Sequence record: NC_103192.1
Source of the DNA: a phage
Length of the DNA: 64,000 nucleotides
Direction: 5' to 3' (one strand)
Shown here: piece after piece, positions 1-64,000 of the stretch
How the letters are laid out: the number at the start of each line of letters is the position of its first letter
How positions within the stretch are numbered: position 1 is the stretch's first letter
Program-made: the position numbers and the translations under genes
The notes under the pieces: generated by a model
The model's database searches: none
What the model saw: only the letters and a program-made list of their open reading frames with translations
Told to the model about the DNA's origin: nothing

Positions 1-339
1 CGTGAGTTCCCTCAAGCATTGGCAGCTGACAAAGAGACCAGATATGGTTGCCTAAGTAAACTGGGTGCGTTCTCCCGCTGGGAGCACTTATCTCCGAGAG
101 GTATTGTCTACGGAATCAATCTGTATACTCAGTTCTACCCAGGACCTAATGCTGAATATTTCTCAATCCTGAAAGGCTTTGAGCTAGTCAATAAGGTATT
201 CAGTGGATCGACTTTACCATTCTACATCCCTAAGATCGGGTGCGGCATAGGCGGTTTGAAGTGGGAGCACGTAGAGGACGTTATTAACCTTGCCACTTTT
301 GATATAGATATTATCGTGGTGGAGTACAAAGAGTGTTGA
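1..339 (+). CDS. Macrodomain protein, TARG1/DarG-like (5' end lies outside window)
   Basis: Frame is open to the window edge; C-terminal motif YIPKIGCGIGGLKWEHV...DIDIIVVEY resembles, from memory, the TARG1/OARD1 macrodomain signature PRIGCGLDRLQWENV...ITVYTL. Confidence 0.45.
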   Translation, partial: REFPQALAADKETRYGCLSKLGAFSRWEHLSPRGIVYGINLYTQFYPGPNAEYFSILKGFELVNKVFSGSTLPFYIPKIGCGIGGLKWEHVEDVINLATFDIDIIVVEYKEC

Positions 340-590
340 CAGATATATTTTAAGGTGGTATAGTCACCACAACGATTAAGACAGAGGAGCACTATGGAGA
401 CTAAAATCTTAATTCTAGCTGTGATAGATACAACAGAAGGAGCCATGTTTGAATCTGCAGGAGGGTATTTCTACCTGCCCTACGGAAAAAGAACTTCCGA
501 GCCGAGTAAAGATTCAATCCTCAAAGTGTTCCCGTGTGCTTTCTGGCTGGAGATTCTGGTAGAAGATTGCAGAGGACTAGGGAGATAATT

Positions 591-785
591 ATGAGAAACA
601 AGAAAGAGCTTTACTCTGGTGAGTGGATAAACGATCAACAGGTAGGAGAGGTAACCTGCTTCCGGTGCTTTACTCGGTACAATCTTAAAACTGCACCAAA
701 AAGTGTTCCAAAGACTGATGGTTATTACATAAAAGAACCTCATTGCCCAAAATGTAAATGCCGATTGTACTGGAGCAATCTGTAA
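591..785 (+). CDS. Small zinc-ribbon protein (64 aa)
   Basis: ATG preceded by ggagataatt; two Cys pairs CFRC...CPKCKC; start moved inward from the 534 ORF. Confidence 0.5.
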   Translation: MRNKKELYSGEWINDQQVGEVTCFRCFTRYNLKTAPKSVPKTDGYYIKEPHCPKCKCRLYWSNL

Positions 786-848
786 GAGGTTGACATCTGA
801 AAACTGTAGTGTATAATATACGCATAAACTAACAGAGAGTGATGTATT

Positions 849-1040
849 ATGGTAATTTTTAACCGAGATGGTATCATAGTTAGACAGCACCCGTTCCTTG
901 AATACTATCAAATTGAGCAATGGTGTTATGGTGATTGCAGCCATTCTTATGGGCAAAGTTGGGGATATCGTACAGTTTTTGAATCAACAGACATTGATAA
1001 GGTAAGACAGAAAGTTTTAGAACTTATTAACAACAAGTGA
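849..1040 (+). CDS. Hypothetical early protein
   Basis: ORF with upstream gagagtga SD-like sequence; first gene of a tightly packed run. Confidence 0.45.
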   Translation: MVIFNRDGIIVRQHPFLEYYQIEQWCYGDCSHSYGQSWGYRTVFESTDIDKVRQKVLELINNK

Positions 1041-1047
1041 GTATGAT

Positions 1048-1380
1048 ATGGTAACATTAGAAAGACGTAAAGCTATCGCCGCCACACTGGCAGACATCTT
1101 TTGGGATTGCAACTTAAAAGATACCCGAAATTGTGGCGCATCTGTAGATGTATTATTCCCACGGCCCACCATTGTTGCAATGGGAAACCTGTTAAACGTG
1201 GTGTACGGAGCATGGGACAAAGAAGGTGGATTCTATATCTGGCAACCTGACTACGGGGCCTGGAAAGAGGTAAGGGGTGCGGATGACTTTGGGCCTACAG
1301 TTGCTAAGATGGATGGCTGGGAAATTTATGTTGGAAATGACATGAAGCTGAAAGGCGAGATTGTTTACTGGCTACCTTAA
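1048..1380 (+). CDS. Hypothetical early protein
   Basis: ORF 7 nt after the previous stop; no recognisable motif. Confidence 0.45.
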   Translation: MVTLERRKAIAATLADIFWDCNLKDTRNCGASVDVLFPRPTIVAMGNLLNVVYGAWDKEGGFYIWQPDYGAWKEVRGADDFGPTVAKMDGWEIYVGNDMKLKGEIVYWLP

Positions 1381-1389
1381 GGGTAAAGT

Positions 1390-1635
1390 ATGAACACAGA
1401 GTGGACATTTGTAGACGGCGTTAAAAACATGCCTCTTGGAAAGTATATCGTAGCCATGGCTGATAAGGATGGCAATGTGGATTTCGGAGCTTGCGAGGTT
1501 GTTCTTGCAGGATCTGGTAACTATGTGGACAAAACCGGGATAATTAACGGTCAGTTCTACTTTGATCACAACCCTGTTGTAGCGTATATGGCTATGCCAG
1601 AGTTTAAGTTCCCAAAGGAGGGTGCTGATGTTTAA
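1390..1635 (+). CDS. Hypothetical early protein
   Basis: ORF with aagggtaaag SD; no recognisable motif. Confidence 0.45.
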   Translation: MNTEWTFVDGVKNMPLGKYIVAMADKDGNVDFGACEVVLAGSGNYVDKTGIINGQFYFDHNPVVAYMAMPEFKFPKEGADV

Positions 1636-1825
1636 GCTTAAATCCGCATGGAACATTGCTGTGGGTGATGAGATCCGTATCCCAGGGGGAAAGACCATTA
1701 TGAAGATATCTCGTATCGAGTACGAAGGTGATCGTGTATTTCATATCTTTGCAGAAGATGGTCGAGAAATTTATATACAGGCAGGCTCTCACATCTATAT
1801 TCGTAAGAAAGGGGACGACAAATGA
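1622..1825 (+). CDS. Hypothetical early protein
   Basis: Start overlaps upstream gene; SD aaggaggg. Confidence 0.45.
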   Translation: MLMFKLKSAWNIAVGDEIRIPGGKTIMKISRIEYEGDRVFHIFAEDGREIYIQAGSHIYIRKKGDDK

Positions 1826-2151
1826 CAGAGATCATCGTTTCAACTGCAGGGTATGTATTCCTGACAATCATTGCACTGACTATTTTGGTGACAGTGTATG
1901 GGTTTGTTATCCTTCCTATCCTTGAGACATTTAGTTTGTGTCGGTGTTGGAGAAAAGCTTACGGTCCACAACCATGGAAGGACTGGCCCCACCTGGTGCG
2001 CTTAGCGTTCTCTTATGCTTACGATCACTCCAGCAGTGCATGCATAACCGGATACCACGCCCACAACTGGAGCTGGGAAGGGTTGAGGAAATGGAATGTT
2101 ACAAAGACCATACCTCTGCGCATGTACAAACCTAAAAACAAAGACAGCTGA
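1822..2151 (+). CDS. Hypothetical membrane protein
   Basis: ATGA start/stop overlap; N-terminal hydrophobic stretch VFLTIIALTILVTVYGFVILPIL. Confidence 0.45.
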   Translation: MTEIIVSTAGYVFLTIIALTILVTVYGFVILPILETFSLCRCWRKAYGPQPWKDWPHLVRLAFSYAYDHSSSACITGYHAHNWSWEGLRKWNVTKTIPLRMYKPKNKDS

Positions 2152-2454
2152 TACTTGAAAATTCCTGGCATATCAAGTATAAGGGGGATTTCTAAAATGG
2201 ATTTCCTCCTTTTGATATTTCACCAGGCTGGATATTTTAAAATCCTTAGAAAATCAGAAAATGGATCGAAAACTAAAATGGATTTTTTCAAGACAGGCAC
2301 GATAAGCTGCGCTGCTCATTCTATCATTCGCACCGTACTTCAAATCACAGTTCCAGATTTTCCACACACACTCTCGCCCATCTAACAGGACTTTCCCAAC
2401 TTACCTTCGACCTTTTATGACAATAAGTTAATTATTATCAGTAAGTTTTGATAC

Positions 2455-2650
2455 ATCTCTCTCAGTACTCGATCTGTTTTTCATTTCAAAGATTGGATTT
2501 TCTGAAAATTTTTCTCGATAAATTTCTCAGTACTCGATCTGTTTTTCGTTTTCTGAATTGGATTTTCTGGAAATCGTTCCAGCTCTCGACCTGAAATTTT
2601 TGGGGACGAAATCGATTTTTCGTTTTCAGAAATGGATTTTTAAAATTTCT
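2455..2650. repeat. Tandem direct repeats, about 65-bp unit (ctcagtactcgatctgtttttc...ttggattttctg), 2 good copies plus 1 degenerate
   Basis: Near-identical copies readable at about 2462-2520 and 2527-2585; non-coding. Confidence 0.7.
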
Positions 2651-2789
2651 ATATGGGAATATTTTAGTGGATACTATTTTATAGGAAATTGTTACGGAGG
2701 GTAATTAGCATGCTAACTAAATTTATTAAATGCGAAAAGTTCTCATTTAGAATTTTGAATGATAATCATTCTCGTTTGCAGAATAACGG

Positions 2790-3260
2790 GCACCCCCGGT
2801 GATTGTCTCCCGGCCCCTGTTGCCCCGGCTTGTTATTATAGTATCACACAGGACAAAGAAAGCAAAGACTTTTTGCATAAATTTTTAAATGATAATGATA
2901 ACCGTTCTCATTTTATGCAGCGCCCATCCCCGGTGGTTGTCTCCCCCGTCACCGGTGCCTGCCGTCCTTTCGATAGGTATATTGTGCCACCTGGCGGGGC
3001 CGCTGTCAACACTTTTCAAAAAAAAAAAATTCTAACCTGATGCGCTAACCGTTGCAACCTGGCGGGGCCAGCCTGGCAGGTCCGCGCTATAAAGTAAGCA
3101 GCTACAGAAGAGGTACAAAAATGAAAAGTAATATAATCCCCTGGAAAATGTAGCGATCAATGCCGCTGAAGTTATCGCCCTGGTTGAAAAGGCTATGGCG
3201 GGAGCGTTGGAACATAAAGAAGAGTACGAAAAAATGGTGGTTAACCTGGCGGGGGGCGGC
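2790..3260. repeat. GC-rich repeated motifs (CCGGTGRTTGTCTCCC x2; ACCTGGCGGGG x3) in a non-coding tract
   Basis: Motif copies at about 2796, 2929, 2988, 3055, 3243; GC content far above flanking sequence. Confidence 0.6.
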
Positions 3261-3297
3261 AGGTGGATTCTATCATAAAAATAATTTAAAATAGTCG

Positions 3298-3327
3298 TTG
3301 ACAACAAGGTTAATCATGGTATTATTA
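3298..3327 (+). promoter_or_regulatory. Sigma70-like promoter
   Basis: TTGACA, 17-nt spacer, TATTAT-like -10, about 50 nt upstream of the 3377 gene. Confidence 0.5.
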
Positions 3328-3376
3328 CCCTACAAGGTGAACAACACCACACTAATTAACAGAGAGGATAAAAATC

Positions 3377-3574
3377 ATGAACGCCTACGGAATTAAAGTA
3401 CGTCGCAACACTCGCCAGGTGGTCACCGATCAAATGGTTTGCCGGGTGGATGTAACCATCAACAACGGGCAAGGCCTTTATAAATTCTGTCGCGGTCAGA
3501 GCTATACCCTGCAACAGCTTAATCGTTGCGCCCTGACAAAAGGTCAGATCAACCACTGGTTTAATAAAAAATAA
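3377..3574 (+). CDS. Hypothetical early protein
   Basis: SD agagaggat upstream of ATG; own promoter. Confidence 0.5.
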   Translation: MNAYGIKVRRNTRQVVTDQMVCRVDVTINNGQGLYKFCRGQSYTLQQLNRCALTKGQINHWFNKK

Positions 3575-3577
3575 ATA

Positions 3578-3606
3578 TTGACATGTAGTCTGAAACAAAA
3601 CATACT
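3578..3606 (+). promoter_or_regulatory. Sigma70-like promoter
   Basis: TTGACA, 17 nt, CATACT upstream of the 3639 gene. Confidence 0.5.
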
Positions 3607-3638
3607 GAAAGCACAAAAGGCACTAAGAGGATAAAATC

Positions 3639-4037
3639 ATGAAAACCACAACCTTTAATTTTGACAATGCTGACTTCTCTTTTTCTGATGTTAAAAGCTG
3701 CCGCCGTGATCGCGGATTCTACAAGGCCTATAATCTGGTTGGCCTGGACGATGATAATAATTTGCACGAAGTAGCGGAGATCCGGTACTATGCCGCCGCC
3801 AGCGGTAACACTCACTACTGCGTTTTTTGGATACACGACAACAAGAACAATAAGTACGGTTATACTGGCGGCAAGGCGAGCGGTCACGGTTATGATAAAG
3901 CTAACGCAGCACTTGAGAGCGCATTAAATGCTATGGGGATCACTGCCGACGGCTGGATCTACGAAGAAGGGTTTTTGTCGGCACTTGCTGACCACCTAGG
4001 CTATAAAAAGCACATTGTAACATGTGCCCACGAATAA
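3639..4037 (+). CDS. Hypothetical early protein
   Basis: SD aagaggat; 132 aa. Confidence 0.5.
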   Translation: MKTTTFNFDNADFSFSDVKSCRRDRGFYKAYNLVGLDDDNNLHEVAEIRYYAAASGNTHYCVFWIHDNKNNKYGYTGGKASGHGYDKANAALESALNAMGITADGWIYEEGFLSALADHLGYKKHIVTCAHE

Positions 4038-4125
4038 AAAAAAAAATTATTGACACGCTGCAAAATTCAAGTAAACTATGCACAAAAGGCGGGAATGTTT
4101 CCCGCCAACACAAAGGAAAAAGATC

Positions 4126-4521
4126 ATGAATAAGAACGTACGCCGCATCATGAACGAACTGGCAAACGATGAAAAAATTATTGACATGCATTTAGTCAAC
4201 ATTTGCCGCCGTTGTGTAACATATAACAACCGCGCCGCAAAAGCGCGTGAGATGAACGCAAAAGGCACCTTAAAGCCCTTTCAGGTGGTTGTAAAATCTA
4301 TAACTAATGCAGCAGGCCAGGCGCATGACCACAACAACGAGAGCGCTAATATTGATCCGTCTTACGTAATGAAACGGATCCGGACTTGCAAGAATAAAGA
4401 GCAGGTGTATAACGTCATAGATTGGCTGGACTCCCTGGGCGATGTGGTTTACAATAGGTTTTCTGCAGCTATCGAGATCCAGCTTGACAGATTGGACGGG
4501 AAAGTACTAAAAACTTATTGA
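4126..4521 (+). CDS. Hypothetical early protein
   Basis: Start moved to the ATG after SD aaggaaaaag; leader has GC hairpin ggcgggaatgtttcccgcc. Confidence 0.5.
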   Translation: MNKNVRRIMNELANDEKIIDMHLVNICRRCVTYNNRAAKAREMNAKGTLKPFQVVVKSITNAAGQAHDHNNESANIDPSYVMKRIRTCKNKEQVYNVIDWLDSLGDVVYNRFSAAIEIQLDRLDGKVLKTY

Positions 4522-4568
4522 GTTTATTTTTAGATGGCCTTGACACCAGGGCCATCAATAAAGTAAAC
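4521..4568 (+). promoter_or_regulatory. Repeated promoter element with -35 TTGACA in the loop of a GATGGCC/GGCCATC hairpin (copy 1)
   Basis: 48-nt element aatttatttttagatggccttgacaccagggccatcaataaagtaaac; near-identical copies at 5151 and 8887. Confidence 0.55.
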
Positions 4569-4600
4569 TAATCTCAGTTAGGCTAAAAGGAGGCTTGAAG

Positions 4601-4720
4601 ATGAGCACTACACGCCAGCACACAAAGGTAACCATCATCGTTTGCATCATTGGTTACATCCTGGCGCAAATGTTGATGGGTAGCGCCAATGATTTCGCAA
4701 AATTTTTCTTAAACTTCTAA
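4601..4720 (+). CDS. Small hydrophobic peptide (39 aa)
   Basis: Strong SD aaaggagg; predicted single TM helix VTIIVCIIGYILAQMLM; below the ORF-track size cutoff. Confidence 0.4.
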   Translation: MSTTRQHTKVTIIVCIIGYILAQMLMGSANDFAKFFLNF

Positions 4721-4800
4721 TTGACAAGCTAACTTAAATCAGTATAATACTAAGCACATAAACGGGAAAACTTCCCAGAACACCAAAAGGAGAAAACATT

Positions 4801-5151
4801 ATGAATACTTCCATCACTATGACCGCCGAAGAAAAAGCCCTGCAGATCGCCGCTCTGAAAAAACAGATTGCAGAACTTGAAGACAAGATCGACAATTTTG
4901 AAATCGACGAAGACAAACACGACGATAAATATGATGAATGGTTAGACGAGATCTACGGCGAAATCATGATCGGAAACATTTCTTTTCTTCCGTCGCGTAT
5001 CCTCAAGGAGCTAGATCCTATCGCTTACCGCTGCGGATTTAGCGACTACATCGACAGCCTAGATATTGAGGACGATGAAGAATACCAGGAATTGCAGACA
5101 GAGCTCGAAGAAGTGAAAGAGGAGCTTTCAGAGCTGGAAGAAAACGAGTAA
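4801..5151 (+). CDS. Hypothetical acidic protein
   Basis: SD aaaaggagaaaac; leader hairpin; very acidic, heptad-like C-terminal half. Confidence 0.5.
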   Translation: MNTSITMTAEEKALQIAALKKQIAELEDKIDNFEIDEDKHDDKYDEWLDEIYGEIMIGNISFLPSRILKELDPIAYRCGFSDYIDSLDIEDDEEYQELQTELEEVKEELSELEENE

Positions 5152-5198
5152 ATTTATTTTTAGATGGCCTTGACACCAGGGCCATCAATAAAGTAAAC
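5151..5198 (+). promoter_or_regulatory. Repeated hairpin-promoter element (copy 2)
   Basis: Same 48-nt element as at 4521. Confidence 0.55.
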
Positions 5199-5240
5199 TT
5201 TATACTGTTAACACTTAACCAATACAGAGGAGTTAAAACC

Positions 5241-5486
5241 ATGGCCGCACTAATTACCAAATATTATGCCCCTACCAACACCAAAAGCGCCCGTATCATG
5301 GTAAAAGGCTTCGGACGTAAAAAGGTGTACACCTGGGATTATTCCCTAGACATGGAAGACAACTACACCAACGCGATGACAGATTTTATTAATGAGCTGA
5401 ACACGCGGATCTTGACAAATTATAAAATTACCGATATTGCCTATGTAGGGGAAGGCGGGATCTGTTTTGTCGGTATCGTCAAATAA
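5241..5486 (+). CDS. Hypothetical early protein
   Basis: SD agaggag upstream of ATG. Confidence 0.5.
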   Translation: MAALITKYYAPTNTKSARIMVKGFGRKKVYTWDYSLDMEDNYTNAMTDFINELNTRILTNYKITDIAYVGEGGICFVGIVK

Positions 5487-5562
5487 ACTGTTTTTTCGGT
5501 GGTCCTGGTAGCAGGGCCATCTATAAAGATAGTTTATCAACACAATGAAAGGAGAAAGTAAC

Positions 5563-5910
5563 ATGATCAGCGGGGCAAGTTTTATTATTGGCGCTATTGC
5601 TACGGCTTTAATTGTAAACAAGATCCAGGATAAAAAGGAAAGTACCGCCCTTGCAGAATATCCATTTTGGACATTCAACGATAATGAAGATTATATTGTA
5701 AAGTATAAAAATAAAGAAGGTGACCAAGTAACACCGCGACCGATCCCGGCTTACAAAATGCAGGAAACACTGTACCGCCTGGAAGCGGGGGGCGCAAAAA
5801 TTGTAGACTTTTGGGGATACGATCACACAGATCAGGAAGTTATAAAGCGCCGTATCCGGGCTATTCAGGCCAATATCGAAGTTAGTAAGGGGGGAATATA
5901 TGAAGATTAA
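5563..5910 (+). CDS. Hypothetical membrane protein
   Basis: Start moved to the ATG after SD aaaggagaaag; N-terminal TM segment ISGASFIIGAIATALIV. Confidence 0.45.
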   Translation: MISGASFIIGAIATALIVNKIQDKKESTALAEYPFWTFNDNEDYIVKYKNKEGDQVTPRPIPAYKMQETLYRLEAGGAKIVDFWGYDHTDQEVIKRRIRAIQANIEVSKGGIYED

Positions 5911-6097
5911 TTTTGAAAAGATTGTAAAGCGATCTCATGATTCCGAAGAGCTGCCGGAACGCCGCCAGCGTAACAATAAACTGAATAAGCCAAAAAGATT
6001 TGGGAAGATCTGGCGGAATCATTATGATCGCAAATTACCGGGCCTGCTTTTGGAACGTGAACGACAGGCGGAACGATACCGCCACAAAGGCAAATAA
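5900..6097 (+). CDS. Hypothetical basic protein
   Basis: Overlaps upstream gene; Arg/Lys-rich. Confidence 0.4.
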   Translation: MKINFEKIVKRSHDSEELPERRQRNNKLNKPKRFGKIWRNHYDRKLPGLLLERERQAERYRHKGK

Positions 6098-6105
6098 CAA
6101 CCAAC

Positions 6106-6133
6106 GCCCCGCCATTGTGCGGGGCTTTTTATT
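6106..6133 (+). terminator. Rho-independent terminator
   Basis: gccccgccattgtgcggggc hairpin followed by a T-run. Confidence 0.6.
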
Positions 6134-6278
6134 TCTATCCTACGAATAGCGCCCCTGGTTGGCCCCACAAACGCCACAAAAGCCCCTACCTATGCAATCC
6201 CCTTTCTTAATCTGAAAACATCACCCAGGGCCGTTTTATGGCGTTAAAAATATTATTGACAGTTATTTTATTTAAAGC

Positions 6279-6307
6279 TTGACACCTTGGAATAGTCCGG
6301 ATATACT
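6279..6307 (+). promoter_or_regulatory. Sigma70-like promoter
   Basis: TTGACA, 17 nt, TATACT. Confidence 0.5.
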
Positions 6308-6342
6308 AGCCACATCAAAGCAAGAAGGAAGGAGTAAACGCC

Positions 6343-6603
6343 ATGCGTAAATTGAAAAATTTTGATAAGGTCGATGCAGTACTAAATAATTTTTACTACT
6401 GCAATAATAAAGCCGTTTGGTGGCGTGATAGTTCCACCGATAAAGTTAAAGCGCGCTTTCTCCAGGGGCACTGGCAAGGCCGCCCAGTGATTAAAATCTT
6501 GGGGCAATTGGTAGCGTTTAAAAATTGCCGCCGTGTTGATGACGTTGAAGAGATTTTAAACATTTTGCGCCACAATAATTTAAAAAATAGTGTTGACAAG
6601 TAA
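6343..6603 (+). CDS. Hypothetical early protein
   Basis: SD aaggaaggag. Confidence 0.5.
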   Translation: MRKLKNFDKVDAVLNNFYYCNNKAVWWRDSSTDKVKARFLQGHWQGRPVIKILGQLVAFKNCRRVDDVEEILNILRHNNLKNSVDK

Positions 6604-6675
6604 GTATCAATAAGTATACTTAAACACAGGCGGGAAAACTTCCCGCCACTAACAAAGAAAATAGGAGAAAATATC

Positions 6676-7299
6676 ATGACCACCGTTAACATTACCACAG
6701 GTTACAATTTAGCTTTCGACGTGCTGACCGACGAACAAAAAGAAAAAGCCGTTGAAATGGTCCGAGAAAGAGAAGAACACAGCGGGGATAACTTTTTTGC
6801 AGAAAGTGTAATTGAAGACTATAAAGAATATGTCTTTCCAGAGTATGGCCTTGAAGATACCAAGGTACATTGGTCCGGCTTTTGGTGTCAGGGTGACGGC
6901 GCGTCAATCAGTGCGGAAAACGTGGATTTAGAAAAATTCTTGCGTAAAGTCAAGTCTCTGACTAAATTTCGCTCAATTCGTCACTTGTTCGGCACAATGC
7001 ACGATGGCGAACTATCCGCAAGTGTTGAGCGTGATCCATATAGCCGCTATAGCCACGAAAACACTGTAAACGGGTACATCGATACTACATGGCTAGACCT
7101 GACCGCCAAACAAGAAGATAAAGTGGAAGATTTGGAAGAACTGATCACCGAGACGGTACGGGAGCTATCCCGCAAGGTTTACGTAGACTTGGAAGCGGCC
7201 TATTTGGAGCAATTCACATCTGAAAACCTGATCAACCTTATTAAGGACAATGATTGGCGGTTTGATGTAGATGAACATGGCGAGATGACTTTTTCATAA
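6676..7299 (+). CDS. Hypothetical early protein (207 aa)
   Basis: SD aataggag; leader GC hairpin ggcgggaaaacttcccgcc. Confidence 0.5.
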   Translation: MTTVNITTGYNLAFDVLTDEQKEKAVEMVREREEHSGDNFFAESVIEDYKEYVFPEYGLEDTKVHWSGFWCQGDGASISAENVDLEKFLRKVKSLTKFRSIRHLFGTMHDGELSASVERDPYSRYSHENTVNGYIDTTWLDLTAKQEDKVEDLEELITETVRELSRKVYVDLEAAYLEQFTSENLINLIKDNDWRFDVDEHGEMTFS

Positions 7300-7388
7300 A
7301 TAAAGTGTTGCAATAACCTAAAAACCTGCTATATTAAAACTCAAGGGGGCAAGACGTTTGCCCCACACAAAACAAAGAGGAAAACATT

Positions 7389-7769
7389 ATGAAAAACACT
7401 ACTAAAGCTATTGACACCGTTATGTTTAACCTGGTTACCTTTCGCGAGGATATGAAAGATCTTCCACGTGAAACAGTGTGCGATCACATTGAAAACTATC
7501 GCAAACTAATCAAAGAGTTGCCTTTAAAACGTGACCAGTATGCGGCTAACGCTATGCTCAACGCCATGATCAAAAAGATGATTCAGTGTGATTTAACCCT
7601 GGCCTATGATTATGCAGGTGGTCGTTTTGCAGTATATAATCAGCCCGTGCCTGGTATGGGCACCACCGAAGAATTGCACGCGCTCAATCTAAAACAAGAC
7701 GTGTGGGATAGTATGCCTCGCGTGGTGGTGTGGGCAGAAAGCGGAAAGATTTACGGCGATAATTTTTAA
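7389..7769 (+). CDS. Hypothetical early protein
   Basis: SD aaagagg; leader hairpin gggggcaagacgtttgcccc. Confidence 0.5.
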   Translation: MKNTTKAIDTVMFNLVTFREDMKDLPRETVCDHIENYRKLIKELPLKRDQYAANAMLNAMIKKMIQCDLTLAYDYAGGRFAVYNQPVPGMGTTEELHALNLKQDVWDSMPRVVVWAESGKIYGDNF

Positions 7770-7780
7770 TCAAGAACAGA

Positions 7781-7806
7781 CGGCGGCATATTTGCCGCCT
7801 TATTGT
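7781..7806 (+). terminator. Rho-independent terminator
   Basis: cggcggcatatttgccgcc hairpin followed by ttatt. Confidence 0.55.
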
Positions 7807-7835
7807 TAAACAGAACTGCAAAAGAGGTACATAGA

Positions 7836-8207
7836 ATGGAATTTATTATTTTGGCTGTATTAGTTGCCTTGTTTAACGCCTGGATCGCTGGCAAGATGGG
7901 TAGATCCGCCTTTTTATGGTTTATTATATCTATTTTCCTGGGGGTGGTTGCAACTATTGTATTAGTTATCCTTGCAATTGTTGACAAGGGCGATAATAGA
8001 AAGGGTAAAGTATTTTCAGACCTGTACGACGCTCAAACGTTTGTCAACGCATATTATAGTGATCTTCCAGTCTCCCTACGCTGCAGCCTGGCACAACAAG
8101 TTTTCGATGAGGCTAAAACCAGAGATCAAGCCCATGAGATATGTTTAACTGAGGCGGATCGCCTATTTGAGAGGAATAGAAAATATGTGGGCCAACCGTT
8201 TAAATAA
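7836..8207 (+). CDS. Hypothetical membrane protein
   Basis: Two predicted TM segments (IILAVLVALFNAWIA; FLWFIISIFLGVVATIVLVILAIV). Confidence 0.45.
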   Translation: MEFIILAVLVALFNAWIAGKMGRSAFLWFIISIFLGVVATIVLVILAIVDKGDNRKGKVFSDLYDAQTFVNAYYSDLPVSLRCSLAQQVFDEAKTRDQAHEICLTEADRLFERNRKYVGQPFK

Positions 8208-8430
8208 TGCCACGTTAATTAATCCCTTTAGTGAAGATTTGAAGCCAGCCGCCTGGCGTGATGGATTCAATACCGAACGCTTTATTTTCAGGCCTGATCT
8301 TGAGGAATTTTATAACAATGGATCGAACAACGACAGAGATAATTTTTCTTGTGATGTGCGTAGTGATGGTACTCCTGGGGGCCATTGTAAACCACGTCAC
8401 TACTACCAGGAGGAAAGGGGGAGACGATGA
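8185..8430 (+). CDS. Hypothetical early protein
   Basis: ORF overlapping upstream gene; start is a guess. Confidence 0.35.
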   Translation: MWANRLNNATLINPFSEDLKPAAWRDGFNTERFIFRPDLEEFYNNGSNNDRDNFSCDVRSDGTPGGHCKPRHYYQEERGRR

Positions 8431-8546
8431 CACCCAAGGATAAGCCACGCACCGATAAGGCGCGCCGTGTTATGGTGTGGCTGGAGATCATCGCCCTTGA
8501 AATATTGTTAGGCGTAGGGATGTACTTTATCGCTATAAGTAACTAA
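8427..8546 (+). CDS. Small membrane peptide (39 aa)
   Basis: ATGA overlap with upstream gene; SD ggaggaaaggggg; C-terminal TM; terminator directly downstream. Confidence 0.4.
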   Translation: MTPKDKPRTDKARRVMVWLEIIALEILLGVGMYFIAISN

Positions 8547-8547
8547 G

Positions 8548-8580
8548 AACGGCCCCCGATCATGGGGCTTATCTTTTTAA
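8548..8580 (+). terminator. Rho-independent terminator
   Basis: ggcccccgatcatggggc hairpin followed by a T-run. Confidence 0.55.
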
Positions 8581-8685
8581 AAAATTTTTCTTCTAGGGTG
8601 TTGCAATCCGGTCCGAGATGTGGATAATGACAATCAACGGGGAGCCAATCCCCACCAACACAAAAAACCAGAAAGGAGAAACAAA

Positions 8686-8886
8686 ATGAGCAACAATATC
8701 CGCGTTATTAACTTCAAAAAAGAAGAAAAAATTGCCGTGCTGATTGACGGTCAAGAAATCTTCAAGGGCGATTATGAAGATCATCAAACGGCGATTAGTA
8801 TCACTCGCGTGATCGGTTACCATAATTTCTACCCCCAAGGCGCTGAGGCAGCAGTTAAACGAATCAAAGAGATTGTAGGCCTGTAA
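8686..8886 (+). CDS. Hypothetical early protein
   Basis: SD aaaggag; leader hairpin ggggagccaatcccc plus CA-rich linker. Confidence 0.5.
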   Translation: MSNNIRVINFKKEEKIAVLIDGQEIFKGDYEDHQTAISITRVIGYHNFYPQGAEAAVKRIKEIVGL

Positions 8887-8935
8887 AATTTATTTTTAGA
8901 TGGCCTTGACATCAGGGCCATCAATAAAGTAAATT
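8887..8935 (+). promoter_or_regulatory. Repeated hairpin-promoter element (copy 3)
   Basis: Same 48-nt element as at 4521 and 5151, with one C-to-T change in the loop. Confidence 0.55.
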
Positions 8936-8977
8936 TAAACCCTGTTAAAATAATCAGTGCAAAAAGGAGTAATGATC

Positions 8978-9277
8978 ATGTTTATACCCGCCAATAATCT
9001 TTATTTCTTTGATGGTCAGATCGTAGACGGTGTGGAAGTCGAGATCACTGGATGTCAAGGCGGTCAGGCAATGATCTTTCGCAATAGTGCCTTTAACGAT
9101 CAATTCATTACAATGACCATGGAAGTTAAAAAGCTGGACGATAAGAAAACGCTCATTGACTATTCCGTGAAAGATCATCCAGACTACCACATGATCTATG
9201 GTGATTTGTGCATTGTTGACCGTGACAAGGTGGGCGGCATTGTGATCGCTATTGTGAACGATGTTTTCTCAAACTAA
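8978..9277 (+). CDS. Hypothetical early protein
   Basis: SD aaaaggag; start moved to the third in-frame ATG. Confidence 0.45.
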   Translation: MFIPANNLYFFDGQIVDGVEVEITGCQGGQAMIFRNSAFNDQFITMTMEVKKLDDKKTLIDYSVKDHPDYHMIYGDLCIVDRDKVGGIVIAIVNDVFSN

Positions 9278-9294
9278 TTTCAGCAGGTGATTTT

Positions 9295-9645
9295 ATGAAA
9301 GTAAAACTATATTACCTTAATGAGCTTAACCCCCTTGCCCAGGTCCGCGCCCTGGCTAATACCTTGATTTGTGAGAAATCTGCATATTGTGTTGAGCTTA
9401 ACGCCATGCGTGAACGTCTTAAAGGGGGTTACTTTGACATCCATGCTGCAATCAACGGCCTGAATATGGGATTTATACGCTTACGTAACAGCCGCCGGAA
9501 TCTGGCAAGAATGGAACAAGATCCGGCCCACCTTCGTAAGCTGGTTATTGAAAACCATCTGATGTTTAATGCCGAGGGTGATTATTACCATTTTCACCGC
9601 AAACGCTGGTACCGTGGCGGCAATACAGGCAAGAGTGCAAAATAA
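9295..9645 (+). CDS. Hypothetical early protein
   Basis: ORF followed by GC hairpins. Confidence 0.45.
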   Translation: MKVKLYYLNELNPLAQVRALANTLICEKSAYCVELNAMRERLKGGYFDIHAAINGLNMGFIRLRNSRRNLARMEQDPAHLRKLVIENHLMFNAEGDYYHFHRKRWYRGGNTGKSAK

Positions 9646-9846
9646 GGCCCCAGGCAGGGCCTGCAGCGATATAATCACATAAAGGCTATGCGGTTGCATG
9701 GCCTTTATTATTTTAGCGTTACAGCGGCCTCCAAGGCGCTTAAAAATTTTTAAAGAAGTACTTGCATCAAGCCCTACAATATGGATAATAGGACGTGTCA
9801 GGGGGGCGGCCCCCAATCATTAACCAGATAGATAGGAGTTAAAACC

Positions 9847-10131
9847 ATGGCTATTGTTACCGCTGGCGATGTAGTAGAAATGGAAGCAAAATACTTAAAA
9901 GCTGGTATGCATATCATCCGCAATGATCTTGATCTGGTCCTCACTATGGTTGATTATAACCCTGGTCAAGATTATCCAAGCGTTGACTACTTTTTCCAGT
10001 ATGTTGATGAAGAATTAAAAGAGGATGAGGCTTATCGGGGTGAATTTTGTAATTTCTTTTGCCCTGATGAGGTTGTAAAAGTTATTTATCAACCTGGCGT
10101 ACCTTTCCCGTTGCACGCTATCAATAAATAA
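9847..10131 (+). CDS. Hypothetical early protein
   Basis: SD gataggag; terminator hairpin gggccgataaggccc downstream. Confidence 0.5.
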   Translation: MAIVTAGDVVEMEAKYLKAGMHIIRNDLDLVLTMVDYNPGQDYPSVDYFFQYVDEELKEDEAYRGEFCNFFCPDEVVKVIYQPGVPFPLHAINK

Positions 10132-10197
10132 ACCTGGAGGGGCCGATAAGGCCCCCACCCAACCTGAGATTATGAAAATAAAGAGAGACAAATCATC

Positions 10198-10431
10198 ATG
10201 ATGGAACAAATTAAACGCGCTGAGGCTATTAATGGCAATGTGATCTATTTTGTCAGCAAAAACGAAAAAGGCGTACCATATGCGGCGGTAATAGTACAGC
10301 CTGACGGCAATTATTGGTTTACTGTATACGGATCTTATTCTTTCGGGCGTCCGGTGCATGATAGAATTTTGAAAGTAGCGAACCCCACCGGGAAGAATAT
10401 CACGGCAGAAAAATTTTTTGAAAATAATTGA
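10198..10431 (+). CDS. Hypothetical early protein
   Basis: SD aagagaga. Confidence 0.45.
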   Translation: MMEQIKRAEAINGNVIYFVSKNEKGVPYAAVIVQPDGNYWFTVYGSYSFGRPVHDRILKVANPTGKNITAEKFFENN

Positions 10432-10509
10432 CAACGTTTTAAATTAGTTTAAGATGTATCACGTAGGGGCAAGCGCCCTATTAAACGCAACAAGAAGAGG
10501 ATAAACACC

Positions 10510-10749
10510 ATGAAAAGCAGTAAAGGTTATAACGGTTGGAAAAACTTTAATCAGTGGAACGTTGTTCTGTGGATCAATAATGACGAAAGTATGTACTTTT
10601 TCGCCCTGGGCCTGATTAATGAGTGTGGTAATAAAGGTGCGGCGGCTGATTTGATGTGCTACCGTTTGAAACAGGAAGGGATCACCCATACCCCTGACGG
10701 TGTGCCTTATACTAAAACCAATATCCGCGCCGCTATGGTTGGAATGTGA
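10510..10749 (+). CDS. Hypothetical early protein
   Basis: Promoter TTGACA at about 10426; conserved leader stem-loop; SD aagaggat. Confidence 0.5.
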   Translation: MKSSKGYNGWKNFNQWNVVLWINNDESMYFFALGLINECGNKGAAADLMCYRLKQEGITHTPDGVPYTKTNIRAAMVGM

Positions 10750-10838
10750 TAAAATAGCTTGACACTGTTTTTTATTCTGGTATAGTTTATCACATAGGGC
10801 GGCAATAGTGCCGCTCACAACTAAAAAGGGAAATCATC

Positions 10839-11033
10839 ATGGCGCTTAAAAAACTAACAAGCAATACTCGTTGGGATGAAATCGACGGGGAAGTTTACAT
10901 TTTTGCCCGTAAACCAGGGGATCAAAAATGGTCAAAGGCTTTTACTTGCCACCCTGCAACAATAGATCTAATAAAAAGTAAAGGTTTACGTGAAGCAGTA
11001 GCGAGAAGTTTACTGATCCCTTATAAAAAATAG
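10839..11033 (+). CDS. Hypothetical early protein
   Basis: Promoter TTGACA at about 10757; conserved leader stem-loop gcggcaatagtgccgc. Confidence 0.5.
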   Translation: MALKKLTSNTRWDEIDGEVYIFARKPGDQKWSKAFTCHPATIDLIKSKGLREAVARSLLIPYKK

Positions 11034-11093
11034 TTTGACAATATCGCACTAACCTTTAAAATGTTCTCTGTTACGTATCTTTAAAGGTGTAAC

Positions 11094-11273
11094 ATGTTCC
11101 AATCAATCATTGATGTTCTATCAGTCGCTAACAACGTGATGAACGTCATTACAATGATTAAACTTGTTGCGTGGTTTGTTTCTGGGGATTATCGCTATAC
11201 TAAGTGGCGCAAGCCAACCATAAAAGACGTAGCAAAGATCTTGTTTGAAGCAATGACAGAATATTATCTATAA
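11094..11273 (+). CDS. Hypothetical small protein (59 aa)
   Basis: Promoter TTGACA at about 11033; SD aaaggtg; below ORF-track cutoff. Confidence 0.35.
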   Translation: MFQSIIDVLSVANNVMNVITMIKLVAWFVSGDYRYTKWRKPTIKDVAKILFEAMTEYYL

Positions 11274-11369
11274 CGATTATTTTTTGTTGACATCTTGGGA
11301 TTGCTCTTTTACTATTAACGTGACTCGAAGGCCGTAACTGGTACGGCCTGATTCGAAAGGTGAATTAAT

Positions 11370-11570
11370 ATGAAACGTTTTACTTATGGCGTTGTTGGTG
11401 GGTATGTATCTAACCGTTTTTACAATACCGAGCGTGGTGCTAAAAATGCCGCTACCCGTGAACATGGCAATAGTGTGAATTTACAAATTGGTTATATTAG
11501 CAACATTAGTGGTATGTTTATTCCGGTTGCTCAACGCGGCATGTATTGCATAAACTGGATGCCAATGTAA
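11370..11570 (+). CDS. Hypothetical early protein
   Basis: Promoter TTGACA at about 11286; SD gaaaggtg. Confidence 0.45.
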   Translation: MKRFTYGVVGGYVSNRFYNTERGAKNAATREHGNSVNLQIGYISNISGMFIPVAQRGMYCINWMPM

Positions 11571-11585
11571 AAAGGAGTAATAAAA

Positions 11586-11777
11586 ATGAATGCCGAACAA
11601 GTTAGAAAGGTATTGGCGGTACTGCGTTATCATAATCATAGAAAGGTCATAGACGATCCTGATTATGTTGATTCAAGCCTGGAAGAAGGCACATTGCAAG
11701 CTATAAGCCATATGCAAGAATTGCTTAAGCGTATGACAGAGAAAAACAGATCTGATTATATAGGTGACGAGATCTAA
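11586..11777 (+). CDS. Hypothetical early protein
   Basis: SD aaaaggag. Confidence 0.45.
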   Translation: MNAEQVRKVLAVLRYHNHRKVIDDPDYVDSSLEEGTLQAISHMQELLKRMTEKNRSDYIGDEI

Positions 11778-11861
11778 AATAGCTTGCACAATGTATCTGA
11801 TAGTGTAAGATGTATCACGTAGGGCGGCAATGGTGCCGCTCACAACTGGAAGGAAAACACC

Positions 11862-12065
11862 ATGACTACAGCTAACCGCCTGATCGCCGTCCTGAACAAA
11901 GCAAAGGCTAACCGCCTGGATGTTCAAATCAAAGATCAAGCAAATGGCGAGATCCTTGCTACGGTGTCCGATGGCGGTTATGTATCGGAATCATTTTTAT
12001 CAGGGAGCTTAGATCATCTTGTTTGGAAATTAGAAATTATCGTGGAGGATATGCAGATCATCTAA
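11862..12065 (+). CDS. Hypothetical early protein
   Basis: Conserved leader stem-loop gcggcaatggtgccgc; SD ggaaggaaa. Confidence 0.5.
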   Translation: MTTANRLIAVLNKAKANRLDVQIKDQANGEILATVSDGGYVSESFLSGSLDHLVWKLEIIVEDMQII

Positions 12066-12117
12066 TCTTTACAAAACAGGGCTTGCAATGGTCCTGTTTT
12101 TTGTTATACTTATTCTA

Positions 12118-12165
12118 CGGCAGGCACCTGGCGACGGGGGGAGACAATCACCGGGCCTGCCTGTC
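12118..12165. repeat. GC-rich element, inverted copy of the motifs at about 2926-2970
   Basis: cggcaggcacctggcgacggggggagacaatcaccgggcctgcc matches the reverse complement of the 2.9-kb element at roughly 85 percent; self-complementary ends. Confidence 0.5.
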
Positions 12166-12269
12166 ATATAAGAACTATAAAAACCGTTGACATCTGCCAT
12201 GGGGTGGGGTAACATTTATCTTGAAGGGGCAAAAGTGCCCACACAACAACCAGGAGAGAGGAAAACATT

Positions 12270-12542
12270 ATGTCAAGCTGGATTAATCAAGAAGTCGAAT
12301 CACGTTTTAACGCTATTTGGGATCTCATCGAAAAAGAAGACGGAACATCAAGCCCCTACCTCAACAATTTGGAATTCCATTTTGTGGAAGCGATGAACGC
12401 AGAACATGATCACGAAGGTGGTGCGGATGAGTTCGCTAAAGGTTATGGCTTCAACAGCGCCAACGAAATGATCGAGGCGGTTGTACTCCAGGCTGAGGAA
12501 GATTATCAATTAAAAACGCTTGAATTTTGCCGCCGTAAGTAA
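12270..12542 (+). CDS. Hypothetical acidic early protein
   Basis: Promoter TTGACA at about 12186; SD aggagagagg. Confidence 0.5.
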   Translation: MSSWINQEVESRFNAIWDLIEKEDGTSSPYLNNLEFHFVEAMNAEHDHEGGADEFAKGYGFNSANEMIEAVVLQAEEDYQLKTLEFCRRK

Positions 12543-12601
12543 TAAGATAATGACACGGGCCAAAAGGCCCACCAAACCAGAACCGCATAGAGGTAAACAT
12601 C

Positions 12602-12865
12602 ATGAAACGTCTTGACCAGCTCAAACTAGTTCAATATATGGCTTATCGTGTTCTTGAAGTACAGAAAGGTAGCAAAAAAGAGGTTTGCGAAAAAGCGTAC
12701 AAGATCTTTACTCGTAAAAAAGATGATTGGATGTTACGCCAGACCAAAAAAGCCGATATCCTGGGGTACCTGGAAGAAGAGATCCGACTTGAAGAGCAAG
12801 AAGAGATCCGCCGTAGTGAGGCAGATTATCAGGCAGCTTGGGAAAACTGGATGAGCAACAAATAA
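12602..12865 (+). CDS. Hypothetical early protein
   Basis: SD agaggtaaa. Confidence 0.45.
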   Translation: MKRLDQLKLVQYMAYRVLEVQKGSKKEVCEKAYKIFTRKKDDWMLRQTKKADILGYLEEEIRLEEQEEIRRSEADYQAAWENWMSNK

Positions 12866-13008
12866 TACAACAAGTTACGGTCAGGGGGTAATAAAGCCCC
12901 TTGATCACATAAAAATTATGCTATCCCTGGTTGACAGGGATCGGCAGTTTTGCTATATTCTTTTTTGAAGGGAAGTTGTAAGAAAATTAACTAAGAGGTA
13001 AAAACACC

Positions 13009-13428
13009 ATGAACATTAAATCTAATAATCCGGCATATAGCTTTGATAACGCTTTTTGTCACGGTCCGGCGGCGAAAGGATTCGAAATCGATGGTAAACT
13101 AATTATTGTCAATGTTGACGGGGAAGAGGTTGCAGTATATCCGGTGGCAGACGTTAAAAGCCGTTTGCAATGCCGCATGGATGTTACCGCCTACCAGCTT
13201 GATCCGGTCCGCATAGTTGCCCTGGTCCTGGAGGAAGAGATCAAAGCAATGCACCACAGCAACAAGTTTATTGGTGACGCTCAAGATAATATGAAGGTGT
13301 GCCGCCATAAAGTTAATGAAGTGCTTAAAGAATATGGCTTTAAAGATCTGATGATCAAACGTGAGGAAAAATTCCGCTACCGTAACGACCTGGCAAATCG
13401 GATTTTTGAAATATACGAATCATTATAA
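13009..13428 (+). CDS. Hypothetical early protein (139 aa)
   Basis: Promoter TTGACA at about 12932; SD aagaggtaaaaa. Confidence 0.5.
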   Translation: MNIKSNNPAYSFDNAFCHGPAAKGFEIDGKLIIVNVDGEEVAVYPVADVKSRLQCRMDVTAYQLDPVRIVALVLEEEIKAMHHSNKFIGDAQDNMKVCRHKVNEVLKEYGFKDLMIKREEKFRYRNDLANRIFEIYESL

Positions 13429-13446
13429 TTTCTTAACTGAATTATC

Positions 13447-13475
13447 AAGGGGCTTAAAGGCCCCTTTCTTTTTGT
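13447..13475 (+). terminator. Rho-independent terminator
   Basis: aaggggcttaaaggcccctt hairpin plus T-run; ends the plus-strand early block. Confidence 0.65.
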
Positions 13476-14079
13476 CTGCTCTTCTCCTACCATAAACGGC
13501 CCCACCCGGCAAGTGGAATAATTGACTAGCCAGCAATTGCCTGCACTGTACAAACATACAGGTAAAATAGTTATTGCATAACCTTTCATTGTGTGGTAGC
13601 AGTGCCATTTTTACACGTTTTTCCTTCCAAAATTGCACGTAATGCCGCTATTGCATAAATTTTAACCTGATGCATATCTTCAATATCTTGTCAACAACTA
13701 AAAATCTTTATAAGTCATACACTTACACCACCACAAAAGCGTGTTCTACGTGAAAAATCGGGTGTAACTATAGCCGCCAGATCTCAGAATTTACGTACGC
13801 TCACCAGTCTATAGCCTGCTAAGTATTTATTCCAACCATAGAATAACGGAATAGTCAATACCTGCATAAAATAATTATTCGTGTAAACTGCATAACATAA
13901 ATCAGCCAGGGTGTCAACATTTTTCGTAAACATCTCGAAATTATCACGATGAGTTATCATAAACAGAGAAATCTTTAGTCGTCTAATGTTTACTGTACAT
14001 TACTATACTGGCTGGAATCATTAGATGACTAAGAGAAAGATAAGAAATAGTTAACAATGTAATTGTTTTACCTGTAACA

Positions 14080-14310
14080 ATAAGGCAACTATGCAAACGA
14101 ATGGCATGGCGCGACGGAGTCGCGACATAATATAAAAGCAGTAACCATCACCCCCGTGATAGTTTGTCTGCAAACTATTAATCAGATCATAGTTGCCTTG
14201 TAGTTAGTTAATCATGACACAATAAGCAAGGCAACTATAGATCTGCTAATAGTTGCCCTGCTTTTATATTATGTCATAGAAACACCCGAAGGGGTGACCG
14301 AAGGTCACCT
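14080..14310. repeat. Nested inverted repeats (18-bp gacataatataaaagcag / ctgcttttatattatgtc; four copies of CAAGGCAACT in alternating orientation)
   Basis: Read directly: 14124-14141 versus 14258-14275; motif copies at about 14082, 14189, 14229, 14249. Confidence 0.7.
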
Positions 14311-14329
14311 GGCCTAGCCAGTGAAAGAT

Positions 14330-14530
14330 TATTAACTTGTTAATTGTTAACTTGCTAATTGTTTTCATGCAAACGAATGTCATGGCTTATCATATCTGCG
14401 TGAACAGTGAAACATGGAAATGATAAATATGTGAACAGTTATCCATGTAAACTATTAGACATGCAAACAATCAGGTGTGCAAAAGTGACATAGTATGTCA
14501 CCAGTATGTCATAGTATGTCAGACAAGTTT
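14330..14530. repeat. Direct repeats and overlapping palindromes (ATGCAAACRAAT x3, GTGAACAG x3, TGACATAGTATGTCA array)
   Basis: Read directly in a non-coding tract. Confidence 0.65.
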
Positions 14531-16006
14531 TTCTCCTCTTTGTCAAGTGCTGCATGGAAAATTTACAAACTGGTATGGTAGCATTTTTGCGGCCCTGTTT
14601 ACATTCAGGAGTGTATGTATAATCCTTGTTGTGTGGGCGTTTAGACGTCTGGACGGTCAGAAGTCCGCAGGTTAATATCTAATCTATTGGTTGCTAACTA
14701 TATCCCACACAAATAGTAAGAAATATAATTGTTATATGCGTAAACAGTAACTCATGTTATCAATCCATGTATGGATCGCCAGTGGTGCGCATAATGGGTA
14801 TTATGTTAAATTGCCCGTAATGATAACCATTCCCACAATGATAGGTATTCTCATTCACCCCCACAAGATAGGTTGCAAATGTTGTGCCACTGTGTGAACG
14901 GCCTCACCTATTAATTTGCCCCACTGCCTCGATATTTGAGAATTGTTATAAGAATGAGAAGTATTCCCATTCCGTCCGCCTGGCAGCACTCCAGTCGCTA
15001 ACGCTCTCGGGCTGAGAGCTATGCTCGATGCTACCGGCTCCTGACAGGGAGGCACTCCTGTAGGACAGGTCAAAATCGGGGCATAACTGGACCCCCCTTC
15101 AGATATTTCTGGCTGACTCTTCAGGTCTGTGTGGGAAAAGCCAACCTCTCCGGCAGAGGGGAGGGGGTCAATTAAAAAATTTACGTGGTGTATGAAGCGC
15201 TCTTCAGGCAAGGTGTGTATTATGGGAGGAATCACTCTTCAGGTGATGATATTTGTGGGTGTGATATTTGCTGGAAAGCCAGATATGACGGGACTCCCGG
15301 CGGGGCAGGGGTAGTACAGACAGGGAAAATGTGGAGAATGTGGTGGGTAAATTGATCAGGCAGGTAGAGTATGAAATATGTTACAGGTATGTTAAATATG
15401 GAGGGTGAATATCTGTAAGATTTGTGTGTAAAATCAAAGACTTAAGTGGTGTTGTGGTATTTTCTATAAATAATTCAAGTTTAATAGGTAATATTTGTCT
15501 CTATCCACTTTGTGTGGTAACCAGATTCAGATGAAATTGGTTTACAAGTGTATACATAATATACAAATTAAAGATACAAGAAACCCCCCTCCCCCTTCGG
15601 CTACCATTCACCTTTTCCTCTGACTGGTACTTAAACACTTATTCAGACTCTTCAGGTTATCACCCATATATCATATGGCAGTGACTGGTGTCCTCCGGCC
15701 CCTCTTTCGTCACCCGTCCGCTTCGCCATGCTAATGCCATAGCCAAAGGTTCGGTTGTTCACCCTGTTCACTCAGGTGTATCTCCATACCCCTTCAAACC
15801 GAAGAGAACAGAAAACCCGAATTACTCGGTAAAAGAAAAGAGAAGAACTTAATTTTATCAGGATAGGCAAGAATGTCAAGGCATGACTGCTCACTAAACA
15901 AGCAAACAGTCATGTGTGGGAGGTAAGTGATTGTGGTGGTAGGAAATTTAGTTGAAAGATGTGTTATAGGTGCTTCCAGCACTTTAGCCGGGCAGCTAAT
16001 TGTGTG

Positions 16007-16222
16007 TCAGTCCAGCGGTTCATCTACTACTTCACTGAAATCAATGTTCAGAGTCTCTTCCCAACCATCGATCTCAGCACAAGAGTGGAGTTCTTTAGGG
16101 TTTACTCCCAAAGCCTCAGCAACAGAGTCTATATTTAACACCTCTGGCAGGTATGATTCATCGAATTCAAGGTAAATCAGGCCACGAGTGTTGTCAGCTC
16201 CACCAAATATTTCTATCTTCAT
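16007..16222 (-). CDS. Hypothetical acidic protein
   Basis: ORF at the distal end of the minus-strand gene array. Confidence 0.4.
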   Translation of the reverse strand: MKIEIFGGADNTRGLIYLEFDESYLPEVLNIDSVAEALGVNPKELHSCAEIDGWEETLNIDFSEVVDEPLD

Positions 16223-16342
16223 AAAATCTCCTCTGGAAATGAGAGTGTGAACAGGGTTATACGTTCCAATGCACTGGAATTTATATACGTTTGCCTCTTC
16301 AGGCCATGCTTTAGCATGATAAACTTGTGTGGGCTCGGTACT

Positions 16343-16756
16343 TCATAGTCTGCCACCTCTGAACTCTTCGTTCTCAGGCATGATAGAGAACCAGATGGCT
16401 ATGATGTCCTCCCACGTCAGGTCATCAGCCTCAGGATCTACCTGGAGCGAAGATGGAGAATCTTCAGAATTGAAGTTTTTCTCTTTCACTGTCTCAGCCA
16501 AGGGACATATAGTCACTCCTTTGGATGCCTCTTCAGATGCATGTGTGTTTATCATGTTCCACCCGTGAGTATTCCGGCAACAACTGCTATGGACGTAATG
16601 ATCATCAGGATCACCACCAAAACCTCTGACAATGTTTTCATTGTGCGCTCCATATTCTCCAAATGATGTGTGGATACTATCACAGGAGCGGTAATGTGTC
16701 AACAGAAACGCCGCGAGGGTTTGGTTAAAATCCGAGCGTATGGTGATTTGGGTCAA
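16343..16756 (-). CDS. Hypothetical protein
   Basis: ORF in the minus-strand array. Confidence 0.4.
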   Translation of the reverse strand: MTQITIRSDFNQTLAAFLLTHYRSCDSIHTSFGEYGAHNENIVRGFGGDPDDHYVHSSCCRNTHGWNMINTHASEEASKGVTICPLAETVKEKNFNSEDSPSSLQVDPEADDLTWEDIIAIWFSIMPENEEFRGGRL

Positions 16757-16915
16757 AACGGACGTGCGTTCTCGCTACGCTCGAAAGAGAGATTTGTTCG
16801 TAGGAAGCTCTTAAACGCTCTGTAATGAGATTAACTGCCCAAGGTATGCAATCGTGCACCAGATAAAGAAAAGGACGCCACAGAGCGTCCTAGGTGTCTT
16901 AAATTTGATATTTTG

Positions 16916-17227
16916 CTATACCCATGAGGGCTTATCAAGGTTGGAGTAGCTGAAAGGTGTCAAAAGGTGACTGTCAAAATCCCTCAAACTATCCAAATCT
17001 TTTTCCTCGTCCTGACACCATCTGTGCCTACATTTATTGTTGTAGTGCATGGAATGCATAGCGTTCTGCAACTTAACAGGCACAAGTGATTCAGGAGTAG
17101 ATAGTATTGTAGGGTATGCCAGAACCACCTCAAACAGTGGAAATACATCGAAACTAAAGTCTACCTCTGCAGAGGTTGATGGCATATAGGAGTATTTAGC
17201 CGCCTTTGTAGACATAATCCACCTCAC
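16916..17227 (-). CDS. Hypothetical protein
   Basis: ORF, 4-nt overlap with upstream gene. Confidence 0.4.
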   Translation of the reverse strand: MRWIMSTKAAKYSYMPSTSAEVDFSFDVFPLFEVVLAYPTILSTPESLVPVKLQNAMHSMHYNNKCRHRWCQDEEKDLDSLRDFDSHLLTPFSYSNLDKPSWV

Positions 17228-17589
17228 ACAGGTTTGATAATACCTTCACCGAATAACTCTTCATATTTAATCTTATCAGGATCCCACTCCTGGATAATTT
17301 CGAAGACAATGTCCAGCCCAGGAATAATCACTTCTCCAGTATCCAGTCTGGCAAGAACAAAACCGGAAGGTTGAATGGTTTCCCAGTTGCGACGATTAGA
17401 ATAGAGAACTTCGAAAATATCACCAACCGCAATCTGTTGATCAAGGTGCTCAAGATTCTCTTTCATATAAACGCAGCGTATTTTCCGTGCAGGCCACAGG
17501 CCCCCTGCATCACGTTCATTTAGCTCTTTTACAGTAATCGGCATTAGCATTTCTGATCTCCTCCATAGATAGTAAAAAAGAGGGGCCAA
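17224..17589 (-). CDS. Hypothetical protein
   Basis: ORF; true start may be an internal Met. Confidence 0.4.
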   Translation of the reverse strand: MAPLFYYLWRRSEMLMPITVKELNERDAGGLWPARKIRCVYMKENLEHLDQQIAVGDIFEVLYSNRRNWETIQPSGFVLARLDTGEVIIPGLDIVFEIIQEWDPDKIKYEELFGEGIIKPV

Positions 17590-17604
17590 GACCCCTCTTC
17601 GTTG

Positions 17605-17910
17605 TTATTCTGCAGAGCGTTTGAACAGAATGTCTGCTTCAGACATGTGCTCAACCTCTTCTTCGATTTTAGCTCGACGTTTTTCAGCTTCGTAGCGGAT
17701 ATCGAATTCAGTAGCCACCAATGACTTGATAAACTTAGGAGAATACAGGTGATCCTGTTTCTCGACAATAATAATATCCTTGATAGCGTCTTTCAGATCT
17801 TTAATCTGAAGCTGAAGTTCCACCAGCTCTTCAATTGTTTTACGGAGGCGATCACGCTCTGCAGTGTCAGAAGGAAGAGAGGTGAACAGTTCAACTTTAG
17901 ATTTAGCCAT
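17605..17910 (-). CDS. Hypothetical coiled-coil protein
   Basis: Charged, heptad-like sequence. Confidence 0.45.
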   Translation of the reverse strand: MAKSKVELFTSLPSDTAERDRLRKTIEELVELQLQIKDLKDAIKDIIIVEKQDHLYSPKFIKSLVATEFDIRYEAEKRRAKIEEEVEHMSEADILFKRSAE

Positions 17911-17938
17911 AGTAAGAGTCTCCTTATGTTGTTTTAAA

Positions 17939-18256
17939 TTAACGTTCTACAAAAATACCGTTCAGTTCAATAACCAGGAATTTCTGGTCTTCACTATCGT
18001 CACGTGCCAGCACCTCACAGACGTAACGGTCATCTCCGTCATCATCACAGTCAAATACAAGGCTGAGGACTTTATCATGATAAACCTTCGCCACCACTGC
18101 CTCGTAAGTATTGCCGATTGTGAATCCAAGATAATCCCCGATGCATTTGACAACAACATGGTCGCCAGCATTTAAGTCAATCTTCGTCATTACTGTGCCC
18201 CTTGGGTGAGAATATGGTATGTAAAACTTTAACCAGAGATGTGAATAACGCCCCAA
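17939..18256 (-). CDS. Hypothetical protein
   Basis: ORF; start likely at internal MTKIDL. Confidence 0.4.
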   Translation of the reverse strand: MGRYSHLWLKFYIPYSHPRGTVMTKIDLNAGDHVVVKCIGDYLGFTIGNTYEAVVAKVYHDKVLSLVFDCDDDGDDRYVCEVLARDDSEDQKFLVIELNGIFVER

Positions 18257-18345
18257 AACACACCGATAGCGCTAAAACGGATAAGGCCATCATTAAAGCT
18301 TCAGTAAAATCAGTCATTCCTCACCTCTTGTTAGTCACTATACTA

Positions 18346-18609
18346 TCATTTATCCTTGTCGTCAAGAACTTTTTTAAATCTTTCAGGGATATCTCCCGTT
18401 CTTAGATAGTTCATGACCTCGCAAGGTTCCCACTTGAATTTCTTACAGAGCAGGGCGGCTGAGATTGTTTCATTGCGAAAAGAAAGGATATTAATATCCC
18501 ACTCTGAGAACCCCAACTTCCGAAGGGTAGCTACAGAAATCCTCACCGCAACCCAGCAGCAAAAACATGCAACAAACGCCACTGCTATAACCCACATCAG
18601 GATGTTCAT
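18346..18609 (-). CDS. Hypothetical membrane protein
   Basis: N-terminal TM segment ILMWVIAVAFVACFCCWVAV. Confidence 0.45.
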   Translation of the reverse strand: MNILMWVIAVAFVACFCCWVAVRISVATLRKLGFSEWDINILSFRNETISAALLCKKFKWEPCEVMNYLRTGDIPERFKKVLDDKDK

Positions 18610-18698
18610 ACAAGCACCTCACTGAAATACAAGGCATAGTGTCAAGGTTACTGACCAGCAAATAATTAACAGTGCCGTTGCAACCTTGGCAAGATTTA

Positions 18699-18986
18699 TC
18701 ATAGTGCCTCTAAGATTTCATATCCTTCGGGTCGGAATACAAGCCACTCTGTGGCTCCGTTTGGTCGATACGCTTTATACAGAACAACCTGGTCTCGGCA
18801 CATGCACATGGCTACATAGTTTTCATCCACACCTGCAGCCTGCATTGCATCTTCTTCTCCGGCAACTGCTTTGCTTACAACTTCCTTGGTAGGCAGGTGT
18901 GCGATCAGCTCGTCACCATCATTAATTCCAAAATGGCTGAGTTCGCCGTTGGTATCTTTAATCTTAATCTTAACCAAATCTTTCAT
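18699..18986 (-). CDS. Small acidic protein, family A-like
   Basis: Abuts the next gene; acidic; MK.L.KIK start as in paralogs. Confidence 0.45.
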   Translation of the reverse strand: MKDLVKIKIKDTNGELSHFGINDGDELIAHLPTKEVVSKAVAGEEDAMQAAGVDENYVAMCMCRDQVVLYKAYRPNGATEWLVFRPEGYEILEAL

Positions 18987-19315
18987 TAGTCTTCCCCCAG
19001 GTTCAAAGGTCCTAAGATTTCATATGCCAGATTAGAAGTTACAAGAGGGTCTTCTGCGTCTTTAGTATTATACCACCCGTGAATAACCAGAGTCCCACTT
19101 TGTTTCATGTCCAACTGGAACTCTTCTGCCGTTTCCTCATCCAGCTCCAAGATTTCCATAAGGTATTTGATGTTAGGGAGGTATGCAGCTGTTACAGTCC
19201 CCTCTACCAGACCTTCAGGCCAACCTACATCCGGATGACAAGTAGGAACCAAGTTGGTCAACTTAATGGTGTACGCTTTTTCTGCACGAGCCTTCAGTAA
19301 CGGGTCAATCTTCAT
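18986..19315 (-). CDS. Small acidic protein, family A-like
   Basis: 1-nt stop/start overlap; acidic. Confidence 0.45.
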   Translation of the reverse strand: MKIDPLLKARAEKAYTIKLTNLVPTCHPDVGWPEGLVEGTVTAAYLPNIKYLMEILELDEETAEEFQLDMKQSGTLVIHGWYNTKDAEDPLVTSNLAYEILGPLNLGED

Positions 19316-19665
19316 TATTCGTCCTCCTCTTCGGTGCCTGCTTCCAGTAATAAGTTAAGAATATCTTCTGCACAAGGCTCATAGAACTCTTGGCCTTCAT
19401 TATCGATGATTTTGTAGTCATCTCCACGAATAATCAGGGGATCACTCTCAAAATTATCGAGACCTTTAACAACGACAACACGATCGATTGCCATCATTGT
19501 AAGAACTTTATCGACATCTTCCTCTGCTACACCATACTGCAGCAGAATGTCTTTGGTAGGAGGAACAGCATCCACCACAACGCCGTTACCAAAACCTTCT
19601 GGAAGTTTAGCTAAAATATCTTCCGGAACCACATTCACATCAAAACCGGTAATTTCTACTTTCAT
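19315..19665 (-). CDS. Small acidic protein, family A
   Basis: MKVEITG start; acidic C-terminus; 1-nt overlaps on both sides. Confidence 0.5.
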   Translation of the reverse strand: MKVEITGFDVNVVPEDILAKLPEGFGNGVVVDAVPPTKDILLQYGVAEEDVDKVLTMMAIDRVVVVKGLDNFESDPLIIRGDDYKIIDNEGQEFYEPCAEDILNLLLEAGTEEEDE

Positions 19666-19926
19666 TTACAGCACCTCTTCGTCAACTACTTCATAAAAAT
19701 GGCCTGGGATTGCAATAGCGTTCTCACCTTCACCTACAAACACAGTTCCGTCAAGAATCAACATCATAAGAATTTCTGTAATATCCTCTTCCGGAACGTT
19801 GCCAAAACCTTTAATCAACTTATAGGTCGGGATATCCGCCTCTAGGATGTCTCCATCTTTAGAACGGAAATCAACACCTTCCTGAATCTCTGCCGTTTCA
19901 AGGTTTTTCAATTTAATCTTCATCAA
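19666..19926 (-). CDS. Small acidic protein, family A
   Basis: MMKIKLKNL start; shares the family pattern. Confidence 0.5.
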   Translation of the reverse strand: MMKIKLKNLETAEIQEGVDFRSKDGDILEADIPTYKLIKGFGNVPEEDITEILMMLILDGTVFVGEGENAIAIPGHFYEVVDEEVL

Positions 19927-20002
19927 TCGGTCTCCTATCTTGTTAAGATGAAGGTATTATTGCACACAGGGTTGGTGTTGTCAACACCTGTGTGGCATAA
20001 AA

Positions 20003-20398
20003 TTACTGAAACAGTGCAGATAAATTACCTTCTGGTGGAAACTTATCTGCCAAGAACGGAGTCAGAACAGTGGCCTTCTGGAGATCTGGAGTCCACTCGT
20101 TGTTCAGAACATCCCAGTAGTACGCAATGTTACTGTGTGGGTGCCGCATTACGAACTTTTTCCCTTCGTAGTCATCTGAAACCTCTACAGAAGAAATAAC
20201 AACAGAATCTTCAAGGGTTTCTTCATAGAAAGATCCGCCTTCAAATTTCCAACGAGATGCAAGAGCCCCTGCCTTGAACGCTGCAGATAACGGACTGTCG
20301 GCAAGAACATACATTTCTTGCATTCTGTCGCTGCGATCTTTGCTTCTTACGTTGTATACAGTATCTGAGCTATACTCAACACGGTATAGGCTTACCAT
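20003..20398 (-). CDS. Paralog family B protein
   Basis: Shares HP.S...YW......WTP block with the 22205..22603 product. Confidence 0.5.
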   Translation of the reverse strand: MVSLYRVEYSSDTVYNVRSKDRSDRMQEMYVLADSPLSAAFKAGALASRWKFEGGSFYEETLEDSVVISSVEVSDDYEGKKFVMRHPHSNIAYYWDVLNNEWTPDLQKATVLTPFLADKFPPEGNLSALFQ

Positions 20399-20757
20399 TA
20401 CCGCACCTCCTCAATAACTTCCACATCTGAACCCACCACAAATGCAAAAGGACAGGTTTCATGAAAGACATCCGGATCTCCACCAAGCTTGCTAACTATC
20501 TCTCCACCACTGATAAACACAAGCTCACCAATATTCATCAGATTGCTAAAATAGTAGCCATAATGATTGAAGAATGCAGCTGGGTCAGGTAGACTGGTGG
20601 CCTCAAGCTCTACATTGCTTGAGATCACTTTCTTATCATACCCTCTCGCCTTTTGAGATGCAAGATCTGCAGAATCCTCAGGCGACCGAAGATGCACAGG
20701 AATTGTTTCACCAATAAAGCGTACTTTCATATTATCACCCAACAACCATAGCTTCAA
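20398..20757 (-). CDS. Small acidic protein, family A-like
   Basis: Sits upstream of a family B gene, the same arrangement as 22616/22205. Confidence 0.45.
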   Translation of the reverse strand: MKLWLLGDNMKVRFIGETIPVHLRSPEDSADLASQKARGYDKKVISSNVELEATSLPDPAAFFNHYGYYFSNLMNIGELVFISGGEIVSKLGGDPDVFHETCPFAFVVGSDVEVIEEVR

Positions 20758-20998
20758 AAGGAGTCATAAACGAATAAACAGCATCATCATCTGCTTCAGG
20801 AAATGCCCCCAAAGCCTTCATGTCTGAGCCTTTAACAAATACAAGGTTTTGATCAAAAGCTTCTTGTGGATCAATCCGGTACATATTTCGTAGGGTATCA
20901 CTTACCTCATCATCGAGAGGCGAGTATGCTGTGCACGTTTTTCCAATCAAGCTTTGAGAATCAGGGTATCCACCTGAAGTTTTAAAATAAACAATCAT
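20735..20998 (-). CDS. Small acidic protein, family A-like
   Basis: VFVKGSDMKALGAFPEADDD resembles the family G.DL.AAGA block. Confidence 0.4.
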   Translation of the reverse strand: MIVYFKTSGGYPDSQSLIGKTCTAYSPLDDEVSDTLRNMYRIDPQEAFDQNLVFVKGSDMKALGAFPEADDDAVYSFMTPFEAMVVG

Positions 20999-21090
20999 AT
21001 AGTCTCACCTTTGGTAAGAGATGGGGATTCCTTTCCCACAAATAATTACAAACCTTTCTTGTAGAGGAAAGTATGCTAACCCAAGCAGGA

Positions 21091-21360
21091 TTACTCTTCT
21101 ACAATCTCATACACATCCGGAGTTACAATCAACTCTTCCCCGTTACCTGGTGCAACAAACACTACCAAACCTTCAGGTGTGTGCTTTTTAGCCATCTCGA
21201 TGACATCTTCTCGCAGAGCTGGCTCCATCAGATCAAAACCTTCACCCAGGGCATCACGAACCACCTTCATGTAGTCAACTGGTTGTGCTTCAACGATCAT
21301 GCCTTCAACCAGTCCACAGTTTTTGTCTGCCAGTTCAGTTTGGAATAATTTAATTTTCAT
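21091..21360 (-). CDS. Small acidic protein, family A
   Basis: MKIKLFQTEL start; acidic. Confidence 0.45.
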   Translation of the reverse strand: MKIKLFQTELADKNCGLVEGMIVEAQPVDYMKVVRDALGEGFDLMEPALREDVIEMAKKHTPEGLVVFVAPGNGEELIVTPDVYEIVEE

Positions 21361-21503
21361 TTAGAGGTCTCCTCAATTATTTGATATTAATAGCCGTAAC
21401 CTAACACATTAACTACAACTGCGATTGCAAACATAATTCCAAAGCATGCAATCTCTACATTTGGGATTAATTTCTTAATCGTGCCCATTGTAGCACCTCA
21501 ATC

Positions 21504-21815
21504 TCAAAAGTCAATCTTTACTTTACCTTTTCCCTTACCTTTCTTTCCACCGCATTTAGCCAACTGGCGTGCTGCAACATCCACCATACGGTCAGTTGCC
21601 TCGTAAGCATCACTACCTTTAGCTTTGGCGATAACTTCTTTTCCAGAAGTGTCAAAAATGAAAGCCATAACTTCCTGGTGATCATTTTCAACTTTTACAC
21701 TCACACGTGCATAGTTGGCAGAGGGGTGCAAACGCTCCAGCTTGGACATTTTGTTGGAAATGAAAGACACCATACCTTCAGTGATCTCTACGTTGCCAGT
21801 GATTTCAATTTGCAT
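21504..21815 (-). CDS. hpf: Ribosome hibernation promoting factor / RaiA-family protein
   Basis: MQIEITGNVEITEGMVSFISNKMSKLERL...DAYEATDRMVDVAARQLAK aligns by eye with E. coli HPF (MQLNITGNNVEITEALREFVTAKFAKLEQY...DMYAAIDGLIDKLARQLTK). Confidence 0.8.
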   Translation of the reverse strand: MQIEITGNVEITEGMVSFISNKMSKLERLHPSANYARVSVKVENDHQEVMAFIFDTSGKEVIAKAKGSDAYEATDRMVDVAARQLAKCGGKKGKGKGKVKIDF

Positions 21816-21896
21816 AATGTGTTCCTTTTAAAGAAGAGGGACCAACCCCTCTTTGAAAACAATGATACTAAATCTGAAGCGTTGTGTCAACAGTTT

Positions 21897-22187
21897 TTAC
21901 AGCTTGTTGTCAATAGTATCTAAAATATCTACAGCAAGATCTGCCATTTTTCGAACATACTCTGCAAACTCAACAGGATCCTTGATCAAAGAATTCACAG
22001 GGTCGTACCCTAGAGCGTTCAAAATGGCTGCAGCATCTACAACCTTCTCATCATTTGCGAAGATCTCTCCGTCAAACTTGTAGGTCCATTTTGAGTCAAC
22101 CTTAGCAGAGCAGGGTTTGTCCATGCTTGTTACACCATCATCTTTAAACTCTCTTGAGTTATCAGTATCCAAAACTAAATCCATCAT
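21897..22187 (-). CDS. Hypothetical protein
   Basis: ORF in array. Confidence 0.4.
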   Translation of the reverse strand: MMDLVLDTDNSREFKDDGVTSMDKPCSAKVDSKWTYKFDGEIFANDEKVVDAAAILNALGYDPVNSLIKDPVEFAEYVRKMADLAVDILDTIDNKL

Positions 22188-22204
22188 GTAAGTACCCCAC
22201 TATT

Positions 22205-22603
22205 TCAGCTTATCTTTTCTTCAACAACCCCATAGCTTGGGGCAGAGTCAAGAGCTTTCTGGTTCAAAAGTGGTGTAGCAGAATCTGCAAACGGTGTCCA
22301 GGTTTTTGTTCTGGCATTCCAGTAATGCTTCACTCTGGAATCAGGATGCACTATAACAAAAACTTTTTCACTTGTCAACACATTAATTTCTTCCACACCC
22401 TTACTGACAATTTCTCCGTCATAGCCCCCAGTCTGGTATCCTTCGTACCAGGTTCTTGCATAGGCATAGCCAGCCTGCCAGCATGCAGCCTCCTCCGAGG
22501 TGGAGACTACGTAGAAGTCTTTCTCAAATTCTGGGATACGCCCTTGCTTTACGCTCCAAGCTCCGCGAATTTTCATTGTAACTTTGAACAGTTTATTTTT
22601 CAC
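22205..22603 (-). CDS. Paralog family B protein
   Basis: VIVHPDSRVKHYWNARTKTWTP matches VMRHPHSNIAYYWDVLNNEWTP in the 20003 gene. Confidence 0.5.
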   Translation of the reverse strand: MKNKLFKVTMKIRGAWSVKQGRIPEFEKDFYVVSTSEEAACWQAGYAYARTWYEGYQTGGYDGEIVSKGVEEINVLTSEKVFVIVHPDSRVKHYWNARTKTWTPFADSATPLLNQKALDSAPSYGVVEEKIS

Positions 22604-22615
22604 AACGGTTACCCA

Positions 22616-22870
22616 TCACAGCTCTACAATATCTGCATCTGACCCTACCCCAAAGGCATAATAGGACTCTTCCCCGAAATAATATTCAGGTGCACCAGCG
22701 GTGATCAGGTCTGATCCTAAAATAAACACCACGTTGTGGCCTACATAACTGTGATGTTGCCGCACAGGATCATCCCACGGCAACCCTTCAAAGTATACCG
22801 CAGGGACGACCTTTCCTTTCAGGAAGGATTGCCCCAAGTAGACGTTAGAATCAAGAATTTTAACCTTCAT
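22616..22870 (-). CDS. Small acidic protein, family A
   Basis: MKVKILDSNVYLGQ...GSDLITAGA; paralog of 22860 and 26410. Confidence 0.55.
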   Translation of the reverse strand: MKVKILDSNVYLGQSFLKGKVVPAVYFEGLPWDDPVRQHHSYVGHNVVFILGSDLITAGAPEYYFGEESYYAFGVGSDADIVEL

Positions 22871-23087
22871 GATCGTCCTCCACTATCTCTACATCCTCAC
22901 CTAGGGCAAAGTTGTAGTCCCACTGGCTGTCAAAGCAGTCCTGAGATGCACCAGCGGCAATAAGATCTGCCCCTTTTATTTTTAAAAGGTCAGGGTAATC
23001 TTCGTTAGGGACAGCAGTAAACACTTTTCCTACTAAAGGCTCCTGACCAATATAGAAGCTTGAATCTAAAACTTTAACTTTCATCAA
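22860..23087 (-). CDS. Small acidic protein, family A
   Basis: MMKVKVLDSSFYIGQ...KGADLIAAGA. Confidence 0.55.
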   Translation of the reverse strand: MMKVKVLDSSFYIGQEPLVGKVFTAVPNEDYPDLLKIKGADLIAAGASQDCFDSQWDYNFALGEDVEIVEDDHEG

Positions 23088-23365
23088 CGGTCTCCATCAG
23101 GTGGTTGTGGGACGTAAACACTGTTACGAATATCGTCAGCAGTGTAGTAATAAGTGGTTCCAACCCTGTCTCGGGCTGCAATGTACTCTGCTATACCAAT
23201 AAGTGCCATTGATTTGGTGGCATATCTTCCCAACTCGTTAGCTCCCCAGTAGAATTTAGACCAATATGGGATAAGTCCAAACAAATATACCTTTTGTCTC
23301 ACTTCCCAATAGGTCTCCTTACTACACACCTTGAACTCCACATCTGTATCGCAAATCTTTTTCAT
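23084..23365 (-). CDS. Hypothetical protein
   Basis: ORF; start set at internal MKKICD to avoid the long overlap. Confidence 0.35.
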   Translation of the reverse strand: MKKICDTDVEFKVCSKETYWEVRQKVYLFGLIPYWSKFYWGANELGRYATKSMALIGIAEYIAARDRVGTTYYYTADDIRNSVYVPQPPDGDR

Positions 23366-23367
23366 TA

Positions 23368-23661
23368 CTAGTCCTCTTCTGTGGTTGGATTGGTAGTAAG
23401 ATATTGTGCATTGGCCGGAGGTACACCAGACATCTTCCACACAATCATACATTTATACCCAGGAATTCTCCTAAAAGATGCTCCTGAGGTATCCGTGCAG
23501 GAATATTTCCGTTTACCGAACCCGTTCTCAAGCATGATCCAGTATCCCGTGTCTTTATCACCTGGAATTGGTGATCCATCATCGTCCACCCACTGAATGG
23601 ACCACGGCACGATGGCTACAGCTTTATATTTAAACTTTTTAAACCACTCAAAAAGTTTCAT
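23368..23661 (-). CDS. Hypothetical protein
   Basis: ORF in array. Confidence 0.4.
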   Translation of the reverse strand: MKLFEWFKKFKYKAVAIVPWSIQWVDDDGSPIPGDKDTGYWIMLENGFGKRKYSCTDTSGASFRRIPGYKCMIVWKMSGVPPANAQYLTTNPTTEED

Positions 23662-23846
23662 AATTCAGCCTCGCTTGGCAACTCTTCTACCTTAACATGC
23701 CGAAAAGTGTTACCGTAATGGTTGATCCATGACATCAGCTCGCTTTCTTGCTCTTCCTCTGGGATGAACTCTCGAATGCTGACAAGTTTTAAGAAAACCC
23801 AATCACAATCTGCACCCATTCTACCAGACAGACAATAGTGCTTCAT
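23658..23846 (-). CDS. Hypothetical protein
   Basis: 4-nt overlap with downstream gene. Confidence 0.35.
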   Translation of the reverse strand: MKHYCLSGRMGADCDWVFLKLVSIREFIPEEEQESELMSWINHYGNTFRHVKVEELPSEAEL

Positions 23847-23864
23847 AAAACCCTCCCGCCTGGT

Positions 23865-24059
23865 TTAGAATATTGCTTCTTCCATTGCACCTGAGAGCAA
23901 CAAAGAGGTAATCTGGCTAACATTCATCTCAGACTCCACTTCCTCTCCTTTGAAAGGTTCGCGGCAGAATAGGACTGTTTCAGGACTTTTACTTCGAACA
24001 ATATAATACAAATCATTCAATGTGTTGTAGTAATAAGTGTTAAAACGTAAGTTTTTCAT
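23865..24059 (-). CDS. Hypothetical protein
   Basis: ORF in array. Confidence 0.35.
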   Translation of the reverse strand: MKNLRFNTYYYNTLNDLYYIVRSKSPETVLFCREPFKGEEVESEMNVSQITSLLLSGAMEEAIF

Positions 24060-24343
24060 TTTCTAGTCCTCTTCTTAGATTTTTGGGGAGAAACGCTTTC
24101 TGCAATACGAGACAGACGTTCTTCTGAAGCCTTACCTACTCCAGGTTTTTTGAGTGGATTATCTTTATGACCACAATCCAACTGGATATTGGATACCTCT
24201 CCAACTTTGTAAGTCAATTCTAGCAAAAGGTTGTCGTCCTTGTCAAATGTTTTTACGATAAATTTTTTATCGTTCTCCTGAACTTCATATCTGGTACCTG
24301 CAGTATACAGCATGGTGCCATCAGCATAGGATATCCAGATCAT
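24056..24343 (-). CDS. Hypothetical protein
   Basis: 4-nt overlap; basic C-terminus. Confidence 0.4.
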   Translation of the reverse strand: MIWISYADGTMLYTAGTRYEVQENDKKFIVKTFDKDDNLLLELTYKVGEVSNIQLDCGHKDNPLKKPGVGKASEERLSRIAESVSPQKSKKRTRK

Positions 24344-24687
24344 TGAGCCTCCTTTTGCTGCAACAGCATTAACTCTTTGTTAGAGATCTTTACTGCTGTT
24401 TTTATTGTTCCATCTTCACGAAACCACGACCAGAACTCTACAGTGTCACCACTATCAAGTAAAGCATGCCCATGGTAAAAATCTTTGTCCTTAGACAGTT
24501 TCTCATCTATATCTGCATCAACACATTCGTGATCCATAGCATTTTGCCTGAACGCATCGGTTATGCCAATGCACGCCTTGCTCTCAAGACTGGTATATCC
24601 GATATCTTTTAATTCAGTTTCCCAAGTCCAGTACCCTATAAAAGCTAAAACAGCTACCCACAGTAATAACGTTTTAATCTTTGGCAT
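24340..24687 (-). CDS. Hypothetical secreted or membrane protein
   Basis: N-terminal signal/TM segment LLLWVAVLAFIGYWTW. Confidence 0.45.
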   Translation of the reverse strand: MPKIKTLLLWVAVLAFIGYWTWETELKDIGYTSLESKACIGITDAFRQNAMDHECVDADIDEKLSKDKDFYHGHALLDSGDTVEFWSWFREDGTIKTAVKISNKELMLLQQKEAQ

Positions 24688-24749
24688 TCTCTCTACCTCT
24701 TTCTTAGTTTATTTCACTATGGCACATCCTTTGTGCCATATCTCAACTA

Positions 24750-25220
24750 CTACTTAAATAGTAGTTCAAAATAGTGCAAAATTAACAGAAGTTGAACTAC
24801 ACCTAGTGCAACGGCGAGTATGTTAATCTTAGAATCGAAAAACTTCTTAACTTTTACTCTAAAAGGTTCCTTAATGTCCTTTACGATCCTATCTATAGAT
24901 GACCTCATATCTCTGATTACCATCCTGAACATTAAAGACGGATGCTCCCCCATCTCTGTAACGGAATCGAAAACATACTCTCTTCGGTCATAAGGGCCGC
25001 CAGCTCTGCGTATTAACCTCTCCACAGAGACCTCGAACGTCACACCTGTAACGTAATCATCTATAACAAGTCGTGACGGGTCTTTACCTTTACTATCAAG
25101 AGGTATCAAAGTTATCTTTCCAGATTTTGTTAAAATTTCCCCTTTTTCAAGCAAGGTGTACCAATGCTCTCTGCCAAGACTGTTGAGGCACGTTTTTACA
25201 TATTTAACAAACATCGTCAC
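24750..25220 (-). CDS. Hypothetical membrane-anchored protein
   Basis: C-terminal TM segment ILAVALGVVQLLLILHYF. Confidence 0.45.
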   Translation of the reverse strand: MTMFVKYVKTCLNSLGREHWYTLLEKGEILTKSGKITLIPLDSKGKDPSRLVIDDYVTGVTFEVSVERLIRRAGGPYDRREYVFDSVTEMGEHPSLMFRMVIRDMRSSIDRIVKDIKEPFRVKVKKFFDSKINILAVALGVVQLLLILHYFELLFK

Positions 25221-25420
25221 CCCTCATCGCACGTCTGATATAACCACTCTATAAAATCTTGATACCATTCGCCCTCTGAGCGCTCCGTAGGCCAATAATC
25301 TTCACCCTCTCGTGCATTAAAATCTGAGTATTCAACTTTCCACTCCTTTACCAGCTCGTGGAGAAGGTTTTCAGCCTGCTCTAAAGATTTATTTTTTACC
25401 ATTGCTGTCTCCTTTTTCAA
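25217..25420 (-). CDS. Hypothetical protein
   Basis: 4-nt overlap; SD aaaggagac. Confidence 0.45.
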   Translation of the reverse strand: MKKETAMVKNKSLEQAENLLHELVKEWKVEYSDFNAREGEDYWPTERSEGEWYQDFIEWLYQTCDEG

Positions 25421-25496
25421 GATAGTTATACATCAGAACTGCACCACCTAAGATGGCTACCAGTAACAATATCCCAGATAGCATCTCAATAAACAT
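25389..25496 (-). CDS. Small membrane peptide (35 aa)
   Basis: MFIEMLSGILLLVAILGGAVLMYNYLEKGDSNGKK; overlaps the start of the downstream gene; not in ORF track. Confidence 0.3.
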   Translation of the reverse strand: MFIEMLSGILLLVAILGGAVLMYNYLEKGDSNGKK

Positions 25497-25621
25497 GGCT
25501 TGAAACACTGGAAGGTCTCCCTAAATTAACGCACCATTTTAAATACATGCTCTTTTCCCATAAAGGTGCCTGGCTAAGATCTGCGTAGAACGCAATCTCT
25601 TTAAGAACAGTATAGATAGTT

Positions 25622-25849
25622 TTAGGTGCGGTCTCCATCCCTACTCTCCTTCCTGATATTCTTGTAGTAATCAACTAGGCACATTATTACGATGAAGATA
25701 ACAACAGGCCAAAAAGGTGCAGCAGTGATGATGGTGATAAAATCATCAAACTTCACCCTTCGTCTGGACACGATGCATACACCTGTCAAGAATACCGCTG
25801 TTATAACGGACATTACCAGGTAACCTATTAGCACAACATTTATACTCAT
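25622..25849 (-). CDS. Hypothetical membrane protein
   Basis: Two hydrophobic segments. Confidence 0.4.
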   Translation of the reverse strand: MSINVVLIGYLVMSVITAVFLTGVCIVSRRRVKFDDFITIITAAPFWPVVIFIVIMCLVDYYKNIRKESRDGDRT

Positions 25850-25879
25850 TGGTCCTCCCTTTGTAGGTTAAATTGTATA

Positions 25880-26413
25880 CTACAAATGGTCGCTGAGGGT
25901 GTCAAGAAAATTATCCCGTTCTTTCTCAGAGTTTTCATGTGTGTAGCTGAAAAACATATCGAGAATAACCTTATTGATATATTCCAGCTCCTCTGTGTTC
26001 AGATGCTTAGCAGGATCTACAATGACATCCCAAATATCATACAGACCACACTCATGATACCCATAACGCCACTCAATTGTCAAGCTGAGCGGCAAATCTT
26101 TACCTTCACAAACAACCTTCCATCTACATATGTTGGTATCTGGTCGTACCTGTGCACGGTACACCTGCACAAAATCCAATTTGAATTTGAGGTACTCGTC
26201 ATACAATTTAAGCACAAAGCTCTCGATTTGTGGAGACACTTTTGCAGCAAACTGTGCGTATTTGTACTTGCACTGGATGATCTTTCTGCGTTTTGCAGTT
26301 AAATTTTTTGCCGCCAGTTGTTCTTCAGTGTATCTCCACCTACGATCAACAAACGCAACAGGGTCTTTGTCCCCATAGAGGTCTTCCCAGTTAATCAGAA
26401 GCATACCTGTCAC
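25880..26413 (-). CDS. Hypothetical protein (177 aa)
   Basis: ORF in array. Confidence 0.45.
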   Translation of the reverse strand: MTGMLLINWEDLYGDKDPVAFVDRRWRYTEEQLAAKNLTAKRRKIIQCKYKYAQFAAKVSPQIESFVLKLYDEYLKFKLDFVQVYRAQVRPDTNICRWKVVCEGKDLPLSLTIEWRYGYHECGLYDIWDVIVDPAKHLNTEELEYINKVILDMFFSYTHENSEKERDNFLDTLSDHL

Positions 26414-26643
26414 TCCTCCACAACTTCAAGGCCTTTACCGCCTCGCTCTGGCAGATTACTTAAAGATAGGTAATACATATAATCAGGAGAGATCCTGCCA
26501 GACTCTGCACCTGCAGCTAGTAAATCCTTCCCTTTAACCAGGACAACATTCTCGTTTGCAGATAGCCGTTTTGCTTCCACAATTTTACCAACACAGTCAA
26601 CCAAGGAAGGGTACCCTAAATCTGTAAGAAATTTAACTTTCAT
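26410..26643 (-). CDS. Small acidic protein, family A
   Basis: MKVKFLTDLGYPSLVDCVGKIV...KGKDLLAAGA. Confidence 0.55.
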   Translation of the reverse strand: MKVKFLTDLGYPSLVDCVGKIVEAKRLSANENVVLVKGKDLLAAGAESGRISPDYMYYLSLSNLPERGGKGLEVVEE

Positions 26644-26680
26644 GCTACCTCCTACCTACCGTCCCTGGTAAGATAAATTA

Positions 26681-27079
26681 TTACTGAACAGAGCGCGGTG
26701 CTGGGAAGGATAACTCTTCTAAAGAGAAGATTTCATTTCCTACCACCCAAGTTGCTGGGTCATCTGGATCAACAGGTTGGACAATCATTACCTCATCCGC
26801 CTCGCACACACGTTTCCCACCCATAGTAGCGTCAGCCACTAACATACGCGGCTCTTCAGAAATGCACAGGTAGCCACCTCGGCCCACTGTTCCTTCCACG
26901 GGATCCTGCCCTTTGACCACAATGAATACCTTCTCTCCTGTGGAGATATTACTTTTCACACTAACAGTTTGACCAACTTTAGATGTACCGATCTTGGTGG
27001 CTTCAAACATTAAATCCCGAATTACTGTTGCATAGTTGCCGGACACTTTCTTACCTTCTTTAGTAATCTCAATCTTCAT
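26681..27079 (-). CDS. Hypothetical protein
   Basis: MKIEITKEG start. Confidence 0.45.
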   Translation of the reverse strand: MKIEITKEGKKVSGNYATVIRDLMFEATKIGTSKVGQTVSVKSNISTGEKVFIVVKGQDPVEGTVGRGGYLCISEEPRMLVADATMGGKRVCEADEVMIVQPVDPDDPATWVVGNEIFSLEELSFPAPRSVQ

Positions 27080-27351
27080 AATCTAGGCTCCTTAAATGAA
27101 TCTATGTAATCAATTAAATCCCAAGCATCGCGATGGGCTGTCAGAGGGTATACTTCTCCGAGAGGGATCATAGCAATAAGTCTATCAAAAACCCAGTCTG
27201 GACGCAACATTTTATGGTGATATTCCCACTCACCTTCTACAGATTTTTTCTGAGTGATCAGGATCTCTGTGTAGTGTTTCGCCTGTCTTGAGTAGATTGA
27301 AAATGACTTGTACATAAATGACCCCCTCTTGTTGAAAACAACAATACACAA
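27076..27351 (-). CDS. Hypothetical protein
   Basis: 4-nt overlap. Confidence 0.4.
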   Translation of the reverse strand: MCIVVFNKRGSFMYKSFSIYSRQAKHYTEILITQKKSVEGEWEYHHKMLRPDWVFDRLIAMIPLGEVYPLTAHRDAWDLIDYIDSFKEPRL

Positions 27352-27666
27352 CTACCAGGTTACTGTCAAGTAGGCAACCGTATTATTTTTCTCTGGGGAG
27401 ATGCCAACAACATCTACCTGCAGACCTCCTGCCCTTAAATCTCCAACAATGTGCGGGAAGTAATCTGAGAAATGCGAGGGTAGATTTATCGAAAATCCGC
27501 ACCCCAGAAAGCCTGCTAACGCTTTATTTTGTATCTCCCCTACAATCGCATCATAAATGGAGTTAAGCTCGTCAGGGAGCGTTACAGGGCGTTTTAGCGC
27601 CAGCTGGTGTAATTTGTCCTTAGCACTCATTTTCATTTCAGGTCTACCTCTGGGGGTGCCAACCAC
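27352..27666 (-). CDS. Hypothetical protein
   Basis: ORF in array. Confidence 0.4.
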   Translation of the reverse strand: MVGTPRGRPEMKMSAKDKLHQLALKRPVTLPDELNSIYDAIVGEIQNKALAGFLGCGFSINLPSHFSDYFPHIVGDLRAGGLQVDVVGISPEKNNTVAYLTVTW

Positions 27667-28166
27667 ATAAACGGCGGCAAGTCTAAACGGTTTTTCTTAT
27701 CCCACACAAAATATGCATATGCTTGCCCGTCAGTTCTGCCGTTTGATTGAAATGATGGACGCTTAGATATTGTGATCACAGTAGTAGGTGCATTATCAAG
27801 CCACCATTCAAATCTGGCTTTGCTTTCCAGAAAATTAAGACGTAAAAGCATAATAACTACGTCAGCATCTTTCAACGCCTTGTCTACAAACTCACGAGCC
27901 AGGCTGTATGGTGGGTTGGTGATAATACAGTCAACATGGTTGTATTCTGTATTCAGATAGTCAACACCTTCTTGTATTTCTCCCCATGCAGATCCTAACG
28001 GCATACGGGAGTAGAACACACCTGAGGCACTATTCCTGCAAGGCTCTAAGTAGGTCCAGTCTTCTGGGAACGGAATAAGGTCATACAGCCCTTCTGCACA
28101 CCACTCCGGTGTCACATACTCATCGTAGGCGTTACGTTGTTCATCAGGTTTTCTAGCACAAGTCAT
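27633..28166 (-). CDS. Phage-type DNA N6-adenine methyltransferase
   Basis: Catalytic motif IV CIITNPPYS; small size typical of phage Dam-like MTases. Confidence 0.65.
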   Translation of the reverse strand: MTCARKPDEQRNAYDEYVTPEWCAEGLYDLIPFPEDWTYLEPCRNSASGVFYSRMPLGSAWGEIQEGVDYLNTEYNHVDCIITNPPYSLAREFVDKALKDADVVIMLLRLNFLESKARFEWWLDNAPTTVITISKRPSFQSNGRTDGQAYAYFVWDKKNRLDLPPFMWLAPPEVDLK

Positions 28167-28217
28167 GCAAATCTCCAGATCGTAAAAGCCCTCCGAAGAG
28201 GGCTTTAGAATTAATGT

Positions 28218-29267
28218 TTAAGCTTCTTCGACAATTCCTGCACCCAGGATTTTTTCATTGAGCTCTTTTGCTGTTTTAATAATATTGTCCACCAGACGCT
28301 TGCGCGTCTTATCTTTCACCTTAACCTCTTCACCGCCGTTCAGAGTAGTCTTCAATTGAGACAGAATATCCTGAAGTTCAACGACAGAGAATCTCTGCAG
28401 ATCTTCTGAAGTAATCTCACCCAGGGCAATTCTGACGGTCTCGCCACTCTCCATCTGCAGATTCAGGAACACAGTGTGAACATCACCTTTCGAACCACCC
28501 GCTTTTGCAGATTCAACAGCATGAACTAACTCATCTAAAGATGTGCACTGGTGAATCTCCGGAAGACCTGCTTCACCTAACACGCCTTCTTCATCACCTT
28601 TTGCCAGAAGCTTTTTCGGTTTTTGTCCGTTCTGGATGCGTTGTATGTTGCCTTCATCCAGAATAATAGCTCCAGTGCGTGCTGCCAGCTCTTCTCCGTC
28701 CAACCACACTTCGCCACCAGCTGTGATGGATGCGATCTCATCTTCTGTTAGCACCCCACCGTAGTATTTTTCGATCAGGCGTTCAAAACGTTTTTTCCAG
28801 TAGCTGACCTGAGTATTCATGTTCACACCGTTACCATAAGTGCCACCTTGATAGTAGTGGAACATAAACTCTGTGTCCGGAGCCACAGTACGTTCTTTAC
28901 AACCAAGCCATAAGATTGTTCCAGCAGAGCAGCACATCCCTTCAGCATGTGCAACAACGCTTGCCTGAGACTCGCGGAATGCCTGCAGATAGGCCATTGC
29001 AATGTGCACGCAACCCCCAGGGCTATTGATGATCACCCGAATGCTTTCTTCCGGCTGAGCCATACGGATCGTCTGCAGACGAGACATATGATCTTGTAAG
29101 TCTTCCAAATCGTCGATATAAAGAACGTGGTCAACAACAGGTGTTGGGTAGCTGTATGTTTCCATAATACCACCCGGCATACCAAACATTTTATTACTCA
29201 TAGGTTCGAAACCGTTCTGTTTTTCTTTCATGCCGTGTACCATGGTGCTGCGAGGTGTTAAATTCAT
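28218..29267 (-). CDS. ClpP-family serine peptidase with C-terminal extension
   Basis: INSPGG and GMCCSAG match ClpP/S14 oxyanion and active-site Ser motifs; about 130 extra charged C-terminal residues. Confidence 0.6.
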   Translation of the reverse strand: MNLTPRSTMVHGMKEKQNGFEPMSNKMFGMPGGIMETYSYPTPVVDHVLYIDDLEDLQDHMSRLQTIRMAQPEESIRVIINSPGGCVHIAMAYLQAFRESQASVVAHAEGMCCSAGTILWLGCKERTVAPDTEFMFHYYQGGTYGNGVNMNTQVSYWKKRFERLIEKYYGGVLTEDEIASITAGGEVWLDGEELAARTGAIILDEGNIQRIQNGQKPKKLLAKGDEEGVLGEAGLPEIHQCTSLDELVHAVESAKAGGSKGDVHTVFLNLQMESGETVRIALGEITSEDLQRFSVVELQDILSQLKTTLNGGEEVKVKDKTRKRLVDNIIKTAKELNEKILGAGIVEEA

Positions 29268-29327
29268 GAGAAATCCTTAATATTGGAAGTTGAAAGCTAT
29301 TTATTTAAACCTGATTCACATTTACCT

Positions 29328-29639
29328 TTATTTAGCAATCACTAGGGAGTACTTACGATTGTCAGAAGCATCACAGCTCAATGATTGCCAGTCTACCACA
29401 TACCAAGTATCATTGTCAACAATTACTTTATCGCCTGTTCTGTAGCAGGTGCTGCTTTCAATAATCCGAGACTCGATAAAGAATCTGTGTCGGCGCTCAC
29501 GTAGCAACGCTAAGTTGATTATATTACCACCACTGTCCTTGATCCACACATTCTTGGATCCTTTATTTGCCAAAATTGTCTCGCCGTTATAGACAAACAG
29601 GCAGTATATTTTATTCAGTCTCTCTTGTATTGTAGCCAT
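29328..29639 (-). CDS. Hypothetical protein
   Basis: ORF in array. Confidence 0.4.
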   Translation of the reverse strand: MATIQERLNKIYCLFVYNGETILANKGSKNVWIKDSGGNIINLALLRERRHRFFIESRIIESSTCYRTGDKVIVDNDTWYVVDWQSLSCDASDNRKYSLVIAK

Positions 29640-29742
29640 ACTATCTCCTTCTCCTTGTCTTGTCCGGTAATAATATCTAAATCTTACCTGTTTGTCAACA
29701 ACTGTTTTAGATATCTAAGGGTGGAATAACCACCCTTCTGTA

Positions 29743-30531
29743 TTACTCGGAAACAGGGGTCCAAATATGATTTGCACGATCCTCAATAAGATTGAGTGCA
29801 ATCTGACGACCCAACCCGGAACGAACAACATCGTCTGGACTATCAAAGCTGATCATTCCAACCTCAGGATCTGGATGACGAGTAAAGAAATCCGTCACCC
29901 ATGCAAGGCCAGATTTACCAGGGATGTCACGTTGGCTATTATCGCCCATAATTACAAGGGTGGCCTGATCAGAGATCCTTGTGATAATTGACAACATTTC
30001 TTCAGGGTTAGTTTGCTGTGCCTCGTCAATCAGGACAAAGCATCGCTCATCGAAACTACGACCACGAATGCTTTCAACCTCACAAATCTCGATACGGCTG
30101 TTCTGACCGTCTCCCAGCATTGCGGCAAAAGCACCTTTGCCAACACGACGACAAATCGTGTCCATCATGCTTCGAAGATAGGGCCACAGTTTCTGCATTG
30201 CATTTCCAGGTTTAAATCCTGAAGTCTTTCCTGTCTGAACGTAAGGACGTGCAACAATGATCTTATCAATCTCGTTCTTACGCAGAAGATCACCTGCATA
30301 TGCAGATGCCATAAACGTCTTACCGGATCCAAACACACCGTTTACAATAATAATCTTACGTGACCCTAGATAATCAAGATACTTTTGCTGCTTTTTATTC
30401 ATTGGTCGGAGAGCTGGAGCGGTGTGCTCTCGTTCGTCAGCAAATTTCTCAGCAGCCTTACGCAGGCGATCAGATTTGCGAGCCTCTCTAGCTTCATCCC
30501 GCATGCGTTTTGTTTCTTTAGCTCGACCCAT
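29743..30531 (-). CDS. phoH: PhoH-like ATPase
   Basis: Walker A GVFGSGKT, Walker B-like VLIDEAQ, charged N-terminal extension. Confidence 0.75.
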   Translation of the reverse strand: MGRAKETKRMRDEAREARKSDRLRKAAEKFADEREHTAPALRPMNKKQQKYLDYLGSRKIIIVNGVFGSGKTFMASAYAGDLLRKNEIDKIIVARPYVQTGKTSGFKPGNAMQKLWPYLRSMMDTICRRVGKGAFAAMLGDGQNSRIEICEVESIRGRSFDERCFVLIDEAQQTNPEEMLSIITRISDQATLVIMGDNSQRDIPGKSGLAWVTDFFTRHPDPEVGMISFDSPDDVVRSGLGRQIALNLIEDRANHIWTPVSE

Positions 30532-30569
30532 GTTGGGACTCCTTTCAGATTGAGATGTGCCAAGTACTT

Positions 30570-30920
30570 TTACTGCAACAGTTTTTCAATAGCCGCTTCC
30601 ATGCTGCTTGCAACAGCCTGAACTCGGATATTCATCTCTTCTTGGTGGATCAGCTCCTTAAGCTCTTTAATGGTAAATTCTTTAGAGAAACCCTCCACCA
30701 TAATCTTGTGCAAGGCTTCTTGCGTGTCTACTTGCAAGAACTTTTCCAGTTTGTTGGCAGAGGCTTCTAAATCAGCCCGAATACGAGGGTCATCTGTGCG
30801 ATTAAGCATTAGGCGTAAGCCATCAAGATTAGTAGAAATAGCGTCTGCATGTTGAGTAACTAACCGTGGCAAAATGAGATCTACAAACTTATTAGCTAAA
30901 TCGATACGTTCTTGTGTCAC
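30570..30920 (-). CDS. Hypothetical protein
   Basis: ORF in array. Confidence 0.4.
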   Translation of the reverse strand: MTQERIDLANKFVDLILPRLVTQHADAISTNLDGLRLMLNRTDDPRIRADLEASANKLEKFLQVDTQEALHKIMVEGFSKEFTIKELKELIHQEEMNIRVQAVASSMEAAIEKLLQ

Positions 30921-31030
30921 TGTTGCACCCCCTCTTCATCCTCATGATGTTTCTTTTCACGCTTGTGTTTTTTCTTAAGCTCAAGCGCAATCTCTTTTTT
31001 GTACGCCTTCTTCAAGGCCTTTTTAGCCAT
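30917..31030 (-). CDS. Small lysine-rich peptide (37 aa)
   Basis: MAKKALKKAYKKEIALELKKKHKREKKHHEDEEGVQQ with strong SD aggagg; not in ORF track. Confidence 0.3.
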   Translation of the reverse strand: MAKKALKKAYKKEIALELKKKHKREKKHHEDEEGVQQ

Positions 31031-31092
31031 TTGGCACCTCCTCTGCTTTCATTACGCTAATTATAACCAACTTAACAAGACTTTGTCAACAA

Positions 31093-31584
31093 TTAGTCAA
31101 CCTGAACCCAACCGCCTGCTACCTTTTTAAACATTCTTTGGTTATCACTGCCTCGGAATGGTTTCTTGGTTGGTAAATCTTTTACATACTTTCCATCAAT
31201 GACGATATCAGCCAGTTTAAGAACATCACTAGAGATATGCTCAAATGTGAACCCAGTATACACAAGAATAGTTTTCTTGTCACCAAACTTTTCCTTAATT
31301 CTCCTCATAAGGTTGATAATATCTGGCTCATTATAAGTAGCCAAAGGCTCTCCACCAAGTAAAGAAATACCGCATACAGATTCATTGTCTAAATCCAACA
31401 AAATTTTCTGCAAATCTTCTTCGGTGAACTCTCTTCCTTTATCTTTTGACCAAAATGCTTGATTAAAGCAACCAGGACAAGCGTGTGGGCACCCAGATAC
31501 CCACAAAGCTGTCCTAATACCTGGCCCCTCGGTGTAAGATATCTCTGTATACCCGACAATATTCATACATACTCCGCATCGCAT
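31093..31584 (-). CDS. nrdG: Anaerobic ribonucleotide reductase activating protein (radical SAM)
   Basis: Cys cluster CPHACPGC near N-terminus; size and position next to nrdD. Confidence 0.75.
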   Translation of the reverse strand: MRCGVCMNIVGYTEISYTEGPGIRTALWVSGCPHACPGCFNQAFWSKDKGREFTEEDLQKILLDLDNESVCGISLLGGEPLATYNEPDIINLMRRIKEKFGDKKTILVYTGFTFEHISSDVLKLADIVIDGKYVKDLPTKKPFRGSDNQRMFKKVAGGWVQVD

Positions 31585-31731
31585 TTAGGACAATGCCAAA
31601 TAAAATCGTCCAGTGCCTTACACCAACGAAGATTGCAATGACAACCACACTTGCAGATTTTATAGATACCCGATGACATACTGCACCTCCTTAGTTAATA
31701 GCATATTTAAAATATGCATATCTTTCTACGA

Positions 31732-32667
31732 TCATTTACCGCAGATCTCTTTATACGCTGCTTCCACTATGCTGAACACCTCAGGCCTGTAGTAGAAGAA
31801 TTCGGTGCTACCATTAAATTTTACAGGAAAGTTTATTTTACACTTGTTGAAAATCTCGTGCACAGATTTTTCTACACTTAGCATGTTTTTAGTCGATCCG
31901 CTCCATGTTTTCAATATATGTAAATCATGTAGACCCGCGCCAGATGTATGTGCGCTTTTTAATATCTCATCCTTTCTATTATCAACACGGACGCTCACAC
32001 CTATCTTCATGAGTGTAGGCAATTCTAGATCATCAACCATGATGTAAAGTTTACCACAATCGTGGGATAAAAATCCACTTTTGGTGCATTTAGGACATCC
32101 TCTCCCTCCTAAATGCTTGGTAGGGGATTGACAGAAATCTCCATGGTCTGTGCAAACAATTGTAACCTTGATGTGTGAATTCACATACCTAACTTTAGAG
32201 TAATCATACTTGTTCCCGTGGACAGCCACAGCGTCCTGGATAAACTCTTCAGTGGTCTTTTTCATAGATCCGCCACATCCTGGACAGCCGTGACCACGCT
32301 TAAGGCTACCAGGAGTAGCTGACCATTCGTGGTTGCAAACTTTGCAACGACATAATACTTTATTACACCCTGTAGTGATCTCTTCTAATATTTCAATATA
32401 AGTATTTTTCTTCCCTATGTCCTCAACCCACTTTTCATGAGGTTTGGTTTTACTTTGTGCTATTTTTAGCTTCCTGCATTCAGGACACCCGCATTTTTGA
32501 TTTAGATGTATATCAGGTGTTTGGGCAAAGTGGGTGCCGCAGTGCTTACATATTATCTCCACTTTATCTTTACAGGTTTTATAGTCCACAAGAGAGTAGT
32601 CGTATTTATCACCATGTTTCTCTCTAGCCCTCCCTATAAATTCCTCCGTTGTCAGTCGTCTGGTCAC
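31732..32667 (-). CDS. Free-standing homing-endonuclease-like protein (tandem Zn-ribbon modules, T5orf172/GIY-YIG-like C-terminus)
   Basis: Two repeats of TTEEFI...HG.KYDYS.V.Y...C..HG; C-terminal KLYIMVD...KIGVS block; inserted between nrdG and nrdD. Confidence 0.4.
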   Translation of the reverse strand: MTRRLTTEEFIGRAREKHGDKYDYSLVDYKTCKDKVEIICKHCGTHFAQTPDIHLNQKCGCPECRKLKIAQSKTKPHEKWVEDIGKKNTYIEILEEITTGCNKVLCRCKVCNHEWSATPGSLKRGHGCPGCGGSMKKTTEEFIQDAVAVHGNKYDYSKVRYVNSHIKVTIVCTDHGDFCQSPTKHLGGRGCPKCTKSGFLSHDCGKLYIMVDDLELPTLMKIGVSVRVDNRKDEILKSAHTSGAGLHDLHILKTWSGSTKNMLSVEKSVHEIFNKCKINFPVKFNGSTEFFYYRPEVFSIVEAAYKEICGK

Positions 32668-32734
32668 CGCTAAATCCTCTTGGTTGCTAATCTATGTACT
32701 AAGTGTGCCACATCCTTGTGGCTTTTGTCAAGTA

Positions 32735-33697
32735 TCAGCAACTACAACTTCCATAGTGCTTCACTCGCTCGATAACTTCCGCTTGCTTACCTGTGTTATA
32801 CGGCCTACTGTTCGGGCTGGAGAGATAGCCAGACACTCTTCGGATCACTGAGATATATTGTTCATCGTGGCATCCGCACGCAGGGCAGCAGAACCCTTTA
32901 GCTGTTGCACTGAACTCACCAGAGAAACCACACTTGAGACATTTATCCACAGGTTGGTTAATACCAAAATACATAATATGTTTATACCCGAAGTCAACAA
33001 GAGCCTCTAAAGCATCTAAGTTGTTTTTCAGATTTGGTGTCTCTATGTACCCAATGTTGCCACCAGAGGAGATCATAGCAAAACCTTCCTCATACTTCCA
33101 CTTATCAAAAGGTGAGCTATTGATCCATACTGGCTGGTGGAAACTGTTGGTGAGGTATTCATGCTCGTGCTTCAACACTTCAGGATATTCACGATCCAGG
33201 CAGGTTGCAGCCTTATAGCATAAACTCTCAGAAGGGGTGCCGTACAAGCTAAATGCTAGTCCACTTTCCTTCTTATATCGCTCACAAGCATCCTTCATGT
33301 GCTGAAGGATTCCAAGAGCTAAAGCCTTGTCACCCTCTCTGCCCAAAATCTGACAGGTTTCATACACACCAATATACCCAATACTGATGGAAGCGTACCC
33401 GTCATAGAAGAGTTTATCGATACTCTCTTCAGGATCCAGGCGAGCAAGAGCTCCTTCACACCACATGATAGGATTCTGCCCGGCCTTGGTGCCTTTCAGA
33501 CGGTTAACCCTTACAAGGTGAGATTCATATGCCAAATCCAGATACTCGTCAAGAACGGCAAAGAAATCAACACCTTCCGTCTTAGCTTTTGCCGCAATCA
33601 TTGGTAGGTTAAGGCTAACAACACCCAAGTTGAATCTGCCAAGGTATTTCTCCTCGCCTGTTACAGGGTCGCTATATTTCGATAAGAAACTTCTACA
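32735..33697 (-). CDS. nrdD: Anaerobic ribonucleotide reductase NrdD, exon 3 (glycyl radical domain)
   Basis: CRSFLS..NLGVVSLNLP and C-terminal RRVSGYL glycyl-radical motif plus Zn-ribbon cysteines align with E. coli NrdD C-terminus. Confidence 0.8.
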   Translation of the reverse strand, partial: CRSFLSKYSDPVTGEEKYLGRFNLGVVSLNLPMIAAKAKTEGVDFFAVLDEYLDLAYESHLVRVNRLKGTKAGQNPIMWCEGALARLDPEESIDKLFYDGYASISIGYIGVYETCQILGREGDKALALGILQHMKDACERYKKESGLAFSLYGTPSESLCYKAATCLDREYPEVLKHEHEYLTNSFHQPVWINSSPFDKWKYEEGFAMISSGGNIGYIETPNLKNNLDALEALVDFGYKHIMYFGINQPVDKCLKCGFSGEFSATAKGFCCPACGCHDEQYISVIRRVSGYLSSPNSRPYNTGKQAEVIERVKHYGSCSC

Positions 33698-34459
33698 CAT
33701 TATGTTCAAGGTGGTTCGCAAGGCCACCCCCGCACCTTTACGTGCTGCTGCATGTCCCCATGCAGATCAGACTATATCTTCACACTTAGTGTGTCTACCA
33801 TTTCGAGTGTCATCAGCTTACACCCTACACCGCTACATTCATCACGGTTAGTCGTTAGGCATTTCGTAACAGAACTCGTAATCATAGTTATTAGGTGCAC
33901 CACGTTTCAGGATAGCAGATATTCTTTTTCTATCTATTCCTAAAACATCAGCACAACATCTCAGACTCTTAAAGTGAATAACCACACCAGTTAATTTGTG
34001 GGTGGCTTTCACCCCGTGACATCTTGTGTAAAAAGCATAACAGTTGTTGTCGTATCCTTCTTGAGTATTGTCTGGGCAAGCTCCCCACTCAAGGTTGTAT
34101 ACGCTGTTATCTTTCCTGTTGTCACCTTTGTGCTTAACATATGGTAAATTGTCTGGATTTGGTAAAAACGCTTCAGCAACAAGTCTGTGAACCCTTAGGC
34201 AAACAGTCTTTTTGTTCTTGCGTATCCTGACAAGACGGTAACCTGTGTTTATCTCTTCCCACGAATGAATAATTCTTTCATTTTCGTATCGGGTGCAATA
34301 AACATTGCCCATCTCGTCAATTTCATAACCTTCAAAATCACGAATTTGTTTTCTCATTTCAGGACTCCTCTTAGTCAGGAGTTCTGTTACGTTTAGCACG
34401 GGATTGTCCGTTCTGGAGTTTCCCCGTTTAGATAGATTTTACATGAGCAGTTATAGTTT
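33698..34459 (-). mobile_element. Group I intron 2 in nrdD (contains HNH endonuclease ORF)
   Basis: Exon 2 ends ...SMG (codon ggt, terminal U), exon 3 resumes CRSF, restoring the conserved PMGCRSF block; 3' end carries AAGATATAGTC P7-like element and a P9 hairpin. Confidence 0.65.
33848..34399 (-). CDS. HNH homing endonuclease (intron-encoded)
   Basis: VKHKGDNRKDNSVYNLEWG HNH_3-type motif; N-terminal FEGYEIDEMGNVY module. Confidence 0.7.
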   Translation of the reverse strand: MLNVTELLTKRSPEMRKQIRDFEGYEIDEMGNVYCTRYENERIIHSWEEINTGYRLVRIRKNKKTVCLRVHRLVAEAFLPNPDNLPYVKHKGDNRKDNSVYNLEWGACPDNTQEGYDNNCYAFYTRCHGVKATHKLTGVVIHFKSLRCCADVLGIDRKRISAILKRGAPNNYDYEFCYEMPND

Positions 34460-34759
34460 ACCCATGCTTGTTACTTTGCCGTCTGTTGAACCTGTCACTT
34501 TTCTATTTAGCGGTACAGATACGAAGTCGGGATAAATCCGCTCTGCAGAGCATTCCAGAGCCAACCGTTTCAAATCATAGTTAGGATCCCCAGGATTCAT
34601 GTTGACACCCTCTTCTAGGAAGAACAGCACTTTAGGGAACACAGGTGTGATACGTTCTTCACCAAGACCCATTTTGTGGACTTTCAAGTAATTTTTGGTA
34701 ATCATTCTACCAAAGACCGAGGTATCCAGTCCTAAACTTAATGTGATGAATGGAGTCTG
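34460..34759 (-). CDS. nrdD: NrdD, exon 2
   Basis: QTPFITLSLGLDTS...ITPVFPKVLFFLEEGVNMNPGDPNYDLKRLALECSAERIYPD aligns with E. coli QTPFVTFGFGLGTS...AVFPKLVFAIRDGLNLKKGDPNYDIKQLALECASKRMYPD. Confidence 0.75.
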
Positions 34760-35556
34760 CTGTCTCCTCCCTGTGTTTCCACAGGGCCAGACTATCTCTT
34801 ACTCTACTTCAATAAGATAATAACCCTTTATTGTGAGATGCTTACCTTCGGCATTTCCTTCGATAGCCCTATGAACGTTACCTACGTTCAAATTTAAGGC
34901 TTTTGCACAGGCATAGAGTGAAGGATATTCACCAACCAAGGTTTTCCCTTTGTATGCCTGCACTTTCCTATAGCACTTACCTGGACAAAGTCCTGTTCGG
35001 AAAGCATGTCTCTTATTATCTTCCGGCAAAACCCACTCTAGGTTAGACGGATGATCATTCAATGTATTGCCATCTTTATGATTCACTTCCCAGTTTTCAG
35101 GGTCTTCTGGGACATCTGGCAAACAATACAAGGCAACAACCCTTGAGGTTTGGATTCGAATCTTTTTACCTTTGTGGTTGAAAGAGTACATATAACGGCG
35201 TTTAACATGCTTGTTACCTTTTCCATAACCTCCCCACAATATTGGGTGTAGCATTCCACGTTTTCCGTATACGTTTCCAACCTCATCAATCACATAGTTT
35301 GACTCTTCACCATTAAGAATGATCTTTTTCATAGAGCCTCTCCATTTCGAAGTTAGTATTTCAACTAACCCCTACACTACTTGGTTCAGAAATGTTTGTC
35401 AAGCATCTCTGCCTTTCGTTAGTCGTTACAACCGTTCCAACTCCTGTAAGAACTAGTCACGGGATTGGCGTAGCTTTCGCCTTAGCGTTCCCCGTTAGCC
35501 GGATTTACCGACCCCTCTTATGAGGTTAGGAGAGTTTTACAACGGCCAGTTTGTTA
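34760..35556 (-). mobile_element. Group I intron 1 in nrdD (contains HNH endonuclease ORF)
   Basis: Exon 1 ends ...SVNG then in-frame stop; exon 2 starts QTPF; intron 3' end has GAGATAGTCTGG plus hairpin; 5' part has GTTGTAACGACTAACG core-like element. Confidence 0.65.
34799..35332 (-). CDS. HNH homing endonuclease (intron-encoded)
   Basis: VNHKDGNTLNDHPSNLEWV HNH_3-type motif. Confidence 0.7.
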   Translation of the reverse strand: MKKIILNGEESNYVIDEVGNVYGKRGMLHPILWGGYGKGNKHVKRRYMYSFNHKGKKIRIQTSRVVALYCLPDVPEDPENWEVNHKDGNTLNDHPSNLEWVLPEDNKRHAFRTGLCPGKCYRKVQAYKGKTLVGEYPSLYACAKALNLNVGNVHRAIEGNAEGKHLTIKGYYLIEVE

Positions 35557-36417
35557 ACCGTTGACAGAAGTTAACGTATTGATTTGATAGAGCAAAGTCT
35601 GCATGCTGTCAAATACGTCTTTATCTGTCATTTGCATTGCAACAGTCTCAGCATCTGGCAACCAATGTTCCTGGCAAAATTTAAGGTTCTTCTCATAGGT
35701 CGCTTCAGCATACTGTGCCAGATAATGATCAATATGACTCATGGTCTGACCGCCATATTGAGCACTAGCTACTGCACTAGAGATTTGGCTAAGGATTGTT
35801 GTTGCAACCCCTATTGACTTCGGCTTACTGACATGGGCGTTACCAATGTTGAATCCGTTTTCCAACATATCTGGATAATTTACCAAACAACAGTTTGTTA
35901 ACGGACTGATCAAATAGTCAAGATCATGCACATGGATGAAGCCTTTGTTGTGCTCTTCGGAGACACGGTCTGGCAGGATCTGTGTTGATGCAAGGTGTTT
36001 GCTAAGGATGCCTGCAAGCAGGTCACGATGAGTATGCACATGATTAGTAGGCTTATTTGCGTTTTCTTTTGTAAATTCATCACAAGTACGATCCAAGAAG
36101 CCACTAATATCGGCAAGCAGTTTTCCACCTGCCTCTCTGTTATTATCTCTTGTCTGTCTATACTGGATGTATTCTCTGGCTGCACATTTTAAACCCATAT
36201 CCATAAGAGCATCTTCAACAAGGATATGGATATTTTTTACAGAGATCGTGCACTGGTCAGTTGGCAGATTGTTGGCAACAACTTCATTAACCGCACAGGC
36301 AATCCGGTAAGCTTCTTCTTCAGTATGTCCAGACTCAAGTAAGGCGGACTCTGCCGCCTTGATCACCTTAATTCCGTTATAGACCTCTTCTCTACCGTCC
36401 CGTTTTACAACTTTCAC
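35557..36417 (-). CDS. nrdD: NrdD, exon 1 (ATP-cone and N-terminal core)
   Basis: MKVVKRDGREEVYNGIKVIKAAE ATP-cone start; NENANK...RDLLAGI, HDLDY, PKSIGVAT blocks match E. coli NrdD. Confidence 0.8.
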
Positions 36418-36692
36418 TTTTTCTCTCCAAAACCATTCTTAACAAAAGAGATGAAATCATCGGCACCGCCTATATGGGCACTTTCAAGATTACTTTCTAA
36501 GAAGATCTGCGGCAACGTTCTGGGTACGATTGGACTGCACTTCTCAATAAGCTCTTCTTTTGTGTAACCCTCGCCAAGTGTCTTATATACAAAAGGCAGA
36601 CCTTTACTGACTGCAAATTCTTTTGCTCTTACACAATGTGGGCAGTTATCTTTACCGTAAATAATAAAGAAAAAAGATTTTTCACAACTCAT
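36414..36692 (-). CDS. Glutaredoxin/NrdH-like redoxin
   Basis: CPHC active-site motif near N-terminus, 92 aa, directly downstream of nrdB. Confidence 0.65.
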   Translation of the reverse strand: MSCEKSFFFIIYGKDNCPHCVRAKEFAVSKGLPFVYKTLGEGYTKEELIEKCSPIVPRTLPQIFLESNLESAHIGGADDFISFVKNGFGEKK

Positions 36693-36695
36693 GTA

Positions 36696-37784
36696 TTAAA
36701 ACTCCCAAATTTCTTCTTCAGCGTCGTTAACAGTTGTGTTGACTCGGTAGTCAGTGTTCGACATTTCTTGGTTCGCCGTCTGTTGCAATGAAGGTTTCAT
36801 CCACACCTGCATAAACGGTAGCGGGTCCTTTGTTGGCGGCACAAAGTCTTTGTCGATGTTGTAGTAATCATAAATCGGTGAGCAGTTATAATCAACCCAT
36901 TCTTTAAGTAATGGTGAGTTAAGACCTATAATTGCTCTTCCTTCGCTGAAAATATAGTCACTCCAACCGTACTCCTTGGTCCGCACTTCATCAAGAATTT
37001 CTTTTAACTCACTTTTAATCTCAAGAAAGCTTTGCTCCCATGCAGGATCATCAAGCAGGATATCGATGATAGCAAAATCACCTTTCGAATGCAGCATTTC
37101 ATCAAGCATAATTTTTTGAACAAGTTGTGCCACTTGAACAAAAATACCTTGCTCAGCTACTGCAAACGTACATGCAAAACTTGCAATAAACTCAATGCTT
37201 TCTAGAGCTAAAAGTGCAAAAAGTGCTCTAAGGATACATTTCCGTACAACATCTTCTTCAACACTGGAAGGATCCAGTCGGTATTTTGCACCAATAACCT
37301 CAAGCTCTTGCATATATTTGACAATAACTCCAGACCTGCTCAGCACGTTCTGGTTTTCCTGAATCTCTTCTATAATCTCACGAGCATTAGGAAGGCATTG
37401 TCTAACAATCTCTGAGTAAGTTAGTGCATGAAGAACCTCAATCTCAGACTGCTTCATCAACAAGGTGAAAAGCTCACTATTGGTGATAAATGGTGAAAAC
37501 AGACAAATGATAGATCTTGCTGCAACACTGTCTGCCTCCCATTGCCACATCAGTGTCTGCACCATTACATCGTAAGTTGACTTTGAGCATGTTACGAAAT
37601 CCGAAATAGACTGTGACAAATCTACTTCGTCCTCTGCCCAATCTTGTTCTTTTTGTTTTTTGTATAGTTCAAACAGCTGTGGGTACTTTTTGTTAATAGA
37701 GTCGTACATCCCCATCTGCTGTCCTAAAAACAGCGGATAATCACCAGTTTTATGAGCAGTGTTCTCAGTATTAAATACAGCCAT
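36696..37784 (-). CDS. nrdB: Ribonucleotide reductase class I beta subunit
   Basis: Size, position after nrdA, ferritin-like helical sequence with conserved Glu/His-containing blocks. Confidence 0.75.
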   Translation of the reverse strand: MAVFNTENTAHKTGDYPLFLGQQMGMYDSINKKYPQLFELYKKQKEQDWAEDEVDLSQSISDFVTCSKSTYDVMVQTLMWQWEADSVAARSIICLFSPFITNSELFTLLMKQSEIEVLHALTYSEIVRQCLPNAREIIEEIQENQNVLSRSGVIVKYMQELEVIGAKYRLDPSSVEEDVVRKCILRALFALLALESIEFIASFACTFAVAEQGIFVQVAQLVQKIMLDEMLHSKGDFAIIDILLDDPAWEQSFLEIKSELKEILDEVRTKEYGWSDYIFSEGRAIIGLNSPLLKEWVDYNCSPIYDYYNIDKDFVPPTKDPLPFMQVWMKPSLQQTANQEMSNTDYRVNTTVNDAEEEIWEF

Positions 37785-37823
37785 TATTCTACCTCTAAAA
37801 TGGGGCCGAAGCCCCTTTTTAAA

Positions 37824-40139
37824 TTACAGTGCACAACTTTCGCAATATGGATCTTCAACTGAACTATCTGCAATCAAAGGATAGTTCTTTCTGGTTTCAT
37901 CTTCAGCCTGTTTCTTCGCGTGAAGCTCCTCTGTCAAAGAGTCACCAGCACCAACCCGAGAGTTTAAGTAATACCATGTCTTCATCCCGAATTTAGTAGC
38001 ACGGATAAGATACCCAAGCTGCTCCTTCATTGAAATTTTACCATCTTTCAACTTGGTGTAATCAATATATAGGTCAGCACTGATTGCCTGTCCTGTGAAT
38101 TTTTGAATCACAGCATACATATCAATCATGTCGTTAGTATCAACGTCCCAAGCCGAGGTATAATACTCTTTCAGTTCATCATATTCAGGAACGATAAACA
38201 GCACCTGCCCTTGTGGTGACTTTTTAAAGATAATGTGTTCACGGACAGGATAAACCCCGTTAGTGGTGTTTGTTGCCAACGAAGAGCTTTCATTAGGCAT
38301 GTATGCTTCAAGAACGCTATTACGTAGTCCACCGTTTTCAATAATTTCTTTACGTAACCCTTCCCAATCCTGCTTAAGAGAAGGATCTTTCACCACACTA
38401 TCGACCTCTTTGTTATAAGTGTCGATTGGTAACCAACCATCTGGGTATTTTGTTTTATGCATCCACTCGCAGACACCACGCTCTTTTGCCAATCGTAAAC
38501 TTGCCTTATGCAAGCTGTAGCTGTGGAGCTCTGCAAGATCGTGAACAAGCTGTTTACTTTCAGGAGATCCGTAAGCAACCTTGTGGCTGGCAATAAAATG
38601 TGCAACATTGGTAAGGCCAACCCCGATGGATCTGCGTTTTTTAACAGTGCTCTCCATATTTTCATACGGATATGTCATGATTTCCATAACATTGTCAATC
38701 ATAAGCACAGTGTAGTATGCAACATCCTCATACTCCTCTGGGGTAACCCTTCCCGCTACAAGAGATGACAGGAAGCACAATGCAACTTCGCCATCATCAA
38801 CATCGTACTTGAAGATATTACGCATATCTGAATAGCCTTTTGTCGGGAGGGCTATTTCTGCACACAGGTTACTTGAATAGATTACATCTTTAAAAGGTGT
38901 ATGTCTATTCATCTCATCTGTCCAGTACACATACAGTCTGCCTACCTCGGTACGCTGCGTGATCAGTTCAACAGCAAGGTCTCTAGCACGGATCCATGTT
39001 TTAGGAATGCTGTCATCTTTAGCGATACGATCAACCTCTGCATCAAACTCCTCCATAGACATGGTGAAGATACCCTCGTGCAGTTGAGGTGCGTGCTTAT
39101 AAGAAACAAGCATCCAATCTAAATTCTTAGCCACACGGTTGATAAATGATCTATTAATACCTATAGAGTAGTCCATGGTGTTGATTCTTTTTGAAGCAAC
39201 AGTCATAGGGTTTCTCAAACGGATTAGCTCATCAATCTGCGGGTCTAGTGCAAGGAATGATACCGTTGCCGAACCTCCGCGTGATTGTTGTCTATTCTCC
39301 TTAACCCCGGCATCAATGCCTCGATAATATGGAATCTTACCCATGTGTTTAATAGTGTTACCACGAACACCATCGCCTGCAGATCTTGAGGATAAGTAGT
39401 AGCCGATACCTGCCTGGTTAACCGTCATTGTGTACGCAACTTCACGTGCCACACCAATGGATTTTGCTGTATCGTCAGCTTTTATTACACAACAAGATGC
39501 ATACCCTGTCTTACCTGTGCGCAGCCCGTTTAAGTACGGTGTCGGGGCATTGATCTTTAAGTCGGACAGATAAGTGTATAATTTTACAACATCGTTGATA
39601 CGACGTTCTTTCGGCATATTCTTCATGACAGCCATTGCTATCCCCATAAACATCATCTGGGGAGATTCAAACAAGGTGTCTTTAAGAGTATCCTTGATCC
39701 CGTATTTGTCGCGAAACTGTTTAAGGACTGCATAGCCATAACCGAGATCTTTACTGTGGTCAATAACAGCGTCTAAAGTGTTTAGCTCGGTAAAGCTATA
39801 ACCCATATCCTCCCAATAACCTTTCTCAACCATGTCATTGTAAAATGATGGTAAGGAAGGGATCTTTGTAAACCCTCCAAAAGCCTCTTTATAGATCTGA
39901 CCAATAAGAACACGACCAGCCATACGGGAATGTGCTTCGTCTTTACGGCTAACACAAGAGTCTATAATAGCTTGGTTAACTTCTTTGGTTGTACATCCAT
40001 CATACAACCGCTTGTAGGCATCCAGTGCAATATGTGACCAATTGCCGTTACCATCGTCACCGAAAATAGCTGCCTTATTTAAACGTTCTGGATCGAATGC
40101 CACTTCACATCCGTTGCTTTTAATTACCTTGGTGATCAA
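37824..40139 (-). CDS. nrdA: Ribonucleotide reductase class I alpha subunit
   Basis: 771 aa; N-terminal ATP-cone; active-site SSNLCAEIALP; C-terminal CESCAL cysteine pair. Confidence 0.9.
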   Translation of the reverse strand: MITKVIKSNGCEVAFDPERLNKAAIFGDDGNGNWSHIALDAYKRLYDGCTTKEVNQAIIDSCVSRKDEAHSRMAGRVLIGQIYKEAFGGFTKIPSLPSFYNDMVEKGYWEDMGYSFTELNTLDAVIDHSKDLGYGYAVLKQFRDKYGIKDTLKDTLFESPQMMFMGIAMAVMKNMPKERRINDVVKLYTYLSDLKINAPTPYLNGLRTGKTGYASCCVIKADDTAKSIGVAREVAYTMTVNQAGIGYYLSSRSAGDGVRGNTIKHMGKIPYYRGIDAGVKENRQQSRGGSATVSFLALDPQIDELIRLRNPMTVASKRINTMDYSIGINRSFINRVAKNLDWMLVSYKHAPQLHEGIFTMSMEEFDAEVDRIAKDDSIPKTWIRARDLAVELITQRTEVGRLYVYWTDEMNRHTPFKDVIYSSNLCAEIALPTKGYSDMRNIFKYDVDDGEVALCFLSSLVAGRVTPEEYEDVAYYTVLMIDNVMEIMTYPYENMESTVKKRRSIGVGLTNVAHFIASHKVAYGSPESKQLVHDLAELHSYSLHKASLRLAKERGVCEWMHKTKYPDGWLPIDTYNKEVDSVVKDPSLKQDWEGLRKEIIENGGLRNSVLEAYMPNESSSLATNTTNGVYPVREHIIFKKSPQGQVLFIVPEYDELKEYYTSAWDVDTNDMIDMYAVIQKFTGQAISADLYIDYTKLKDGKISMKEQLGYLIRATKFGMKTWYYLNSRVGAGDSLTEELHAKKQAEDETRKNYPLIADSSVEDPYCESCAL

Positions 40140-40387
40140 TTTGCTTCCTCCACTTCACTAACGTATTTATCAAGGCAGGTATCAGTATCTTGCTGGATAA
40201 AAGTATCCTCTTCTACAGAGATATTTATAATTTTACCTGTATACTCGTCATAATAAACATCATCATACATTTTAATATCGTTTGTCAGGCCGTTGAACCA
40301 AAGCCAACCAACATATTCTGCCCGACTTGCAAAACCAAGATCCTTCCACTTGGAGTTATGGCTCATCTTCACCACCTTAGCTTTCAA
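40136..40387 (-). CDS. Hypothetical protein
   Basis: 4-nt overlap with nrdA start. Confidence 0.4.
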   Translation of the reverse strand: MKAKVVKMSHNSKWKDLGFASRAEYVGWLWFNGLTNDIKMYDDVYYDEYTGKIINISVEEDTFIQQDTDTCLDKYVSEVEEAN

Positions 40388-40877
40388 TACCGAATAATTT
40401 TTCTAGGCGATGCAGATCTTCAAAATTGAAAGGTTCATCAACAATATGAATATCTTCAGCCTTTTCAGATTGTTTTGTATACTTTCTTACATTAACACGA
40501 TCTTCTACTGGGATATCATACGGAAGATCTTGCACAAGCATTGCCTCACCAGGTGCTTTATCTACATCTAAAATATCTACACCGTTATACATTTGTGGGT
40601 ATCTAAAGTCTGCACGCATGACACCAGCAAATACATCTGCCTTTCGATAATGGGTTGGCTTATTTTTGCATCGAACGTTTTTTCCACGGAGAACATCAAT
40701 ATTTTTTAAATCAAACCCTACGGCAAAGAGTGCAGCTCGGAGACCGTTTCGTGTGCGAACGTTAAACCCAGGGACGGTAGCTAGGAAATCTAAAGTAACT
40801 GAAATAAATGTCTTTTTAGGAATCATAACATTACTCATATCTGTCTCCATTTCTGGCTCACCAACAAAGTGAGCCAT
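40377..40877 (-). CDS. Hypothetical protein
   Basis: ORF in array. Confidence 0.4.
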   Translation of the reverse strand: MAHFVGEPEMETDMSNVMIPKKTFISVTLDFLATVPGFNVRTRNGLRAALFAVGFDLKNIDVLRGKNVRCKNKPTHYRKADVFAGVMRADFRYPQMYNGVDILDVDKAPGEAMLVQDLPYDIPVEDRVNVRKYTKQSEKAEDIHIVDEPFNFEDLHRLEKLFGIES

Positions 40878-40936
40878 TATTATAGATTATCTGATACTAT
40901 TAGTCAACACAAAAGTTACCTATCGCTGTGATAGGA

Positions 40937-41920
40937 TTAACCTTTCACGAAGTGGTTATTAAGCAGTTGTCTGTGCTGAACCCACCCACAAAAGTTGGCA
41001 GACCAGAATTTACCATCACGGTCTTGATGGGTTACACCTTCCTGCCAAACACAGCTGTCTTGTGTGATTTCACATGAAGACAGGTAGTAGTTTAAACGTT
41101 CCATTGCGTTATCGTGATCCATAGGTGTTGCCTGGTGCTCGTAAGGGCTTGCATGGATACGATCCCCACCAATCAATTTTTTAGCCACACTGTCTGCCTT
41201 TTCAAACGTGCTGTCAATATTTCGATAAGATACTTGTGCACAGCAACTAGCACTGATAGACAGAGCTTCTTTAGTATCGAGAATGCAGAGCTTTCCTTCT
41301 GTGTCACGTACAGCGTAGTTAAACTCTCCGTCCAAATAAACGTGCTCTACATATGGAGTGTGCCATTGCCCTGGTTTAAGGATTTCAGGAGTGCTATTCA
41401 CAAGAGCTTCCCACATACAATTAGCCAACATCTGAATCGTAGGATCCGCATCGTGCCAGCAACGGAGATGGAAAAAATTATTCCACTCTGTGCTTGTTAC
41501 AACTGTTTTCATGCGCTGAAACGGCTCCACTAAGCGGTTACATACTTGTTTATGGTAACCAGCAAGGGCGAACTTCTCTGCATGCCAAGCGGCGTTTTTT
41601 GCAGCTTCTTTCCAAAACTCTTCAGGGGTTAGCTCCATGTCAGTGTACTCTACACGGATCTTTTGATCGTGTTCTCCACCATCTTCCATACCTCGCTTAT
41701 TTACACCGAAGCGAACTGGCATTGCCGGATTCTCCACAATCTGCTGCAGCATCTTGCCGACAGGAACTGCACGGGAAGACATGGCGTTTCGGCTGAACAC
41801 TCGGTGCGTCATAAGCTCTGAGTGAATAATTCGAGGATACTCTAGCTCAAAAGTGGTGATACGCTTACCTTTCTCGGAAATGCTGTCAGCAATGATCTTT
41901 GCAGTGCACAGTTTTAGCAT
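40937..41920 (-). CDS. thyX: Flavin-dependent thymidylate synthase-like protein (ThyX family)
   Basis: ELMTHRVFSRNAMSSRA resembles the ThyX RHR-x7-S signature; longer than typical ThyX. Confidence 0.5.
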   Translation of the reverse strand: MLKLCTAKIIADSISEKGKRITTFELEYPRIIHSELMTHRVFSRNAMSSRAVPVGKMLQQIVENPAMPVRFGVNKRGMEDGGEHDQKIRVEYTDMELTPEEFWKEAAKNAAWHAEKFALAGYHKQVCNRLVEPFQRMKTVVTSTEWNNFFHLRCWHDADPTIQMLANCMWEALVNSTPEILKPGQWHTPYVEHVYLDGEFNYAVRDTEGKLCILDTKEALSISASCCAQVSYRNIDSTFEKADSVAKKLIGGDRIHASPYEHQATPMDHDNAMERLNYYLSSCEITQDSCVWQEGVTHQDRDGKFWSANFCGWVQHRQLLNNHFVKG

Positions 41921-42120
41921 TATTTAGCTCTCCTTGTTTTAATTTTGGAAATTTCGTCTGGGTTTATGTTGGCCTTAAATGCAAGGTATCTGTTAAACAT
42001 ATCAGAGCACATGTCTTGGGTGATCCTGGAGGCATACACCAGCTTACCGCCCAGATCATACACCTCTATCCAGTCACCGTATCTGACTACAGGATCGCCA
42101 CCTTTAGAACATCTGCCCAT
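41920..42120 (-). CDS. Hypothetical protein
   Basis: 1-nt overlap with thyX. Confidence 0.35.
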   Translation of the reverse strand: MGRCSKGGDPVVRYGDWIEVYDLGGKLVYASRITQDMCSDMFNRYLAFKANINPDEISKIKTRRAK

Positions 42121-42121
42121 T

Positions 42122-42715
42122 TCAAATACCTTCTAAAAACTTCCCTATTTTGTACCAGCTGTTAGCGGTATAGTCAACACTAACCTTCAACTCCTCGAAT
42201 TGCTCGTAAGGAGTGTCTTTTAAGATTTTAATAACTTCAGGACGTGAAGCGAATTGATTCAGGTATTCATGCCTGTCGTCAATTATAACATCTACAGCCA
42301 CATTACCTTTGAAATGTGTGGCGTAGAAGCCGTGACCCTGGGTGTGATCGTCCAGATCCATAAAATCGCTGGTCCAACGCTTTAAGAACCTTGATTTAGA
42401 TGCAAGGTGACCTTTCTTACATACAGAGATAAATGCAAGCTTGTGACCACGAGCCACCAAATCTTTCATAACCTCAATAGCCCCCTCTTCAGGCTTAAGA
42501 AAGTCGTAGAGGAACGGGTCACTCCAGAAATCAAAAGGCCCTATGATGTTTTCTTTGGGGCGATCAGGCCAATACTTTGACAGATCGTAATACATCAGTC
42601 CGTTAGAAGGTTTAGCGACTGTCTTGCTGGCTGGACCATACAAACGCTCTAGCCATTCCCACCATGCTGTTCCTGAGTCTACCAGTGTTAAATCTACATC
42701 AATTCCGATCAGCAT
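42122..42715 (-). CDS. HAD-family 5'(3')-deoxyribonucleotidase
   Basis: N-terminal DxDxT motif GIDVDLTLVD. Confidence 0.55.
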   Translation of the reverse strand: MLIGIDVDLTLVDSGTAWWEWLERLYGPASKTVAKPSNGLMYYDLSKYWPDRPKENIIGPFDFWSDPFLYDFLKPEEGAIEVMKDLVARGHKLAFISVCKKGHLASKSRFLKRWTSDFMDLDDHTQGHGFYATHFKGNVAVDVIIDDRHEYLNQFASRPEVIKILKDTPYEQFEELKVSVDYTANSWYKIGKFLEGI

Positions 42716-42720
42716 TGTTC

Positions 42721-44280
42721 TCAGCCCTCTTTAGCATCAATATACTTGCACACAATCTCAGATGCGCACTCCCAAGGAGCTCCCTCGGGGTTAACAACAT
42801 CAAACTCGATACCTTTTATCCCGTTCTTCTCTAAGCTAAGGTAAGTTCTGGAATCATTTCCCCAATCATATCCTGCACGGTGGATACGGAACAGTAGAAG
42901 ATCGCCACCTGTGCTGTATGCGTACTCGCCAAGGCATGCCAGCTCCTCTTTGAAGCCACCGTCGGAGTAAACAACAACCCCTTTACCTTCAGGGAAATCT
43001 TTCTTCAAGGATGCGACTGCGGCCTTACCGAAAGCATCTTCACCAAAGATAGGTTTAATCAGATTTTCACTACAATGGATCATCCATTCTCGCGGAGAAA
43101 CATGCTTGCCGTCTATCATTAAGAACGGGCACGGTTCTTCTTTGTAGCGGCGATCATAAAGTGCATTCCACAACTGTGGTGAAATACCCGCTGCCTTAAT
43201 TGCCACACTGAATAGCATTTCCTTTACCTCGCGGTGATGCGAGTTTGGAATGGCTTCCAACAAAAGATCTGCGATATGGTCTTTTCCACTGTTACCTGTT
43301 AAAAACACCATACCGTTTTGTCTTGCCACCCAAAATCCGGTTGTTGTGGTAAAGCAGTAACACTTACCCCCAGGTAACTCCTCTTTGTAAGGTTGAAAAG
43401 CTTTATCTGGATTATCATATCCGCCACTTTTACGCATCGAATAAGAGTCTGACTTTAGAATTTTTACCGCATAGCAAACGCTACGAGTTCTGCTCTCTTT
43501 ATCACACTCCCTTTTGTAGTTATCTATTTCAATTTTGGCCTTTCTTCCACATTTTGCTGCTAAAAGCTGAAACAGATCTGCCTCCTCTTTAGAAGTGGTT
43601 GAGAAAGATTTGTATTTCTCGCACCCATCCCATTTCAGCATCTCGTTTAGTAGTTTTTCACTAGCATTAGAAGAGAGATTCCACCAATGGCTAGGTATAC
43701 CATCTTTCTTCATGAAAGGGCTGTTGTAAATGAAAAAACGGGTGTAGCCAGGCATACTATCAAACTCTTTTTCGGAAAAGGTTACTCCAGTTCTTTTAAA
43801 TAAGTATCGTAGCCTCTCCTTTTTACGGTCCTTTTTAATATTAAACATCAAAACACCCTCCCGATTTTTAACCTCAGAGGAGTCTGCTAAGATTGCAACT
43901 CTAAGCAGGTCAAAATCGTCAACATCCTCTCCAGATTCTTGATGGAAGGTGGCAGGTATATATCCATCGTAGCCAGTTTTGGATTCCAAAGTTATCTCTG
44001 ACCACTCTCTAGCAATTCTTGATCCTCTTCTGTTTTCATACAGAACTTTGTGGTTAGGTGTTAAAACCATGGACCATGTGGCAAAAACGCCCTTTTCAAA
44101 AACTGGAGTATTGCCTTCAATAAATTCAGGTATCTCCCAATGCATTGCCCCAAATTTATCGCACACTGCCACGAAATCATTATCAAAATCTTCTATACTT
44201 TTCCACCCAGATTTGGTGAGGAACTCTGTACCACTCGGGACGCAGCACGGTGGAGCGTTAAGAACAATAATATCCATCAA
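42721..44280 (-). CDS. P-loop nucleotide kinase-like protein interrupted by an intein
   Basis: N-extein MMDIIVLNAPP(C) and C-extein SGKDHIADLL reconstitute a Walker-A-like loop; insert starts CVPSGTEF, has TPNH block and ends FLTGN before Ser. Confidence 0.5.
   Translation of the reverse strand: MMDIIVLNAPPCCVPSGTEFLTKSGWKSIEDFDNDFVAVCDKFGAMHWEIPEFIEGNTPVFEKGVFATWSMVLTPNHKVLYENRRGSRIAREWSEITLESKTGYDGYIPATFHQESGEDVDDFDLLRVAILADSSEVKNREGVLMFNIKKDRKKERLRYLFKRTGVTFSEKEFDSMPGYTRFFIYNSPFMKKDGIPSHWWNLSSNASEKLLNEMLKWDGCEKYKSFSTTSKEEADLFQLLAAKCGRKAKIEIDNYKRECDKESRTRSVCYAVKILKSDSYSMRKSGGYDNPDKAFQPYKEELPGGKCYCFTTTTGFWVARQNGMVFLTGNSGKDHIADLLLEAIPNSHHREVKEMLFSVAIKAAGISPQLWNALYDRRYKEEPCPFLMIDGKHVSPREWMIHCSENLIKPIFGEDAFGKAAVASLKKDFPEGKGVVVYSDGGFKEELACLGEYAYSTGGDLLLFRIHRAGYDWGNDSRTYLSLEKNGIKGIEFDVVNPEGAPWECASEIVCKYIDAKEG
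43291..44244 (-). mobile_element. Intein (Hint domain with degenerate LAGLIDADG-like region)
   Basis: Hint blocks A (C-x-x-x-G-T), B (TPNH), terminal ...GN then S; internal LLRVAILADSS resembles a LAGLIDADG motif. Confidence 0.5.
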
Positions 44281-44480
44281 AAACCTCCGTGGTATTCTTC
44301 AACTGCATCAATAATACTTTTACACTTATCTACCAGCTCGTTAGCCACTACAGCATCGTCTTCCCAAACAGCCTCCTCAATCTGATCAAGCAGTGATCGC
44401 ATCTTACCCATCATTTCTGGGATAAAGTCTTCTGAAAAGCTGTCTGGAATTGTTAACTTTAGTGTCATTGTGGCCTCCAA
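44277..44480 (-). CDS. Hypothetical protein
   Basis: 4-nt overlap. Confidence 0.35.
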   Translation of the reverse strand: MEATMTLKLTIPDSFSEDFIPEMMGKMRSLLDQIEEAVWEDDAVVANELVDKCKSIIDAVEEYHGGF

Positions 44481-44495
44481 TCATACTATGCGTTA

Positions 44496-44954
44496 TTAGA
44501 AGTTTGTTTTTACACGTCCCTTTTCATCAACCTCGTTGTTAGCTAAAAGCGTTACAAAGTCTGTGAAACGGACATGAAGAACTTTTTTCTTATCAAGGTA
44601 TCCTAAAGCCACCCCTGAGAAATTTAGCATCAAAGGGGCTAAAGAAGCTCTGGCACTGAAATGCCGTTGTTCTACCCTTCCAACACCCTTAGTGTAGGAT
44701 GGGTTAAGATTGTAAGTTCTGAATCCTAGTTTTGTTGGAGCTTTAGAATTAAAAACAACTTTATAGCGTTTCTTACTCAACTTATGCTCCAGGATAAGCA
44801 TTCCCTTATCACCTTTGATAAGTTGAAAATCTGTAAAGTGCTCTTTTAAGACGAAAGGTAGTGCCAGTCCCATCGCCTGTCCTCTTTGTACCGCTGTCTC
44901 ACCAAAAGCTTTTGCATCAGTAAGTTCTTTGGTCAAGTCTATGCTTTTGATCAT
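44496..44954 (-). CDS. Hypothetical protein
   Basis: ORF; start may be internal. Confidence 0.4.
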   Translation of the reverse strand: MIKSIDLTKELTDAKAFGETAVQRGQAMGLALPFVLKEHFTDFQLIKGDKGMLILEHKLSKKRYKVVFNSKAPTKLGFRTYNLNPSYTKGVGRVEQRHFSARASLAPLMLNFSGVALGYLDKKKVLHVRFTDFVTLLANNEVDEKGRVKTNF

Positions 44955-45765
44955 ACCTGGTCTCCAAAATGTATTGTAGTTCTTTCTTACCTATACTCTT
45001 CATTCCAGCAGTCTTACCTGCTTCTTCTTGAAAAGAAGAATAGCATTCAGCAAACACTCTGTCAACACCGTCAACTAAAGATTTTATGAAATATGTTGAT
45101 TCTTCAGATTTTGGGTCATCATCCCCCAATACTTTTCCAGCATTATACCCAACACGTCTTACACAGAAGTCGTAGTCATCTGGTGTGCTAAAAGAAAATA
45201 ACTTATTCTCTCCAATCTCTACAGGATCCCTATTGCACGCCTTTTTCTCCCAAATTTGGAAAACACATGGCACGTCATAAGGTTTACCATTAAGTAAAAA
45301 CGAGTTCTTAGGGCACCTTTCGCTGTAGACAAGGTGCATAGACATGTCCAGTTTGTTTGCAAAAAATATTTTTTCAAATGTCCGTGGCAAGATGAAGGCT
45401 ATAGCCCCGCCAAGCTCTAGCAATGATGCACAATGGTTAAAGAATTTGCAAGCTAAAGATGAATTCTTGCCAAATGGTGGGTTACCTATGAAGACATCTG
45501 CCTTGGGATGCACCTCCAAGAAGTTTGCCTGAATGCACTGTGTTGGTCCTTCAAATTCAGGATCTGGTACTAGATCGTACGACAGTATCTTTGAAAATAG
45601 TTTTGAAAAAGAACCCCTTCCAGCAGAAGGCTCAACGTATGCACAATTCCCATACTTGTCTTTTACTTTACCAACAAGATATTCTGCATACTCAGGGTTT
45701 GTGTAATATTTGTCGTTGGACTCTTTCTTGCTCAAAGTGCCTCCAAAAGGAAAAGGGAGGCGCAA
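44917..45765 (-). CDS. DNA N6-adenine methyltransferase
   Basis: Motif I-like EPSAGRGSF, YYTNP, and catalytic motif IV GNPPF. Confidence 0.65.
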   Translation of the reverse strand: MRLPFPFGGTLSKKESNDKYYTNPEYAEYLVGKVKDKYGNCAYVEPSAGRGSFSKLFSKILSYDLVPDPEFEGPTQCIQANFLEVHPKADVFIGNPPFGKNSSLACKFFNHCASLLELGGAIAFILPRTFEKIFFANKLDMSMHLVYSERCPKNSFLLNGKPYDVPCVFQIWEKKACNRDPVEIGENKLFSFSTPDDYDFCVRRVGYNAGKVLGDDDPKSEESTYFIKSLVDGVDRVFAECYSSFQEEAGKTAGMKSIGKKELQYILETRYDQKHRLDQRTY

Positions 45766-45780
45766 GCCTCCCTATAATTG

Positions 45781-46764
45781 TTAGATTATCTGAATCAGGG
45801 TGTTTTTCATTTCTTCTCTGGTGCGGATGTTGTTACGGTCACGAACAACAGATCCACAACCTTCGCAGCGGTATGTTTTAAATGCACTCAGTTGAGTATA
45901 CGCCAAAGCTTCTTCCTCGTGAAGGTGTTCTCCACCACAGCGTGGGCAACGAACTTTTGGCTCCTCGTCTTGATAGTACAATGACATGTTTGGGTGCTGC
46001 TTAGCAAACGGGCGAGCCAGCAAATACAGGCCTTCCAGAGACAAGATATCACCAACATTGTACTCCCGCATCTGTTTAAACGCCTCAAGGTCACCGTGAA
46101 CACACTTGATCCACATTTCAAATGTGTGGTCAATCAGTTTCTGTCTGGCAAGTTGGAAGTATTTGCATGCATACTCCAAAGTGTTTGCATTCAAACGGAA
46201 TGCCTTCTTGATCATTTTAAGGGTGTCAACCTCTTTGTAGGGGCTTGTTGGAGGCAACCCGTGAAATGCAAATCGTTGGTTGGCCCACCCGCAGTCAAAA
46301 CCTGAATTGTGGGCTACTGCTACATCGCATTTATCCAGATAATACCACAAATCCTGAATCAATTCGAGATCATTGTGAATATCCTCATCCCACATTTTGT
46401 AATCTGGAAGAGCGCAGTCAACCACACTAGGGTTGTCTAACCACTTACCTGCGAAAGTTAGCATATAGGGCATAACTTCAATACCACAGGTTTGAATGTT
46501 GGTCTTATAGTGCCCAAAGAACCAGCCGTTTGTTGGGGATGTCTCTGTATCATACACCCAAACTTTAGCACCTTTGTGCTCTTCAAGGAAGCGCTCCGTT
46601 GCTTCTCCTACAATCTCTGACATATTCTCTTGTGCACGTTTAAGCTGTAGTCGGATCCAGCTCTCGCGTGACTCACGGCCTAAAAATTCACGAGCAATTT
46701 GTCTATTAGTGTATCCCTGTTGCTTTAGTGTTAAAATTTGCTCAAGAGTTAACTTTGTCATCAT
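45781..46764 (-). CDS. DnaQ-like 3'-5' exonuclease with N-terminal HTH
   Basis: Exo I VYDTETS, Exo II HNSGFDCGW; C-terminal CPRCGG...CEGCG zinc ribbon. Confidence 0.65.
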   Translation of the reverse strand: MMTKLTLEQILTLKQQGYTNRQIAREFLGRESRESWIRLQLKRAQENMSEIVGEATERFLEEHKGAKVWVYDTETSPTNGWFFGHYKTNIQTCGIEVMPYMLTFAGKWLDNPSVVDCALPDYKMWDEDIHNDLELIQDLWYYLDKCDVAVAHNSGFDCGWANQRFAFHGLPPTSPYKEVDTLKMIKKAFRLNANTLEYACKYFQLARQKLIDHTFEMWIKCVHGDLEAFKQMREYNVGDILSLEGLYLLARPFAKQHPNMSLYYQDEEPKVRCPRCGGEHLHEEEALAYTQLSAFKTYRCEGCGSVVRDRNNIRTREEMKNTLIQII

Positions 46765-46776
46765 CGTTAAGATTCC

Positions 46777-46998
46777 TTAGTAAAACTGAAGAATGTCTTT
46801 TAAAGCGAAGTCACGATATTCGCCCTTGTCTACATCGAAGGCACGCATCAACCACTGCTCTTCTTTATGATACTCTGTAGAGCCAAACCATAAATTAGGC
46901 TCAGTAACGCAGCGATCTGCAACAACACCTTTCCAGTTACGGTATTTCATCCTGATCAGGACTGAGTCGCAAGGATTGAATACCTTTTTCATCCCCAT
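46777..46998 (-). CDS. Hypothetical protein
   Basis: ORF in array. Confidence 0.35.
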   Translation of the reverse strand: MGMKKVFNPCDSVLIRMKYRNWKGVVADRCVTEPNLWFGSTEYHKEEQWLMRAFDVDKGEYRDFALKDILQFY

Positions 46999-47542
46999 AG
47001 AAATCTCTCTCCTCAGTTTTCTTTATAAACTCCTGCATGTAGAACTCAATAGCCTCATGCTTGGTGCACTCCGGATTAATGACAAGATTGAGATCTGATT
47101 CTGCTCGTGCAATAATCGTAGCTTTAGAGCATCTCCTCAAGAACTTTGTCATATCATCTCTGTAGTTTTTGTGGAGCGGGAAGTCGCTGTAGTCTTTCTC
47201 CAAATAGTCAGCCATCCGGCGCAACGCCTCTGATAAACTGCAATCTGTATACTCGTTACAGTATTTCATCCAGTATTTAAGCACATACCCCTCAAAGGTA
47301 TTAGTGCATTGAGACAAAACACCCCTGCAGCGACCAGTCAGATGATCATGATCTAAACAAGGCTTACGAAGTGGTTCACACAAGATCGGATCAAGACCAT
47401 CCTGCTCTTCTGACAATTCTTTCCGAAAGTTGGCTATGTCCTTAGAATCTTTTAGCCACCCGCTATGAACGGGGGCTTTGACAGCTTTCTTTCTTATTTT
47501 ACGCTTTGCGATAATCCCTCCAGATGCGCCCTGCCTATCCAA
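46937..47542 (-). CDS. Endonuclease VII-like junction resolvase
   Basis: CLDHDHLTGRCRGVLSQCTN matches the T4 endo VII DHDH.TG..RG.LC..CN signature. Confidence 0.65.
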   Translation of the reverse strand: MDRQGASGGIIAKRKIRKKAVKAPVHSGWLKDSKDIANFRKELSEEQDGLDPILCEPLRKPCLDHDHLTGRCRGVLSQCTNTFEGYVLKYWMKYCNEYTDCSLSEALRRMADYLEKDYSDFPLHKNYRDDMTKFLRRCSKATIIARAESDLNLVINPECTKHEAIEFYMQEFIKKTEERDFYGDEKGIQSLRLSPDQDEIP

Positions 47543-48123
47543 TAAGCATCTGCAAGATCGGCCTTACCTTGTGCCAAATTGATCCCATCCAGGAACCCAG
47601 GTTCAGATACTTCGCAGGCCTTAACCATCAACTTTTTATCCATTGTAACAGGTTTCTTCACAGTATGCTCTTTACCTGTCTTTTTGTCAAGCTTTTTCTT
47701 CTCCTCAAAAGCAAGTTCTTCAGGAAGATGACTACGAGCAAACTTTTTGGCAGTTGTTGGTGTCACTGTGTGGACCTTAAACAGGCCGTCATTTTCACAA
47801 TCAGCTAAGGCATCCCAAAGCATAATTTCAAGACCGTAAAACAACCCAGCCAGTTCACGTGTGGCATCCCCGCGTGATCCAAAGGAAAGCCCTTCCATAA
47901 CCACGGTGTCAACGTGATGCGTGTGGATATAATATCTGACCTGTTTGCAGATCCAGTCAATACGCTCAGCAGCTGTTGCAAAAGAAACCGTCCCTGGTTT
48001 CTTCTCTTTTGCAGATGAGCTTTGAGTTCGTAACACAACCTTATGAACAGGCTTTCCATCGTCCCATACAACGCAGGCTGTGTGGGTAAGAGACTGATCT
48101 ATAGACAGCAGTCTTTCTCTCAT
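47494..48123 (-). CDS. RuvC-like Holliday junction resolvase
   Basis: LLSIDQSLTHTACVV (Asp1), VVMEGLSFG (Glu), KADLADAYWIG (C-terminal acidic pair) in RuvC order. Confidence 0.6.
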   Translation of the reverse strand: MRERLLSIDQSLTHTACVVWDDGKPVHKVVLRTQSSSAKEKKPGTVSFATAAERIDWICKQVRYYIHTHHVDTVVMEGLSFGSRGDATRELAGLFYGLEIMLWDALADCENDGLFKVHTVTPTTAKKFARSHLPEELAFEEKKKLDKKTGKEHTVKKPVTMDKKLMVKACEVSEPGFLDGINLAQGKADLADAYWIGRAHLEGLSQSVK

Positions 48124-48446
48124 ACTGTTTCCTCTTCATGTGGGGAATAAGCTTTGTCTTTGAACAGCACAAGAGAGCAAAGCTTAACGTCTGTTTCCAC
48201 GCTGGTAAACATGCATAGCCGCTCGCCCTCAATCAGCTCACAATCCTCTTTTAAAACAGCAGACCATACACGATCATCTGCGTAATCATCAGTATACAAG
48301 ATGTATGCAATAGTGTCATCTTCATACAACCGCCACATACCTGTGGCAACAATAAATGTATTTTTTGTTTTAATGGTCCCTGTTGTATGATCATCCTCAA
48401 AAACAGCTTCCATAATTGCACTATCTACAGAATTTTTAGTCATCAA
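48120..48446 (-). CDS. Hypothetical protein
   Basis: 4-nt overlaps both sides. Confidence 0.4.
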   Translation of the reverse strand: MMTKNSVDSAIMEAVFEDDHTTGTIKTKNTFIVATGMWRLYEDDTIAYILYTDDYADDRVWSAVLKEDCELIEGERLCMFTSVETDVKLCSLVLFKDKAYSPHEEETV

Positions 48447-49582
48447 ATTGCTCCAACATTTCTAAGAACGTTAACAAGTTTTGTTTGATCATTGAATGTT
48501 CGCTTCATATACAAACAGTCAAAAATTATACTCATCCACTGACCTACGGAAATTCTACGATCAATACCGTTGAAGTCAGTATACTTAACAACACCTTTCG
48601 GGAACCACTTCTTGTACTGATCAATAATAGCCACCCACATCTCTTTTGGAGTGCTGCACTGAGACAGCAGGTAGAATGCTGAGGCATCCCCGAACTTACC
48701 CTTACCGATAAGTCCTTGATACGGCTTGATATTGTCAGCAGAGTCACCACACAGCATTTGGTATCCGAAGAACAGCATTCCGTAACCACCAACCTCTCCA
48801 TTAGGCTTCATGAAGATGTTCCCCATACCATTATCGATCAGCATAGGGGTTTCCCTCACAAAATCTCCCTTATCGTTTCGCATGGGATCGAACACAAGCC
48901 CCGGTAGTGTTCTTTGGTCCTTATCAATAGAGATAATAAACTTGTTGAACTTACCTGTTTTTTGGTAGTGGTTCCAACCTTCAAATTGCTGGATAGCTAA
49001 CCAGTCGTCAGCCTCGATACCGTTGATCACTTGAGCATTATACTGCTTTTGGAGATACTGTCTTGCATCTCCAAGCAGCAGTGGTCGAAGAGTATTGTTA
49101 CGGTTGGCTTTGTATCTTTCCGGCATTGGAAGATCTAGTCTGAAGTTACCTGTGCCTCCCAACACCCCGACACATCGCTCTTCCGGAATACCAAGATAGT
49201 TAAGAACTGCATTTGCCTTACATTTTATTGTGTGCAAGCAGTTTTCTACAGGATCAGGGGTTTGGATATCCAAGACATCAAAATCTTCGCGTGTCCACGG
49301 AATAAACTCCTTGCCAGCTTTTTTACATGCAGCTTCACGGTTGGTGTTCTCAGCCTTTAACCAACCGCCAACTGCGTTCTTCTGCCTCCCCCAAAACTCT
49401 GTTCGTGTTTTAAACACCTTCTTACGTCCGGAGGCTTTATGTGTTACCTCAATTGTCCTTTTTTCACAACTTGCTGCAGCTTGATATGCAACCTGATCGA
49501 AGTCATAATAAACTATAGCGTCAGGTTCAAGAAGATCAGCTAGACAATCTATGGACTCAATAAGTGGATATTCTCTACTCAA
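48443..49582 (-). CDS. 5'-3' exonuclease / flap endonuclease (RNase H family)
   Basis: VINGIEADDWLAIQ matches the FEN G.EADD.IA metal-site motif. Confidence 0.65.
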   Translation of the reverse strand: MSREYPLIESIDCLADLLEPDAIVYYDFDQVAYQAAASCEKRTIEVTHKASGRKKVFKTRTEFWGRQKNAVGGWLKAENTNREAACKKAGKEFIPWTREDFDVLDIQTPDPVENCLHTIKCKANAVLNYLGIPEERCVGVLGGTGNFRLDLPMPERYKANRNNTLRPLLLGDARQYLQKQYNAQVINGIEADDWLAIQQFEGWNHYQKTGKFNKFIISIDKDQRTLPGLVFDPMRNDKGDFVRETPMLIDNGMGNIFMKPNGEVGGYGMLFFGYQMLCGDSADNIKPYQGLIGKGKFGDASAFYLLSQCSTPKEMWVAIIDQYKKWFPKGVVKYTDFNGIDRRISVGQWMSIIFDCLYMKRTFNDQTKLVNVLRNVGAI

Positions 49583-49901
49583 AGACCCTCCTGTTAGTTA
49601 CTCTGCAAGATGGTTGGATGCTGTAATGGAATGCATCATCACTCTCTGCAATAAGCGACTCAACATCCCAATATTTTTCAAAAAGGAACGGATTAGACCC
49701 CCAGTGGTGGGTTATTTTCATCAAGGAGTCTGGTATCAGATAGCCACAAATCTTAATTACATCGCCAGGTTGAATGGTGTTTTCATGAAGGTTGCTTGCC
49801 TTCTTCAGGATCATACCTTTATGATTCTCGTTTGCATACAACTGGACAATATCTTTATCTTCAACAATAAAAATTTTAAGCATATCTGGAAATTTAAGCA
49901 T
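49575..49901 (-). CDS. Hypothetical protein
   Basis: ORF in array. Confidence 0.4.
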   Translation of the reverse strand: MLKFPDMLKIFIVEDKDIVQLYANENHKGMILKKASNLHENTIQPGDVIKICGYLIPDSLMKITHHWGSNPFLFEKYWDVESLIAESDDAFHYSIQPSCRVTNRRVFE

Positions 49902-49960
49902 ATCTGGTTCTCCTAGTTTATAAATGTTTGACTGATAATATCAGACTAATAACACTTTTG

Positions 49961-50254
49961 TCAAGACTTTTTAGTCTTCCTTGGAGAGCTTTTTGTTGAT
50001 CTTTTCCTTTTGTGGTAGATTCCAAGTGCGGCGTTTTCTTGTGCGCACGTTTTAACAGTTCTCAGACAAGAACTTTCAGCTTTAGGCAGGTTTAACTCCC
50101 ACCAACCAAGCCAGTAAAGTTCTGATTCAGACAACTGCTCAGATTCAGCCTTCCGATACAATGATTGCATACCTCTAATAATGTCGTCCAGAGGCGTATC
50201 AAATACAAAAGCTGTCTTATCGAATTTCTCTTTTACAGGTTTCTTAGCCATCAA
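49961..50254 (-). CDS. Hypothetical basic protein
   Basis: Basic C-terminal tail. Confidence 0.4.
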   Translation of the reverse strand: MMAKKPVKEKFDKTAFVFDTPLDDIIRGMQSLYRKAESEQLSESELYWLGWWELNLPKAESSCLRTVKTCAQENAALGIYHKRKRSTKSSPRKTKKS

Positions 50255-50759
50255 GGTAACCCTCTATCCACGAAAAGTCAGTCTTCCATTCCGGAACTTT
50301 ACTAAGCTCACGCCACTCTGCAAAGCAGTCTCGGTAATACGCCTCTGCCATACCCTTGGTGATCTTATTCACCTTAGCCAACTGATTAACTGCCTGAGCA
50401 TACTTTCCACGGATATTTGCTAACCCCGGATGCACCGATGTGTGACAATCTGGGCACAATGCTATCAATCCGACAAGCCGGATCACGCCCTCTTCGAAAG
50501 TGTAAAGTTCATGACACTCCACTGGGTGTTTGCTGCCTTTACCGCCGCACACCTCACAAGTGTAGTTGGCTTCTCTGTAGCACTTCTTACGGATCTTATC
50601 CCACTCACTCTTCTTCACAGCGTTTCGGAGGTTATTATACCAAGCTGTTTCTGGGATCAGTTGCACAATAAGCCTGCGTTCAGACTTCATTAAACGTCCG
50701 TCTTCCACGTGTTCTCCCTCATTCAAAGAAATGGGTGCGAGGGCAGGAACCTGCCTCAC
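50244..50759 (-). CDS. HNH-type zinc-finger nuclease-like protein
   Basis: CEVCGG...HPVECHE...LCPDCH pattern. Confidence 0.45.
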   Translation of the reverse strand: MRQVPALAPISLNEGEHVEDGRLMKSERRLIVQLIPETAWYNNLRNAVKKSEWDKIRKKCYREANYTCEVCGGKGSKHPVECHELYTFEEGVIRLVGLIALCPDCHTSVHPGLANIRGKYAQAVNQLAKVNKITKGMAEAYYRDCFAEWRELSKVPEWKTDFSWIEGYLDG

Positions 50760-50925
50760 CTTGTTTCACAAGCTCGTAGAGCTCCCCTTGGCTTGTCTCA
50801 TAAAGGCAAATACGTTTACCATTGTCCCGATATACATCGACAAGGTATGCTGTTTCACCTGCAAATACGACACCACAGGCCAAACATGCCACCATGAACA
50901 AAATTGCCAACAGAAAATCTTTCAT
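50719..50925 (-). CDS. Small secreted protein (signal peptide)
   Basis: SD gggaggg; hydrophobic N-terminus LLAILFMVACLACGVVFA. Confidence 0.45.
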   Translation of the reverse strand: MKDFLLAILFMVACLACGVVFAGETAYLVDVYRDNGKRICLYETSQGELYELVKQGEAGSCPRTHFFE

Positions 50926-50988
50926 GGTTAAACCCTCCCAAACATTTTATGAGGTGACAATACCACGTCCGTGTGGTTATGTCAACCA

Positions 50989-51468
50989 TTAATCCAGTAC
51001 TGTGCCTCCGGCTTTTCGGAAGACGTCCAGCATCTTCTCTATGTTTTCTACACGCTGATCATACAGTTTACCAGCCCCCGGTGGTGGTGGGAAACTTGCC
51101 CAACGGCTACGGCATTTATAGATAGCTGAACGGATCCTTCCTTCATAAATGTCATCAAGGGCTTTACATTCGCGGATCAACTGTTTTGCTATGGCATCCT
51201 GACTTGCCGGACCAAAATCTCTTAAGCCAAGCTGCTTCATGTAATGCTTAGCGTATTTCTCCAGAATTTGGTATCTGCCAAATGCTGAAGAGGTAAGGCC
51301 TGGTCTTAATTTGACATAAATACCGGGATGCCTGCTGAGATCCTCTATGTATTTTCCACCAACAAGGATGTGGTACGAAGCATCTTCGCCACCATATCTG
51401 TCAGTACCTTCTGAGTGTGAAATCATCGAAAAAAATGCTCTCAATTGTACATTTTTATCTAGCTTCAT
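50989..51468 (-). CDS. Lambda-R-like endolysin (lytic transglycosylase)
   Basis: AFFSMISHSEGTD, AFGRYQIL, WASFPPPPGAG, FRKAGGTV align with lambda R blocks. Confidence 0.75.
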   Translation of the reverse strand: MKLDKNVQLRAFFSMISHSEGTDRYGGEDASYHILVGGKYIEDLSRHPGIYVKLRPGLTSSAFGRYQILEKYAKHYMKQLGLRDFGPASQDAIAKQLIRECKALDDIYEGRIRSAIYKCRSRWASFPPPPGAGKLYDQRVENIEKMLDVFRKAGGTVLD

Positions 51469-51755
51469 TTAAACCTCCGATTAAACCACTCTTCCAACGA
51501 ATCATCATGTTTTGCATATTCTGCGGATTTTCTGACGCATACAGCATCCCACCACTCCGTGTATTGCCCCAAATGATACCTTTTGCTGTTTTCAGCAATC
51601 TGAACTTGCCACTTGTCAGTATCGTGTCTCCATTTAACACCTGTACACCCAGATGTGTTATTAAGTTTTAGTATTTTGCCTTTATAAGTACCTGAAACTA
51701 GCTCCCCATCTTTGTACCAAAATGCAAAATTATCATTGAAGAAGAAATTAATCAT
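51465..51755 (-). CDS. AP2-like DNA-binding domain protein
   Basis: GVKWRHDTDKWQVQI...YHLGQYTEWWDAV resembles AP2 domains of homing-endonuclease families. Confidence 0.45.
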   Translation of the reverse strand: MINFFFNDNFAFWYKDGELVSGTYKGKILKLNNTSGCTGVKWRHDTDKWQVQIAENSKRYHLGQYTEWWDAVCVRKSAEYAKHDDSLEEWFNRRFK

Positions 51756-51906
51756 TTTTTACTCTTCAATCTACTTATAGCATATCCGATCAACAACACT
51801 GTACAGCATGGTTATATTGCACAGTGCGAATATCAGGGCATATGCAGGTGCCAATTGAAAAAACCCTCATTCAATTGGCTACCGTTACCTACTGAACCTT
51901 CCTACA

Positions 51907-53190
51907 TCATTCCAGCACCTCCCAAGTGTCTGGGTTAACATTTCGAACGCAGATACCGACAGGGAATTGGTAGTTGTTGTCTTCTGTCCTTGCTTGGTAT
52001 TTGAAGGTGATAAACTTGCCGATCATTTCCTGCATCCTGTCATAGCTACGCTCCTCGTGAGTGCCTTTCATCTTCATTTTAACAACAACACCTTCCTTGT
52101 CAACACAGATAAGAACACCTTCATCATTCTTATCTTTCTCAACGTCAATAACTTTCACCTCTGCGTCGTTGAACTTTTTCCATTTCAATGCTTCAGATGT
52201 TCGCTGACCATACTCATATTTACCACAGAAATTACGCATGATAGTACCTTCATATCCTTCGGACATGAATATACCAACAGATTCTTCGCAATGATCAACT
52301 GTGTACGCAAGCTCTGCGTCAACAACCTTGATATGGTCAAGCATCAGAGTGGTAACGGTATCCTCTGCATCCATAAGATCCTTGCAGCGTCCAGACTCTG
52401 TTTCTGGATCCCACCACACCTTGTCGCTAGGAATATCAAAAATGTGATACTCCAGATCGTAGCTACAGTACCCACCATAACGCAAATCATCACGAACAGG
52501 CTCAACATCGACAGGAATATCTACCTTGTTGAAGTTTTTGTATGTTGATAAGCCTGCCTTAATTGCGGCATGACGGCGTTTTTTATCTGCCTCATAGTCT
52601 TTATCGATCTCGGCCTGAATCTCTTCCTGTGTGCGCCACCGTTTAGCAAGAGACACTATTTTCTGCAAAGGAAGACCATGAATGTATAGTTCCCCATCAA
52701 GTTGTTTAATCCCAGTGGTGAAGTGGAAAGAACGAAGTTGCTCCAGAAGCTTTCCTTGAATAGGGTAGGACTTATTACCACGGGAAATAAATTTAGGCTC
52801 ACCATTCTGGAAAACAACAAGTAGACGAAGGCCATCTAACTTACGCAAGATCCAGCAAGGTAATTTAAGTGCCTTGCCACGCTTCAGGTAGTCATGCACC
52901 AACATGGGTAAAAGGTCAACACCCTGCTCGCAATCTTCCATATTTTCAACATACCCCAGACGGACTTGTTTTTCCCACTTACTGATCGCTTCCAGCTCAG
53001 CCTGTTGCTCAGCTGTAGTTTCATTGGCACGACCCACGTTCTTAGGTGTGCAGATCGTCTCTTTGTATTGCAGTTTACCATCAAGCTTGCCAAACTCTAC
53101 GATAACCTTATCACCATCCGTGAATACTTTCCACTGTTGGTAGCTGCCATCTTTGTTCAGTGCGTACAGTGTTGTTTTGATCTGATGCAT
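51907..53190 (-). CDS. ATP-dependent polynucleotide ligase (DNA ligase-like)
   Basis: Motif I RKLDGLR (KxDGxR), motif IV EGTIMR, motif V LKWKKF. Confidence 0.6.
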   Translation of the reverse strand: MHQIKTTLYALNKDGSYQQWKVFTDGDKVIVEFGKLDGKLQYKETICTPKNVGRANETTAEQQAELEAISKWEKQVRLGYVENMEDCEQGVDLLPMLVHDYLKRGKALKLPCWILRKLDGLRLLVVFQNGEPKFISRGNKSYPIQGKLLEQLRSFHFTTGIKQLDGELYIHGLPLQKIVSLAKRWRTQEEIQAEIDKDYEADKKRRHAAIKAGLSTYKNFNKVDIPVDVEPVRDDLRYGGYCSYDLEYHIFDIPSDKVWWDPETESGRCKDLMDAEDTVTTLMLDHIKVVDAELAYTVDHCEESVGIFMSEGYEGTIMRNFCGKYEYGQRTSEALKWKKFNDAEVKVIDVEKDKNDEGVLICVDKEGVVVKMKMKGTHEERSYDRMQEMIGKFITFKYQARTEDNNYQFPVGICVRNVNPDTWEVLE

Positions 53191-53459
53191 TACTCAGCCT
53201 CTTCCTTAAAAATTTTAAACATCTCTTCTTTACTCATTACCAACCAGTCTCCCATAAAGTCAACTAACCAATCCCCCTGGTATAATACCAGGTTACCAAA
53301 CGGCTCAACAAGCTCACACATGCGACGAATATCTCTGGTCCGAACAGGTGACCATGTAAACACGCCTGTATCAATCCACCGTTGCAGATCAGATACTGAT
53401 GAAGAGCTTCCGTCAAACTGGTGTGCTTCTACAGGTTTAGCAAGATTAAATAACGGCAT
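53190..53459 (-). CDS. Hypothetical protein
   Basis: 1-nt overlap with ligase. Confidence 0.4.
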   Translation of the reverse strand: MPLFNLAKPVEAHQFDGSSSSVSDLQRWIDTGVFTWSPVRTRDIRRMCELVEPFGNLVLYQGDWLVDFMGDWLVMSKEEMFKIFKEEAE

Positions 53460-53805
53460 TGCAGTCCTCCTTCTCTAATAGGTCTTTTATCGGGTAAACA
53501 AGCAGGTGTGGATCGTAATAATTTATAGTCTTATTCTGCCACACTATGAACTTAATTACAACTAAATTTACCACATCTTTATCTCCATGTAGTCCAACGC
53601 ACAAATTTGTCCATATTTTGTGGTTGAATACTTTGCTGTCGATGTAGATCTTAGTGTCAAACTTATCCTCTATCCTGCCTATGAGTTTAACCAACTCTTT
53701 CATCTGATCCCCAAACACAGCATCGTTTTCAAGATCTCTAGAGTGCTTGTACATAACTATCTGCCTCACTTGCATACTTTCCACAACAAGTAAAGCCGGG
53801 ATCAC
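53446..53805 (-). CDS. Hypothetical protein
   Basis: ORF in array. Confidence 0.4.
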   Translation of the reverse strand: MIPALLVVESMQVRQIVMYKHSRDLENDAVFGDQMKELVKLIGRIEDKFDTKIYIDSKVFNHKIWTNLCVGLHGDKDVVNLVVIKFIVWQNKTINYYDPHLLVYPIKDLLEKEDCNAVI

Positions 53806-53817
53806 CCGGCTATGTTG

Positions 53818-54531
53818 TTAAATATACTCTGTTACATCCTTGAAGCTTGAAGGCTTCATGATCTTACCTTTACTGTCAAGGAATATGATAACTTTATTAC
53901 CGTTGTAGAATTCTTCCTTAGCAACAAAACCTTCATATCGACCATCAAAGCGTCGCTCAAGATCTTTAATCTCCAACTCGATGAGTTGTTCAGCAGGCAT
54001 ATCTGCACTGGCACCGTGTGAATACCGTAGATGATTTACCCGTGCAAACTTGCTGTCATTCGATTTGAGAACCTTACGCATCATCCCGCACACATCGCCG
54101 CGAAGCTGGAACAGCAAAGCTGTTGACAACTCTGCTAAGCGGTAAGCGGATGCTCTTTGCTTAGAGGTGTTTTTCGCAGCGATCAGTGTATCATAGAACT
54201 CACCGATCTTGAACTTAAGACCCTGCGGATTATCAAACAGGTCTGACCACATTTTGTGATTATCATTAACAAGATAAGCGGCATAACTTGTGACAACGTG
54301 AAGATCGCAGGCCTCTTTTAGCAGGTGATCTCCGCCATCACCTTTCTCCAGCTCTTCCAAAACTTCATTGAACTCTTCCTCAATGAAGCTAAGCTGTAAT
54401 TCGAACGGTGTGTATGATTTTTTCACTTTAGCTGCCACACGGTTCCAATTTTCCACCCAGTTGGCAGACCAAAGGTAGTTTTCAGGCTGAGACAGTTTTT
54501 CCAGGTTGTCGATCAGTTTAGTATTCAGCAT
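53818..54531 (-). CDS. Hypothetical protein, possible MazG-like NTP pyrophosphohydrolase
   Basis: FIEEEFNEVLEELEKGD...LLKEACDL resembles the MazG EExxE...E..D metal site; weak. Confidence 0.3.
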   Translation of the reverse strand: MLNTKLIDNLEKLSQPENYLWSANWVENWNRVAAKVKKSYTPFELQLSFIEEEFNEVLEELEKGDGGDHLLKEACDLHVVTSYAAYLVNDNHKMWSDLFDNPQGLKFKIGEFYDTLIAAKNTSKQRASAYRLAELSTALLFQLRGDVCGMMRKVLKSNDSKFARVNHLRYSHGASADMPAEQLIELEIKDLERRFDGRYEGFVAKEEFYNGNKVIIFLDSKGKIMKPSSFKDVTEYI

Positions 54532-54545
54532 TAAAAGGCCTCCGC

Positions 54546-55307
54546 TTACAGTTCCATAAAGTTTTCTACGATGTCAATGAATGTTTTATCAGAGAAAGCG
54601 TCAACCGCCCCGTTAAACCAAACTGGGATGCCGCGATCCTCATACTGGTAAATGTCACTACGTGAAATGCCATTCTCCCCTAAATGCTGTGAGTCGTATT
54701 TGTTAACGATCAGTAGTTTAGTCCCCTTACTACAGGCAGGAAACAGCTCCCAGTTAAAATTGATAACTGTGTTGGAGCACCCTACAAGAATAACCATATC
54801 ATTGCTAGTCAGAGAAGTCAACAGGTCATACATGTCTGTATACTTTGGAGCTACTTCTCCGAAGAACACTACATTAGGCTTGACCCAAGTATACTTGCTT
54901 GCATCTACCTCAGAGTATCCAATGTCTTTAATGACGTCACTCCCCTCATCATCCTCATAGACTATTTCTGGCAAATATCCGTGGACATGTAAAATATCTT
55001 CATGTTTTACACCAGCACGCTCCAGCAAATCATCTACATTGGTGGTCAGGTTGATCACACGACCAGACCAGCGGGAATACCACTCAGCGATCCGAAGATG
55101 CGCAAGGTTAGGATCAACACTGCCCAGAGCTACACGTCGTGCATTGTAAAAGTCATGCACCTTATAGTAGTTCTTGGCAAAGGTGTGGATGTTACACACC
55201 TCATCGATGCTGAAATTCTCCCACATTGCAGTGCCACCAGACCGGAAAGTGGGGATACCAGATTCAGCGCTCAAACCAGCACCGGAGATAATGATCAGTC
55301 GTCGCAT
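54546..55307 (-). CDS. Sir2-family NAD-dependent deacylase/ADP-ribosyltransferase
   Basis: GAGLSAESGIPTFRSGG...MWENF, TTNVDDLLERAG, VHGYL catalytic His; no clear Zn-ribbon cysteines. Confidence 0.75.
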   Translation of the reverse strand: MRRLIIISGAGLSAESGIPTFRSGGTAMWENFSIDEVCNIHTFAKNYYKVHDFYNARRVALGSVDPNLAHLRIAEWYSRWSGRVINLTTNVDDLLERAGVKHEDILHVHGYLPEIVYEDDEGSDVIKDIGYSEVDASKYTWVKPNVVFFGEVAPKYTDMYDLLTSLTSNDMVILVGCSNTVINFNWELFPACSKGTKLLIVNKYDSQHLGENGISRSDIYQYEDRGIPVWFNGAVDAFSDKTFIDIVENFMEL

Positions 55308-55315
55308 AAGTGTCC

Positions 55316-55666
55316 TCAGTAGATGTTTTGTTTAATCTCTATTCCAAACTTTTTAAACGAGTCAGCTGCAAGCATGAATTTACGAGCAGCTGATGGGTTA
55401 GAAGTATGCACGAAAATCTTCACGTTGTCAACTACAGGAGGCTTACCAAATACAAATTTTTCCTCTAGGAGGCAGAAGCAATCGTATCCTTCAAGAATTT
55501 CTCCCAAGTCGCTGTCAAAATGCCACTCAGAAACGCGCCTGTAGAGCTTTCCCTTATCGTTAATAAAATCCATAAACTCAGAAGAATTCTTTAGCCACAG
55601 AGCGTCTGGGAGTCCATAATCTGACGGATCTCTAAAATCATCAAGCCACACAATCCACTTCTTCAT
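55316..55666 (-). CDS. Hypothetical protein
   Basis: 4-nt overlap with upstream ligase gene. Confidence 0.4.
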   Translation of the reverse strand: MKKWIVWLDDFRDPSDYGLPDALWLKNSSEFMDFINDKGKLYRRVSEWHFDSDLGEILEGYDCFCLLEEKFVFGKPPVVDNVKIFVHTSNPSAARKFMLAADSFKKFGIEIKQNIY

Positions 55667-56598
55667 TGCATATAGTCCTCGTTGTGGAAATAGTAGTCCA
55701 GTATCTCACGACGCTCCTGCTCTAATAAGCAATTCCACACATCTTCTGTATAGTTGCTACGAATAAATTTTACCATACCGTAAAACTCTTCGTCAACACG
55801 TTTAAAGATATCATCATCCCAAATCTTCCAAGCTTTACCCCTCATTACGGCCTTCCGTGCCAAATAGTATGGAGACTTGATCTTCAGCTGCAGATCATAA
55901 GGGTAGTAAGGCTTACGAATCATATACCCTTCACCTCTTGTTTCTGCAGCTAATTCTTTTGCATAGCTGAACGGAATTTCACGCACAGTGTGAGGACGTT
56001 TTGCACCAAGGTATTTGGCAATCCCATCTAAAGCTGCTTCTGGTAGCATTATTCCAGAATCATTATATCTGCAACCTATCAAATATGCGCCATGATCTTC
56101 CTGAACAATATGCGGATCTGAAGGGTGACAAATTTCAAACATGAATGTCATGTTTTCATGGCCCATAACCTTCTTGATAAGATCTAAATTACCACATTGC
56201 TCCTGGATGGTTTCCTTTGCAAGGTTACAATATGGAGAATCAAGAGACCCGGTTGTTGAAAACAATAGTTCACCTTTATGAGATGATACCACACCAAGGA
56301 ATCCGTTCTTTTTCTCTACCACCGTCACAAGTTTATTGTCAGGCAGGTTGGTGGAATTTTCTCCCAAGTTAAACACTTTTGTGAAGGGCCATGCCACAAC
56401 ATTTCCTTCATTACCGACAACAATGCCTCGGCACTCCAGCAAACGAGGAGACAAATGCCATAAATTGTTGTAGAATACTTTTCTGGCATATTTATAGATC
56501 TTTAACCCAAGATCCGGGTAATATCTGCTGGTTACAAGACCTTTGTCAACTAGGTCGTCTGCATTAAAATACTTCATCATACATTCCTCATTTGTCAT
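55663..56598 (-). CDS. RNA ligase-like nucleotidyltransferase
   Basis: Motif I VVEKKNGFLG, motif IV EGYMIRK, motif V LKIKSPYYL; context with kinase and phosphoesterase. Confidence 0.5.
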   Translation of the reverse strand: MTNEECMMKYFNADDLVDKGLVTSRYYPDLGLKIYKYARKVFYNNLWHLSPRLLECRGIVVGNEGNVVAWPFTKVFNLGENSTNLPDNKLVTVVEKKNGFLGVVSSHKGELLFSTTGSLDSPYCNLAKETIQEQCGNLDLIKKVMGHENMTFMFEICHPSDPHIVQEDHGAYLIGCRYNDSGIMLPEAALDGIAKYLGAKRPHTVREIPFSYAKELAAETRGEGYMIRKPYYPYDLQLKIKSPYYLARKAVMRGKAWKIWDDDIFKRVDEEFYGMVKFIRSNYTEDVWNCLLEQERREILDYYFHNEDYMQ

Positions 56599-56698
56599 TT
56601 TGTCCCTTTATTCTGCCACACAAATAACCCAGTGTCAACACTTGAAATTAACAAAACCGTTAGGTATACTATCATTCAAATTAAAACGGAGGGTTACT
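56599..56698. promoter_or_regulatory. Divergent promoter region between the minus-strand and plus-strand blocks
   Basis: Plus: TTGAAA, 17 nt, TATACT ahead of 56699; minus: TTGACA-containing sequence ahead of 56598. Confidence 0.5.
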
Positions 56699-57109
56699 AT
56701 GTCTAAAATGCTATATATCGTGCGTGGTCTACCAGGGTCTGGCAAATCAACACTGGCAAATGCGCTATCTTTAGAAGGTCTGTACCCACATTTTGAGAAC
56801 GACATGTTCTGGTACGACGATGACGGCAATTACAACTGGGATGCAAGTAAAGTAACACTTGCAGCAAAATGGTGCAAAGATAACGTAGAAGATATGATGC
56901 GTATGGGATACGACCGTATCGTGGTAAGTAATACGTTTACAAAAGAAAAATATGTTCAAGAATATATTGACATGGCGATCAGTCATGGATATAGTTATAC
57001 CGTGATCGTGGTTGAAAACCGCCATGGTAATAAAAGCATTCATGATGTTCCAGACAGGGTTGTGGATCGTATGGAACGCCAGCTTAAAAACTGCATTAAA
57101 CTTAAATGA
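56699..57109 (+). CDS. Polynucleotide kinase-like P-loop kinase
   Basis: Walker A GLPGSGKST at residues 10-18; SD ggaggg; 137 aa. Confidence 0.6.
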   Translation: MSKMLYIVRGLPGSGKSTLANALSLEGLYPHFENDMFWYDDDGNYNWDASKVTLAAKWCKDNVEDMMRMGYDRIVVSNTFTKEKYVQEYIDMAISHGYSYTVIVVENRHGNKSIHDVPDRVVDRMERQLKNCIKLK

Positions 57110-57116
57110 GGGATGT

Positions 57117-57671
57117 ATGAAATACTTTGTAACAAGCGACACACACTTTCTCCACCAGCGGGTAATGGAGTTCGACTCATGTCAAAAACACAGATCTCAG
57201 TATGATCACAATCTTGACAGTATGAATGCGGGAATCATCACCAAGTGGAACTCTGTTGTGTCACCTGCAGACACTGTGTTTCACTTGGGGGATATTGCGT
57301 GCACTAATGATAAGAATATCAACAAATTGCTTCCAGATGTTCTAAATATGTTGAACGGACATATTATTCTTGTTCGTGGTAACCATGACACAAGGACGAC
57401 TGTCAGAATTATGAAAGAGTTCGGTCATGAGGTTGTGGATTATTACGAGCTTCGCCACAACAAGAATTTGATCTGTATGAGCCATTACCAGTTTGCAACG
57501 TGGAACAGAAAGCATCACGGATCAGTCCAACTGTTCGGTCATGCTCACGGAACCACACAACAGTTGTTTGGCAGGCAGTTTGATGTCGGTTGGGATGTGT
57601 GGGGGAGACTCTTACCATTAGAAGAGGCATACCGTGTTGCAATGAGTTTTGCTATTGACAGCGGGGAGTAA
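57117..57671 (+). CDS. Calcineurin-like metallophosphoesterase
   Basis: SDTHF, GDIAC.ND, GNHD motifs in canonical order. Confidence 0.65.
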   Translation: MKYFVTSDTHFLHQRVMEFDSCQKHRSQYDHNLDSMNAGIITKWNSVVSPADTVFHLGDIACTNDKNINKLLPDVLNMLNGHIILVRGNHDTRTTVRIMKEFGHEVVDYYELRHNKNLICMSHYQFATWNRKHHGSVQLFGHAHGTTQQLFGRQFDVGWDVWGRLLPLEEAYRVAMSFAIDSGE

Positions 57672-57718
57672 TCTCCGCTATTTTAAAGAAAATTACCACA
57701 CAAGGAGAATCAGGAGAT

Positions 57719-58069
57719 ATGAAAGATGGGGATAAACTGCCATATCTTAAAGTCCCCCTTGGTATACTGTCTATGTCAAAAGTTTTGAATGACACAACTG
57801 GAGAGGTTGTTGTTCTTGACTTGTATGATAAGATCGTATACTGCTACCTGCACAACTGGTATAAGCTTGGAGGAAATTCACGCTTCACACCCAGCACAAG
57901 GAAAATTGCAGCAGATATTGGGATAAAGAAAACAAAAGCAGCAGCGTGCGTTAAAACTTTAGAATGTGCAGGGGTGGTTGAAACATCCACACAAGGGAGA
58001 GGCAAGAGATGCACATTTTCCAAAGTTTTGCCACCAGAAGAAGTTATTCGAATGTCAACAACTGGTTAG
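57719..58069 (+). CDS. Putative HTH DNA-binding protein (candidate initiator/regulator)
   Basis: RKIAADIGIKKTKAAACVKTLECAGVVE helix-turn-helix-like segment; iteron array immediately downstream. Confidence 0.4.
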   Translation: MKDGDKLPYLKVPLGILSMSKVLNDTTGEVVVLDLYDKIVYCYLHNWYKLGGNSRFTPSTRKIAADIGIKKTKAAACVKTLECAGVVETSTQGRGKRCTFSKVLPPEEVIRMSTTG

Positions 58070-58144
58070 ACCAGTAAAAACTTAAACATCTGTACTATAA
58101 GGATTTGTATGTTTTATGTTCGCTCTGGAACAGAGGTTAGTAAC

Positions 58145-58225
58145 TGTCCGTGATACGGACACTACTGTCCGTCACGCGGACACATCTGTCCGTAATACGG
58201 ACACTAACTGTCCGTGATACGGACA
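58145..58225. repeat. Four 17-bp palindromic iterons (TGTCCGTGATACGGACA and variants) at 21-22 bp spacing
   Basis: Copies at 58145, 58166, 58187, 58209. Confidence 0.85.
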
Positions 58226-58229
58226 CATA

Positions 58230-58345
58230 AAGAATATAACTAAAATAACTAAATAATAAAAAATAAAAGATCTAGTACTTATGGTACTAAAGTACATATA
58301 CTTAACTTATGTAGAATATACTAGATCCTAAGTACCATGTTTTAA
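58230..58345. other. AT-rich tract with short palindromes (candidate DNA unwinding element)
   Basis: Over 80 percent A+T immediately after the iterons; agtacttatggtact palindrome. Confidence 0.45.
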
Positions 58346-58374
58346 ATTTATTACTTATTATGGGTAGTGTCGGC

Positions 58375-58725
58375 CCTTCATTGGCACTCGCCTACGAGGG
58401 GCGAGATGCCGGGCCTCCATAGTGCACACAATAACAGAAGTGCATACATGCAGGACTGTTAACATGTGTGGGAGCGAAGCGATAGCGCAGGCCAAAGGCC
58501 GAGCACTAATGTGGACCACCGACGAAAGCTTGCCAGCGCCGGAAGGAGTCGGTTGAGAGCCTCCCGCGCGAGTTTGGTTAAAGTTTATGTGTGGAAACGG
58601 ACAGGAAGGCTCCTAAATCGCCACACAGCTGCGTAAACTATATCAAGTAAGGCAATCGCACCAGTTTGATAGAAAAGCTCGTTACAAAGCGATACAGTGA
58701 GTTTTTCTATAACTTGAAGAGGAGA
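58375..58725 (+). ncRNA. GC-rich structured non-coding segment (candidate structured RNA or long leader)
   Basis: About 350 nt with multiple complementary GC-rich stems (ctcgcc/ggcgag, ggcc aaa ggcc); no credible ORF. Confidence 0.3.
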
Positions 58726-58730
58726 CAGCT

Positions 58731-59309
58731 ATGAGTTCACGCAAAGATGACCGCGAAAAGATTGCAAAACGTTATCAGAATGAAGAACAGATGGAGAAAA
58801 CTTTCAAGTGGAAGCCGGGTTTCCAGCGTAATCATTCTAACGCTCGTGATCGTAAGCATCCGGATAAGTGGCTAACACCGCCAAAGGATGGCATGCAGGT
58901 TGGTGATGAGAAGGAGCTATCGCCCGGAAAAGATGGCAACTACATTCGCACTAAGGACGCTGGTCCAAAGGATGACAGCTATCTTGTAGATAAGGTTCTT
59001 GATGGTATTGATGTAGATGTTGACACTACACGGAACTTTTTTCTTGGGTGGTATCGCACAGGTTTTTTCGACATCAAGGCCATTCGTCGTGTTTGTGATA
59101 TTAAAAAGTCTGCATATGATGACGACTCGTTACATCGCACCCTGAGACAATATTCAGAAAGATATGGTCATCCGGTTATCACTCTTGACGATGTTAACGA
59201 AGTGATGTATCATGCAGAGGTTGTTGCAGGCAGATTTGGTGATGCATATCTTGATATCCTTTCTGCAAACGATGAGGTAATGTTGAATAAGATTTACTAC
59301 GAGCGTTGA
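58731..59309 (+). CDS. Hypothetical protein (192 aa)
   Basis: SD gaggagacag. Confidence 0.5.
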   Translation: MSSRKDDREKIAKRYQNEEQMEKTFKWKPGFQRNHSNARDRKHPDKWLTPPKDGMQVGDEKELSPGKDGNYIRTKDAGPKDDSYLVDKVLDGIDVDVDTTRNFFLGWYRTGFFDIKAIRRVCDIKKSAYDDDSLHRTLRQYSERYGHPVITLDDVNEVMYHAEVVAGRFGDAYLDILSANDEVMLNKIYYER

Positions 59310-59319
59310 GGAGAGCTTA

Positions 59320-59508
59320 ATGAACAATCCGGTAGCAAAGAATTGTAATAAGTTCAACAAGTCTGCAATTCACACTGACAGGAAAAAGAGCTGGTCACCG
59401 GACATTGACGAGGAGCTTGAGAATTACTTTGAAGATCTGGTTACCAATGCAGGTGAGGTTGCGATTAAAGAATACGCAGACAGGAGGGATAAGGCCGGAA
59501 TCTGTTGA
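59320..59508 (+). CDS. Hypothetical protein
   Basis: SD ggagag; 10 nt after upstream stop. Confidence 0.45.
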   Translation: MNNPVAKNCNKFNKSAIHTDRKKSWSPDIDEELENYFEDLVTNAGEVAIKEYADRRDKAGIC

Positions 59509-59584
59509 CAAAAATAATGTTACCTGATAAGATCTGCAATATGATGTGATACAATTTTAACTTACGAGGTCTACAGGTAATGCT

Positions 59585-59827
59585 ATGTTTAAGGTTAAGC
59601 TCGTTTTCCGTTCCATGAATGAGGATTATTTAGAAGATGAAGGTGAATTTCGTGCACTAGATGATGCAATAGATTTTGCCAACGACTTAGCTTGTATGAA
59701 TACTGGTTATGGTTTATGTTGTTGGGATGGTGGTGTTCAGATTGGTGATAGCAAGATCTTCTACTTCTACCCTGAGCCCGATAACAAACAAATTAAGTAT
59801 GTTTTATTTATTTGTGCTTTACAATGA
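59585..59827 (+). CDS. Hypothetical protein
   Basis: Promoter-like TTGACA at about 59505. Confidence 0.45.
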   Translation: MFKVKLVFRSMNEDYLEDEGEFRALDDAIDFANDLACMNTGYGLCCWDGGVQIGDSKIFYFYPEPDNKQIKYVLFICALQ

Positions 59828-59864
59828 GGTTGTTTTCGTGTATCATGATGAATATCCAATTTAA

Positions 59865-60125
59865 AGATGAGTTTGATGGCTTTATCTCCGGATGCTTTGA
59901 AACAGGGTTCGGAGAAGACTGAGTTCCCCTTAGAGGTCTTGATAGTGCACCACACTTAAAATGGTAGGGGCAGCCAGCACATGACGATGTGACCCCAGCC
60001 AACCTGTAATAAGGTCGAGCCTGAGAGCGGTAATGGGTATAGCTGGAAAACCCACTCGTTGGGTCTTGTTGGTCCAGGACGCTGGGCAAGTCGCAGGGAA
60101 TACCACCCTGCGGCGAACTTGACAA
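59865..60125 (+). ncRNA. Structured non-coding segment (candidate small RNA)
   Basis: GC-rich hairpins (gcaggg aatacca ccctgc; cccc...gggg); only low-complexity overlapping ORFs. Confidence 0.25.
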
Positions 60126-60175
60126 TCAGTATTTGCCGTGATAAAATCCACCTATCACGTGATAATGGAGGAAAC

Positions 60176-60514
60176 ATGGCGGATACAACTAAAAAGCGTC
60201 GCCGTAGAGGCAGACCTCTGAAAGAGGAGTCCAACGCCATTCAGCTAGAGAAGAACATTCTTGATATGAAGGAATCTTTTATAGCGATGGTTCCAGAAGC
60301 TCACAAAGTTTTAAGAGAGCTGATGTTGGACCCGAAAACCAAACAAAATATTCGTCAAAGCATTGCAGAGTATGTTCTTGATAAGGCAGACCGAATGCAG
60401 GAAGAATATGATGAGATGTTTGGTGAAGAGGAAGAGGTGGTAGTAGAAGAGGCTGAAAAACCAGCACCTTTTATGCCATTTACCACAGAAATACAGCCTG
60501 TTGGCAATAGTTAA
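60176..60514 (+). CDS. Hypothetical protein with basic N-terminus and acidic C-terminus
   Basis: Promoter TTGACA, 17 nt, GATAAAAT at about 60120-60150; SD ggaggaaac; KKRRRRGRP motif. Confidence 0.5.
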   Translation: MADTTKKRRRRGRPLKEESNAIQLEKNILDMKESFIAMVPEAHKVLRELMLDPKTKQNIRQSIAEYVLDKADRMQEEYDEMFGEEEEVVVEEAEKPAPFMPFTTEIQPVGNS

Positions 60515-60523
60515 AATATTTTC

Positions 60524-60552
60524 TTGACAAACTTTGCCTAACAGTGTAATAT
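60524..60552 (+). promoter_or_regulatory. Sigma70-like promoter for the tRNA cluster
   Basis: TTGACA, 17 nt, TAATAT. Confidence 0.55.
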
Positions 60553-60600
60553 TATAAACATGGTCTCCCACCTTTTCTGGCGGCTCAGGTGTAAAAGAAA

Positions 60601-60675
60601 GCCACCCAGTGCCCTGTTAGCTTAGTGGATAAAGCAGCGGCCTTCTAAGCCGTTGACACTGGTTCGAGTCCAGTA
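60601..60675 (+). tRNA. tRNA-Arg (anticodon TCT)
   Basis: Hand-folded cloverleaf: acceptor GCCCTGT/ACGGGGT, anticodon loop CTTCTAA, T-loop TTCGAGT, CCA encoded. Confidence 0.7.
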
Positions 60676-60815
60676 CGGGGTGCCAAGTTCTTTTTAATGT
60701 AGCTTACTTTAGCAGAGTAAATCTTCGGCAAGTGGCGGTAACCACTTTACCGATACCTCATAGTTAGTGGTGAGAACACTAGCTATTTTAAAAAGAATTT
60801 AAATATTAGTATTTA

Positions 60816-60903
60816 GGTGAGTTAATTCCGTAGGGGTAGCGGGGCAGACTGTAAATCTGTTATCATTGCGATTCGGGTGGTTCGACTCCATCACTCACCA
60901 CCA
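60816..60903 (+). tRNA. tRNA-Tyr (anticodon GTA), long variable arm
   Basis: Acceptor GGTGAGT/ACTCACC, anticodon arm CAGACTGTAAATCTG as in E. coli tRNA-Tyr, T-loop TTCGACT, CCA. Confidence 0.7.
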
Positions 60904-61017
60904 AATTTATATTTTTAAATGCATAAATCATACAGATAATGGCATTGATATTTATCGTCGTTTATACTAGTCACTAACTGCTCGAAAATCAGTGTCATTA
61001 TCAGTATTGTTTATAAA

Positions 61018-61108
61018 AGAGGGTAGGGAGCAATGGTGCTCAAGCGGTCTTGAAAACCGTCCCGTTGAGGATGACTCGATGATGGTTCGATTCCATTATC
61101 CTCTGCCA
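61018..61108 (+). tRNA. tRNA-Ser (anticodon TGA), long variable arm
   Basis: Acceptor AGAGGGT/ATCCTCT, anticodon arm CGGTCTTGAAAACCG, T-loop TTCGATT, CCA. Confidence 0.7.
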
Positions 61109-61206
61109 TATTGTTGACTATGTAATTAAGCGAAAGCCGGAAGCAGAACCGGATTATCAAATGTTACAGTCGTCATCGCCGACTAGCAACATGGTCAACA
61201 TACTGA

Positions 61207-61305
61207 GCTAGGTAAGCCCTTTGGCAAGGGCGAGGATTTTTAATCCTGAAAATAGACGAGGTAGTCGTTGAATACATAGGTGGTTCGATTCCATCACCTA
61301 GCACC
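61207..61305 (+). tRNA. Atypical tRNA-like element (type II shape, irregular anticodon arm)
   Basis: Acceptor GCTAGGT/ACCTAGC, D-arm GCCC/GGGC, T-loop TTCGATT, long variable arm; anticodon region is either a 5-nt loop or a 4-bp stem with TTTTTAA loop; no CCA. Confidence 0.35.
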
Positions 61306-61310
61306 TTTTT

Positions 61311-61386
61311 GCTGATGTAGCACAATTGGTAGTGCAATTGATTTGTAATCAATAGGTTGCAGGTTCAAGTCCTGCCATCAGCACCA
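61311..61386 (+). tRNA. tRNA-Thr (anticodon TGT)
   Basis: Acceptor GCTGATG/CATCAGC, anticodon loop TTTGTAA, T-loop TTCAAGT, CCA. Confidence 0.75.
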
Positions 61387-61387
61387 T

Positions 61388-61462
61388 GGCCCTGTAGCTG
61401 GAAGGTTCAAGCAAGCGACTCATAATCGCCAGACGGTGGTTCAATTCCACCCAGGGCCACCA
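61388..61462 (+). tRNA. tRNA-Met or Ile2 (anticodon CAT)
   Basis: Acceptor GGCCCTG/CAGGGCC, anticodon loop CTCATAA, T-loop TTCAATT, CCA. Confidence 0.75.
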
Positions 61463-61473
61463 AATAATAAATA

Positions 61474-61550
61474 CTCCGCGTAGCTCAGCTTGGTAGAGTG
61501 CCTGATTTGGGATCAGGAGGTCGAGTGTTCGAATCACTCCGTGGAGACCA
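61474..61550 (+). tRNA. tRNA-Pro (anticodon TGG)
   Basis: Acceptor CTCCGCG/CGTGGAG, anticodon loop TTTGGGA, T-loop TTCGAAT, CCA. Confidence 0.75.
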
Positions 61551-61596
61551 CTTTCAGTTATACTTTAAACATATACAAACAAAAGGAACCTTTAAA

Positions 61597-61866
61597 ATGT
61601 ATACACTTAAAATTGTAGAGCGTGTAAATCCAACCCATACTGTAGATTTTCGTGACGATTTCAATCCTCTGGCTGTAAATCTTCGAGAGTCATATCATGA
61701 ACTCAGCTGCGATGCAGTGGTGGTCTTTTTTGAAGACAACTCTGAAGGGGCGGTAGCTTGTGTTGTTGATAGTGAGCAGAAGTTTTATATTTACAGAGAT
61801 GTGGATGCTTACTTGATGAATGAGAATGCGGTTACTGTCAGAATCATCCACCGAGTGCCTCGATAA
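61597..61866 (+). CDS. Hypothetical protein (89 aa)
   Basis: SD aaaggaacc; start placed downstream of tRNA-Pro. Confidence 0.45.
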   Translation: MYTLKIVERVNPTHTVDFRDDFNPLAVNLRESYHELSCDAVVVFFEDNSEGAVACVVDSEQKFYIYRDVDAYLMNENAVTVRIIHRVPR

Positions 61867-61914
61867 GTATTAGTCTCCTTTTAGTTAGTTTCGATCTATT
61901 TAGGTTACTCAATT

Positions 61915-61952
61915 TTAACCCGCCCCGTTAGCTGTATAGCTGCGGGGTTTTT
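61915..61952 (+). terminator. Rho-independent terminator
   Basis: ccgccccgttagctgtatagctgcgggg hairpin followed by a T-run. Confidence 0.6.
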
Positions 61953-61971
61953 TCGTTTCTGGAGCCTTAAA

Positions 61972-62370
61972 ATGATTTCAGTTTTAACATGGCTGGGTAG
62001 GTATAGAGGGATCATAAAAGGTTTAGTTTTTGCAGCTGCTCTAGGCACAGCATACCTGGGGGCCGTGTATTGGTTTAACTCTAAGCTTAACGCTGCTTAT
62101 CAGGAAGGCGTAACAGCAACAGATTTGAAGTGGGAGCAGATCCTTGACCAGCAACAAAAGCGAGCCGACAGGATTAAAATGGGACATGCCGAGGAGGTGA
62201 AAAACCTTGAAAAATCCCTTTCTGACTTACAGGATAAGCTGGAGGCAGCTAAGATGGCAGGTAAAGAAAAGCAGATTATTTACCTCCAATCACCTGAAGG
62301 TAAGAAGTCAACACTCCCTGATCAGCTTATAGATATTTATAATGAGAGTATCAATCAGGAGGGTCGATGA
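61972..62370 (+). CDS. i-spanin-like protein (Rz-like)
   Basis: N-terminal TM segment plus coiled-coil periplasmic domain; overlaps downstream lipoprotein gene. Confidence 0.55.
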   Translation: MISVLTWLGRYRGIIKGLVFAAALGTAYLGAVYWFNSKLNAAYQEGVTATDLKWEQILDQQQKRADRIKMGHAEEVKNLEKSLSDLQDKLEAAKMAGKEKQIIYLQSPEGKKSTLPDQLIDIYNESINQEGR

Positions 62371-62654
62371 GAGTTGCTACACTATTTATTGTGTGCTTGT
62401 TATTATGTGGGTGTGCAACCAGTGTTGAGAAAGAATACAAGATTGACCCTCCAGATGTAGGAAGGTTGATTGTTAAACCCCCAGAAGGTGCTATGAAACC
62501 ACCTGCTAAAGCTATGCCTTTGAAGAAAGGTGCGCCAGATGCAGTAAATTCTGGCATTATGAGGGATAATAATCTGTCTTGTAGCAATGATAGAGCTAAA
62601 TTGATCATTTTGCAAGACTATATTAGAACACTTTTTCCAAAGGAGAGAGGTTAA
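62367..62654 (+). CDS. o-spanin-like lipoprotein (Rz1-like)
   Basis: Signal with lipobox-like LLCGCAT; proline-rich mature part. Confidence 0.55.
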   Translation: MRVATLFIVCLLLCGCATSVEKEYKIDPPDVGRLIVKPPEGAMKPPAKAMPLKKGAPDAVNSGIMRDNNLSCSNDRAKLIILQDYIRTLFPKERG

Positions 62655-63079
62655 TGTCTAAGATTTACGGACCGTGTTCTGAAAAGCAGAAGATGATCCT
62701 CGAAAACGATGCAGATATTTTGGTAATCGGCGGTGCCGCAGGGTCTGGCAAGTCGTTCCTCTTGCAGTTGATGCCACTTAAAATTATTGATGACCCCCAC
62801 AGCTCTGTGGTTATGTTCCGAAGAACAACCCCACAGTTGGAAGGTGAGGGTGGGCTATGGCCTAAAGCAGTAGCTATTTATAGCGATCTGCCTGAAAACA
62901 TTAAGCCAAAGTTCAGAGAGAAGGATCATAAGTTCATTTTCCCACGGTTTGATCCGGGCACTGGCAAGTGGGATAGAAGCAAAAAGGGAGCTGTTGTAAA
63001 ATACTGCCACATGGAGTATGTACAAGATAAGCTTAACCATCAAGGGCTTGAGTACACCATGGTTTGCTTTGATGAGGGT
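62654..63079 (+). CDS. terL: Terminase large subunit, exon 1 (ATPase N-terminal part)
   Basis: Walker A GGAAGSGKS, Walker B MVCFDEG; reading frame then hits a stop where the intron begins. Confidence 0.7.
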
Positions 63080-63398
63080 TAATTTGTAGCTCTCGTAAAA
63101 CCTCCCTAATTGCGGGGAAATCTTTATTATTGACACCACCAACCTGTCATGGTAACATGACAGAGGCTTCGAAGAGAGATCGAAGGTATGGTAACAGTGT
63201 GTTAATTTAGATAATCCGCAGCGAAGCATCCGAAAGGATGAACGTTCAACGACTAGTCGAAAGACGTAGAATCAAGCGATTCGAAACGGGAGGATAAGCG
63301 GTTGTTGTCGCTTATAAGATATAGTCTGGTCTGCATGGAGACATGCAGCTGCCTGAAAATGGCGGGGCAAGACTAGCGACCTTGCCCGAACATAAACG
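63080..63398 (+). mobile_element. Group I intron (ORF-less) in terminase large subunit gene
   Basis: GTTCAACGACTAGTC and AAGATATAGTC core elements (P7-like), P9-like hairpin; exon 1 ends on U of ggt; frame resumes TQFEWEQIDYLMSRL. Confidence 0.6.
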
Positions 63399-63716
63399 AC
63401 GCAATTCGAATGGGAGCAGATAGACTACCTAATGTCTCGTCTGCGATCTCAGTCAAAGTATCCATCAAGAATGGTTATCAGCTGTAACCCCGACTCAGAA
63501 CACATGCTTGCCAAACTGATTAGGTGGTGGTTGGACGATGAAGGGTATCCAGATCCGGAGAAATGTGGTAAGAAAAGATATTTTATCCGACGCGACGGTG
63601 AATTTATCTGGGGAGACTCTAAGGAAGAGTTAATAGAGAAATACACCACGGTTAACGGACTAGGTGTGGAGATCAAGCCAAGACCGTTGTCATTCTCGTT
63701 CATAGGCGCAACCATT
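63399..63716 (+). CDS. terL: Terminase large subunit, exon 2
   Basis: Continues the ATPase domain (RMVISCNPD region) in frame after the intron; ends at a stop followed by a second intron. Confidence 0.6.
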
Positions 63717-64000
63717 AAATGATAGTGGCTTCGTGCAGAAATGCACGTCGAATAACTTCGTTAATTGCTGGAAAATCCTTTATGAAAGGACAATCAGCAG
63801 CCAAGCCTGAATATTCAGGAAGGTTCAACGACTATCCTGAGAGGGAGTAGGGCGCAAGCTTATGGCGCTCGAAAAGCGAAGCACCCTGAGATGGGTGGTG
63901 ATATAGTCTACTCTGCATGGTAACATGCAGCGGCACGTAATGGTGCGGAGGGTGGTGTTGCGACCACCCTTGAATATAAGGATTCGATAATCCTGTCTGC
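63717..64000 (+). mobile_element. Second group I intron in terminase gene (3' end beyond window)
   Basis: GTTCAACGACTA and GATATAGTC elements and a P9 hairpin closely resembling intron 1 and the nrdD intron. Confidence 0.55.

Follow-up and report, generated by a model that had tools for sequence, protein, structure and literature searches.

In phage HK022, the putL and putR elements face outward from both sides of the early region. Fur boxes carried in multicopy de-repress the Fur regulon, an effect that the Fur titration assay exploits. Fur itself polymerizes along DNA, and its boxes act away from the –35 and –10 elements, including in an anti-H-NS role at ftnA (PMC3788343). The Fur-box consensus of Xanthomonas campestris is 84% identical to the consensuses of Shewanella and Bacillus (PMC1790865). 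The rV5-like and phAPEC8-like phages are among the gut coliphages with the broadest host range (PMC6969025). The rV5 genome encodes a PolA-type polymerase and a gp4-like primase-helicase; the paper describing this genome gave no function to the region analyzed here, and the replication origin could not be defined (PMC3606486). We surveyed the literature on the motifs, on Vequintavirinae transcriptomes and on phage Fur boxes, and found no account of this region.

Here, we analyzed a window of 64,000 nucleotides of phage DNA, which belongs to a Vequintavirus (rV5/FV3-like) by sequence match to its relatives. We judge it about an even call that the tandem repeats and GC-rich motifs near its left end are the left half of a conserved, mirror-arranged, Fur-gated cis-regulatory architecture that bounds a block of small early genes.

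A conserved non-coding region with repeats and GC-rich boxes

Over positions 2200–3400, the window is 88–92% identical to the genomes of about 120 rV5/FV3-like myoviruses of E. coli. The ~0.9 kb at 2200–3100 is without a convincing ORF; its reading frames are short, and their annotation varies between relatives. Since the flanking genes are all on the + strand in the annotation of the relatives, we regard this stretch as a gap in a rightward array of small early genes. A 93-aa ORF (2759–3040) that is annotated in some relatives and spans boxes A and B was taken as non-coding because of its implausible, low-complexity translation. The non-coding control region is more strongly conserved than the neighboring genes: in eight genomes, the within-genus identity per 25-nt bin is 0.89–1.00 (mostly at least 0.93) over 2475–3075, compared with 0.69–0.81 over 2300–2450 and 0.76–0.86 over 3075–3200. 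The small gene to the right (Table 1) has a second frameshift near a G-run at ~3250, and its start is deleted in phage phiWec189. We considered genome termini or a pac site in the region and rejected them, as the two record boundaries that fall here (phiWec189 and EC152) are about what chance gives for ~270 records. The phiWec189 record has an ~148-nt end overlap, which is typical of a circular assembly.

Table 1. Features of the left-hand region and of its right-hand counterpart, in window coordinates.
Feature	Position	Strand	Description
Three iteron-like direct repeats	2455–2501, 2520–2566, 2594–2640		Spacing 65 and 74 bp, identity 77–84%
Weak Fur-box-like palindrome	2729–2747		AATGCGAAAAGTTCTCATT; 3 mismatches; 29 bp from next box
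Fur box (predicted)	2758–2776		AATGATAATCATTCTCGTT; 2 mismatches to AATGATAATNATTATCATT; best box of the window
GC-rich leader box A	2781–2811	–	Transcript sense GGGAGACAATCACCGGGGGTGCCCGTTATTC; contains the 16-mer at 2796–2811
Predicted promoter P_A	2865–2838	–	TTGCTT-16-TGaTACTAT, extended –10; read from the sequence; points into box A
Two overlapping Fur-box matches	2888–2912 (starts 2888/2894)		AATGATAATGATAACCGTT and AATGATAACCGTTCTCATT; 3 mismatches to strict consensus
GC-rich leader box B	2925–2965	–	Transcript sense ACGGCAGGCACCGGTGACGGGGGAGACAACCACCGGGG
Predicted promoter P_B	3009–2981	–	TTGACA-17-CACAAT with TG, 10/12; spacer holds the ACCTGGCGGGG copy at 2989–2999
Third predicted promoter	3057–3029 (feature 3029–3067)	–	TTGCAA-17-TAGAAT, 9/12; ACCTGGCGGGG at 3057–3067 abuts the –35
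Small gene, homologue of Gotham F10B_0201 (57 aa)	3121–3278	+	Frameshifted at C-run 3138–3141
Predicted promoter P_C	12073–12110	+	TTGCAA-16-TATACT; –35 inside the loop of a terminator hairpin
GC-rich leader box C	12118–12165	+	ACGGCAGGCACCTGGCGACGGGGGGAGACAATCACCGGGCCTGCCTGT; inverted copy of boxes A and B
Second predicted promoter	12187–12215	+	TTGACA-17-TAACAT; downstream of box C
Further Fur-box-like sites	14837–14855, 14953–14971		In the second large non-coding region, right of C

The preliminary description had two to three 65-bp tandem repeats at the left of the region, and we found three copies, unevenly spaced, with the cores GTACTCGATC..TTTTC and TGGATTTT. Tandem Repeats Finder (minimum score 30) did not report the three repeats at 2455–2640, probably because the copies are diverged and their spacing uneven. 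Three repeats laid out in this way, with a CTCGATC core, are also present in Seunavirus, Mydovirus, Certrevirus, Hena1, TH18 and Aeromonas phage 2L372X. At a GC fraction of 0.297, against 0.424 overall, positions 2476–2775 are the minimum among all 300-nt windows. Between the repeats and the Fur boxes lies a palindrome, AATTAGCATGCTAA (2703–2716), which is a perfect 16-nt palindrome in one related locus (L065); it appears to be specific to Vequintavirus and may be another operator. We also noted that Seunavirus GAP31 (L124, 135–959) and Mydovirus BIS47 (L125, 132–947) encode a conserved 271–274-aa protein (phrog_12959) upstream of the repeats, at a distance of no more than ~0.5 kb; Certrevirus and TH18 have proteins of similar size in this position. 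A homologue was looked for in the window and is absent from it; in the genera that carry it, this protein is a candidate repeat-binding protein.

The GC-rich part of the region repeats two short motifs. The 16-mer CCGGTGRTTGTCTCCC matches exactly at 2796 (+), 2930 (+) and 12139 (–), where 0.32 matches are expected with up to three mismatches, and ACCTGGCGGGG matches exactly at 2989, 3057 and 3244, all on the + strand, where 0.31 are expected with up to one mismatch. The repeated motifs that had been reported are therefore far above chance, with three exact matches each. The first two copies of ACCTGGCGGGG lie in or beside a promoter spacer or –35, in an orientation that varies relative to the promoter, and the third (3244–3254) is coding, being placed inside the F10B_0201 homologue, where it encodes ..VNLAGGG... 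Box C was already described as an inverted copy, and its arms agree with this: 2783–2811 and 12139–12167 (29 nt) are 86% complementary, and 2929–2947 and 12137–12155 (19 nt) are 95% complementary. By eye, box B and the reverse complement of box C agree over ~40 nt, CCCGGTGRTTGTCTCCCCC(C)GTCRCCRGGTGCCTGCCGT; a three-way MAFFT alignment of A, B and C puts the right-hand part of this match wrongly. Chance resemblance, the objection that the preliminary description had itself raised, is not the explanation because the elements on both sides are also conserved in other phage genera.

Across genera, the core of box A (GAATRRCRGGCA..GGTGWTTGTCTC) retains 80–94% identity. The adjoining Fur box together with TTTGCAGAATRRCRGGCA..CCGGTGWTTGTCTC (the first 59–74 nt) is likewise 80–94% identical in Seunavirus, Mydovirus, Certrevirus and Erwinia phage Hena1; it is less conserved, at about 70–74%, in the phAPEC8-like Stephanstirmvirinae, and Aeromonas phage 2L372X retains the Fur boxes and GGCAGG. 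A homologue of the conserved block was looked for in the E. coli chromosome and none was found, and the pattern of block and box had no exact match in 185,579 GTDB species genomes; we therefore reject a host origin of the element. A search of the whole window against Rfam at the gathering threshold gave nothing relevant to the element, and a search of 2200–3400 at E-values up to 10 gave only two chance snoRNA matches. Several other matches and readings were discarded. Copies of CATTCTCGTTTGCAGA at 26547 and 49824 are coincidental and lie inside coding sequence. Matches in IMG/VR to the 16-mer CCGGTGATTGTCTCCC (L003–L122) are mostly coincidental as well, falling in a coding stretch of more than 100 enterobacterial prophage contigs that looks like an HK97-type capsid gene (translation ..LPVIVSQYVGDQLVLVNAPD..). 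By eye, the spacing or the matches were wrong for a sigma-54 reading of GGCAC..TTGC and for a Tus/Ter reading of GTGATTGTCTC.

Fur-box-like palindromes and predicted promoters

A protein-binding array was among the roles first proposed for this region. The clearest sites that we found are predicted Fur boxes, which had been missed. These 19-bp palindromes (starting at 2729, 2758 and 2888/2894) lie just left of the GC-rich elements and have the form of the 19-bp inverted-repeat consensus AATGATAATnATTATCATT, or GATAATGATAATCATTATC in the E. coli register. With up to three mismatches, AATGATAATNATTATCATT has four matches in the window where 0.08 are expected, and a K/M variant, which allows G/T, has six (five distinct sites) as against 0.1 in shuffled sequences. 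All Fur-box matches of the window are confined to this region and to the non-coding region at 14.8–15.0 kb. The orthologous site of other genera, AATGAGAATCATTCTCATT, is perfectly palindromic and is letter for letter the Fur-box consensus of X. campestris (PMC1790865). Perfect matches to the K/M form occur in seven related loci, including those of PVP-SE1, Hena1, GAP31, BIS47, CB7 and TH18. The related loci have one to five boxes each, 28–29 bp apart from center to center in most arrays, and loci with boxes were found in phages of Escherichia, Salmonella, Klebsiella, Cronobacter, Pectobacterium, Erwinia, Citrobacter and Aeromonas. Collectively, the sequence, the statistics, the conservation and the published consensus point to Fur-box identity for these palindromes. 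A tblastn search of the window with an E. coli Fur query found no phage-encoded Fur, hence the simplest candidate ligand is host Fur; a phage protein with Fur-like specificity could be the ligand instead.

To the right of unit C, a second large region (13640–16300) is almost without ORFs and has Fur-box-like sites at 14819, 14837 and 14953. It also contains a perfect 18-nt inverted repeat (14124–14141 and 14258–14275) and repeats of ATGCAAACGAATGNCATGGC at 14091 and 14367, and its segment 13801–14100 ranks second in AT content among the 300-nt segments of the window. Elsewhere in the window, we noted two group I introns (63070–63348 and 63706–63930; Rfam, 84–93 bits) and a tRNA cluster (60611–61550) in which ARAGORN places a tRNA with a 4-nt anticodon at 61207–61305. 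Among distant sequences, three hot-spring metagenome contigs (L154, L168 and L173) have their first ~125 nt in common, with TATGAGAATCATTCTCATATCGAGAATTGCTGGCA ~95 nt from the ends, and then diverge; this common sequence looks like a mobile-element end bearing a Fur-box-like palindrome.

Relative to the predicted start sites upstream of them, the boxes lie at about +45 to +110, and the next –35 comes 20–50 bp after them. They do not overlap the –35 and –10 elements of the strongest predicted promoters, as boxes in classical repression do, which is a point against Fur gating. The sole overlapping candidate, a rightward promoter under the Fur box (TTGAAT-18-CAGAAT), was rejected as its –11 A is lost in several lineages; in unit C of phage CR3, the GAAT of this candidate sits 35 nt from the box. 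Likewise, a leftward candidate inside the box (GAGACA-18-TATTCT) was rejected as its –7 T is not conserved. In every genus examined, a leftward sigma-70-like promoter is predicted ~75–100 bp to the right of the Fur box, reading into the GC-rich box. At the position equivalent to P_A, the other genera have a stronger predicted promoter (9–10/12, with the –35 at about +99). Leftward promoters in these genera include TTGCAA-17-TATATT and TTGATC-16-TATTAT, and further ones are predicted ~160 bp to either side.

Each GC-rich box starts ~10–25 nt downstream of a predicted sigma-70 promoter and is oriented in the same way as that promoter. The predicted promoters of A and B are leftward, against the flow of the flanking genes and towards the Fur boxes and then the AT-rich repeats; that of C is rightward. 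The resulting unit has a fixed order and orientation: a predicted sigma-70 promoter, a G-rich box of ~35 nt (GGGAGACAAYCACCGG..GCCCGYUAUUC), Fur boxes 28–29 bp apart, and the next predicted promoter. Unit C, 9.3 kb from A and B, is of the same kind and rightward; in the window it has no good Fur box adjoining it, which is a further point against Fur gating. The cassette of P_C and box C is 79–87% identical in phAPEC8-like phages, Seunavirus and Certrevirus. In CR3, unit C runs from a predicted promoter through GGGGGAGACAAACACCGGACCTGCCCGCTATTC and a Fur box to the next promoter, and is thus an A module in reverse orientation; in Salmonella phage R7, the same promoter and box precede weaker box-like sites that miss the three-mismatch threshold. 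In CR3, anhysbys and Mt1B1_P17, unit C is ~10 kb from unit A. It had been proposed that the two GC-rich copies bracket about 9 kb of early genes in opposite orientation and could be boundary sites. Both proposals are supported: the outward-facing pair recurs ~10 kb apart in Certrevirus and in the phAPEC8-like Stephanstirmvirinae, Seunavirus has both modules, and the modules bound the early-gene block. In addition, we observed four 51-nt cassettes between the modules (4520–4570, 5150–5200, 5485–5535 and 8886–8936). In each, the loop of a hairpin contains TTGACA, and a –10-like hexamer comes after the hairpin; these cassettes are predicted to combine a terminator with a promoter, and P_C is built likewise. 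On a distant, phage-like metagenome contig of 410 kb (L153, 4260–4420), two units of GC-rich box plus Fur box face each other, with the two Fur boxes ~60 nt apart in the middle, as a compact version of the module.

Alternative roles for the region

Recombination or inversion sites, a role suggested when the region was first described, would flip or excise the 9-kb early segment. This is very improbable, although inverted repeats of 19–40 nt do flank the segment, one natural deletion ends within C, and phiWec189 has a 68-bp deletion between two copies of ACCTGGCGGGGCC. Of 243 related records, 74 match the 12.2-kb segment at one colinear, same-strand place (at least 80% covered), and none of the records listed has it inverted; no recombinase domain was found in the ten flanking ORFs searched. 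The only variant that touches the elements is that of rV5_ev146 (LR699804.1; L190), which is missing window positions 6047–12146, that is, 6.1 kb of early genes. Its junction is a 14-nt microhomology, AT(T/C)ACCGGGCCTGC, common to the ORF at 5900–6097 and to element C, so the deletion used a chance similarity with coding sequence and not A or B. The deletions of rV5_ev146 and phiWec189 are slippage or microhomology events, not the product of a site-specific system; as rV5_ev146 is a viable isolate, P_C and the 5' half of unit C are dispensable. A cis-acting leader RNA made at the outward promoters, whether a put-like antiterminator as in HK022 or a 5' stabilizer, is unlikely. Position agrees with the earlier antitermination proposal: the copies start ~10–25 nt downstream of predicted promoters, in matching orientation, and face outward as putL and putR do. 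Stems in individual lineages also vary in a seemingly compensatory way (CCGG/CCGG, TCG/CGA, GCGG/CCGC and AGGAT/ATCCT). RNA folding, which the preliminary description had recommended as a check, gave no conserved structure. Single-sequence folds were not above those of shuffled sequences (z of –0.6 to –1.95), RNAalifold gave –6.3 kcal/mol and no compensatory pairs for eight B/C leaders and no consensus structure for 17 A leaders, the hand-drawn stems are broken or shifted in register in many lineages, and Rfam has no match. An RNA role is unsupported. The box is conserved as primary sequence, and this sequence, not a folded RNA, seems to be what is recognized.

The remaining alternatives involve the Fur boxes or the AT-rich repeats. 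The arrays could be a decoy that titrates host Fur as phage DNA amplifies, freeing iron uptake and other Fur-repressed genes and so supplying phage iron enzymes, such as ribonucleotide reductases. The six box matches in 64 kb (five distinct sites), the up to five boxes per locus in relatives, the known de-repression of the Fur regulon by multicopy boxes and the NrdD/NrdG encoded by Certreviruses are all consistent with a decoy, yet the sites are few per genome, and their fixed position and orientation relative to the promoters and the leader box favor local cis-regulation; we consider a decoy improbable. A transcription-activated replication origin is a serious rival because the phage has a T7-like replisome. 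It is compatible with Fur-gated regulation, and we regard it as possible, though on balance doubtful. The G-rich transcripts of P_A and P_B would enter the AT-rich iterons and form an R-loop or open complex there, from which the T7-like replisome would be primed or loaded; the Fur boxes would modulate firing. Several features argue for an origin: three conserved tandem repeats with a GATC-containing core lie in the 300-nt tract of highest AT content in the window, two or three tandem predicted promoters aim into this tract, the non-coding conservation is very strong, and rV5 has T7-like replisome genes and an origin left undefined (PMC3606486). Against it, no initiator gene adjoins the repeats in the window, where the 274-aa protein of other genera has no homologue, and the ten flanking ORFs gave no Pfam domain at the gathering threshold when searched for a cognate initiator. 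Moreover, the skew changes of rV5 track the direction of transcription (PMC3606486), and unit C has a leader box but no neighboring iterons.

Proposed Fur-gated control and comparison with known systems

In the Fur-gated architecture that we favor, iron-loaded host Fur would occupy the box arrays and spread along them. The spread Fur would stop transcripts of the upstream promoter from reading through and would occlude the promoter that follows, 20–50 bp away, such that Fe-Fur on the arrays would gate transcription outward from the edges of the early block. Given this block and occlusion, we propose that outward transcription is released at low iron, or once Fur is titrated by the replicating phage genomes. 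The leftward transcription would run into the AT-rich iterons, possibly feeding a transcription-activated origin. Here, we infer promoter activity, Fur binding, the sign of the regulation and the role of the G-rich box from elements whose order, significance and conservation are direct observations. The control region nevertheless suggests that these lytic phages may read the iron status of their host. Only tentatively do we extend this to the view that a large group of virulent myoviruses has hard-wired host Fur into the edges of a block of takeover genes, with the arrays and the GC-rich leader box acting as a switch, dependent on iron or genome copy number, for antisense or outward transcription and perhaps for an iteron origin. 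Judged by its sequence elements, the putative Fur-wired group would include Vequintavirinae, Stephanstirmvirinae and an Aeromonas Plateaulakevirus.

If true, lytic phages would sense iron directly through a composite operator unseen in bacterial genomes, in which an ~35-nt phage-specific element is always coupled to Fur boxes, and the Fur reading would locate the control of replication or of early or antisense transcription. A conserved Fur-box array would tie host iron status to the lytic program in a testable way. The rV5-like and phAPEC8-like phages are common therapy candidates, and since iron is low in the gut and in infection but high in laboratory broth, a link to Fur could alter phage performance in vivo.

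The closest known counterparts are the boxes of the Fur regulon, 19-bp inverted repeats of the 9-1-9/7-1-7 form. The phage boxes match these in sequence and form tandem arrays, as at iucA and ftnA; unlike boxes of the regulon, they lie between tandem predicted promoters, instead of over a single –35/–10, in the non-coding hub of a virulent phage, and they always adjoin a conserved GC-rich box that is not known from host Fur sites. Similar to the upstream arrays with an activating or anti-silencing role at ftnA (E. coli), norB (Neisseria) and hilD (Salmonella), they are ~45–95 bp upstream of a predicted promoter and adjoin very AT-rich DNA, which could be a target of H-NS. HK022 putL and putR are likewise promoter-proximal, by promoter prediction here, and flank the early region in opposite orientation; by contrast, the boxes described here have a conserved primary sequence and no conserved two-stem-loop structure or covariation. 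As in the primary origin of T7, oriF and oriG of T4 and ColE1, tandem predicted promoters read into an AT-rich segment, in a phage with a T7-like replisome, and the predicted transcript is G-rich like RNA II of ColE1; unlike those origins, the phage region adds iterons, Fur boxes and a second leader copy that is without an AT-rich partner. Lastly, a resemblance to the face-to-face or tandem promoter switches of temperate phages (pR/pL of 186 and Pe/Pc of P2) is that the predicted leftward promoters sit among rightward genes, and convergent transcription and interference are hence possible; unlike in those switches, the phage is virulent, no repressor gene was identified, and the operators resemble host Fur sites.

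Follow-up and report, generated by a model that had tools for sequence, protein, structure and literature searches.

What function is served by the GC-rich hairpins that precede many early genes of this phage, and do they belong to the transcript of the gene upstream or of the gene downstream? The DNA analysed (the window; 64,000 nt of NC_103192.1) is that of an rV5-like (Vequintavirus) coliphage. A preliminary description had proposed that at least ten early genes share a leader with a hairpin, a CA-rich stretch and a Shine-Dalgarno (SD) sequence, and we counted 12, all small genes with no assigned function on the + strand, with ATG codons at 4126, 4801, 6676, 7389, 8686, 9847, 10510, 10839, 11370, 11862, 12270 and 12602. 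In each, a strong, host-type (sigma-70) promoter is followed by a GC hairpin, an A/C-rich, T-poor linker, the SD and the ATG. The leader of 12602 is just beyond the range first given (4085-12250), and the stems, reported as stable and of 6-8 bp, are of 5-8 bp with that of leader 4801 being weak. The linkers are composed of 56% A, 27% C, 9% G and 8% T, versus 29%, 22%, 20% and 29%, respectively, for the whole window. A feature absent from the preliminary description is that every hairpin lies at a set distance from a sigma-70 promoter. The gaps between the -10 and the hairpin are 8, 8, 10 (six times), 11, 11, 13 and 15 nt, with a mode of 10, and this spacing is constant despite differing spacer sequences.

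Cassette 1 (4050-4128) has a -35 TTGACA (4050-4055), a -10 TAAACT (4072-4077), an 8-bp hairpin GGCGGGAATGTTTCCCGCC (4088-4106), the A/C linker, a SD at 4114 and the ATG at 4126; its whole-leader MFE is -14.6 (z -4.3) and there are orthologues in 8 relatives. Cassette 2 (4721-4803; -35 TTGACA; -10 TATAAT, 4743-4748; ATG 4801) is weak, with a 5-bp hairpin, GGGAAAACTTCCC (4764-4776), 15 nt from the -10 and a folding energy of -4 to -6 kcal/mol (z -1.7). Its leader shows a ~72% match to that of 6676, and the cassette is apparently a decayed paralogue of cassette 3 (6593-6678; -35 TTGACA; -10 TATACT, 6615-6620; hairpin GGCGGGAAAACTTCCCGCC, 6629-6647; ATG 6676; z -4.6). Cassettes 4 (7308-7391; -35 TTGCAA; -10 TATATT, 7330-7335; ATG 7389; z -3.2) and 5 (8601-8688; -35 TTGCAA; -10 GATAAT, 8623-8628; ATG 8686; z -2.9) have hairpins GGGGCAAGACGTTTGCCCC (7346-7364) and GGGGAGCCAATCCCC (8639-8653) and linkers ACACAAAACAAAG and ACCAACACAAAAAACC, respectively, and in orthologues of cassette 4 the stem is preserved by G.U pairs and by additional G-C pairs. 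Cassette 6 (9762-9849; weak -35 TTGCAT; -10 GATAAT, 9784-9789; ATG 9847; z -0.1) has a hairpin, GGGGGGCGGCCCCC (9801-9814), that is degraded in two relatives by poly-G expansion. Cassette 7 (10428-10512) has a -35 TTGACA (10428-10433), a -10 TAAGAT, hairpin GGGGCAAGCGCCCT (10466-10479) and ATG 10510. The cassette 8 hairpin (10759-10841; -35 TTGACA; -10 TATAGT, 10781-10786; ATG 10839; z -4.1), GGGCGGCAATAGTGCCGCTC (10797-10816), has 8 bp, including one G.U, and is followed by linker ACAACTAAAAAG. Cassette 9 (11287-11372; -35 TTGACA; -10 TACTAT, 11310-11315; ATG 11370; z -3.6), with hairpin AGGCCGTAACTGGTACGGCCT (11329-11349) and an outer TCGA helix, has no homologue among 11 loci from related phages. 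Cassette 10 (11784-11864) has a weak -35 TTGCAC, a -10 TAAGAT (11806-11811), hairpin GGGCGGCAATGGTGCCGCTC (11822-11841) and ATG 11862 (z -2.5). Cassettes 11 (12187-12272; -35 TTGACA; -10 TAACAT, 12210-12215; ATG 12270; z -1.8) and 12 (12520-12604; -35 TTGAAT; -10 TAAGAT, 12543-12548; ATG 12602; z -2.8) have hairpins GGGCAAAAGTGCCC (12227-12240) and GGGCCAAAAGGCCC (12557-12570) and linkers ACACAACAACC and ACCAAACCAGAACC, respectively.

The hairpins originally quoted are present as stated (ggcgggaaaacttcccgcc, 6629-6647; gggggcaagacgtttgcccc, 7345-7364; ggggagccaatcccc, 8639-8653; gcggcaatagtgccgc, 10799-10814), each with its CA-rich stretch directly 3′. Only two leaders, rather than the three reported, are near-identical, those of cassettes 8 and 10 (33 of 35 positions; 10788-10822 and 11813-11847). 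Leader 10510 shares with this pair only the -10, GTATCACGTAGGG and the leader end, and has a different hairpin. A second class of cassette, a 51-nt repeat with an ATGGCC/GGCCAT hairpin around the -35 TTGACA and then a -10 TAAACT, is present on the + strand at 4520-4570, with copies that are 94-100% identical at 5150-5200 and 8886-8936 and a degenerate copy (71% identical) at 5485-5535.

Folds of -8 kcal/mol or better are predicted for 12 of 22 promoter-proximal 37-nt segments, versus a mean of 3.0 and a maximum of 6 in 300 dinucleotide shuffles, and 7 of the 22 reach -12 kcal/mol as compared with 2.1% of all such segments across the 64 kb (binomial p = 2e-7). Individually, z is -2.4 or lower for 8 of the 12 leaders; the folding of leaders 4801, 9847, 10510 and 12270 is not significant when each is tested alone. 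The hairpin is the sole substantial structure in every predicted leader, with the SD and AUG unpaired or in helices of 2-3 bp at most. Hairpins accompany 12 of 22 promoters in the early region versus 2 of 16 elsewhere in the window and, as the other 10 early-region promoters have none, a hairpin is dispensable for early expression.

The possibility that the hairpins are terminators of the upstream genes is unlikely, given that they begin 8-15 nt past a -10 and that 0-3 of the next 10 nt are T, versus 5-8 for the six true terminators of the region. None of the 12 leader hairpins is called as terminator-like on the + strand. They resemble intrinsic (Rho-independent) terminators in being GC-rich and of comparable size and energy, and some database records so designate them, but they are located after a -10 hexamer, not at the end of a transcription unit, and have no U-tract, and so are not ordinary terminators. 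We also regard it as unlikely that they attenuate or insulate transcription from upstream promoters, or are 3′-end barriers that stabilise the upstream cistron, with their placement a by-product of how the cassettes are built. Attenuation or insulation was the original interpretation of the promoter-early stem-loops (PeSL) of T4-type phages, one of which (211/210) lowered lacZ output to the same degree as did rrnB T1 (PMC2839356); some of the hairpins documented here are annotated as terminators in the HdK5 and EdH4 GenBank records, and read-through is to be expected with such tightly packed genes. There is also a promoterless hairpin, GGGGCC-GATAA-GGCCCC (10139-10155, + strand), positioned 8 nt past the stop codon of gene 9847-10131 and followed by CACCCAACC and, farther downstream, by the SD of gene 10198, so that a hairpin plus A/C tract can also reside inside a transcript. 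Nevertheless, T-tracts are absent, a promoter gains no protection from incoming polymerases when the hairpin is downstream of its -10, termination at +25 would also cut short the transcripts of the cassette itself, and the tight 10-nt spacing, maintained with unrelated spacers in two subfamilies, is left unexplained.

Comparison of 9 genomes revealed variation in 0 of 48 columns of the -35, 6 of 48 of the -10, 17 of 96 in stems and 16 of 31 in loops (Fisher p = 0.0007), loops thus varying three times more than stems between orthologues. Pairing is retained in orthologues through G.U and added G-C pairs, and wobble pairs outnumber A.C mismatches 6 to 2 on the sense strand. This conservation of stem over loop is read as selection on structure. 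The covariance-model alignment contains 10 double-sided changes versus 2.5 in shuffles (0 of 500), but formal covariation is weak (score 0.124 versus 0.105; paired cells 84% versus 82%). In some orthologues the hairpin is weakened or lost.

The same data bear on recognition by a phage or host protein, either of the DNA inverted repeat, as the operator centred near +14 of an early-gene shut-off repressor, or of the RNA by a boxB/N- or put-type regulator or antiterminator. In favour of this, operators such as lacO1 occupy an overlapping position. The palindrome GGCGGGAA..TTCCCGCC or GGCGGCA..TGCCGCC is common to most copies in phi92-like and phAPEC8-like phages, and TATCACRTAGGGCGG, immediately past the -10, is retained in phage families that are unrelated. 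However, there are at least 8 unrelated stem sequences among the 12 cassettes in the window, the variable loops (3-6 nt) and palindrome lengths (13-21 nt overall) are a poor fit to a fixed dimeric DNA site, loops being the least conserved part argues against RNA-binding proteins that read loops, and no Rfam family was matched; we consider a protein site improbable. The binding site for one regulator originally suggested is similarly disfavoured, as the leaders do not have a common stem sequence and it is in the loops that orthologues vary most, but the suggestion of a shared post-transcriptional element is supported in part, in that the hairpins are positioned in transcribed leaders, not at upstream 3′-ends. 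The loops do not contain GGA and so are unlikely to be CsrA targets.

A nascent hairpin might alternatively act on transcription itself, preventing backtracking or promoter-proximal pausing after escape and so raising productive initiation from very strong early promoters. The fixed distance from the -10 points to a link with initiation, and the 5′-arm is G-rich (301 G-C versus 74 C-G pairs), which would make for a strong RNA-DNA hybrid early on. However, other consensus promoters of equal strength in the region have no hairpin. We know of no established example of a nascent hairpin that promotes initiation, and this proposal, although conceivable, is conjectural and has little probability.

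The cassettes are repeated across the Vequintavirinae and Stephanstirmvirinae. In the phages alia, AV126 and KKE7M there are 11-15 hairpins coupled to promoters per 15 kb; the gap is most often 10 and the tails are T-poor. Both phi92-like and phAPEC8-like phages have the same layout, including its 10-nt spacing. The cassettes also mark sites of gene exchange between related phages. Synteny stops, for 8 of 8 relatives, at 10433, the final base of the cassette 7 -35 hexamer, and homology resumes at the SD (10492). A second junction lies inside a -35 hexamer (TTGACAA, 11035-11041, + strand), past which the window has a hairpin-less leader whereas phage Mangalyan has a hairpin leader and a different gene. 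At the site of cassette 12, Mangalyan has an extra gene between duplicated linker/SD copies. This composite of promoter, hairpin and leader, repeated in two subfamilies and coincident with recombination junctions, was not part of the preliminary description.

With many cassettes being clear paralogues, the hairpin could be a functionless passenger in a promoter-leader cassette spread by duplication and recombination, its spacing the result of common descent. Hairpins are indeed weakened or lost in several orthologues and 10 promoters function without one, and the regularity of the spacing could be partly inherited rather than selected, as many cassettes are recent paralogues. Unrelated stems at an identical position, the three-fold greater conservation of stems than loops and the T-depletion past the hairpin, consistent in both subfamilies, make this explanation improbable.

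The most plausible reading is a post-transcriptional role at the 5′-end and, specifically, we consider there to be an even chance that these are mobile early-expression cassettes that give an mRNA capped at the 5′-end by the cassette's hairpin. Each comprises a promoter of the host sigma-70 type, a GC hairpin encoded where transcription is predicted to begin (~+2/+5 to +20/+25), an unstructured A/C-rich, U-poor linker, a SD and a start codon. Transcription presumably begins 6-8 nt past the -10, which would make the hairpin the first structure of its own mRNA, with ~1-4 unpaired 5′-nucleotides. Based on these predicted start sites, the hairpin may, like a 5′-stem-loop of the ompA type, slow the 5′-end-dependent decay that RppH and RNase E bring about, and on transcripts reading through from upstream it could block 3′-exonucleases. 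The linker might prevent the hairpin acting as an intrinsic terminator, offer few U-containing RNase E sites and leave the SD unpaired. A hairpin at the 5′-end hinders RppH and makes bla mRNA more stable (PMC3997798), but for RppH and RNase E 2 unpaired 5′-nucleotides are the minimum and 3 or more are preferred (PMC8833179). Promoter geometry predicts 1-4 in 10 of the 12 leaders, mostly 3-4, which is borderline for a stabilising role; as 3-4 nt already suffice for these enzymes, protection may be partial or absent. The idea of protection from RNases therefore stands or falls with the start sites, and in the literature searched there is no mapped transcription start site for any Vequintavirus. 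Also counting against capping, one PeSL stem-loop was a strong terminator in a reporter, according to its authors (PMC2839356). As many genes have closely similar promoters and leaders, homologous recombination between cassettes would insert, delete and replace gene modules, as proposed for T4-type PeSLs.

The closest known system is the PeSL cassette (Arbiol et al. 2010, PMC2839356; Comeau et al. 2014, PMC4122927), in which a near-consensus sigma-70 early promoter is similarly combined with a G-run/C-run stem-loop and with the SD and start codon of a small gene of no assigned function. It too is present in many copies in a gene-variable region, and contains the junctions of gene insertions, deletions and replacements between close relatives. 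A PeSL subclass already described corresponds to the second cassette class in the window, in which the hairpin surrounds the -35. However, PeSLs are from T4-type phages, not Vequintavirinae and Stephanstirmvirinae, and their stem-loop, described as a terminator, usually overlaps the -10 or is in the spacer separating it from the -35, whereas the hairpins here are 8-15 nt past the -10, within the transcript, and precede a T-depleted A/C tract, the reverse of what a terminator tail looks like. The PeSL authors drew an analogy with integron gene cassettes, in which single small genes are also exchanged as modules beside a recurring structured element. Here there is no integrase, and the mapped junctions fall within the -35 hexamer and the linker/SD, with none in the hairpin, so homologous rather than site-specific recombination fits. 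The 5′-stabilising stem-loops of ompA and papA (Emory, Bouvet and Belasco 1992; PMC3997798) are likewise simple hairpins near the start of a 5′-UTR, of unimportant stem sequence, with an accessible ribosome site next. In contrast to these, the element in the window is joined to a promoter and occurs many times over as a mobile cassette, and its 5′-end is predicted, with tails of 3-4 nt being the upper limit for protection. Although transcribed from a T7 RNA polymerase promoter and heading a single late gene, rather than belonging to a repeated host-promoter cassette, the T7 gene 10 (phi10) transcript also opens with a 5′ GC hairpin, after which come an unstructured leader and a strong SD, and that hairpin reportedly increases mRNA stability.

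Over nucleotides 4000-12300, the window has 90-94% identity with E. coli myophages of the genus Vequintavirus (rV5-like: slur16, FFH2, HdK5, BASEL phages and others), and within 1-13500 small genes form a + strand block that has many near-consensus sigma-70 promoters. A comparison of the 130-nt upstream sequences of all plausible + strand starts showed one layout common to 12 genes, with ATGs at 4126, 4801, 6676, 7389, 8686, 9847, 10510, 10839, 11370, 11862, 12270 and 12602. In each, the -35 and -10 elements are separated by 8-15 nt from a GC hairpin of 5-8 bp, and an A/C-rich stretch leads from there to the SD and ATG. Eight of these 12 cassettes, named here by ATG coordinate, have TTGACA, 16-17 nt and TAnnnT (promoter score 10-12 of 12); the -35 hexamer is weaker in the remainder, being TTGCAA in two (promoter score 9 of 12), with TTGCAT, TTGCAC and TTGAAT, each matching at 3-4 of 6 positions, also present. 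The end of the -10 is 48-57 nt from the ATG in the 12 hairpin leaders, and ten other promoters in the early block, without a hairpin, have leaders that are mostly shorter (29-42 nt, with two reaching 49-51 nt). All ten cassette-downstream proteins scanned match PHROG families of unknown function, so the genes are real, if uncharacterised.

At the gathering threshold, Rfam has no match in 1-13500; its sole matches in the window are beyond 60 kb, to tRNAs and two group I introns. The introns are at 63070-63348 and 63706-63930 (84 and 93 bits), and six tRNA-model matches are located in 60611-61547, four at 60-80 bits and two weak ones at 35-39 bits. An ORF-poor stretch upstream of the early genes (2455-2640) has three to four direct repeats of 65-74 nt that are 77-84% identical, and the record of phage alia has repeat_region features annotated at the equivalent place (2776-3043 of the fetched alia locus). 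There are also 21 GenBank records titled 'Campylobacter phage' (MG0656xx) that are ~92% identical to this coliphage region, a host label that looks doubtful.

The hairpin stems are 5-8 bp with a G-rich 5' arm, and the whole-leader fold is -8.5 to -16 kcal/mol in 10 of the 12. A fold of -8 kcal/mol or below is present in 12 of 22 promoter-proximal 37-nt windows versus a mean of 3.0 and a maximum of 6 in 300 dinucleotide shuffles, and -12 is reached by seven of the 22, versus a frequency of 2.1% over the windows of the whole 64 kb (p = 2e-7). With the folding tool's own shuffles, z is -2.4 or lower for 8 of the 12 predicted leaders; those of 4801, 9847, 10510 and 12270 have no significance alone by this folding z. 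In all 12, the hairpin is the sole substantial structure, with the SD and AUG unpaired or in helices of only 2-3 bp. The linker composition is A 56%, C 27%, G 9% and T 8%, versus 29, 22, 20 and 29% in the window. Outside the early block, just 2 of the 16 promoter-gene units in the window have such a hairpin, at ~21834-21890 (-) and ~40855-40907 (-), with the sequences AAGAGGGGTTGGTCCCTCTT and GGCTCACTTTGTTGGTGAGCC. A recurrent leader architecture on at least ten early genes had been proposed in the preliminary description, and with 12 leaders of one layout, and folding in excess of shuffles, it is real and non-random. Three leaders, at about 10455, 10785 and 11811, had been described as near-identical; there are really two, with 33 of 35 positions matching between 10788-10822 and 11813-11847. 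The -10 and GTATCACGTAGGG are shared by the 10510 leader, the hairpin of which is different.

The 10 nt 3' of each leader hairpin contain 0-3 T (mean 0.8), versus 5-8 T for the region's six terminator-like hairpins located after stop codons (6106, 7782, 8551, 9679, 12073 and 13447). A consensus terminator scan of the + strand called none of the 12 leader hairpins terminator-like. With no T-tract, and a position downstream of the -10, an intrinsic terminator consisting of a GC hairpin and an immediate U-rich tract is rejected on anatomy. Given the fixed gap after the -10, the T-poor tails and the absence of any terminator call, each hairpin falls within the RNA made from its own promoter and is not built like a terminator. 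In the preliminary description the leaders had been read as a shared post-transcriptional control element, for example for protection from 5'-end-dependent RNase attack, as a translational enhancer or as a binding site for one regulator. This interpretation is partly right: the hairpins belong to leaders and are unlikely to be terminators of upstream genes, but a binding site for one regulator is disfavoured. That the hairpins might serve as attenuators or 3' barriers is unlikely, if still to be reckoned with; attenuation is the role ascribed to stem-loops in the nearest known system, discussed below, and the T-poor tails do not favour it. In the GenBank record of HdK5 (MK373780), two leader hairpins (1583-1601 and 7956-7970 of the fetched locus) are annotated as 'putative transcriptional terminator', probably a mis-annotation that results from hairpin-only terminator prediction. 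Two further GC-rich structures are present in this region. A hairpin at 10139-10155, GGGGCC-GATAA-GGCCCC, has an A/C-rich tail, is without a recognisable promoter and is located 8 nt 3' of the gene 9847-10131 stop codon. At 12120-12162, between the 12073-12100 terminator and the promoter at 12187, there is a long GC-rich inverted repeat (ggcaggc...gcctgcc).

For comparison, the orthologous region was fetched from eight genomes of Vequintavirus, and the early region from each of three Stephanstirmvirinae (alia, AV126 and KKE7M); the cassette layout is present in all of them. The three Stephanstirmvirinae have 11-15 promoter-following hairpins per 15 kb, with a modal gap of 10 nt and tails with a T content of 1.3-1.6 for promoter-coupled versus 2.8-3.3 for other hairpins. 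Over all promoter-hairpin units the commonest gaps are 10 nt (34 units) and 11 nt (19 units), and a scan of 200 kb with a covariance model of 21 GGCGG-type hairpins gives 66 copies on the + strand. Among eight leaders compared in nine genomes, variable columns are 0 of 48 in the -35, 6 of 48 in the -10, 17 of 96 in stems, 16 of 31 in loops and 30 of 107 in the linker, so that loops are more variable than stems (Fisher p = 0.0007). Pairing is kept in orthologues via G.U and added G-C pairs, as in GGGGCAA..TTGCCCC, GGGGCGA..TTGCCCC and GGGGCGAG..CTTGCCCC. The covariance analysis proposed in the preliminary description gave a divided result: the model-fitted alignment has 10 double-sided changes versus 2.5 in shuffles (0 of 500), but the covariation score is just 0.124 versus 0.105, formal covariation being weak because the model mis-registers the GCGGCA subfamily, and no weight is placed on these statistics. 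In a plain MAFFT alignment of 50 cassettes, differences in loop length left the 3' arms unaligned, whereas the 5' arms were aligned. A comparison of sense with antisense is suggestive at most, with G.T 6 versus A.C 2 and a sense fold of greater stability in 41 cases versus 21.

As the hairpin is weakened or lost in some orthologues, it might be a neutral passenger of the cassette, but the conservation of stems over loops makes this improbable. In orthologues of the 9847 leader (~8390-8410 in the orthologous locus L007 and ~7285-7300 in HdK5), poly-G expansions of up to 17 G destroy the hairpin, which reflects either genuine slippage at a hotspot or an artefact of sequencing. There is little likelihood that the hairpins are protein-binding sites, with loops that are variable and stems and spacing that also vary. 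A boxB/nut-type or other loop-specific protein-binding hairpin does not fit, as loop sequences are unrelated within the window and vary in close orthologues, and a DNA operator or single regulator is disfavoured because stems, spacing and loops all vary. Loops with no GGA do not conform to a CsrA site, the stems are far too short for an RNase III site, and a linker of just 15-30 nt does not accommodate Rho loading.

The gaps from -10 to hairpin in the window are 8, 8, 10 (six times), 11, 11, 13 and 15 nt, and the gap sequences are unrelated. At this same leader position there are at least 8 unrelated stem sequences, with loops of 3-5 nt that are also unrelated. Since the spacing to the -10 is fixed, the hairpin appears tied to transcription initiation. 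It might aid promoter escape, a role to which we assign a low probability. If transcription starts at a pyrimidine-purine step 6-8 nt downstream of the -10, as predicted, a tail of 1-4 unpaired nt would precede the hairpin in 10 of the 12 mRNAs. In stabilising stem-loops of the ompA type, the hairpin is located no more than ~2-4 unpaired nt from the true 5' end. The leaders resemble these in that structure matters and sequence does not, with many unrelated stems in the window and stems conserved over loops. A 5' hairpin impedes RppH and stabilises bla mRNA (PMC3997798), and for RppH and RNase E 2 unpaired nt suffice, with 3 or more preferred (PMC8833179). Since 2 unpaired nt are already sufficient, protection from RppH and RNase E by hairpins preceded by the predicted tails is plausible but borderline. 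The logic of a linker of only A and C is clear under any reading: it keeps the hairpin from making a terminator with a U-tract, is unable to self-pair and leaves the SD open. It would presumably also offer few U-containing RNase E sites. We judge the chances about even that these are mobile early-expression cassettes in which the hairpin is a cap-like 5' stabiliser, or an insulator, of its own mRNA.

With regard to mobility, the 10839/11862 leader matches many sites in alia, KKE7M and AV126. Collinearity with all eight relatives stops at 10433, the final nucleotide of the 10510-cassette -35 (TTGACA), beyond which the window has a different -10, hairpin and gene; in three relatives homology is regained at 10492, within the SD of that cassette. 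Gene content in 10433-12070 varies among the eight. A second junction is located inside a -35 at 11035-11041, and phage Mangalyan has an extra gene flanked by two copies of the 12602-leader linker/SD. The junctions at 9270/9636 and 11767/12070 fall outside cassettes. A second repeat class, of 51 nt, has three copies that are 94-100% identical (4520-4570, 5150-5200 and 8886-8936) and a degenerate copy with 71% identity (5485-5535). These are positioned directly after stop codons and consist of a T-run, a hairpin (ATGGCC/GGCCAT) with the -35 TTGACA in its loop, and then the -10 TAAACT.

The motif -10 + T + TATCACRTAGGGCGG is present also in a T5-like pre-early region and among 42-kb siphophages (sortkaff, IME279). 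TATCACRTAGGGCGG directly follows a -10 at 4907-4921 (-) of FFH1 (NC_024139) and at 3146-3161 of the fetched locus L031, and its T5-like pre-early occurrence is ~106 nt upstream of ORF8 and near A2. A scan of viral contigs for TATCACRTAGGGCGG found 48 stretches, of which about half have no promoter and are chance matches. Because the motif recurs after the -10 in both T5-like phages and 42-kb siphophages, the promoter/start region appears common to unrelated coliphage families. It is a long shot that the promoter, a TATCACRTAG start region and a GGCGG hairpin together constitute a cassette common to rV5-like, phi92-like, phAPEC8-like, T5-like (pre-early) and 42-kb siphophages. Such a cassette would provide integron-like capture and expression of single genes in virulent phages, and its hairpin, not a passive structure, would be recognised by a dedicated factor of host or phage that serves RNA protection or targeted recombination.

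A literature search found no report of Vequintavirus start sites or a transcriptome, and no earlier description of such leaders in rV5 (the rV5 paper and its supplement included), phi92, phAPEC8 or PVP-SE1. As these hairpins are labelled terminators in GenBank records, there is a practical consequence for annotation. If the reading as mobile cassettes with a 5' stabiliser or insulator is correct, they would offer a compact natural design for high, context-independent expression (a strong promoter, 5' hairpin, A/C-only spacer and SD) and would make directly testable the question of whether virulent phages use 5' hairpins to shield early mRNAs from RNase E and RppH.

The nearest known system is the promoter-early stem-loop (PeSL) cassette of T4-type phages, which has a sigma-70 promoter, a stem-loop with a G-run and C-run, an SD and an ATG. 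PeSLs are located between genes of unknown function in hyperplastic regions, mediate modular shuffling and form five subclasses by stem-loop position, among them over the -35 and after the -10 (PMC2839356, PMC4122927). The 51-nt repeat resembles the subclass with the stem-loop over the -35. The window cassettes similarly have a near-consensus sigma-70 early promoter and an adjacent stable stem-loop with a G-rich 5' arm, end in the SD and start codon of small genes with unknown functions where gene content varies, and are sites of recombination with indels or replacements (10433, 11035-11041, 10492 and the Mangalyan linker/SD). If the mobile-cassette reading is correct, the PeSL concept of cassettes that express and shuffle accessory genes would extend beyond T4-type phages to two more subfamilies of large coliphages, which are in wide use for phage therapy and biocontrol, and a variant with the hairpin inside the mRNA leader would be identified. 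The PeSL stem-loop is, however, described as a terminator or attenuator (a 'promoter-terminator motif'), a role that the sequence anatomy of the window hairpins does not fit, and PeSLs belong to T4-type myoviruses whereas the window is from a Vequintavirus. Because of this anatomy and the different phage lineage, we treat the window cassettes, as judged from their sequences, as a variant that would work like PeSLs but stands outside the PeSL family proper.

Follow-up and report, generated by a model that had tools for sequence, protein, structure and literature searches.

Composite promoter elements and the repeats of the window

Promoter-early stem-loops (PeSLs) have been described in the T4-like phages RB49/phi1, PST/T4 and nt-1/KVP40 (Arbiol et al., 2010, PMC2839356; Comeau et al., 2014, PMC4122927). 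They are short intergenic repeats that extend from the stop codon of the upstream gene to the Shine-Dalgarno sequence and ATG of the next one, and they combine an A/T-rich tract, sigma-70-like -35 and -10 hexamers and an overlapping G+C-rich stem-loop. They are clustered amid small genes of unknown function in the variable early region, the indel junctions between close relatives fall inside them, and some are "half" elements missing part of the promoter. A different kind of boundary is found in the early region of T7, where RNase III sites such as R1.1 (Pertzev and Nicholson, 2006, PMC1540722) are intercistronic hairpins of ca. two helical turns with an internal loop between the stems, located on the sense transcript of early genes. 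The E. coli RNase III substrates typically comprise two helical turns, and where internal loops are present only one of the strands is cut, so that a protective 3' hairpin remains (PMC1540722).

We have analysed a window of 64,000 nucleotides of phage DNA (NC_103192.1), identified by its sequence (93-94% identity to rV5-like phages) as an rV5-like E. coli phage (Vequintavirus), a group thought to be served by the host RNA polymerase (PMC3606486). A repeated element in this window shares with PeSLs all the traits listed above: by sequence, we found hexamers at promoter spacing, an A/T tract, a stable stem-loop, an intergenic setting and indel junctions inside the element, and one of its copies (copy 4, without a -35) is a half element. 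It is a PeSL-like composite of promoter and stem-loop, in a new phage lineage and with a new geometry. The hosts of the described PeSLs are Straboviridae, whereas here the element is carried by a Vequintavirus, although confinement to T4-like phages is a limit of the published description and not a mechanistic one. It matched no Rfam family.

A 24-nt core, GATGGCCTTGACAYCAGGGCCATC, is present on the + strand without mismatches at 4533-4556, 5163-5186 and 8899-8922, and did not occur in any of 100 dinucleotide-preserving shuffles; by alignment the repeat extends beyond the core to 51-58 nt. Copies 1 to 3 start 0-3 nt past a stop codon, and a ribosome binding site and ATG follow 30-40 nt downstream. 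In the original prediction there were three copies, each after a stop codon and before a gene; the positions stand, but the count has to be raised to four, as the copy at 5483-5540 had been missed. This copy 4 has diverged (71% identity) and lacks TTGACA, because CCTGGTAG stands in place of CCTTGACAC; still, it has the same fold as the others. The features are as follows.

4518-4575, + strand: copy 1 (stop codon TGA 4519-4521; ATG of the next gene at 4601)
4523-4530 and 4560-4567, + strand: 5' and 3' basal arms of the copy 1 hairpin, from the fold
4533-4542 and 4547-4556, + strand: apical stem of copy 1, with tetraloop 4543-4546, from the fold
4540-4545 and 4564-4569, + strand: -35 TTGACA and -10 TAAACT of the copy 1 promoter, predicted start ca. 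4575-4577
5148-5205, + strand: copy 2 (stop codon TAA 5149-5151; same bipartite hairpin; next ATG at 5241)
5150-5160, 5170-5175 and 5194-5199, + strand: UP-like tract AAATTTATTTT, -35 TTGACA and -10 TAAACT of the copy 2 promoter
5483-5540, + strand: copy 4 (stop codon TAA 5484-5486; next ATG at 5545)
8884-8941, + strand: copy 3 (stop codon TAA 8884-8886; next ATG at 8978)
8906-8911 and 8930-8935, + strand: -35 TTGACA and -10 TAAATT of the copy 3 promoter

The element was found in ca. 120 records of sequenced relatives, and the four positions are kept in most of these genomes. A 143-kb relative, scanned over its full length with a covariance model, has exactly four copies, all within one 4.4-kb stretch, so that, compared with PeSLs, there are only four copies per genome. 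This location is the early, hyperplastic region of the rV5-like phage, with many indels among relatives around the elements, and the nine flanking proteins all belong to PHROGs of unknown function.

A predicted promoter folded into a hairpin

At the DNA level, copies 1 to 3 would be host sigma-70 early promoters driving the next small gene. The original prediction had already read them as promoters, and at the sequence level this reading is borne out, with TTGACA, an 18-bp spacer and TAAACT or TAAATT (10 of 12 consensus matches) and an upstream AAATTTATTTT tract. Besides, AAATTTATTTTTA lies 7 nt upstream of TTGACA, and copies 2 and 3 fit the pattern AAAWWTWTTTT-N9-TTGAC without a mismatch. Other early promoters of the region are TTGACA-16/17-TATAAT-like, with A/T-rich tracts upstream. 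Judged by the consensus, the element would be only a moderate promoter, given its spacer of 18 bp, its -10 (TAAACT/TAAATT) and the TTGACT that most relatives have as -35. TTGAC and TAAAYT are invariant across copies 1 to 3, and in a set of 32 distinct sequences of copies 1 to 3, drawn from 17 genomes, the AC of TTGAC in the loop is constant whereas the two loop bases after it change, a contrast that fits a sigma-70 promoter. Pairing also constrains TTG and most of the -10, and the independent support for the promoter comes from the loop AC and the T at column 52 only. In the Gotham record (L001), two promoters annotated by PhagePromoter (2358-2387 and 6101-6130) correspond to copies 2 and 3 by coordinate offset only.

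The original prediction placed the -35 in the loop of a GATGGCC/GGCCATC stem. The stem-loop does overlap the -35, but instead of a 7-bp stem with a 10-nt loop we find 10 bp, with one G-U pair, so that the -35 contributes its TTG to the stem, and the tetraloop consists of ACA(C/T). The flanks, TTTATTTT and AAAGTAAA, pair as a second, basal helix (8-13 bp, A/U-rich), in which the upstream T-tract pairs with the -10 region. Therefore the entire 48-nt element is a single bipartite hairpin of 18-23 bp, with a 2x3-nt internal loop separating the apical and basal stems. The hairpins of copies 1 to 3 have a dG of -22.5 to -25.1 kcal/mol (z -5.2 to -6.8), and that of copy 4, with 13-bp basal and 10-bp apical stems and the loop GUAG, reaches -28.2 kcal/mol and retains every pair via wobble and compensatory changes. 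Ordinary promoters of the region fold with merely -3 to -14 kcal/mol. The geometry departs from that of RB49 PeSLs: in the ten with TTGAC that we folded, the stem-loop is 3' of the -35, within the spacer in seven and overlapping the -10 in three, whereas here the -35 is at the apex, the UP-like tract and the -10 make up a second helix, and the whole promoter lies within the hairpin.

Over 40 distinct sequences, standard pairs fill 98.9% of 720 pair cells, against 38-57% when the partners are slid. Three pairs, 6-50 (UA/CG), 8-48 (UA/GU/AU/GC) and 9-47 (AU/UA), have changed on both sides, and the covariation score was reached by none of 500 shuffles. These compensatory changes go back to a small number of events, for the most part the divergence of copy 4 from copies 1 to 3, plus variation among copy 4 orthologues. 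The sense RNA folds with a mean energy of -24.0 kcal/mol versus -15.2 kcal/mol for the antisense, and is the more stable of the two in 39 of the 40 sequences; for copy 4 the figures are -26.2 and -10.6 kcal/mol. As the sense RNA folds far better than the antisense, the hairpin appears to be selected at the RNA level and not as a DNA cruciform. It appears to be under selection in its own right; copy 4 retains the hairpin alone, and the conservation of this structure-only copy with compensatory changes sets the element apart from PeSLs and gives cleaner evidence than they had offered. In Gotham, a 5-nt deletion destroys the hairpin of copy 1; thus, a copy can be dispensable.

It could be argued that the element is a plain promoter whose palindrome is incidental, extrudes as a cruciform, or is the site at which a dimeric regulator of the phage or the host shuts off the early promoters via the -35. 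The inverted repeat overlaps the -35, as in many operators, and the DNA hairpins of copies 1 to 3 beat shuffles on both strands. However, the fold is kept in copy 4, which has no -35 and whose half-sites (GGTGGTC/GGCCATC) pair as RNA while the DNA palindrome is lost. The compensatory changes occur in the basal helix, and the pairs include essential G-U/G-T wobbles, which the opposite strand turns into A-C mismatches; antisense folds are weaker by 9-16 kcal/mol; the minus strand of copy 4, folded as DNA, is indistinguishable from shuffles (z -1.6). The earlier idea of a cruciform modulating promoter use is not supported, and we regard this family of explanations as improbable.

Fate of the read-through transcript

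Taking the evidence as a whole, we find it fairly probable that this element of an rV5-like phage is a PeSL-type cassette boundary and is dual-coded. On the DNA, the UP-like T-tract, TTGAC(N), the 18-bp spacer and TAAAYT would form the promoter. In sense RNA reading through from upstream promoters, these same 48-58 nt would fold into the hairpin directly past the stop codon of the upstream gene. The basal helix would come from the T-tract and the -10 region, and the -35 region would supply the tetraloop and the uppermost part of the apical helix. Transcripts from the element's own promoter would begin 3' of the hairpin and hence would be devoid of it. The hairpin would act during or after transcription, most likely as a structure between cistrons that directs processing or protects the 3' end, or else by partial attenuation.

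The published PeSL description goes further, with a promoter plus a genuine terminator, i.e., the hairpin stops the upstream transcripts and every gene depends on its own promoter alone for expression. The very stable hairpin directly past each stop codon speaks for such a model, UUU is found just past the basal helix in three of the four copies, and one RB49 PeSL stem-loop was reported to cut the expression of a downstream lacZ in a reporter like the strong terminator rrnB T1 (PMC2839356). The RB49 PeSL stem-loops that we folded are likewise without U-tracts, so a missing U-tract is compatible with attenuation. Nevertheless, an intrinsic terminator has a G+C-rich hairpin followed directly by a U-tract, and here AAUAAAG comes after the apical stem and at most UUU after the complete hairpin, the basal helix being A/U-rich. 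A terminator scan flagged none of the four copies, while it did flag a nearby site:

6106-6135, + strand: canonical intrinsic terminator (hairpin and T-run 6106-6125), GCCCCGC-loop-GCGGGGC, then TTTTTATTT

The context of copy 4 points in the same direction. It sits between the gene at 5241-5486 and two genes at 5545-6097, and no sigma-70-like site with at least 9/12 matches was found between it and these two genes. As copy 4 itself is promoter-less, they must be reached by read-through, in a transcription unit that starts at copy 2, passes copy 4 and ends at the terminator at 6106-6125. The absence of a U-tract and this need for read-through make efficient termination unlikely, in contrast with the PeSL model, and the terminator hairpin on RNA of the original prediction is not supported; promoter plus genuine terminator is accordingly an explanation that we consider unlikely. 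For annotators, this is a reason against a default terminator label for such hairpins.

An RNase III-type substrate appears to be the best structural fit for the modelled hairpin, with its 8-13 plus 10 bp (ca. two helical turns) and its 2x3-nt internal loop. As at the T7 sites, cleavage in the internal loop would leave a 3' hairpin protecting the upstream mRNA. The T7 sites differ in that they are not promoters too and have no sequence similarity to the element. In the element a G-C pair adjoins the internal loop, a possible catalytic antideterminant (PMC1540722). In the literature searched we found no transcript 5'- or 3'-end data for the rV5-like group. Should the hairpin serve in RNA processing or in protecting the 3' end, the element would combine a promoter and an RNA boundary within ca. 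50 nt and so be a compact natural insulator, of interest to phage engineering and synthetic biology.

Gene cassettes between the copies

The four direct repeats would also allow the small genes between them to be deleted, inserted or exchanged, a role absent from the original prediction. Two cassettes are delimited by copies of the element.

4570-5199, + strand: two-gene cassette of 630 bp, copies 1 to 2 (genes 4601-4720 and 4801-5151; internal consensus promoter 4721-4748)
5204-5537, + strand: one-gene cassette of 335 bp, copies 2 to 4 (gene 5241-5486)

The 630-bp cassette is missing in four genomes (ECP32, ime, phiWec189 and IMG/VR contig L133), where a single fused copy 1/copy 2 element is left. 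Its right part (4720-5197) occurs in the Justusliebigvirus phage KKE7M, which belongs to another subfamily, and there too it ends in the element. Similarly, phage 241Ecol014PP lacks the 335-bp cassette and has a single fused copy 2/copy 4 element, with the crossover within ATAAAG. Being direct repeats, the copies probably serve as sites of homologous recombination and gene conversion. Within a genome, the copies tend to have the same loop variant at column 28 (A or T), a pattern suggestive of gene conversion. Gene conversion between copies could maintain their likeness without selection.

These observations might also be taken to indicate that the element serves above all as a signal for recombination or mobility, with the repeats marking where small mobile gene cassettes end and with its promoter and hairpin features being secondary. 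The two kinds of copy-to-copy fusion, the cassette ending in an element in another subfamily and the PeSL mini-circles reported in RB49/phi1 (PMC2839356) are in line with this. On the other hand, the four positions are kept in most of the ca. 120 genomes, comparison of the flanking genes with PHROGs gave no associated recombinase or endonuclease gene, and the other indels of the region have their junctions at ordinary promoters or elsewhere, which fits general homologous recombination at any repeat. We therefore hold a primary mobility function to be very improbable. The dual-coded boundary, with recombination as one consequence of its repetition, accords with the PeSL model, in which small regulatory repeats are responsible both for the expression of orphan genes and for their shuffling from phage to phage, and the comparative evidence (two kinds of natural fusion product and a cross-subfamily cassette) is cleaner than that available for PeSLs.

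A more speculative and rather doubtful extension is that the overlap is designed, with the UP tract as 5' basal arm, the -35 as apex and the -10 as 3' basal arm of an RNase III-type hairpin. Each cassette would then have one 50-nt module with three jobs, starting the transcript of the cassette, cutting or capping the upstream transcript, and supplying homology for the transfer of the cassette between phages.

A second promoter-in-hairpin element is found in the Stephanstirmvirinae, in KKE7M (locus L124, 5462-5530; dG -22.5 kcal/mol). Here too an A/T basal helix comes after a stop codon, and the 5' strand of the apical stem (12 bp) ends in the TTG of TTGACA, with ACA opening the loop and the -10 (CATAAT, 17-bp spacer) within the 3' basal arm. 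The stem sequence is unrelated, though, and the element is single-copy. We know of no earlier description of it. The PeSL idea, which was based on T4-like phages, now takes in the rV5-like group and probably the phi92-like phages too, and if the overlap were indeed designed, the KKE7M element would be a convergent "self-insulating cassette boundary", an instance of a general type. It is kept in ca. 97 records of phi92-like phages.

Copies of the element and their fold

The core of the element, GATGGCCTTGACAYCAGGGCCATC, was found three times on the plus strand of the window and in none of 100 shuffles. The repeat is therefore real and non-random, and it lies where the original prediction had placed it, with each of three copies after a stop codon and before a gene. 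As a description of the element this was incomplete, since both a fourth, diverged copy and a bipartite hairpin have to be added.

Copies of the element (positions in the window)
Copy 1: core at 4533, plus strand; stop codon TGA (4519-4521) before it, next ATG at 4601
Copy 2: core at 5163, plus strand; stop codon TAA (5149-5151) before it, next ATG at 5241
Copy 3: core at 8899, plus strand; stop codon TAA (8884-8886) before it, next ATG at 8978
Copy 4: 5485-5535 by the repeat finder, 71% identity; directly 3' of the stop codon TAA (5484-5486), next gene start at 5545

The repeat is 51-58 nt long (repeat finder and alignment of the copies). In copies 1-3 the stop codon is at most 3 nt from the start of the element, and a ribosome binding site and ATG follow 30-40 nt downstream. 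The nine proteins encoded next to the copies were all assigned to PHROGs of unknown function. With a covariance model of the four copies, run without filters on the 64-kb window, additional diverged copies were not detected.

When folded as sense-strand RNA, every copy forms one bipartite hairpin, in which a 2x3-nt internal loop separates an A/U basal helix (8-13 bp) from a G+C-rich apical helix (10 bp) capped by a tetraloop (for the four copies, dG -22.5 to -28.2 kcal/mol; z -5.2 to -7.0 against shuffles). The T-tract TTTATTTT provides the 5' basal arm, and the 3' basal arm, AAAGTAAA, includes most of the -10 hexamer. The -35 hexamer had been placed in the loop of the hairpin; this is correct for the ACA of TTGACA (the loop being ACA(C/T)), but TTG is base-paired and makes up the final three pairs of the apical helix. 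For comparison, folding of ordinary early promoters from this region gave only -3 to -14 kcal/mol. A transcript starting 5-8 nt past the -10 would exclude the hairpin, so that only transcripts reading through from upstream would carry it. In a single relative, phage Gotham, a 5-nt deletion (GGGCC) takes out the 3' arm of the apical stem of copy 1 (L001 1719-1771), and at least one copy can thus lose its hairpin in a viable phage.

Predicted promoter on DNA, hairpin on RNA

The best-supported reading of the element is that of a composite resembling the promoter-early stem-loops (PeSLs) of T4-like phages: on DNA a predicted sigma-70 early promoter, in the sense RNA a selected hairpin at the end of the upstream cistron, and in the genome a proven site of cassette loss or gain. 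In copies 1-3 the promoter scan found TTGACA-18-TAAACT/TAAATT, a match of 10/12. The upstream tract AAATTTATTTT conforms to AAAWWTWTTTT, a pattern that corresponds to the distal portion of the UP-element consensus of E. coli. The combination AAAWWTWTTTT-N9-TTGAC is present without mismatches at copies 2 and 3, and with up to two mismatches it occurs 11 times in the window against 1.3 expected. Among 32 distinct sequences of copies 1-3 the loop bases A26 and C27 (-35 positions 4-5; numbering by alignment column) are invariant, while the adjoining ones vary (A, T or C at 28, the sixth -35 position, and C or T at 29). Within the -10 hexamer position 5 alone varies (C/T), and T52 is fixed in all 40 sequences. 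One relative combines a 1-nt deletion in the loop with a 1-nt insertion further 3', restoring the 18-nt spacing; another has a 1-nt insertion without the loop deletion. In copy 4 CCTGGTAG replaces CCTTGACAC in all orthologues seen, and the promoter scan found no sigma-70-like site of at least 9/12 between this copy and the next genes.

The record of phage Gotham carries PhagePromoter annotations at L001 2358-2387 and 6101-6130 that should correspond to copies 2 and 3 by coordinate offset, and the rV5 record has none of the element promoters annotated. In the paper on the rV5 genome, which proposes reliance on the host polymerase, sigma-70-type promoters and terminators are listed and the repeat is not mentioned (PMC3606486). 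The literature searched yielded no usable transcription-start or RNA-seq data on Vequintavirinae. Elsewhere in the window (12919-12946) a 7-bp hairpin, ATCCCTG-GTTGA-CAGGGAT, surrounds the -35 of a sigma-70-like promoter (TTGACA-17-TATATT, 12931-12959), similar to the element in theme and different in sequence.

Selection on the structure was assessed with 57 copies in sense orientation, taken from 17 genomes and contigs and reduced to 40 distinct ungapped 58-mers. The 18 common pairs are standard in 98.9% of 720 cells, against only 38-57% when the 3' partners were slid by 1-3 columns. Both sides have changed in three basal pairs (6-50 UA/CG, 8-48 UA/GU/AU/GC and 9-47 AU/UA), and the covariation score was reached by none of 500 shuffles; these compensatory changes represent few evolutionary events, for the most part the divergence of copy 4 from copies 1-3, together with differences between copy 4 orthologues, and the statistics should therefore not be over-read. 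G-U wobbles are found at 10-46 in all 40 sequences, at 23-32 in 31 of them, and at 17-38 and 21-34 in copy 4. Because they become A-C mismatches on the opposite strand, the sense RNA is the more stable one in 39 of the 40 sequences (mean -24.0 vs. -15.2 kcal/mol for the antisense; in copy 4, -26.2 vs. -10.6). Folded as DNA, the element gives weak hairpins, and for copy 4 the minus strand could not be told apart from shuffles. All this points to selection acting on the sense transcript, and not on a palindromic protein site or on a cruciform, the structure that had been suggested to modulate promoter use. N4-type hairpin promoters are extruded DNA hairpins read by a virion RNA polymerase. This lead was dropped on two grounds: the fold of the element is specific to one strand and includes wobble pairs, and rV5-like phages reportedly depend on the host polymerase (PMC3606486). 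Rfam, searched at a permissive E-value, gave only chance-level matches for the element.

As for the fate of the selected RNA hairpin, its proposed action as a terminator does not agree well with the data. There is no U-tract after either the apical or the full hairpin, and no copy was flagged by the terminator scan. Moreover, the promoter-less copy 4 precedes two genes (5545-5910 and 5900-6097), with a canonical terminator (6106-6125) behind them. Judging from this arrangement, the simplest transcription unit would start at the copy 2 promoter, cross copy 4 and end at that terminator, in which case copy 4 could not terminate efficiently. Hence, the hairpin is probably not an efficient terminator. 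The stem-loops of RB49 PeSLs are likewise devoid of U-tracts, and one of them has been reported to lower downstream lacZ like rrnB T1 (PMC2839356), so partial attenuation or RNA destabilization by the hairpin is possible. E. coli RNase III substrates span ca. two helical turns, and their internal loops restrict cutting to one strand, so that a protective 3' hairpin is left behind (PMC1540722). The predicted fold of the element matches this description, and from it we can only infer an RNase III step; the G-C pair adjoining the internal loop might be a catalytic antideterminant for the enzyme (PMC1540722). The 3'-end protection could also be of a kind independent of RNase III, with the hairpin acting as a REP-like mRNA stabilizer.

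Distribution and cassette exchange

Identity of the region to rV5-like phages (genus Vequintavirus) is 93-94%, and ca. 120 GenBank phage records contain the element, usually at three places detectable by BLAST. In a complete relative genome of 143 kb the covariance model found exactly four copies, all inside 4.4 kb. Scanning IMG/VR for the bare palindrome GATGGCC-N10-GGCCATC retrieved only unrelated chance palindromes, and the scan for CAGGGCCATCWATAAAG only two Vequintavirus contigs. Between 17 and 22 GenBank records labeled "Campylobacter phage" (MG0656xx, UNVERIFIED) are 91-93% identical to the E. coli rV5-like phage of the window over the region, and their host assignment looks doubtful.

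The 630-bp cassette carrying genes 4601-4720 and 4801-5151 is missing from an IMG/VR contig (L133) and from phages ECP32, ime and phiWec189. What remains there is one element, bordered by the upstream flank of copy 1 on one side and by the downstream flank of copy 2 on the other. Phage 241Ecol014PP has a fusion of copies 2 and 4, with the crossover within ATAAAG and loss of a 335-bp cassette containing gene 5241-5486. Escherichia phage KKE7M, a Justusliebigvirus from another subfamily, carries a 478-bp segment 90% identical to window 4720-5197, which comprises gene 4801-5151, copy 2 and a promoter (4721-4748). The similarity breaks off within the element, and the sequences around the segment are unrelated. 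Copies in one genome tend to share the base at loop column 28, which is A in the window and T in most relatives; this suggests gene conversion among the copies.

Not every indel here is element-mediated, since the deletions of the evolved phage rV5_ev146 (window 4117-4612 and 6048-12145) have their junctions outside the elements. Phage YP-6 lacks a 207-aa gene (an LTXXQ-motif protein in one annotation) relative to window 6588-7297. The junctions fall where two ordinary promoters (6593 and 7308) are A/T-rich, which shows that indels can be bounded by plain promoters as well. The elements are favored indel substrates, though not the sole ones.

Related elements and other repeats

The closest described system is the PeSL, which combines a sigma-70 promoter with an A/T-rich tract and a stem-loop ahead of a Shine-Dalgarno sequence and ATG; PeSLs are found among orphan genes in hyperplastic regions, mediate indels and also exist as "half" elements (PMC2839356; PMC4122927). 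We folded 13 intergenic regions of RB49, ten of them with TTGAC. Each of these ten has a G-rich stem-loop of 6-8 bp downstream of the -35; it sits within the spacer in seven cases and overlaps the -10 in the other three, whereas our element has its -35 at the apex and the UP-like tract paired with the -10 region. It also differs in its low copy number (four) and in its lineage, Vequintavirinae and not T4-like. A second promoter-in-hairpin element, alike in design and with an unrelated stem sequence, was found directly after a stop codon in KKE7M (PQ356295.1; L124 5462-5530). It has TTGACA-17-CATAAT inside a hairpin with a 12-bp apical and an A/T basal stem (dG -22.5 kcal/mol), and is single-copy and conserved in ca. 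97 phi92-like (Stephanstirmvirinae) records.

The window has other repeats as well. A hairpin-forming 35-nt repeat, TATCAC(A/G)TAGGGCGGCAAT(A/G)GTGCCGCTCACAACT, is located at 10788-10822, just downstream of a promoter (10759-10786), and at 11813-11847; window 10795-11044 is 96% identical to a KKE7M segment. Four tandem units of 21-22 nt (TAACTGTCCGTGATACGGACAC), each with the palindrome GTCCGT-N3-ACGGAC, occupy 58141-58226 and might represent an array of protein-binding sites or an origin-like feature. Three direct repeats of ca. 47-65 nt lie at 2455-2640, in a stretch without convincing genes. Finally, six tRNA genes are clustered at 60611-61550, among them a 99-nt tRNA-like gene (61207-61305) for which ARAGORN called a four-base anticodon.
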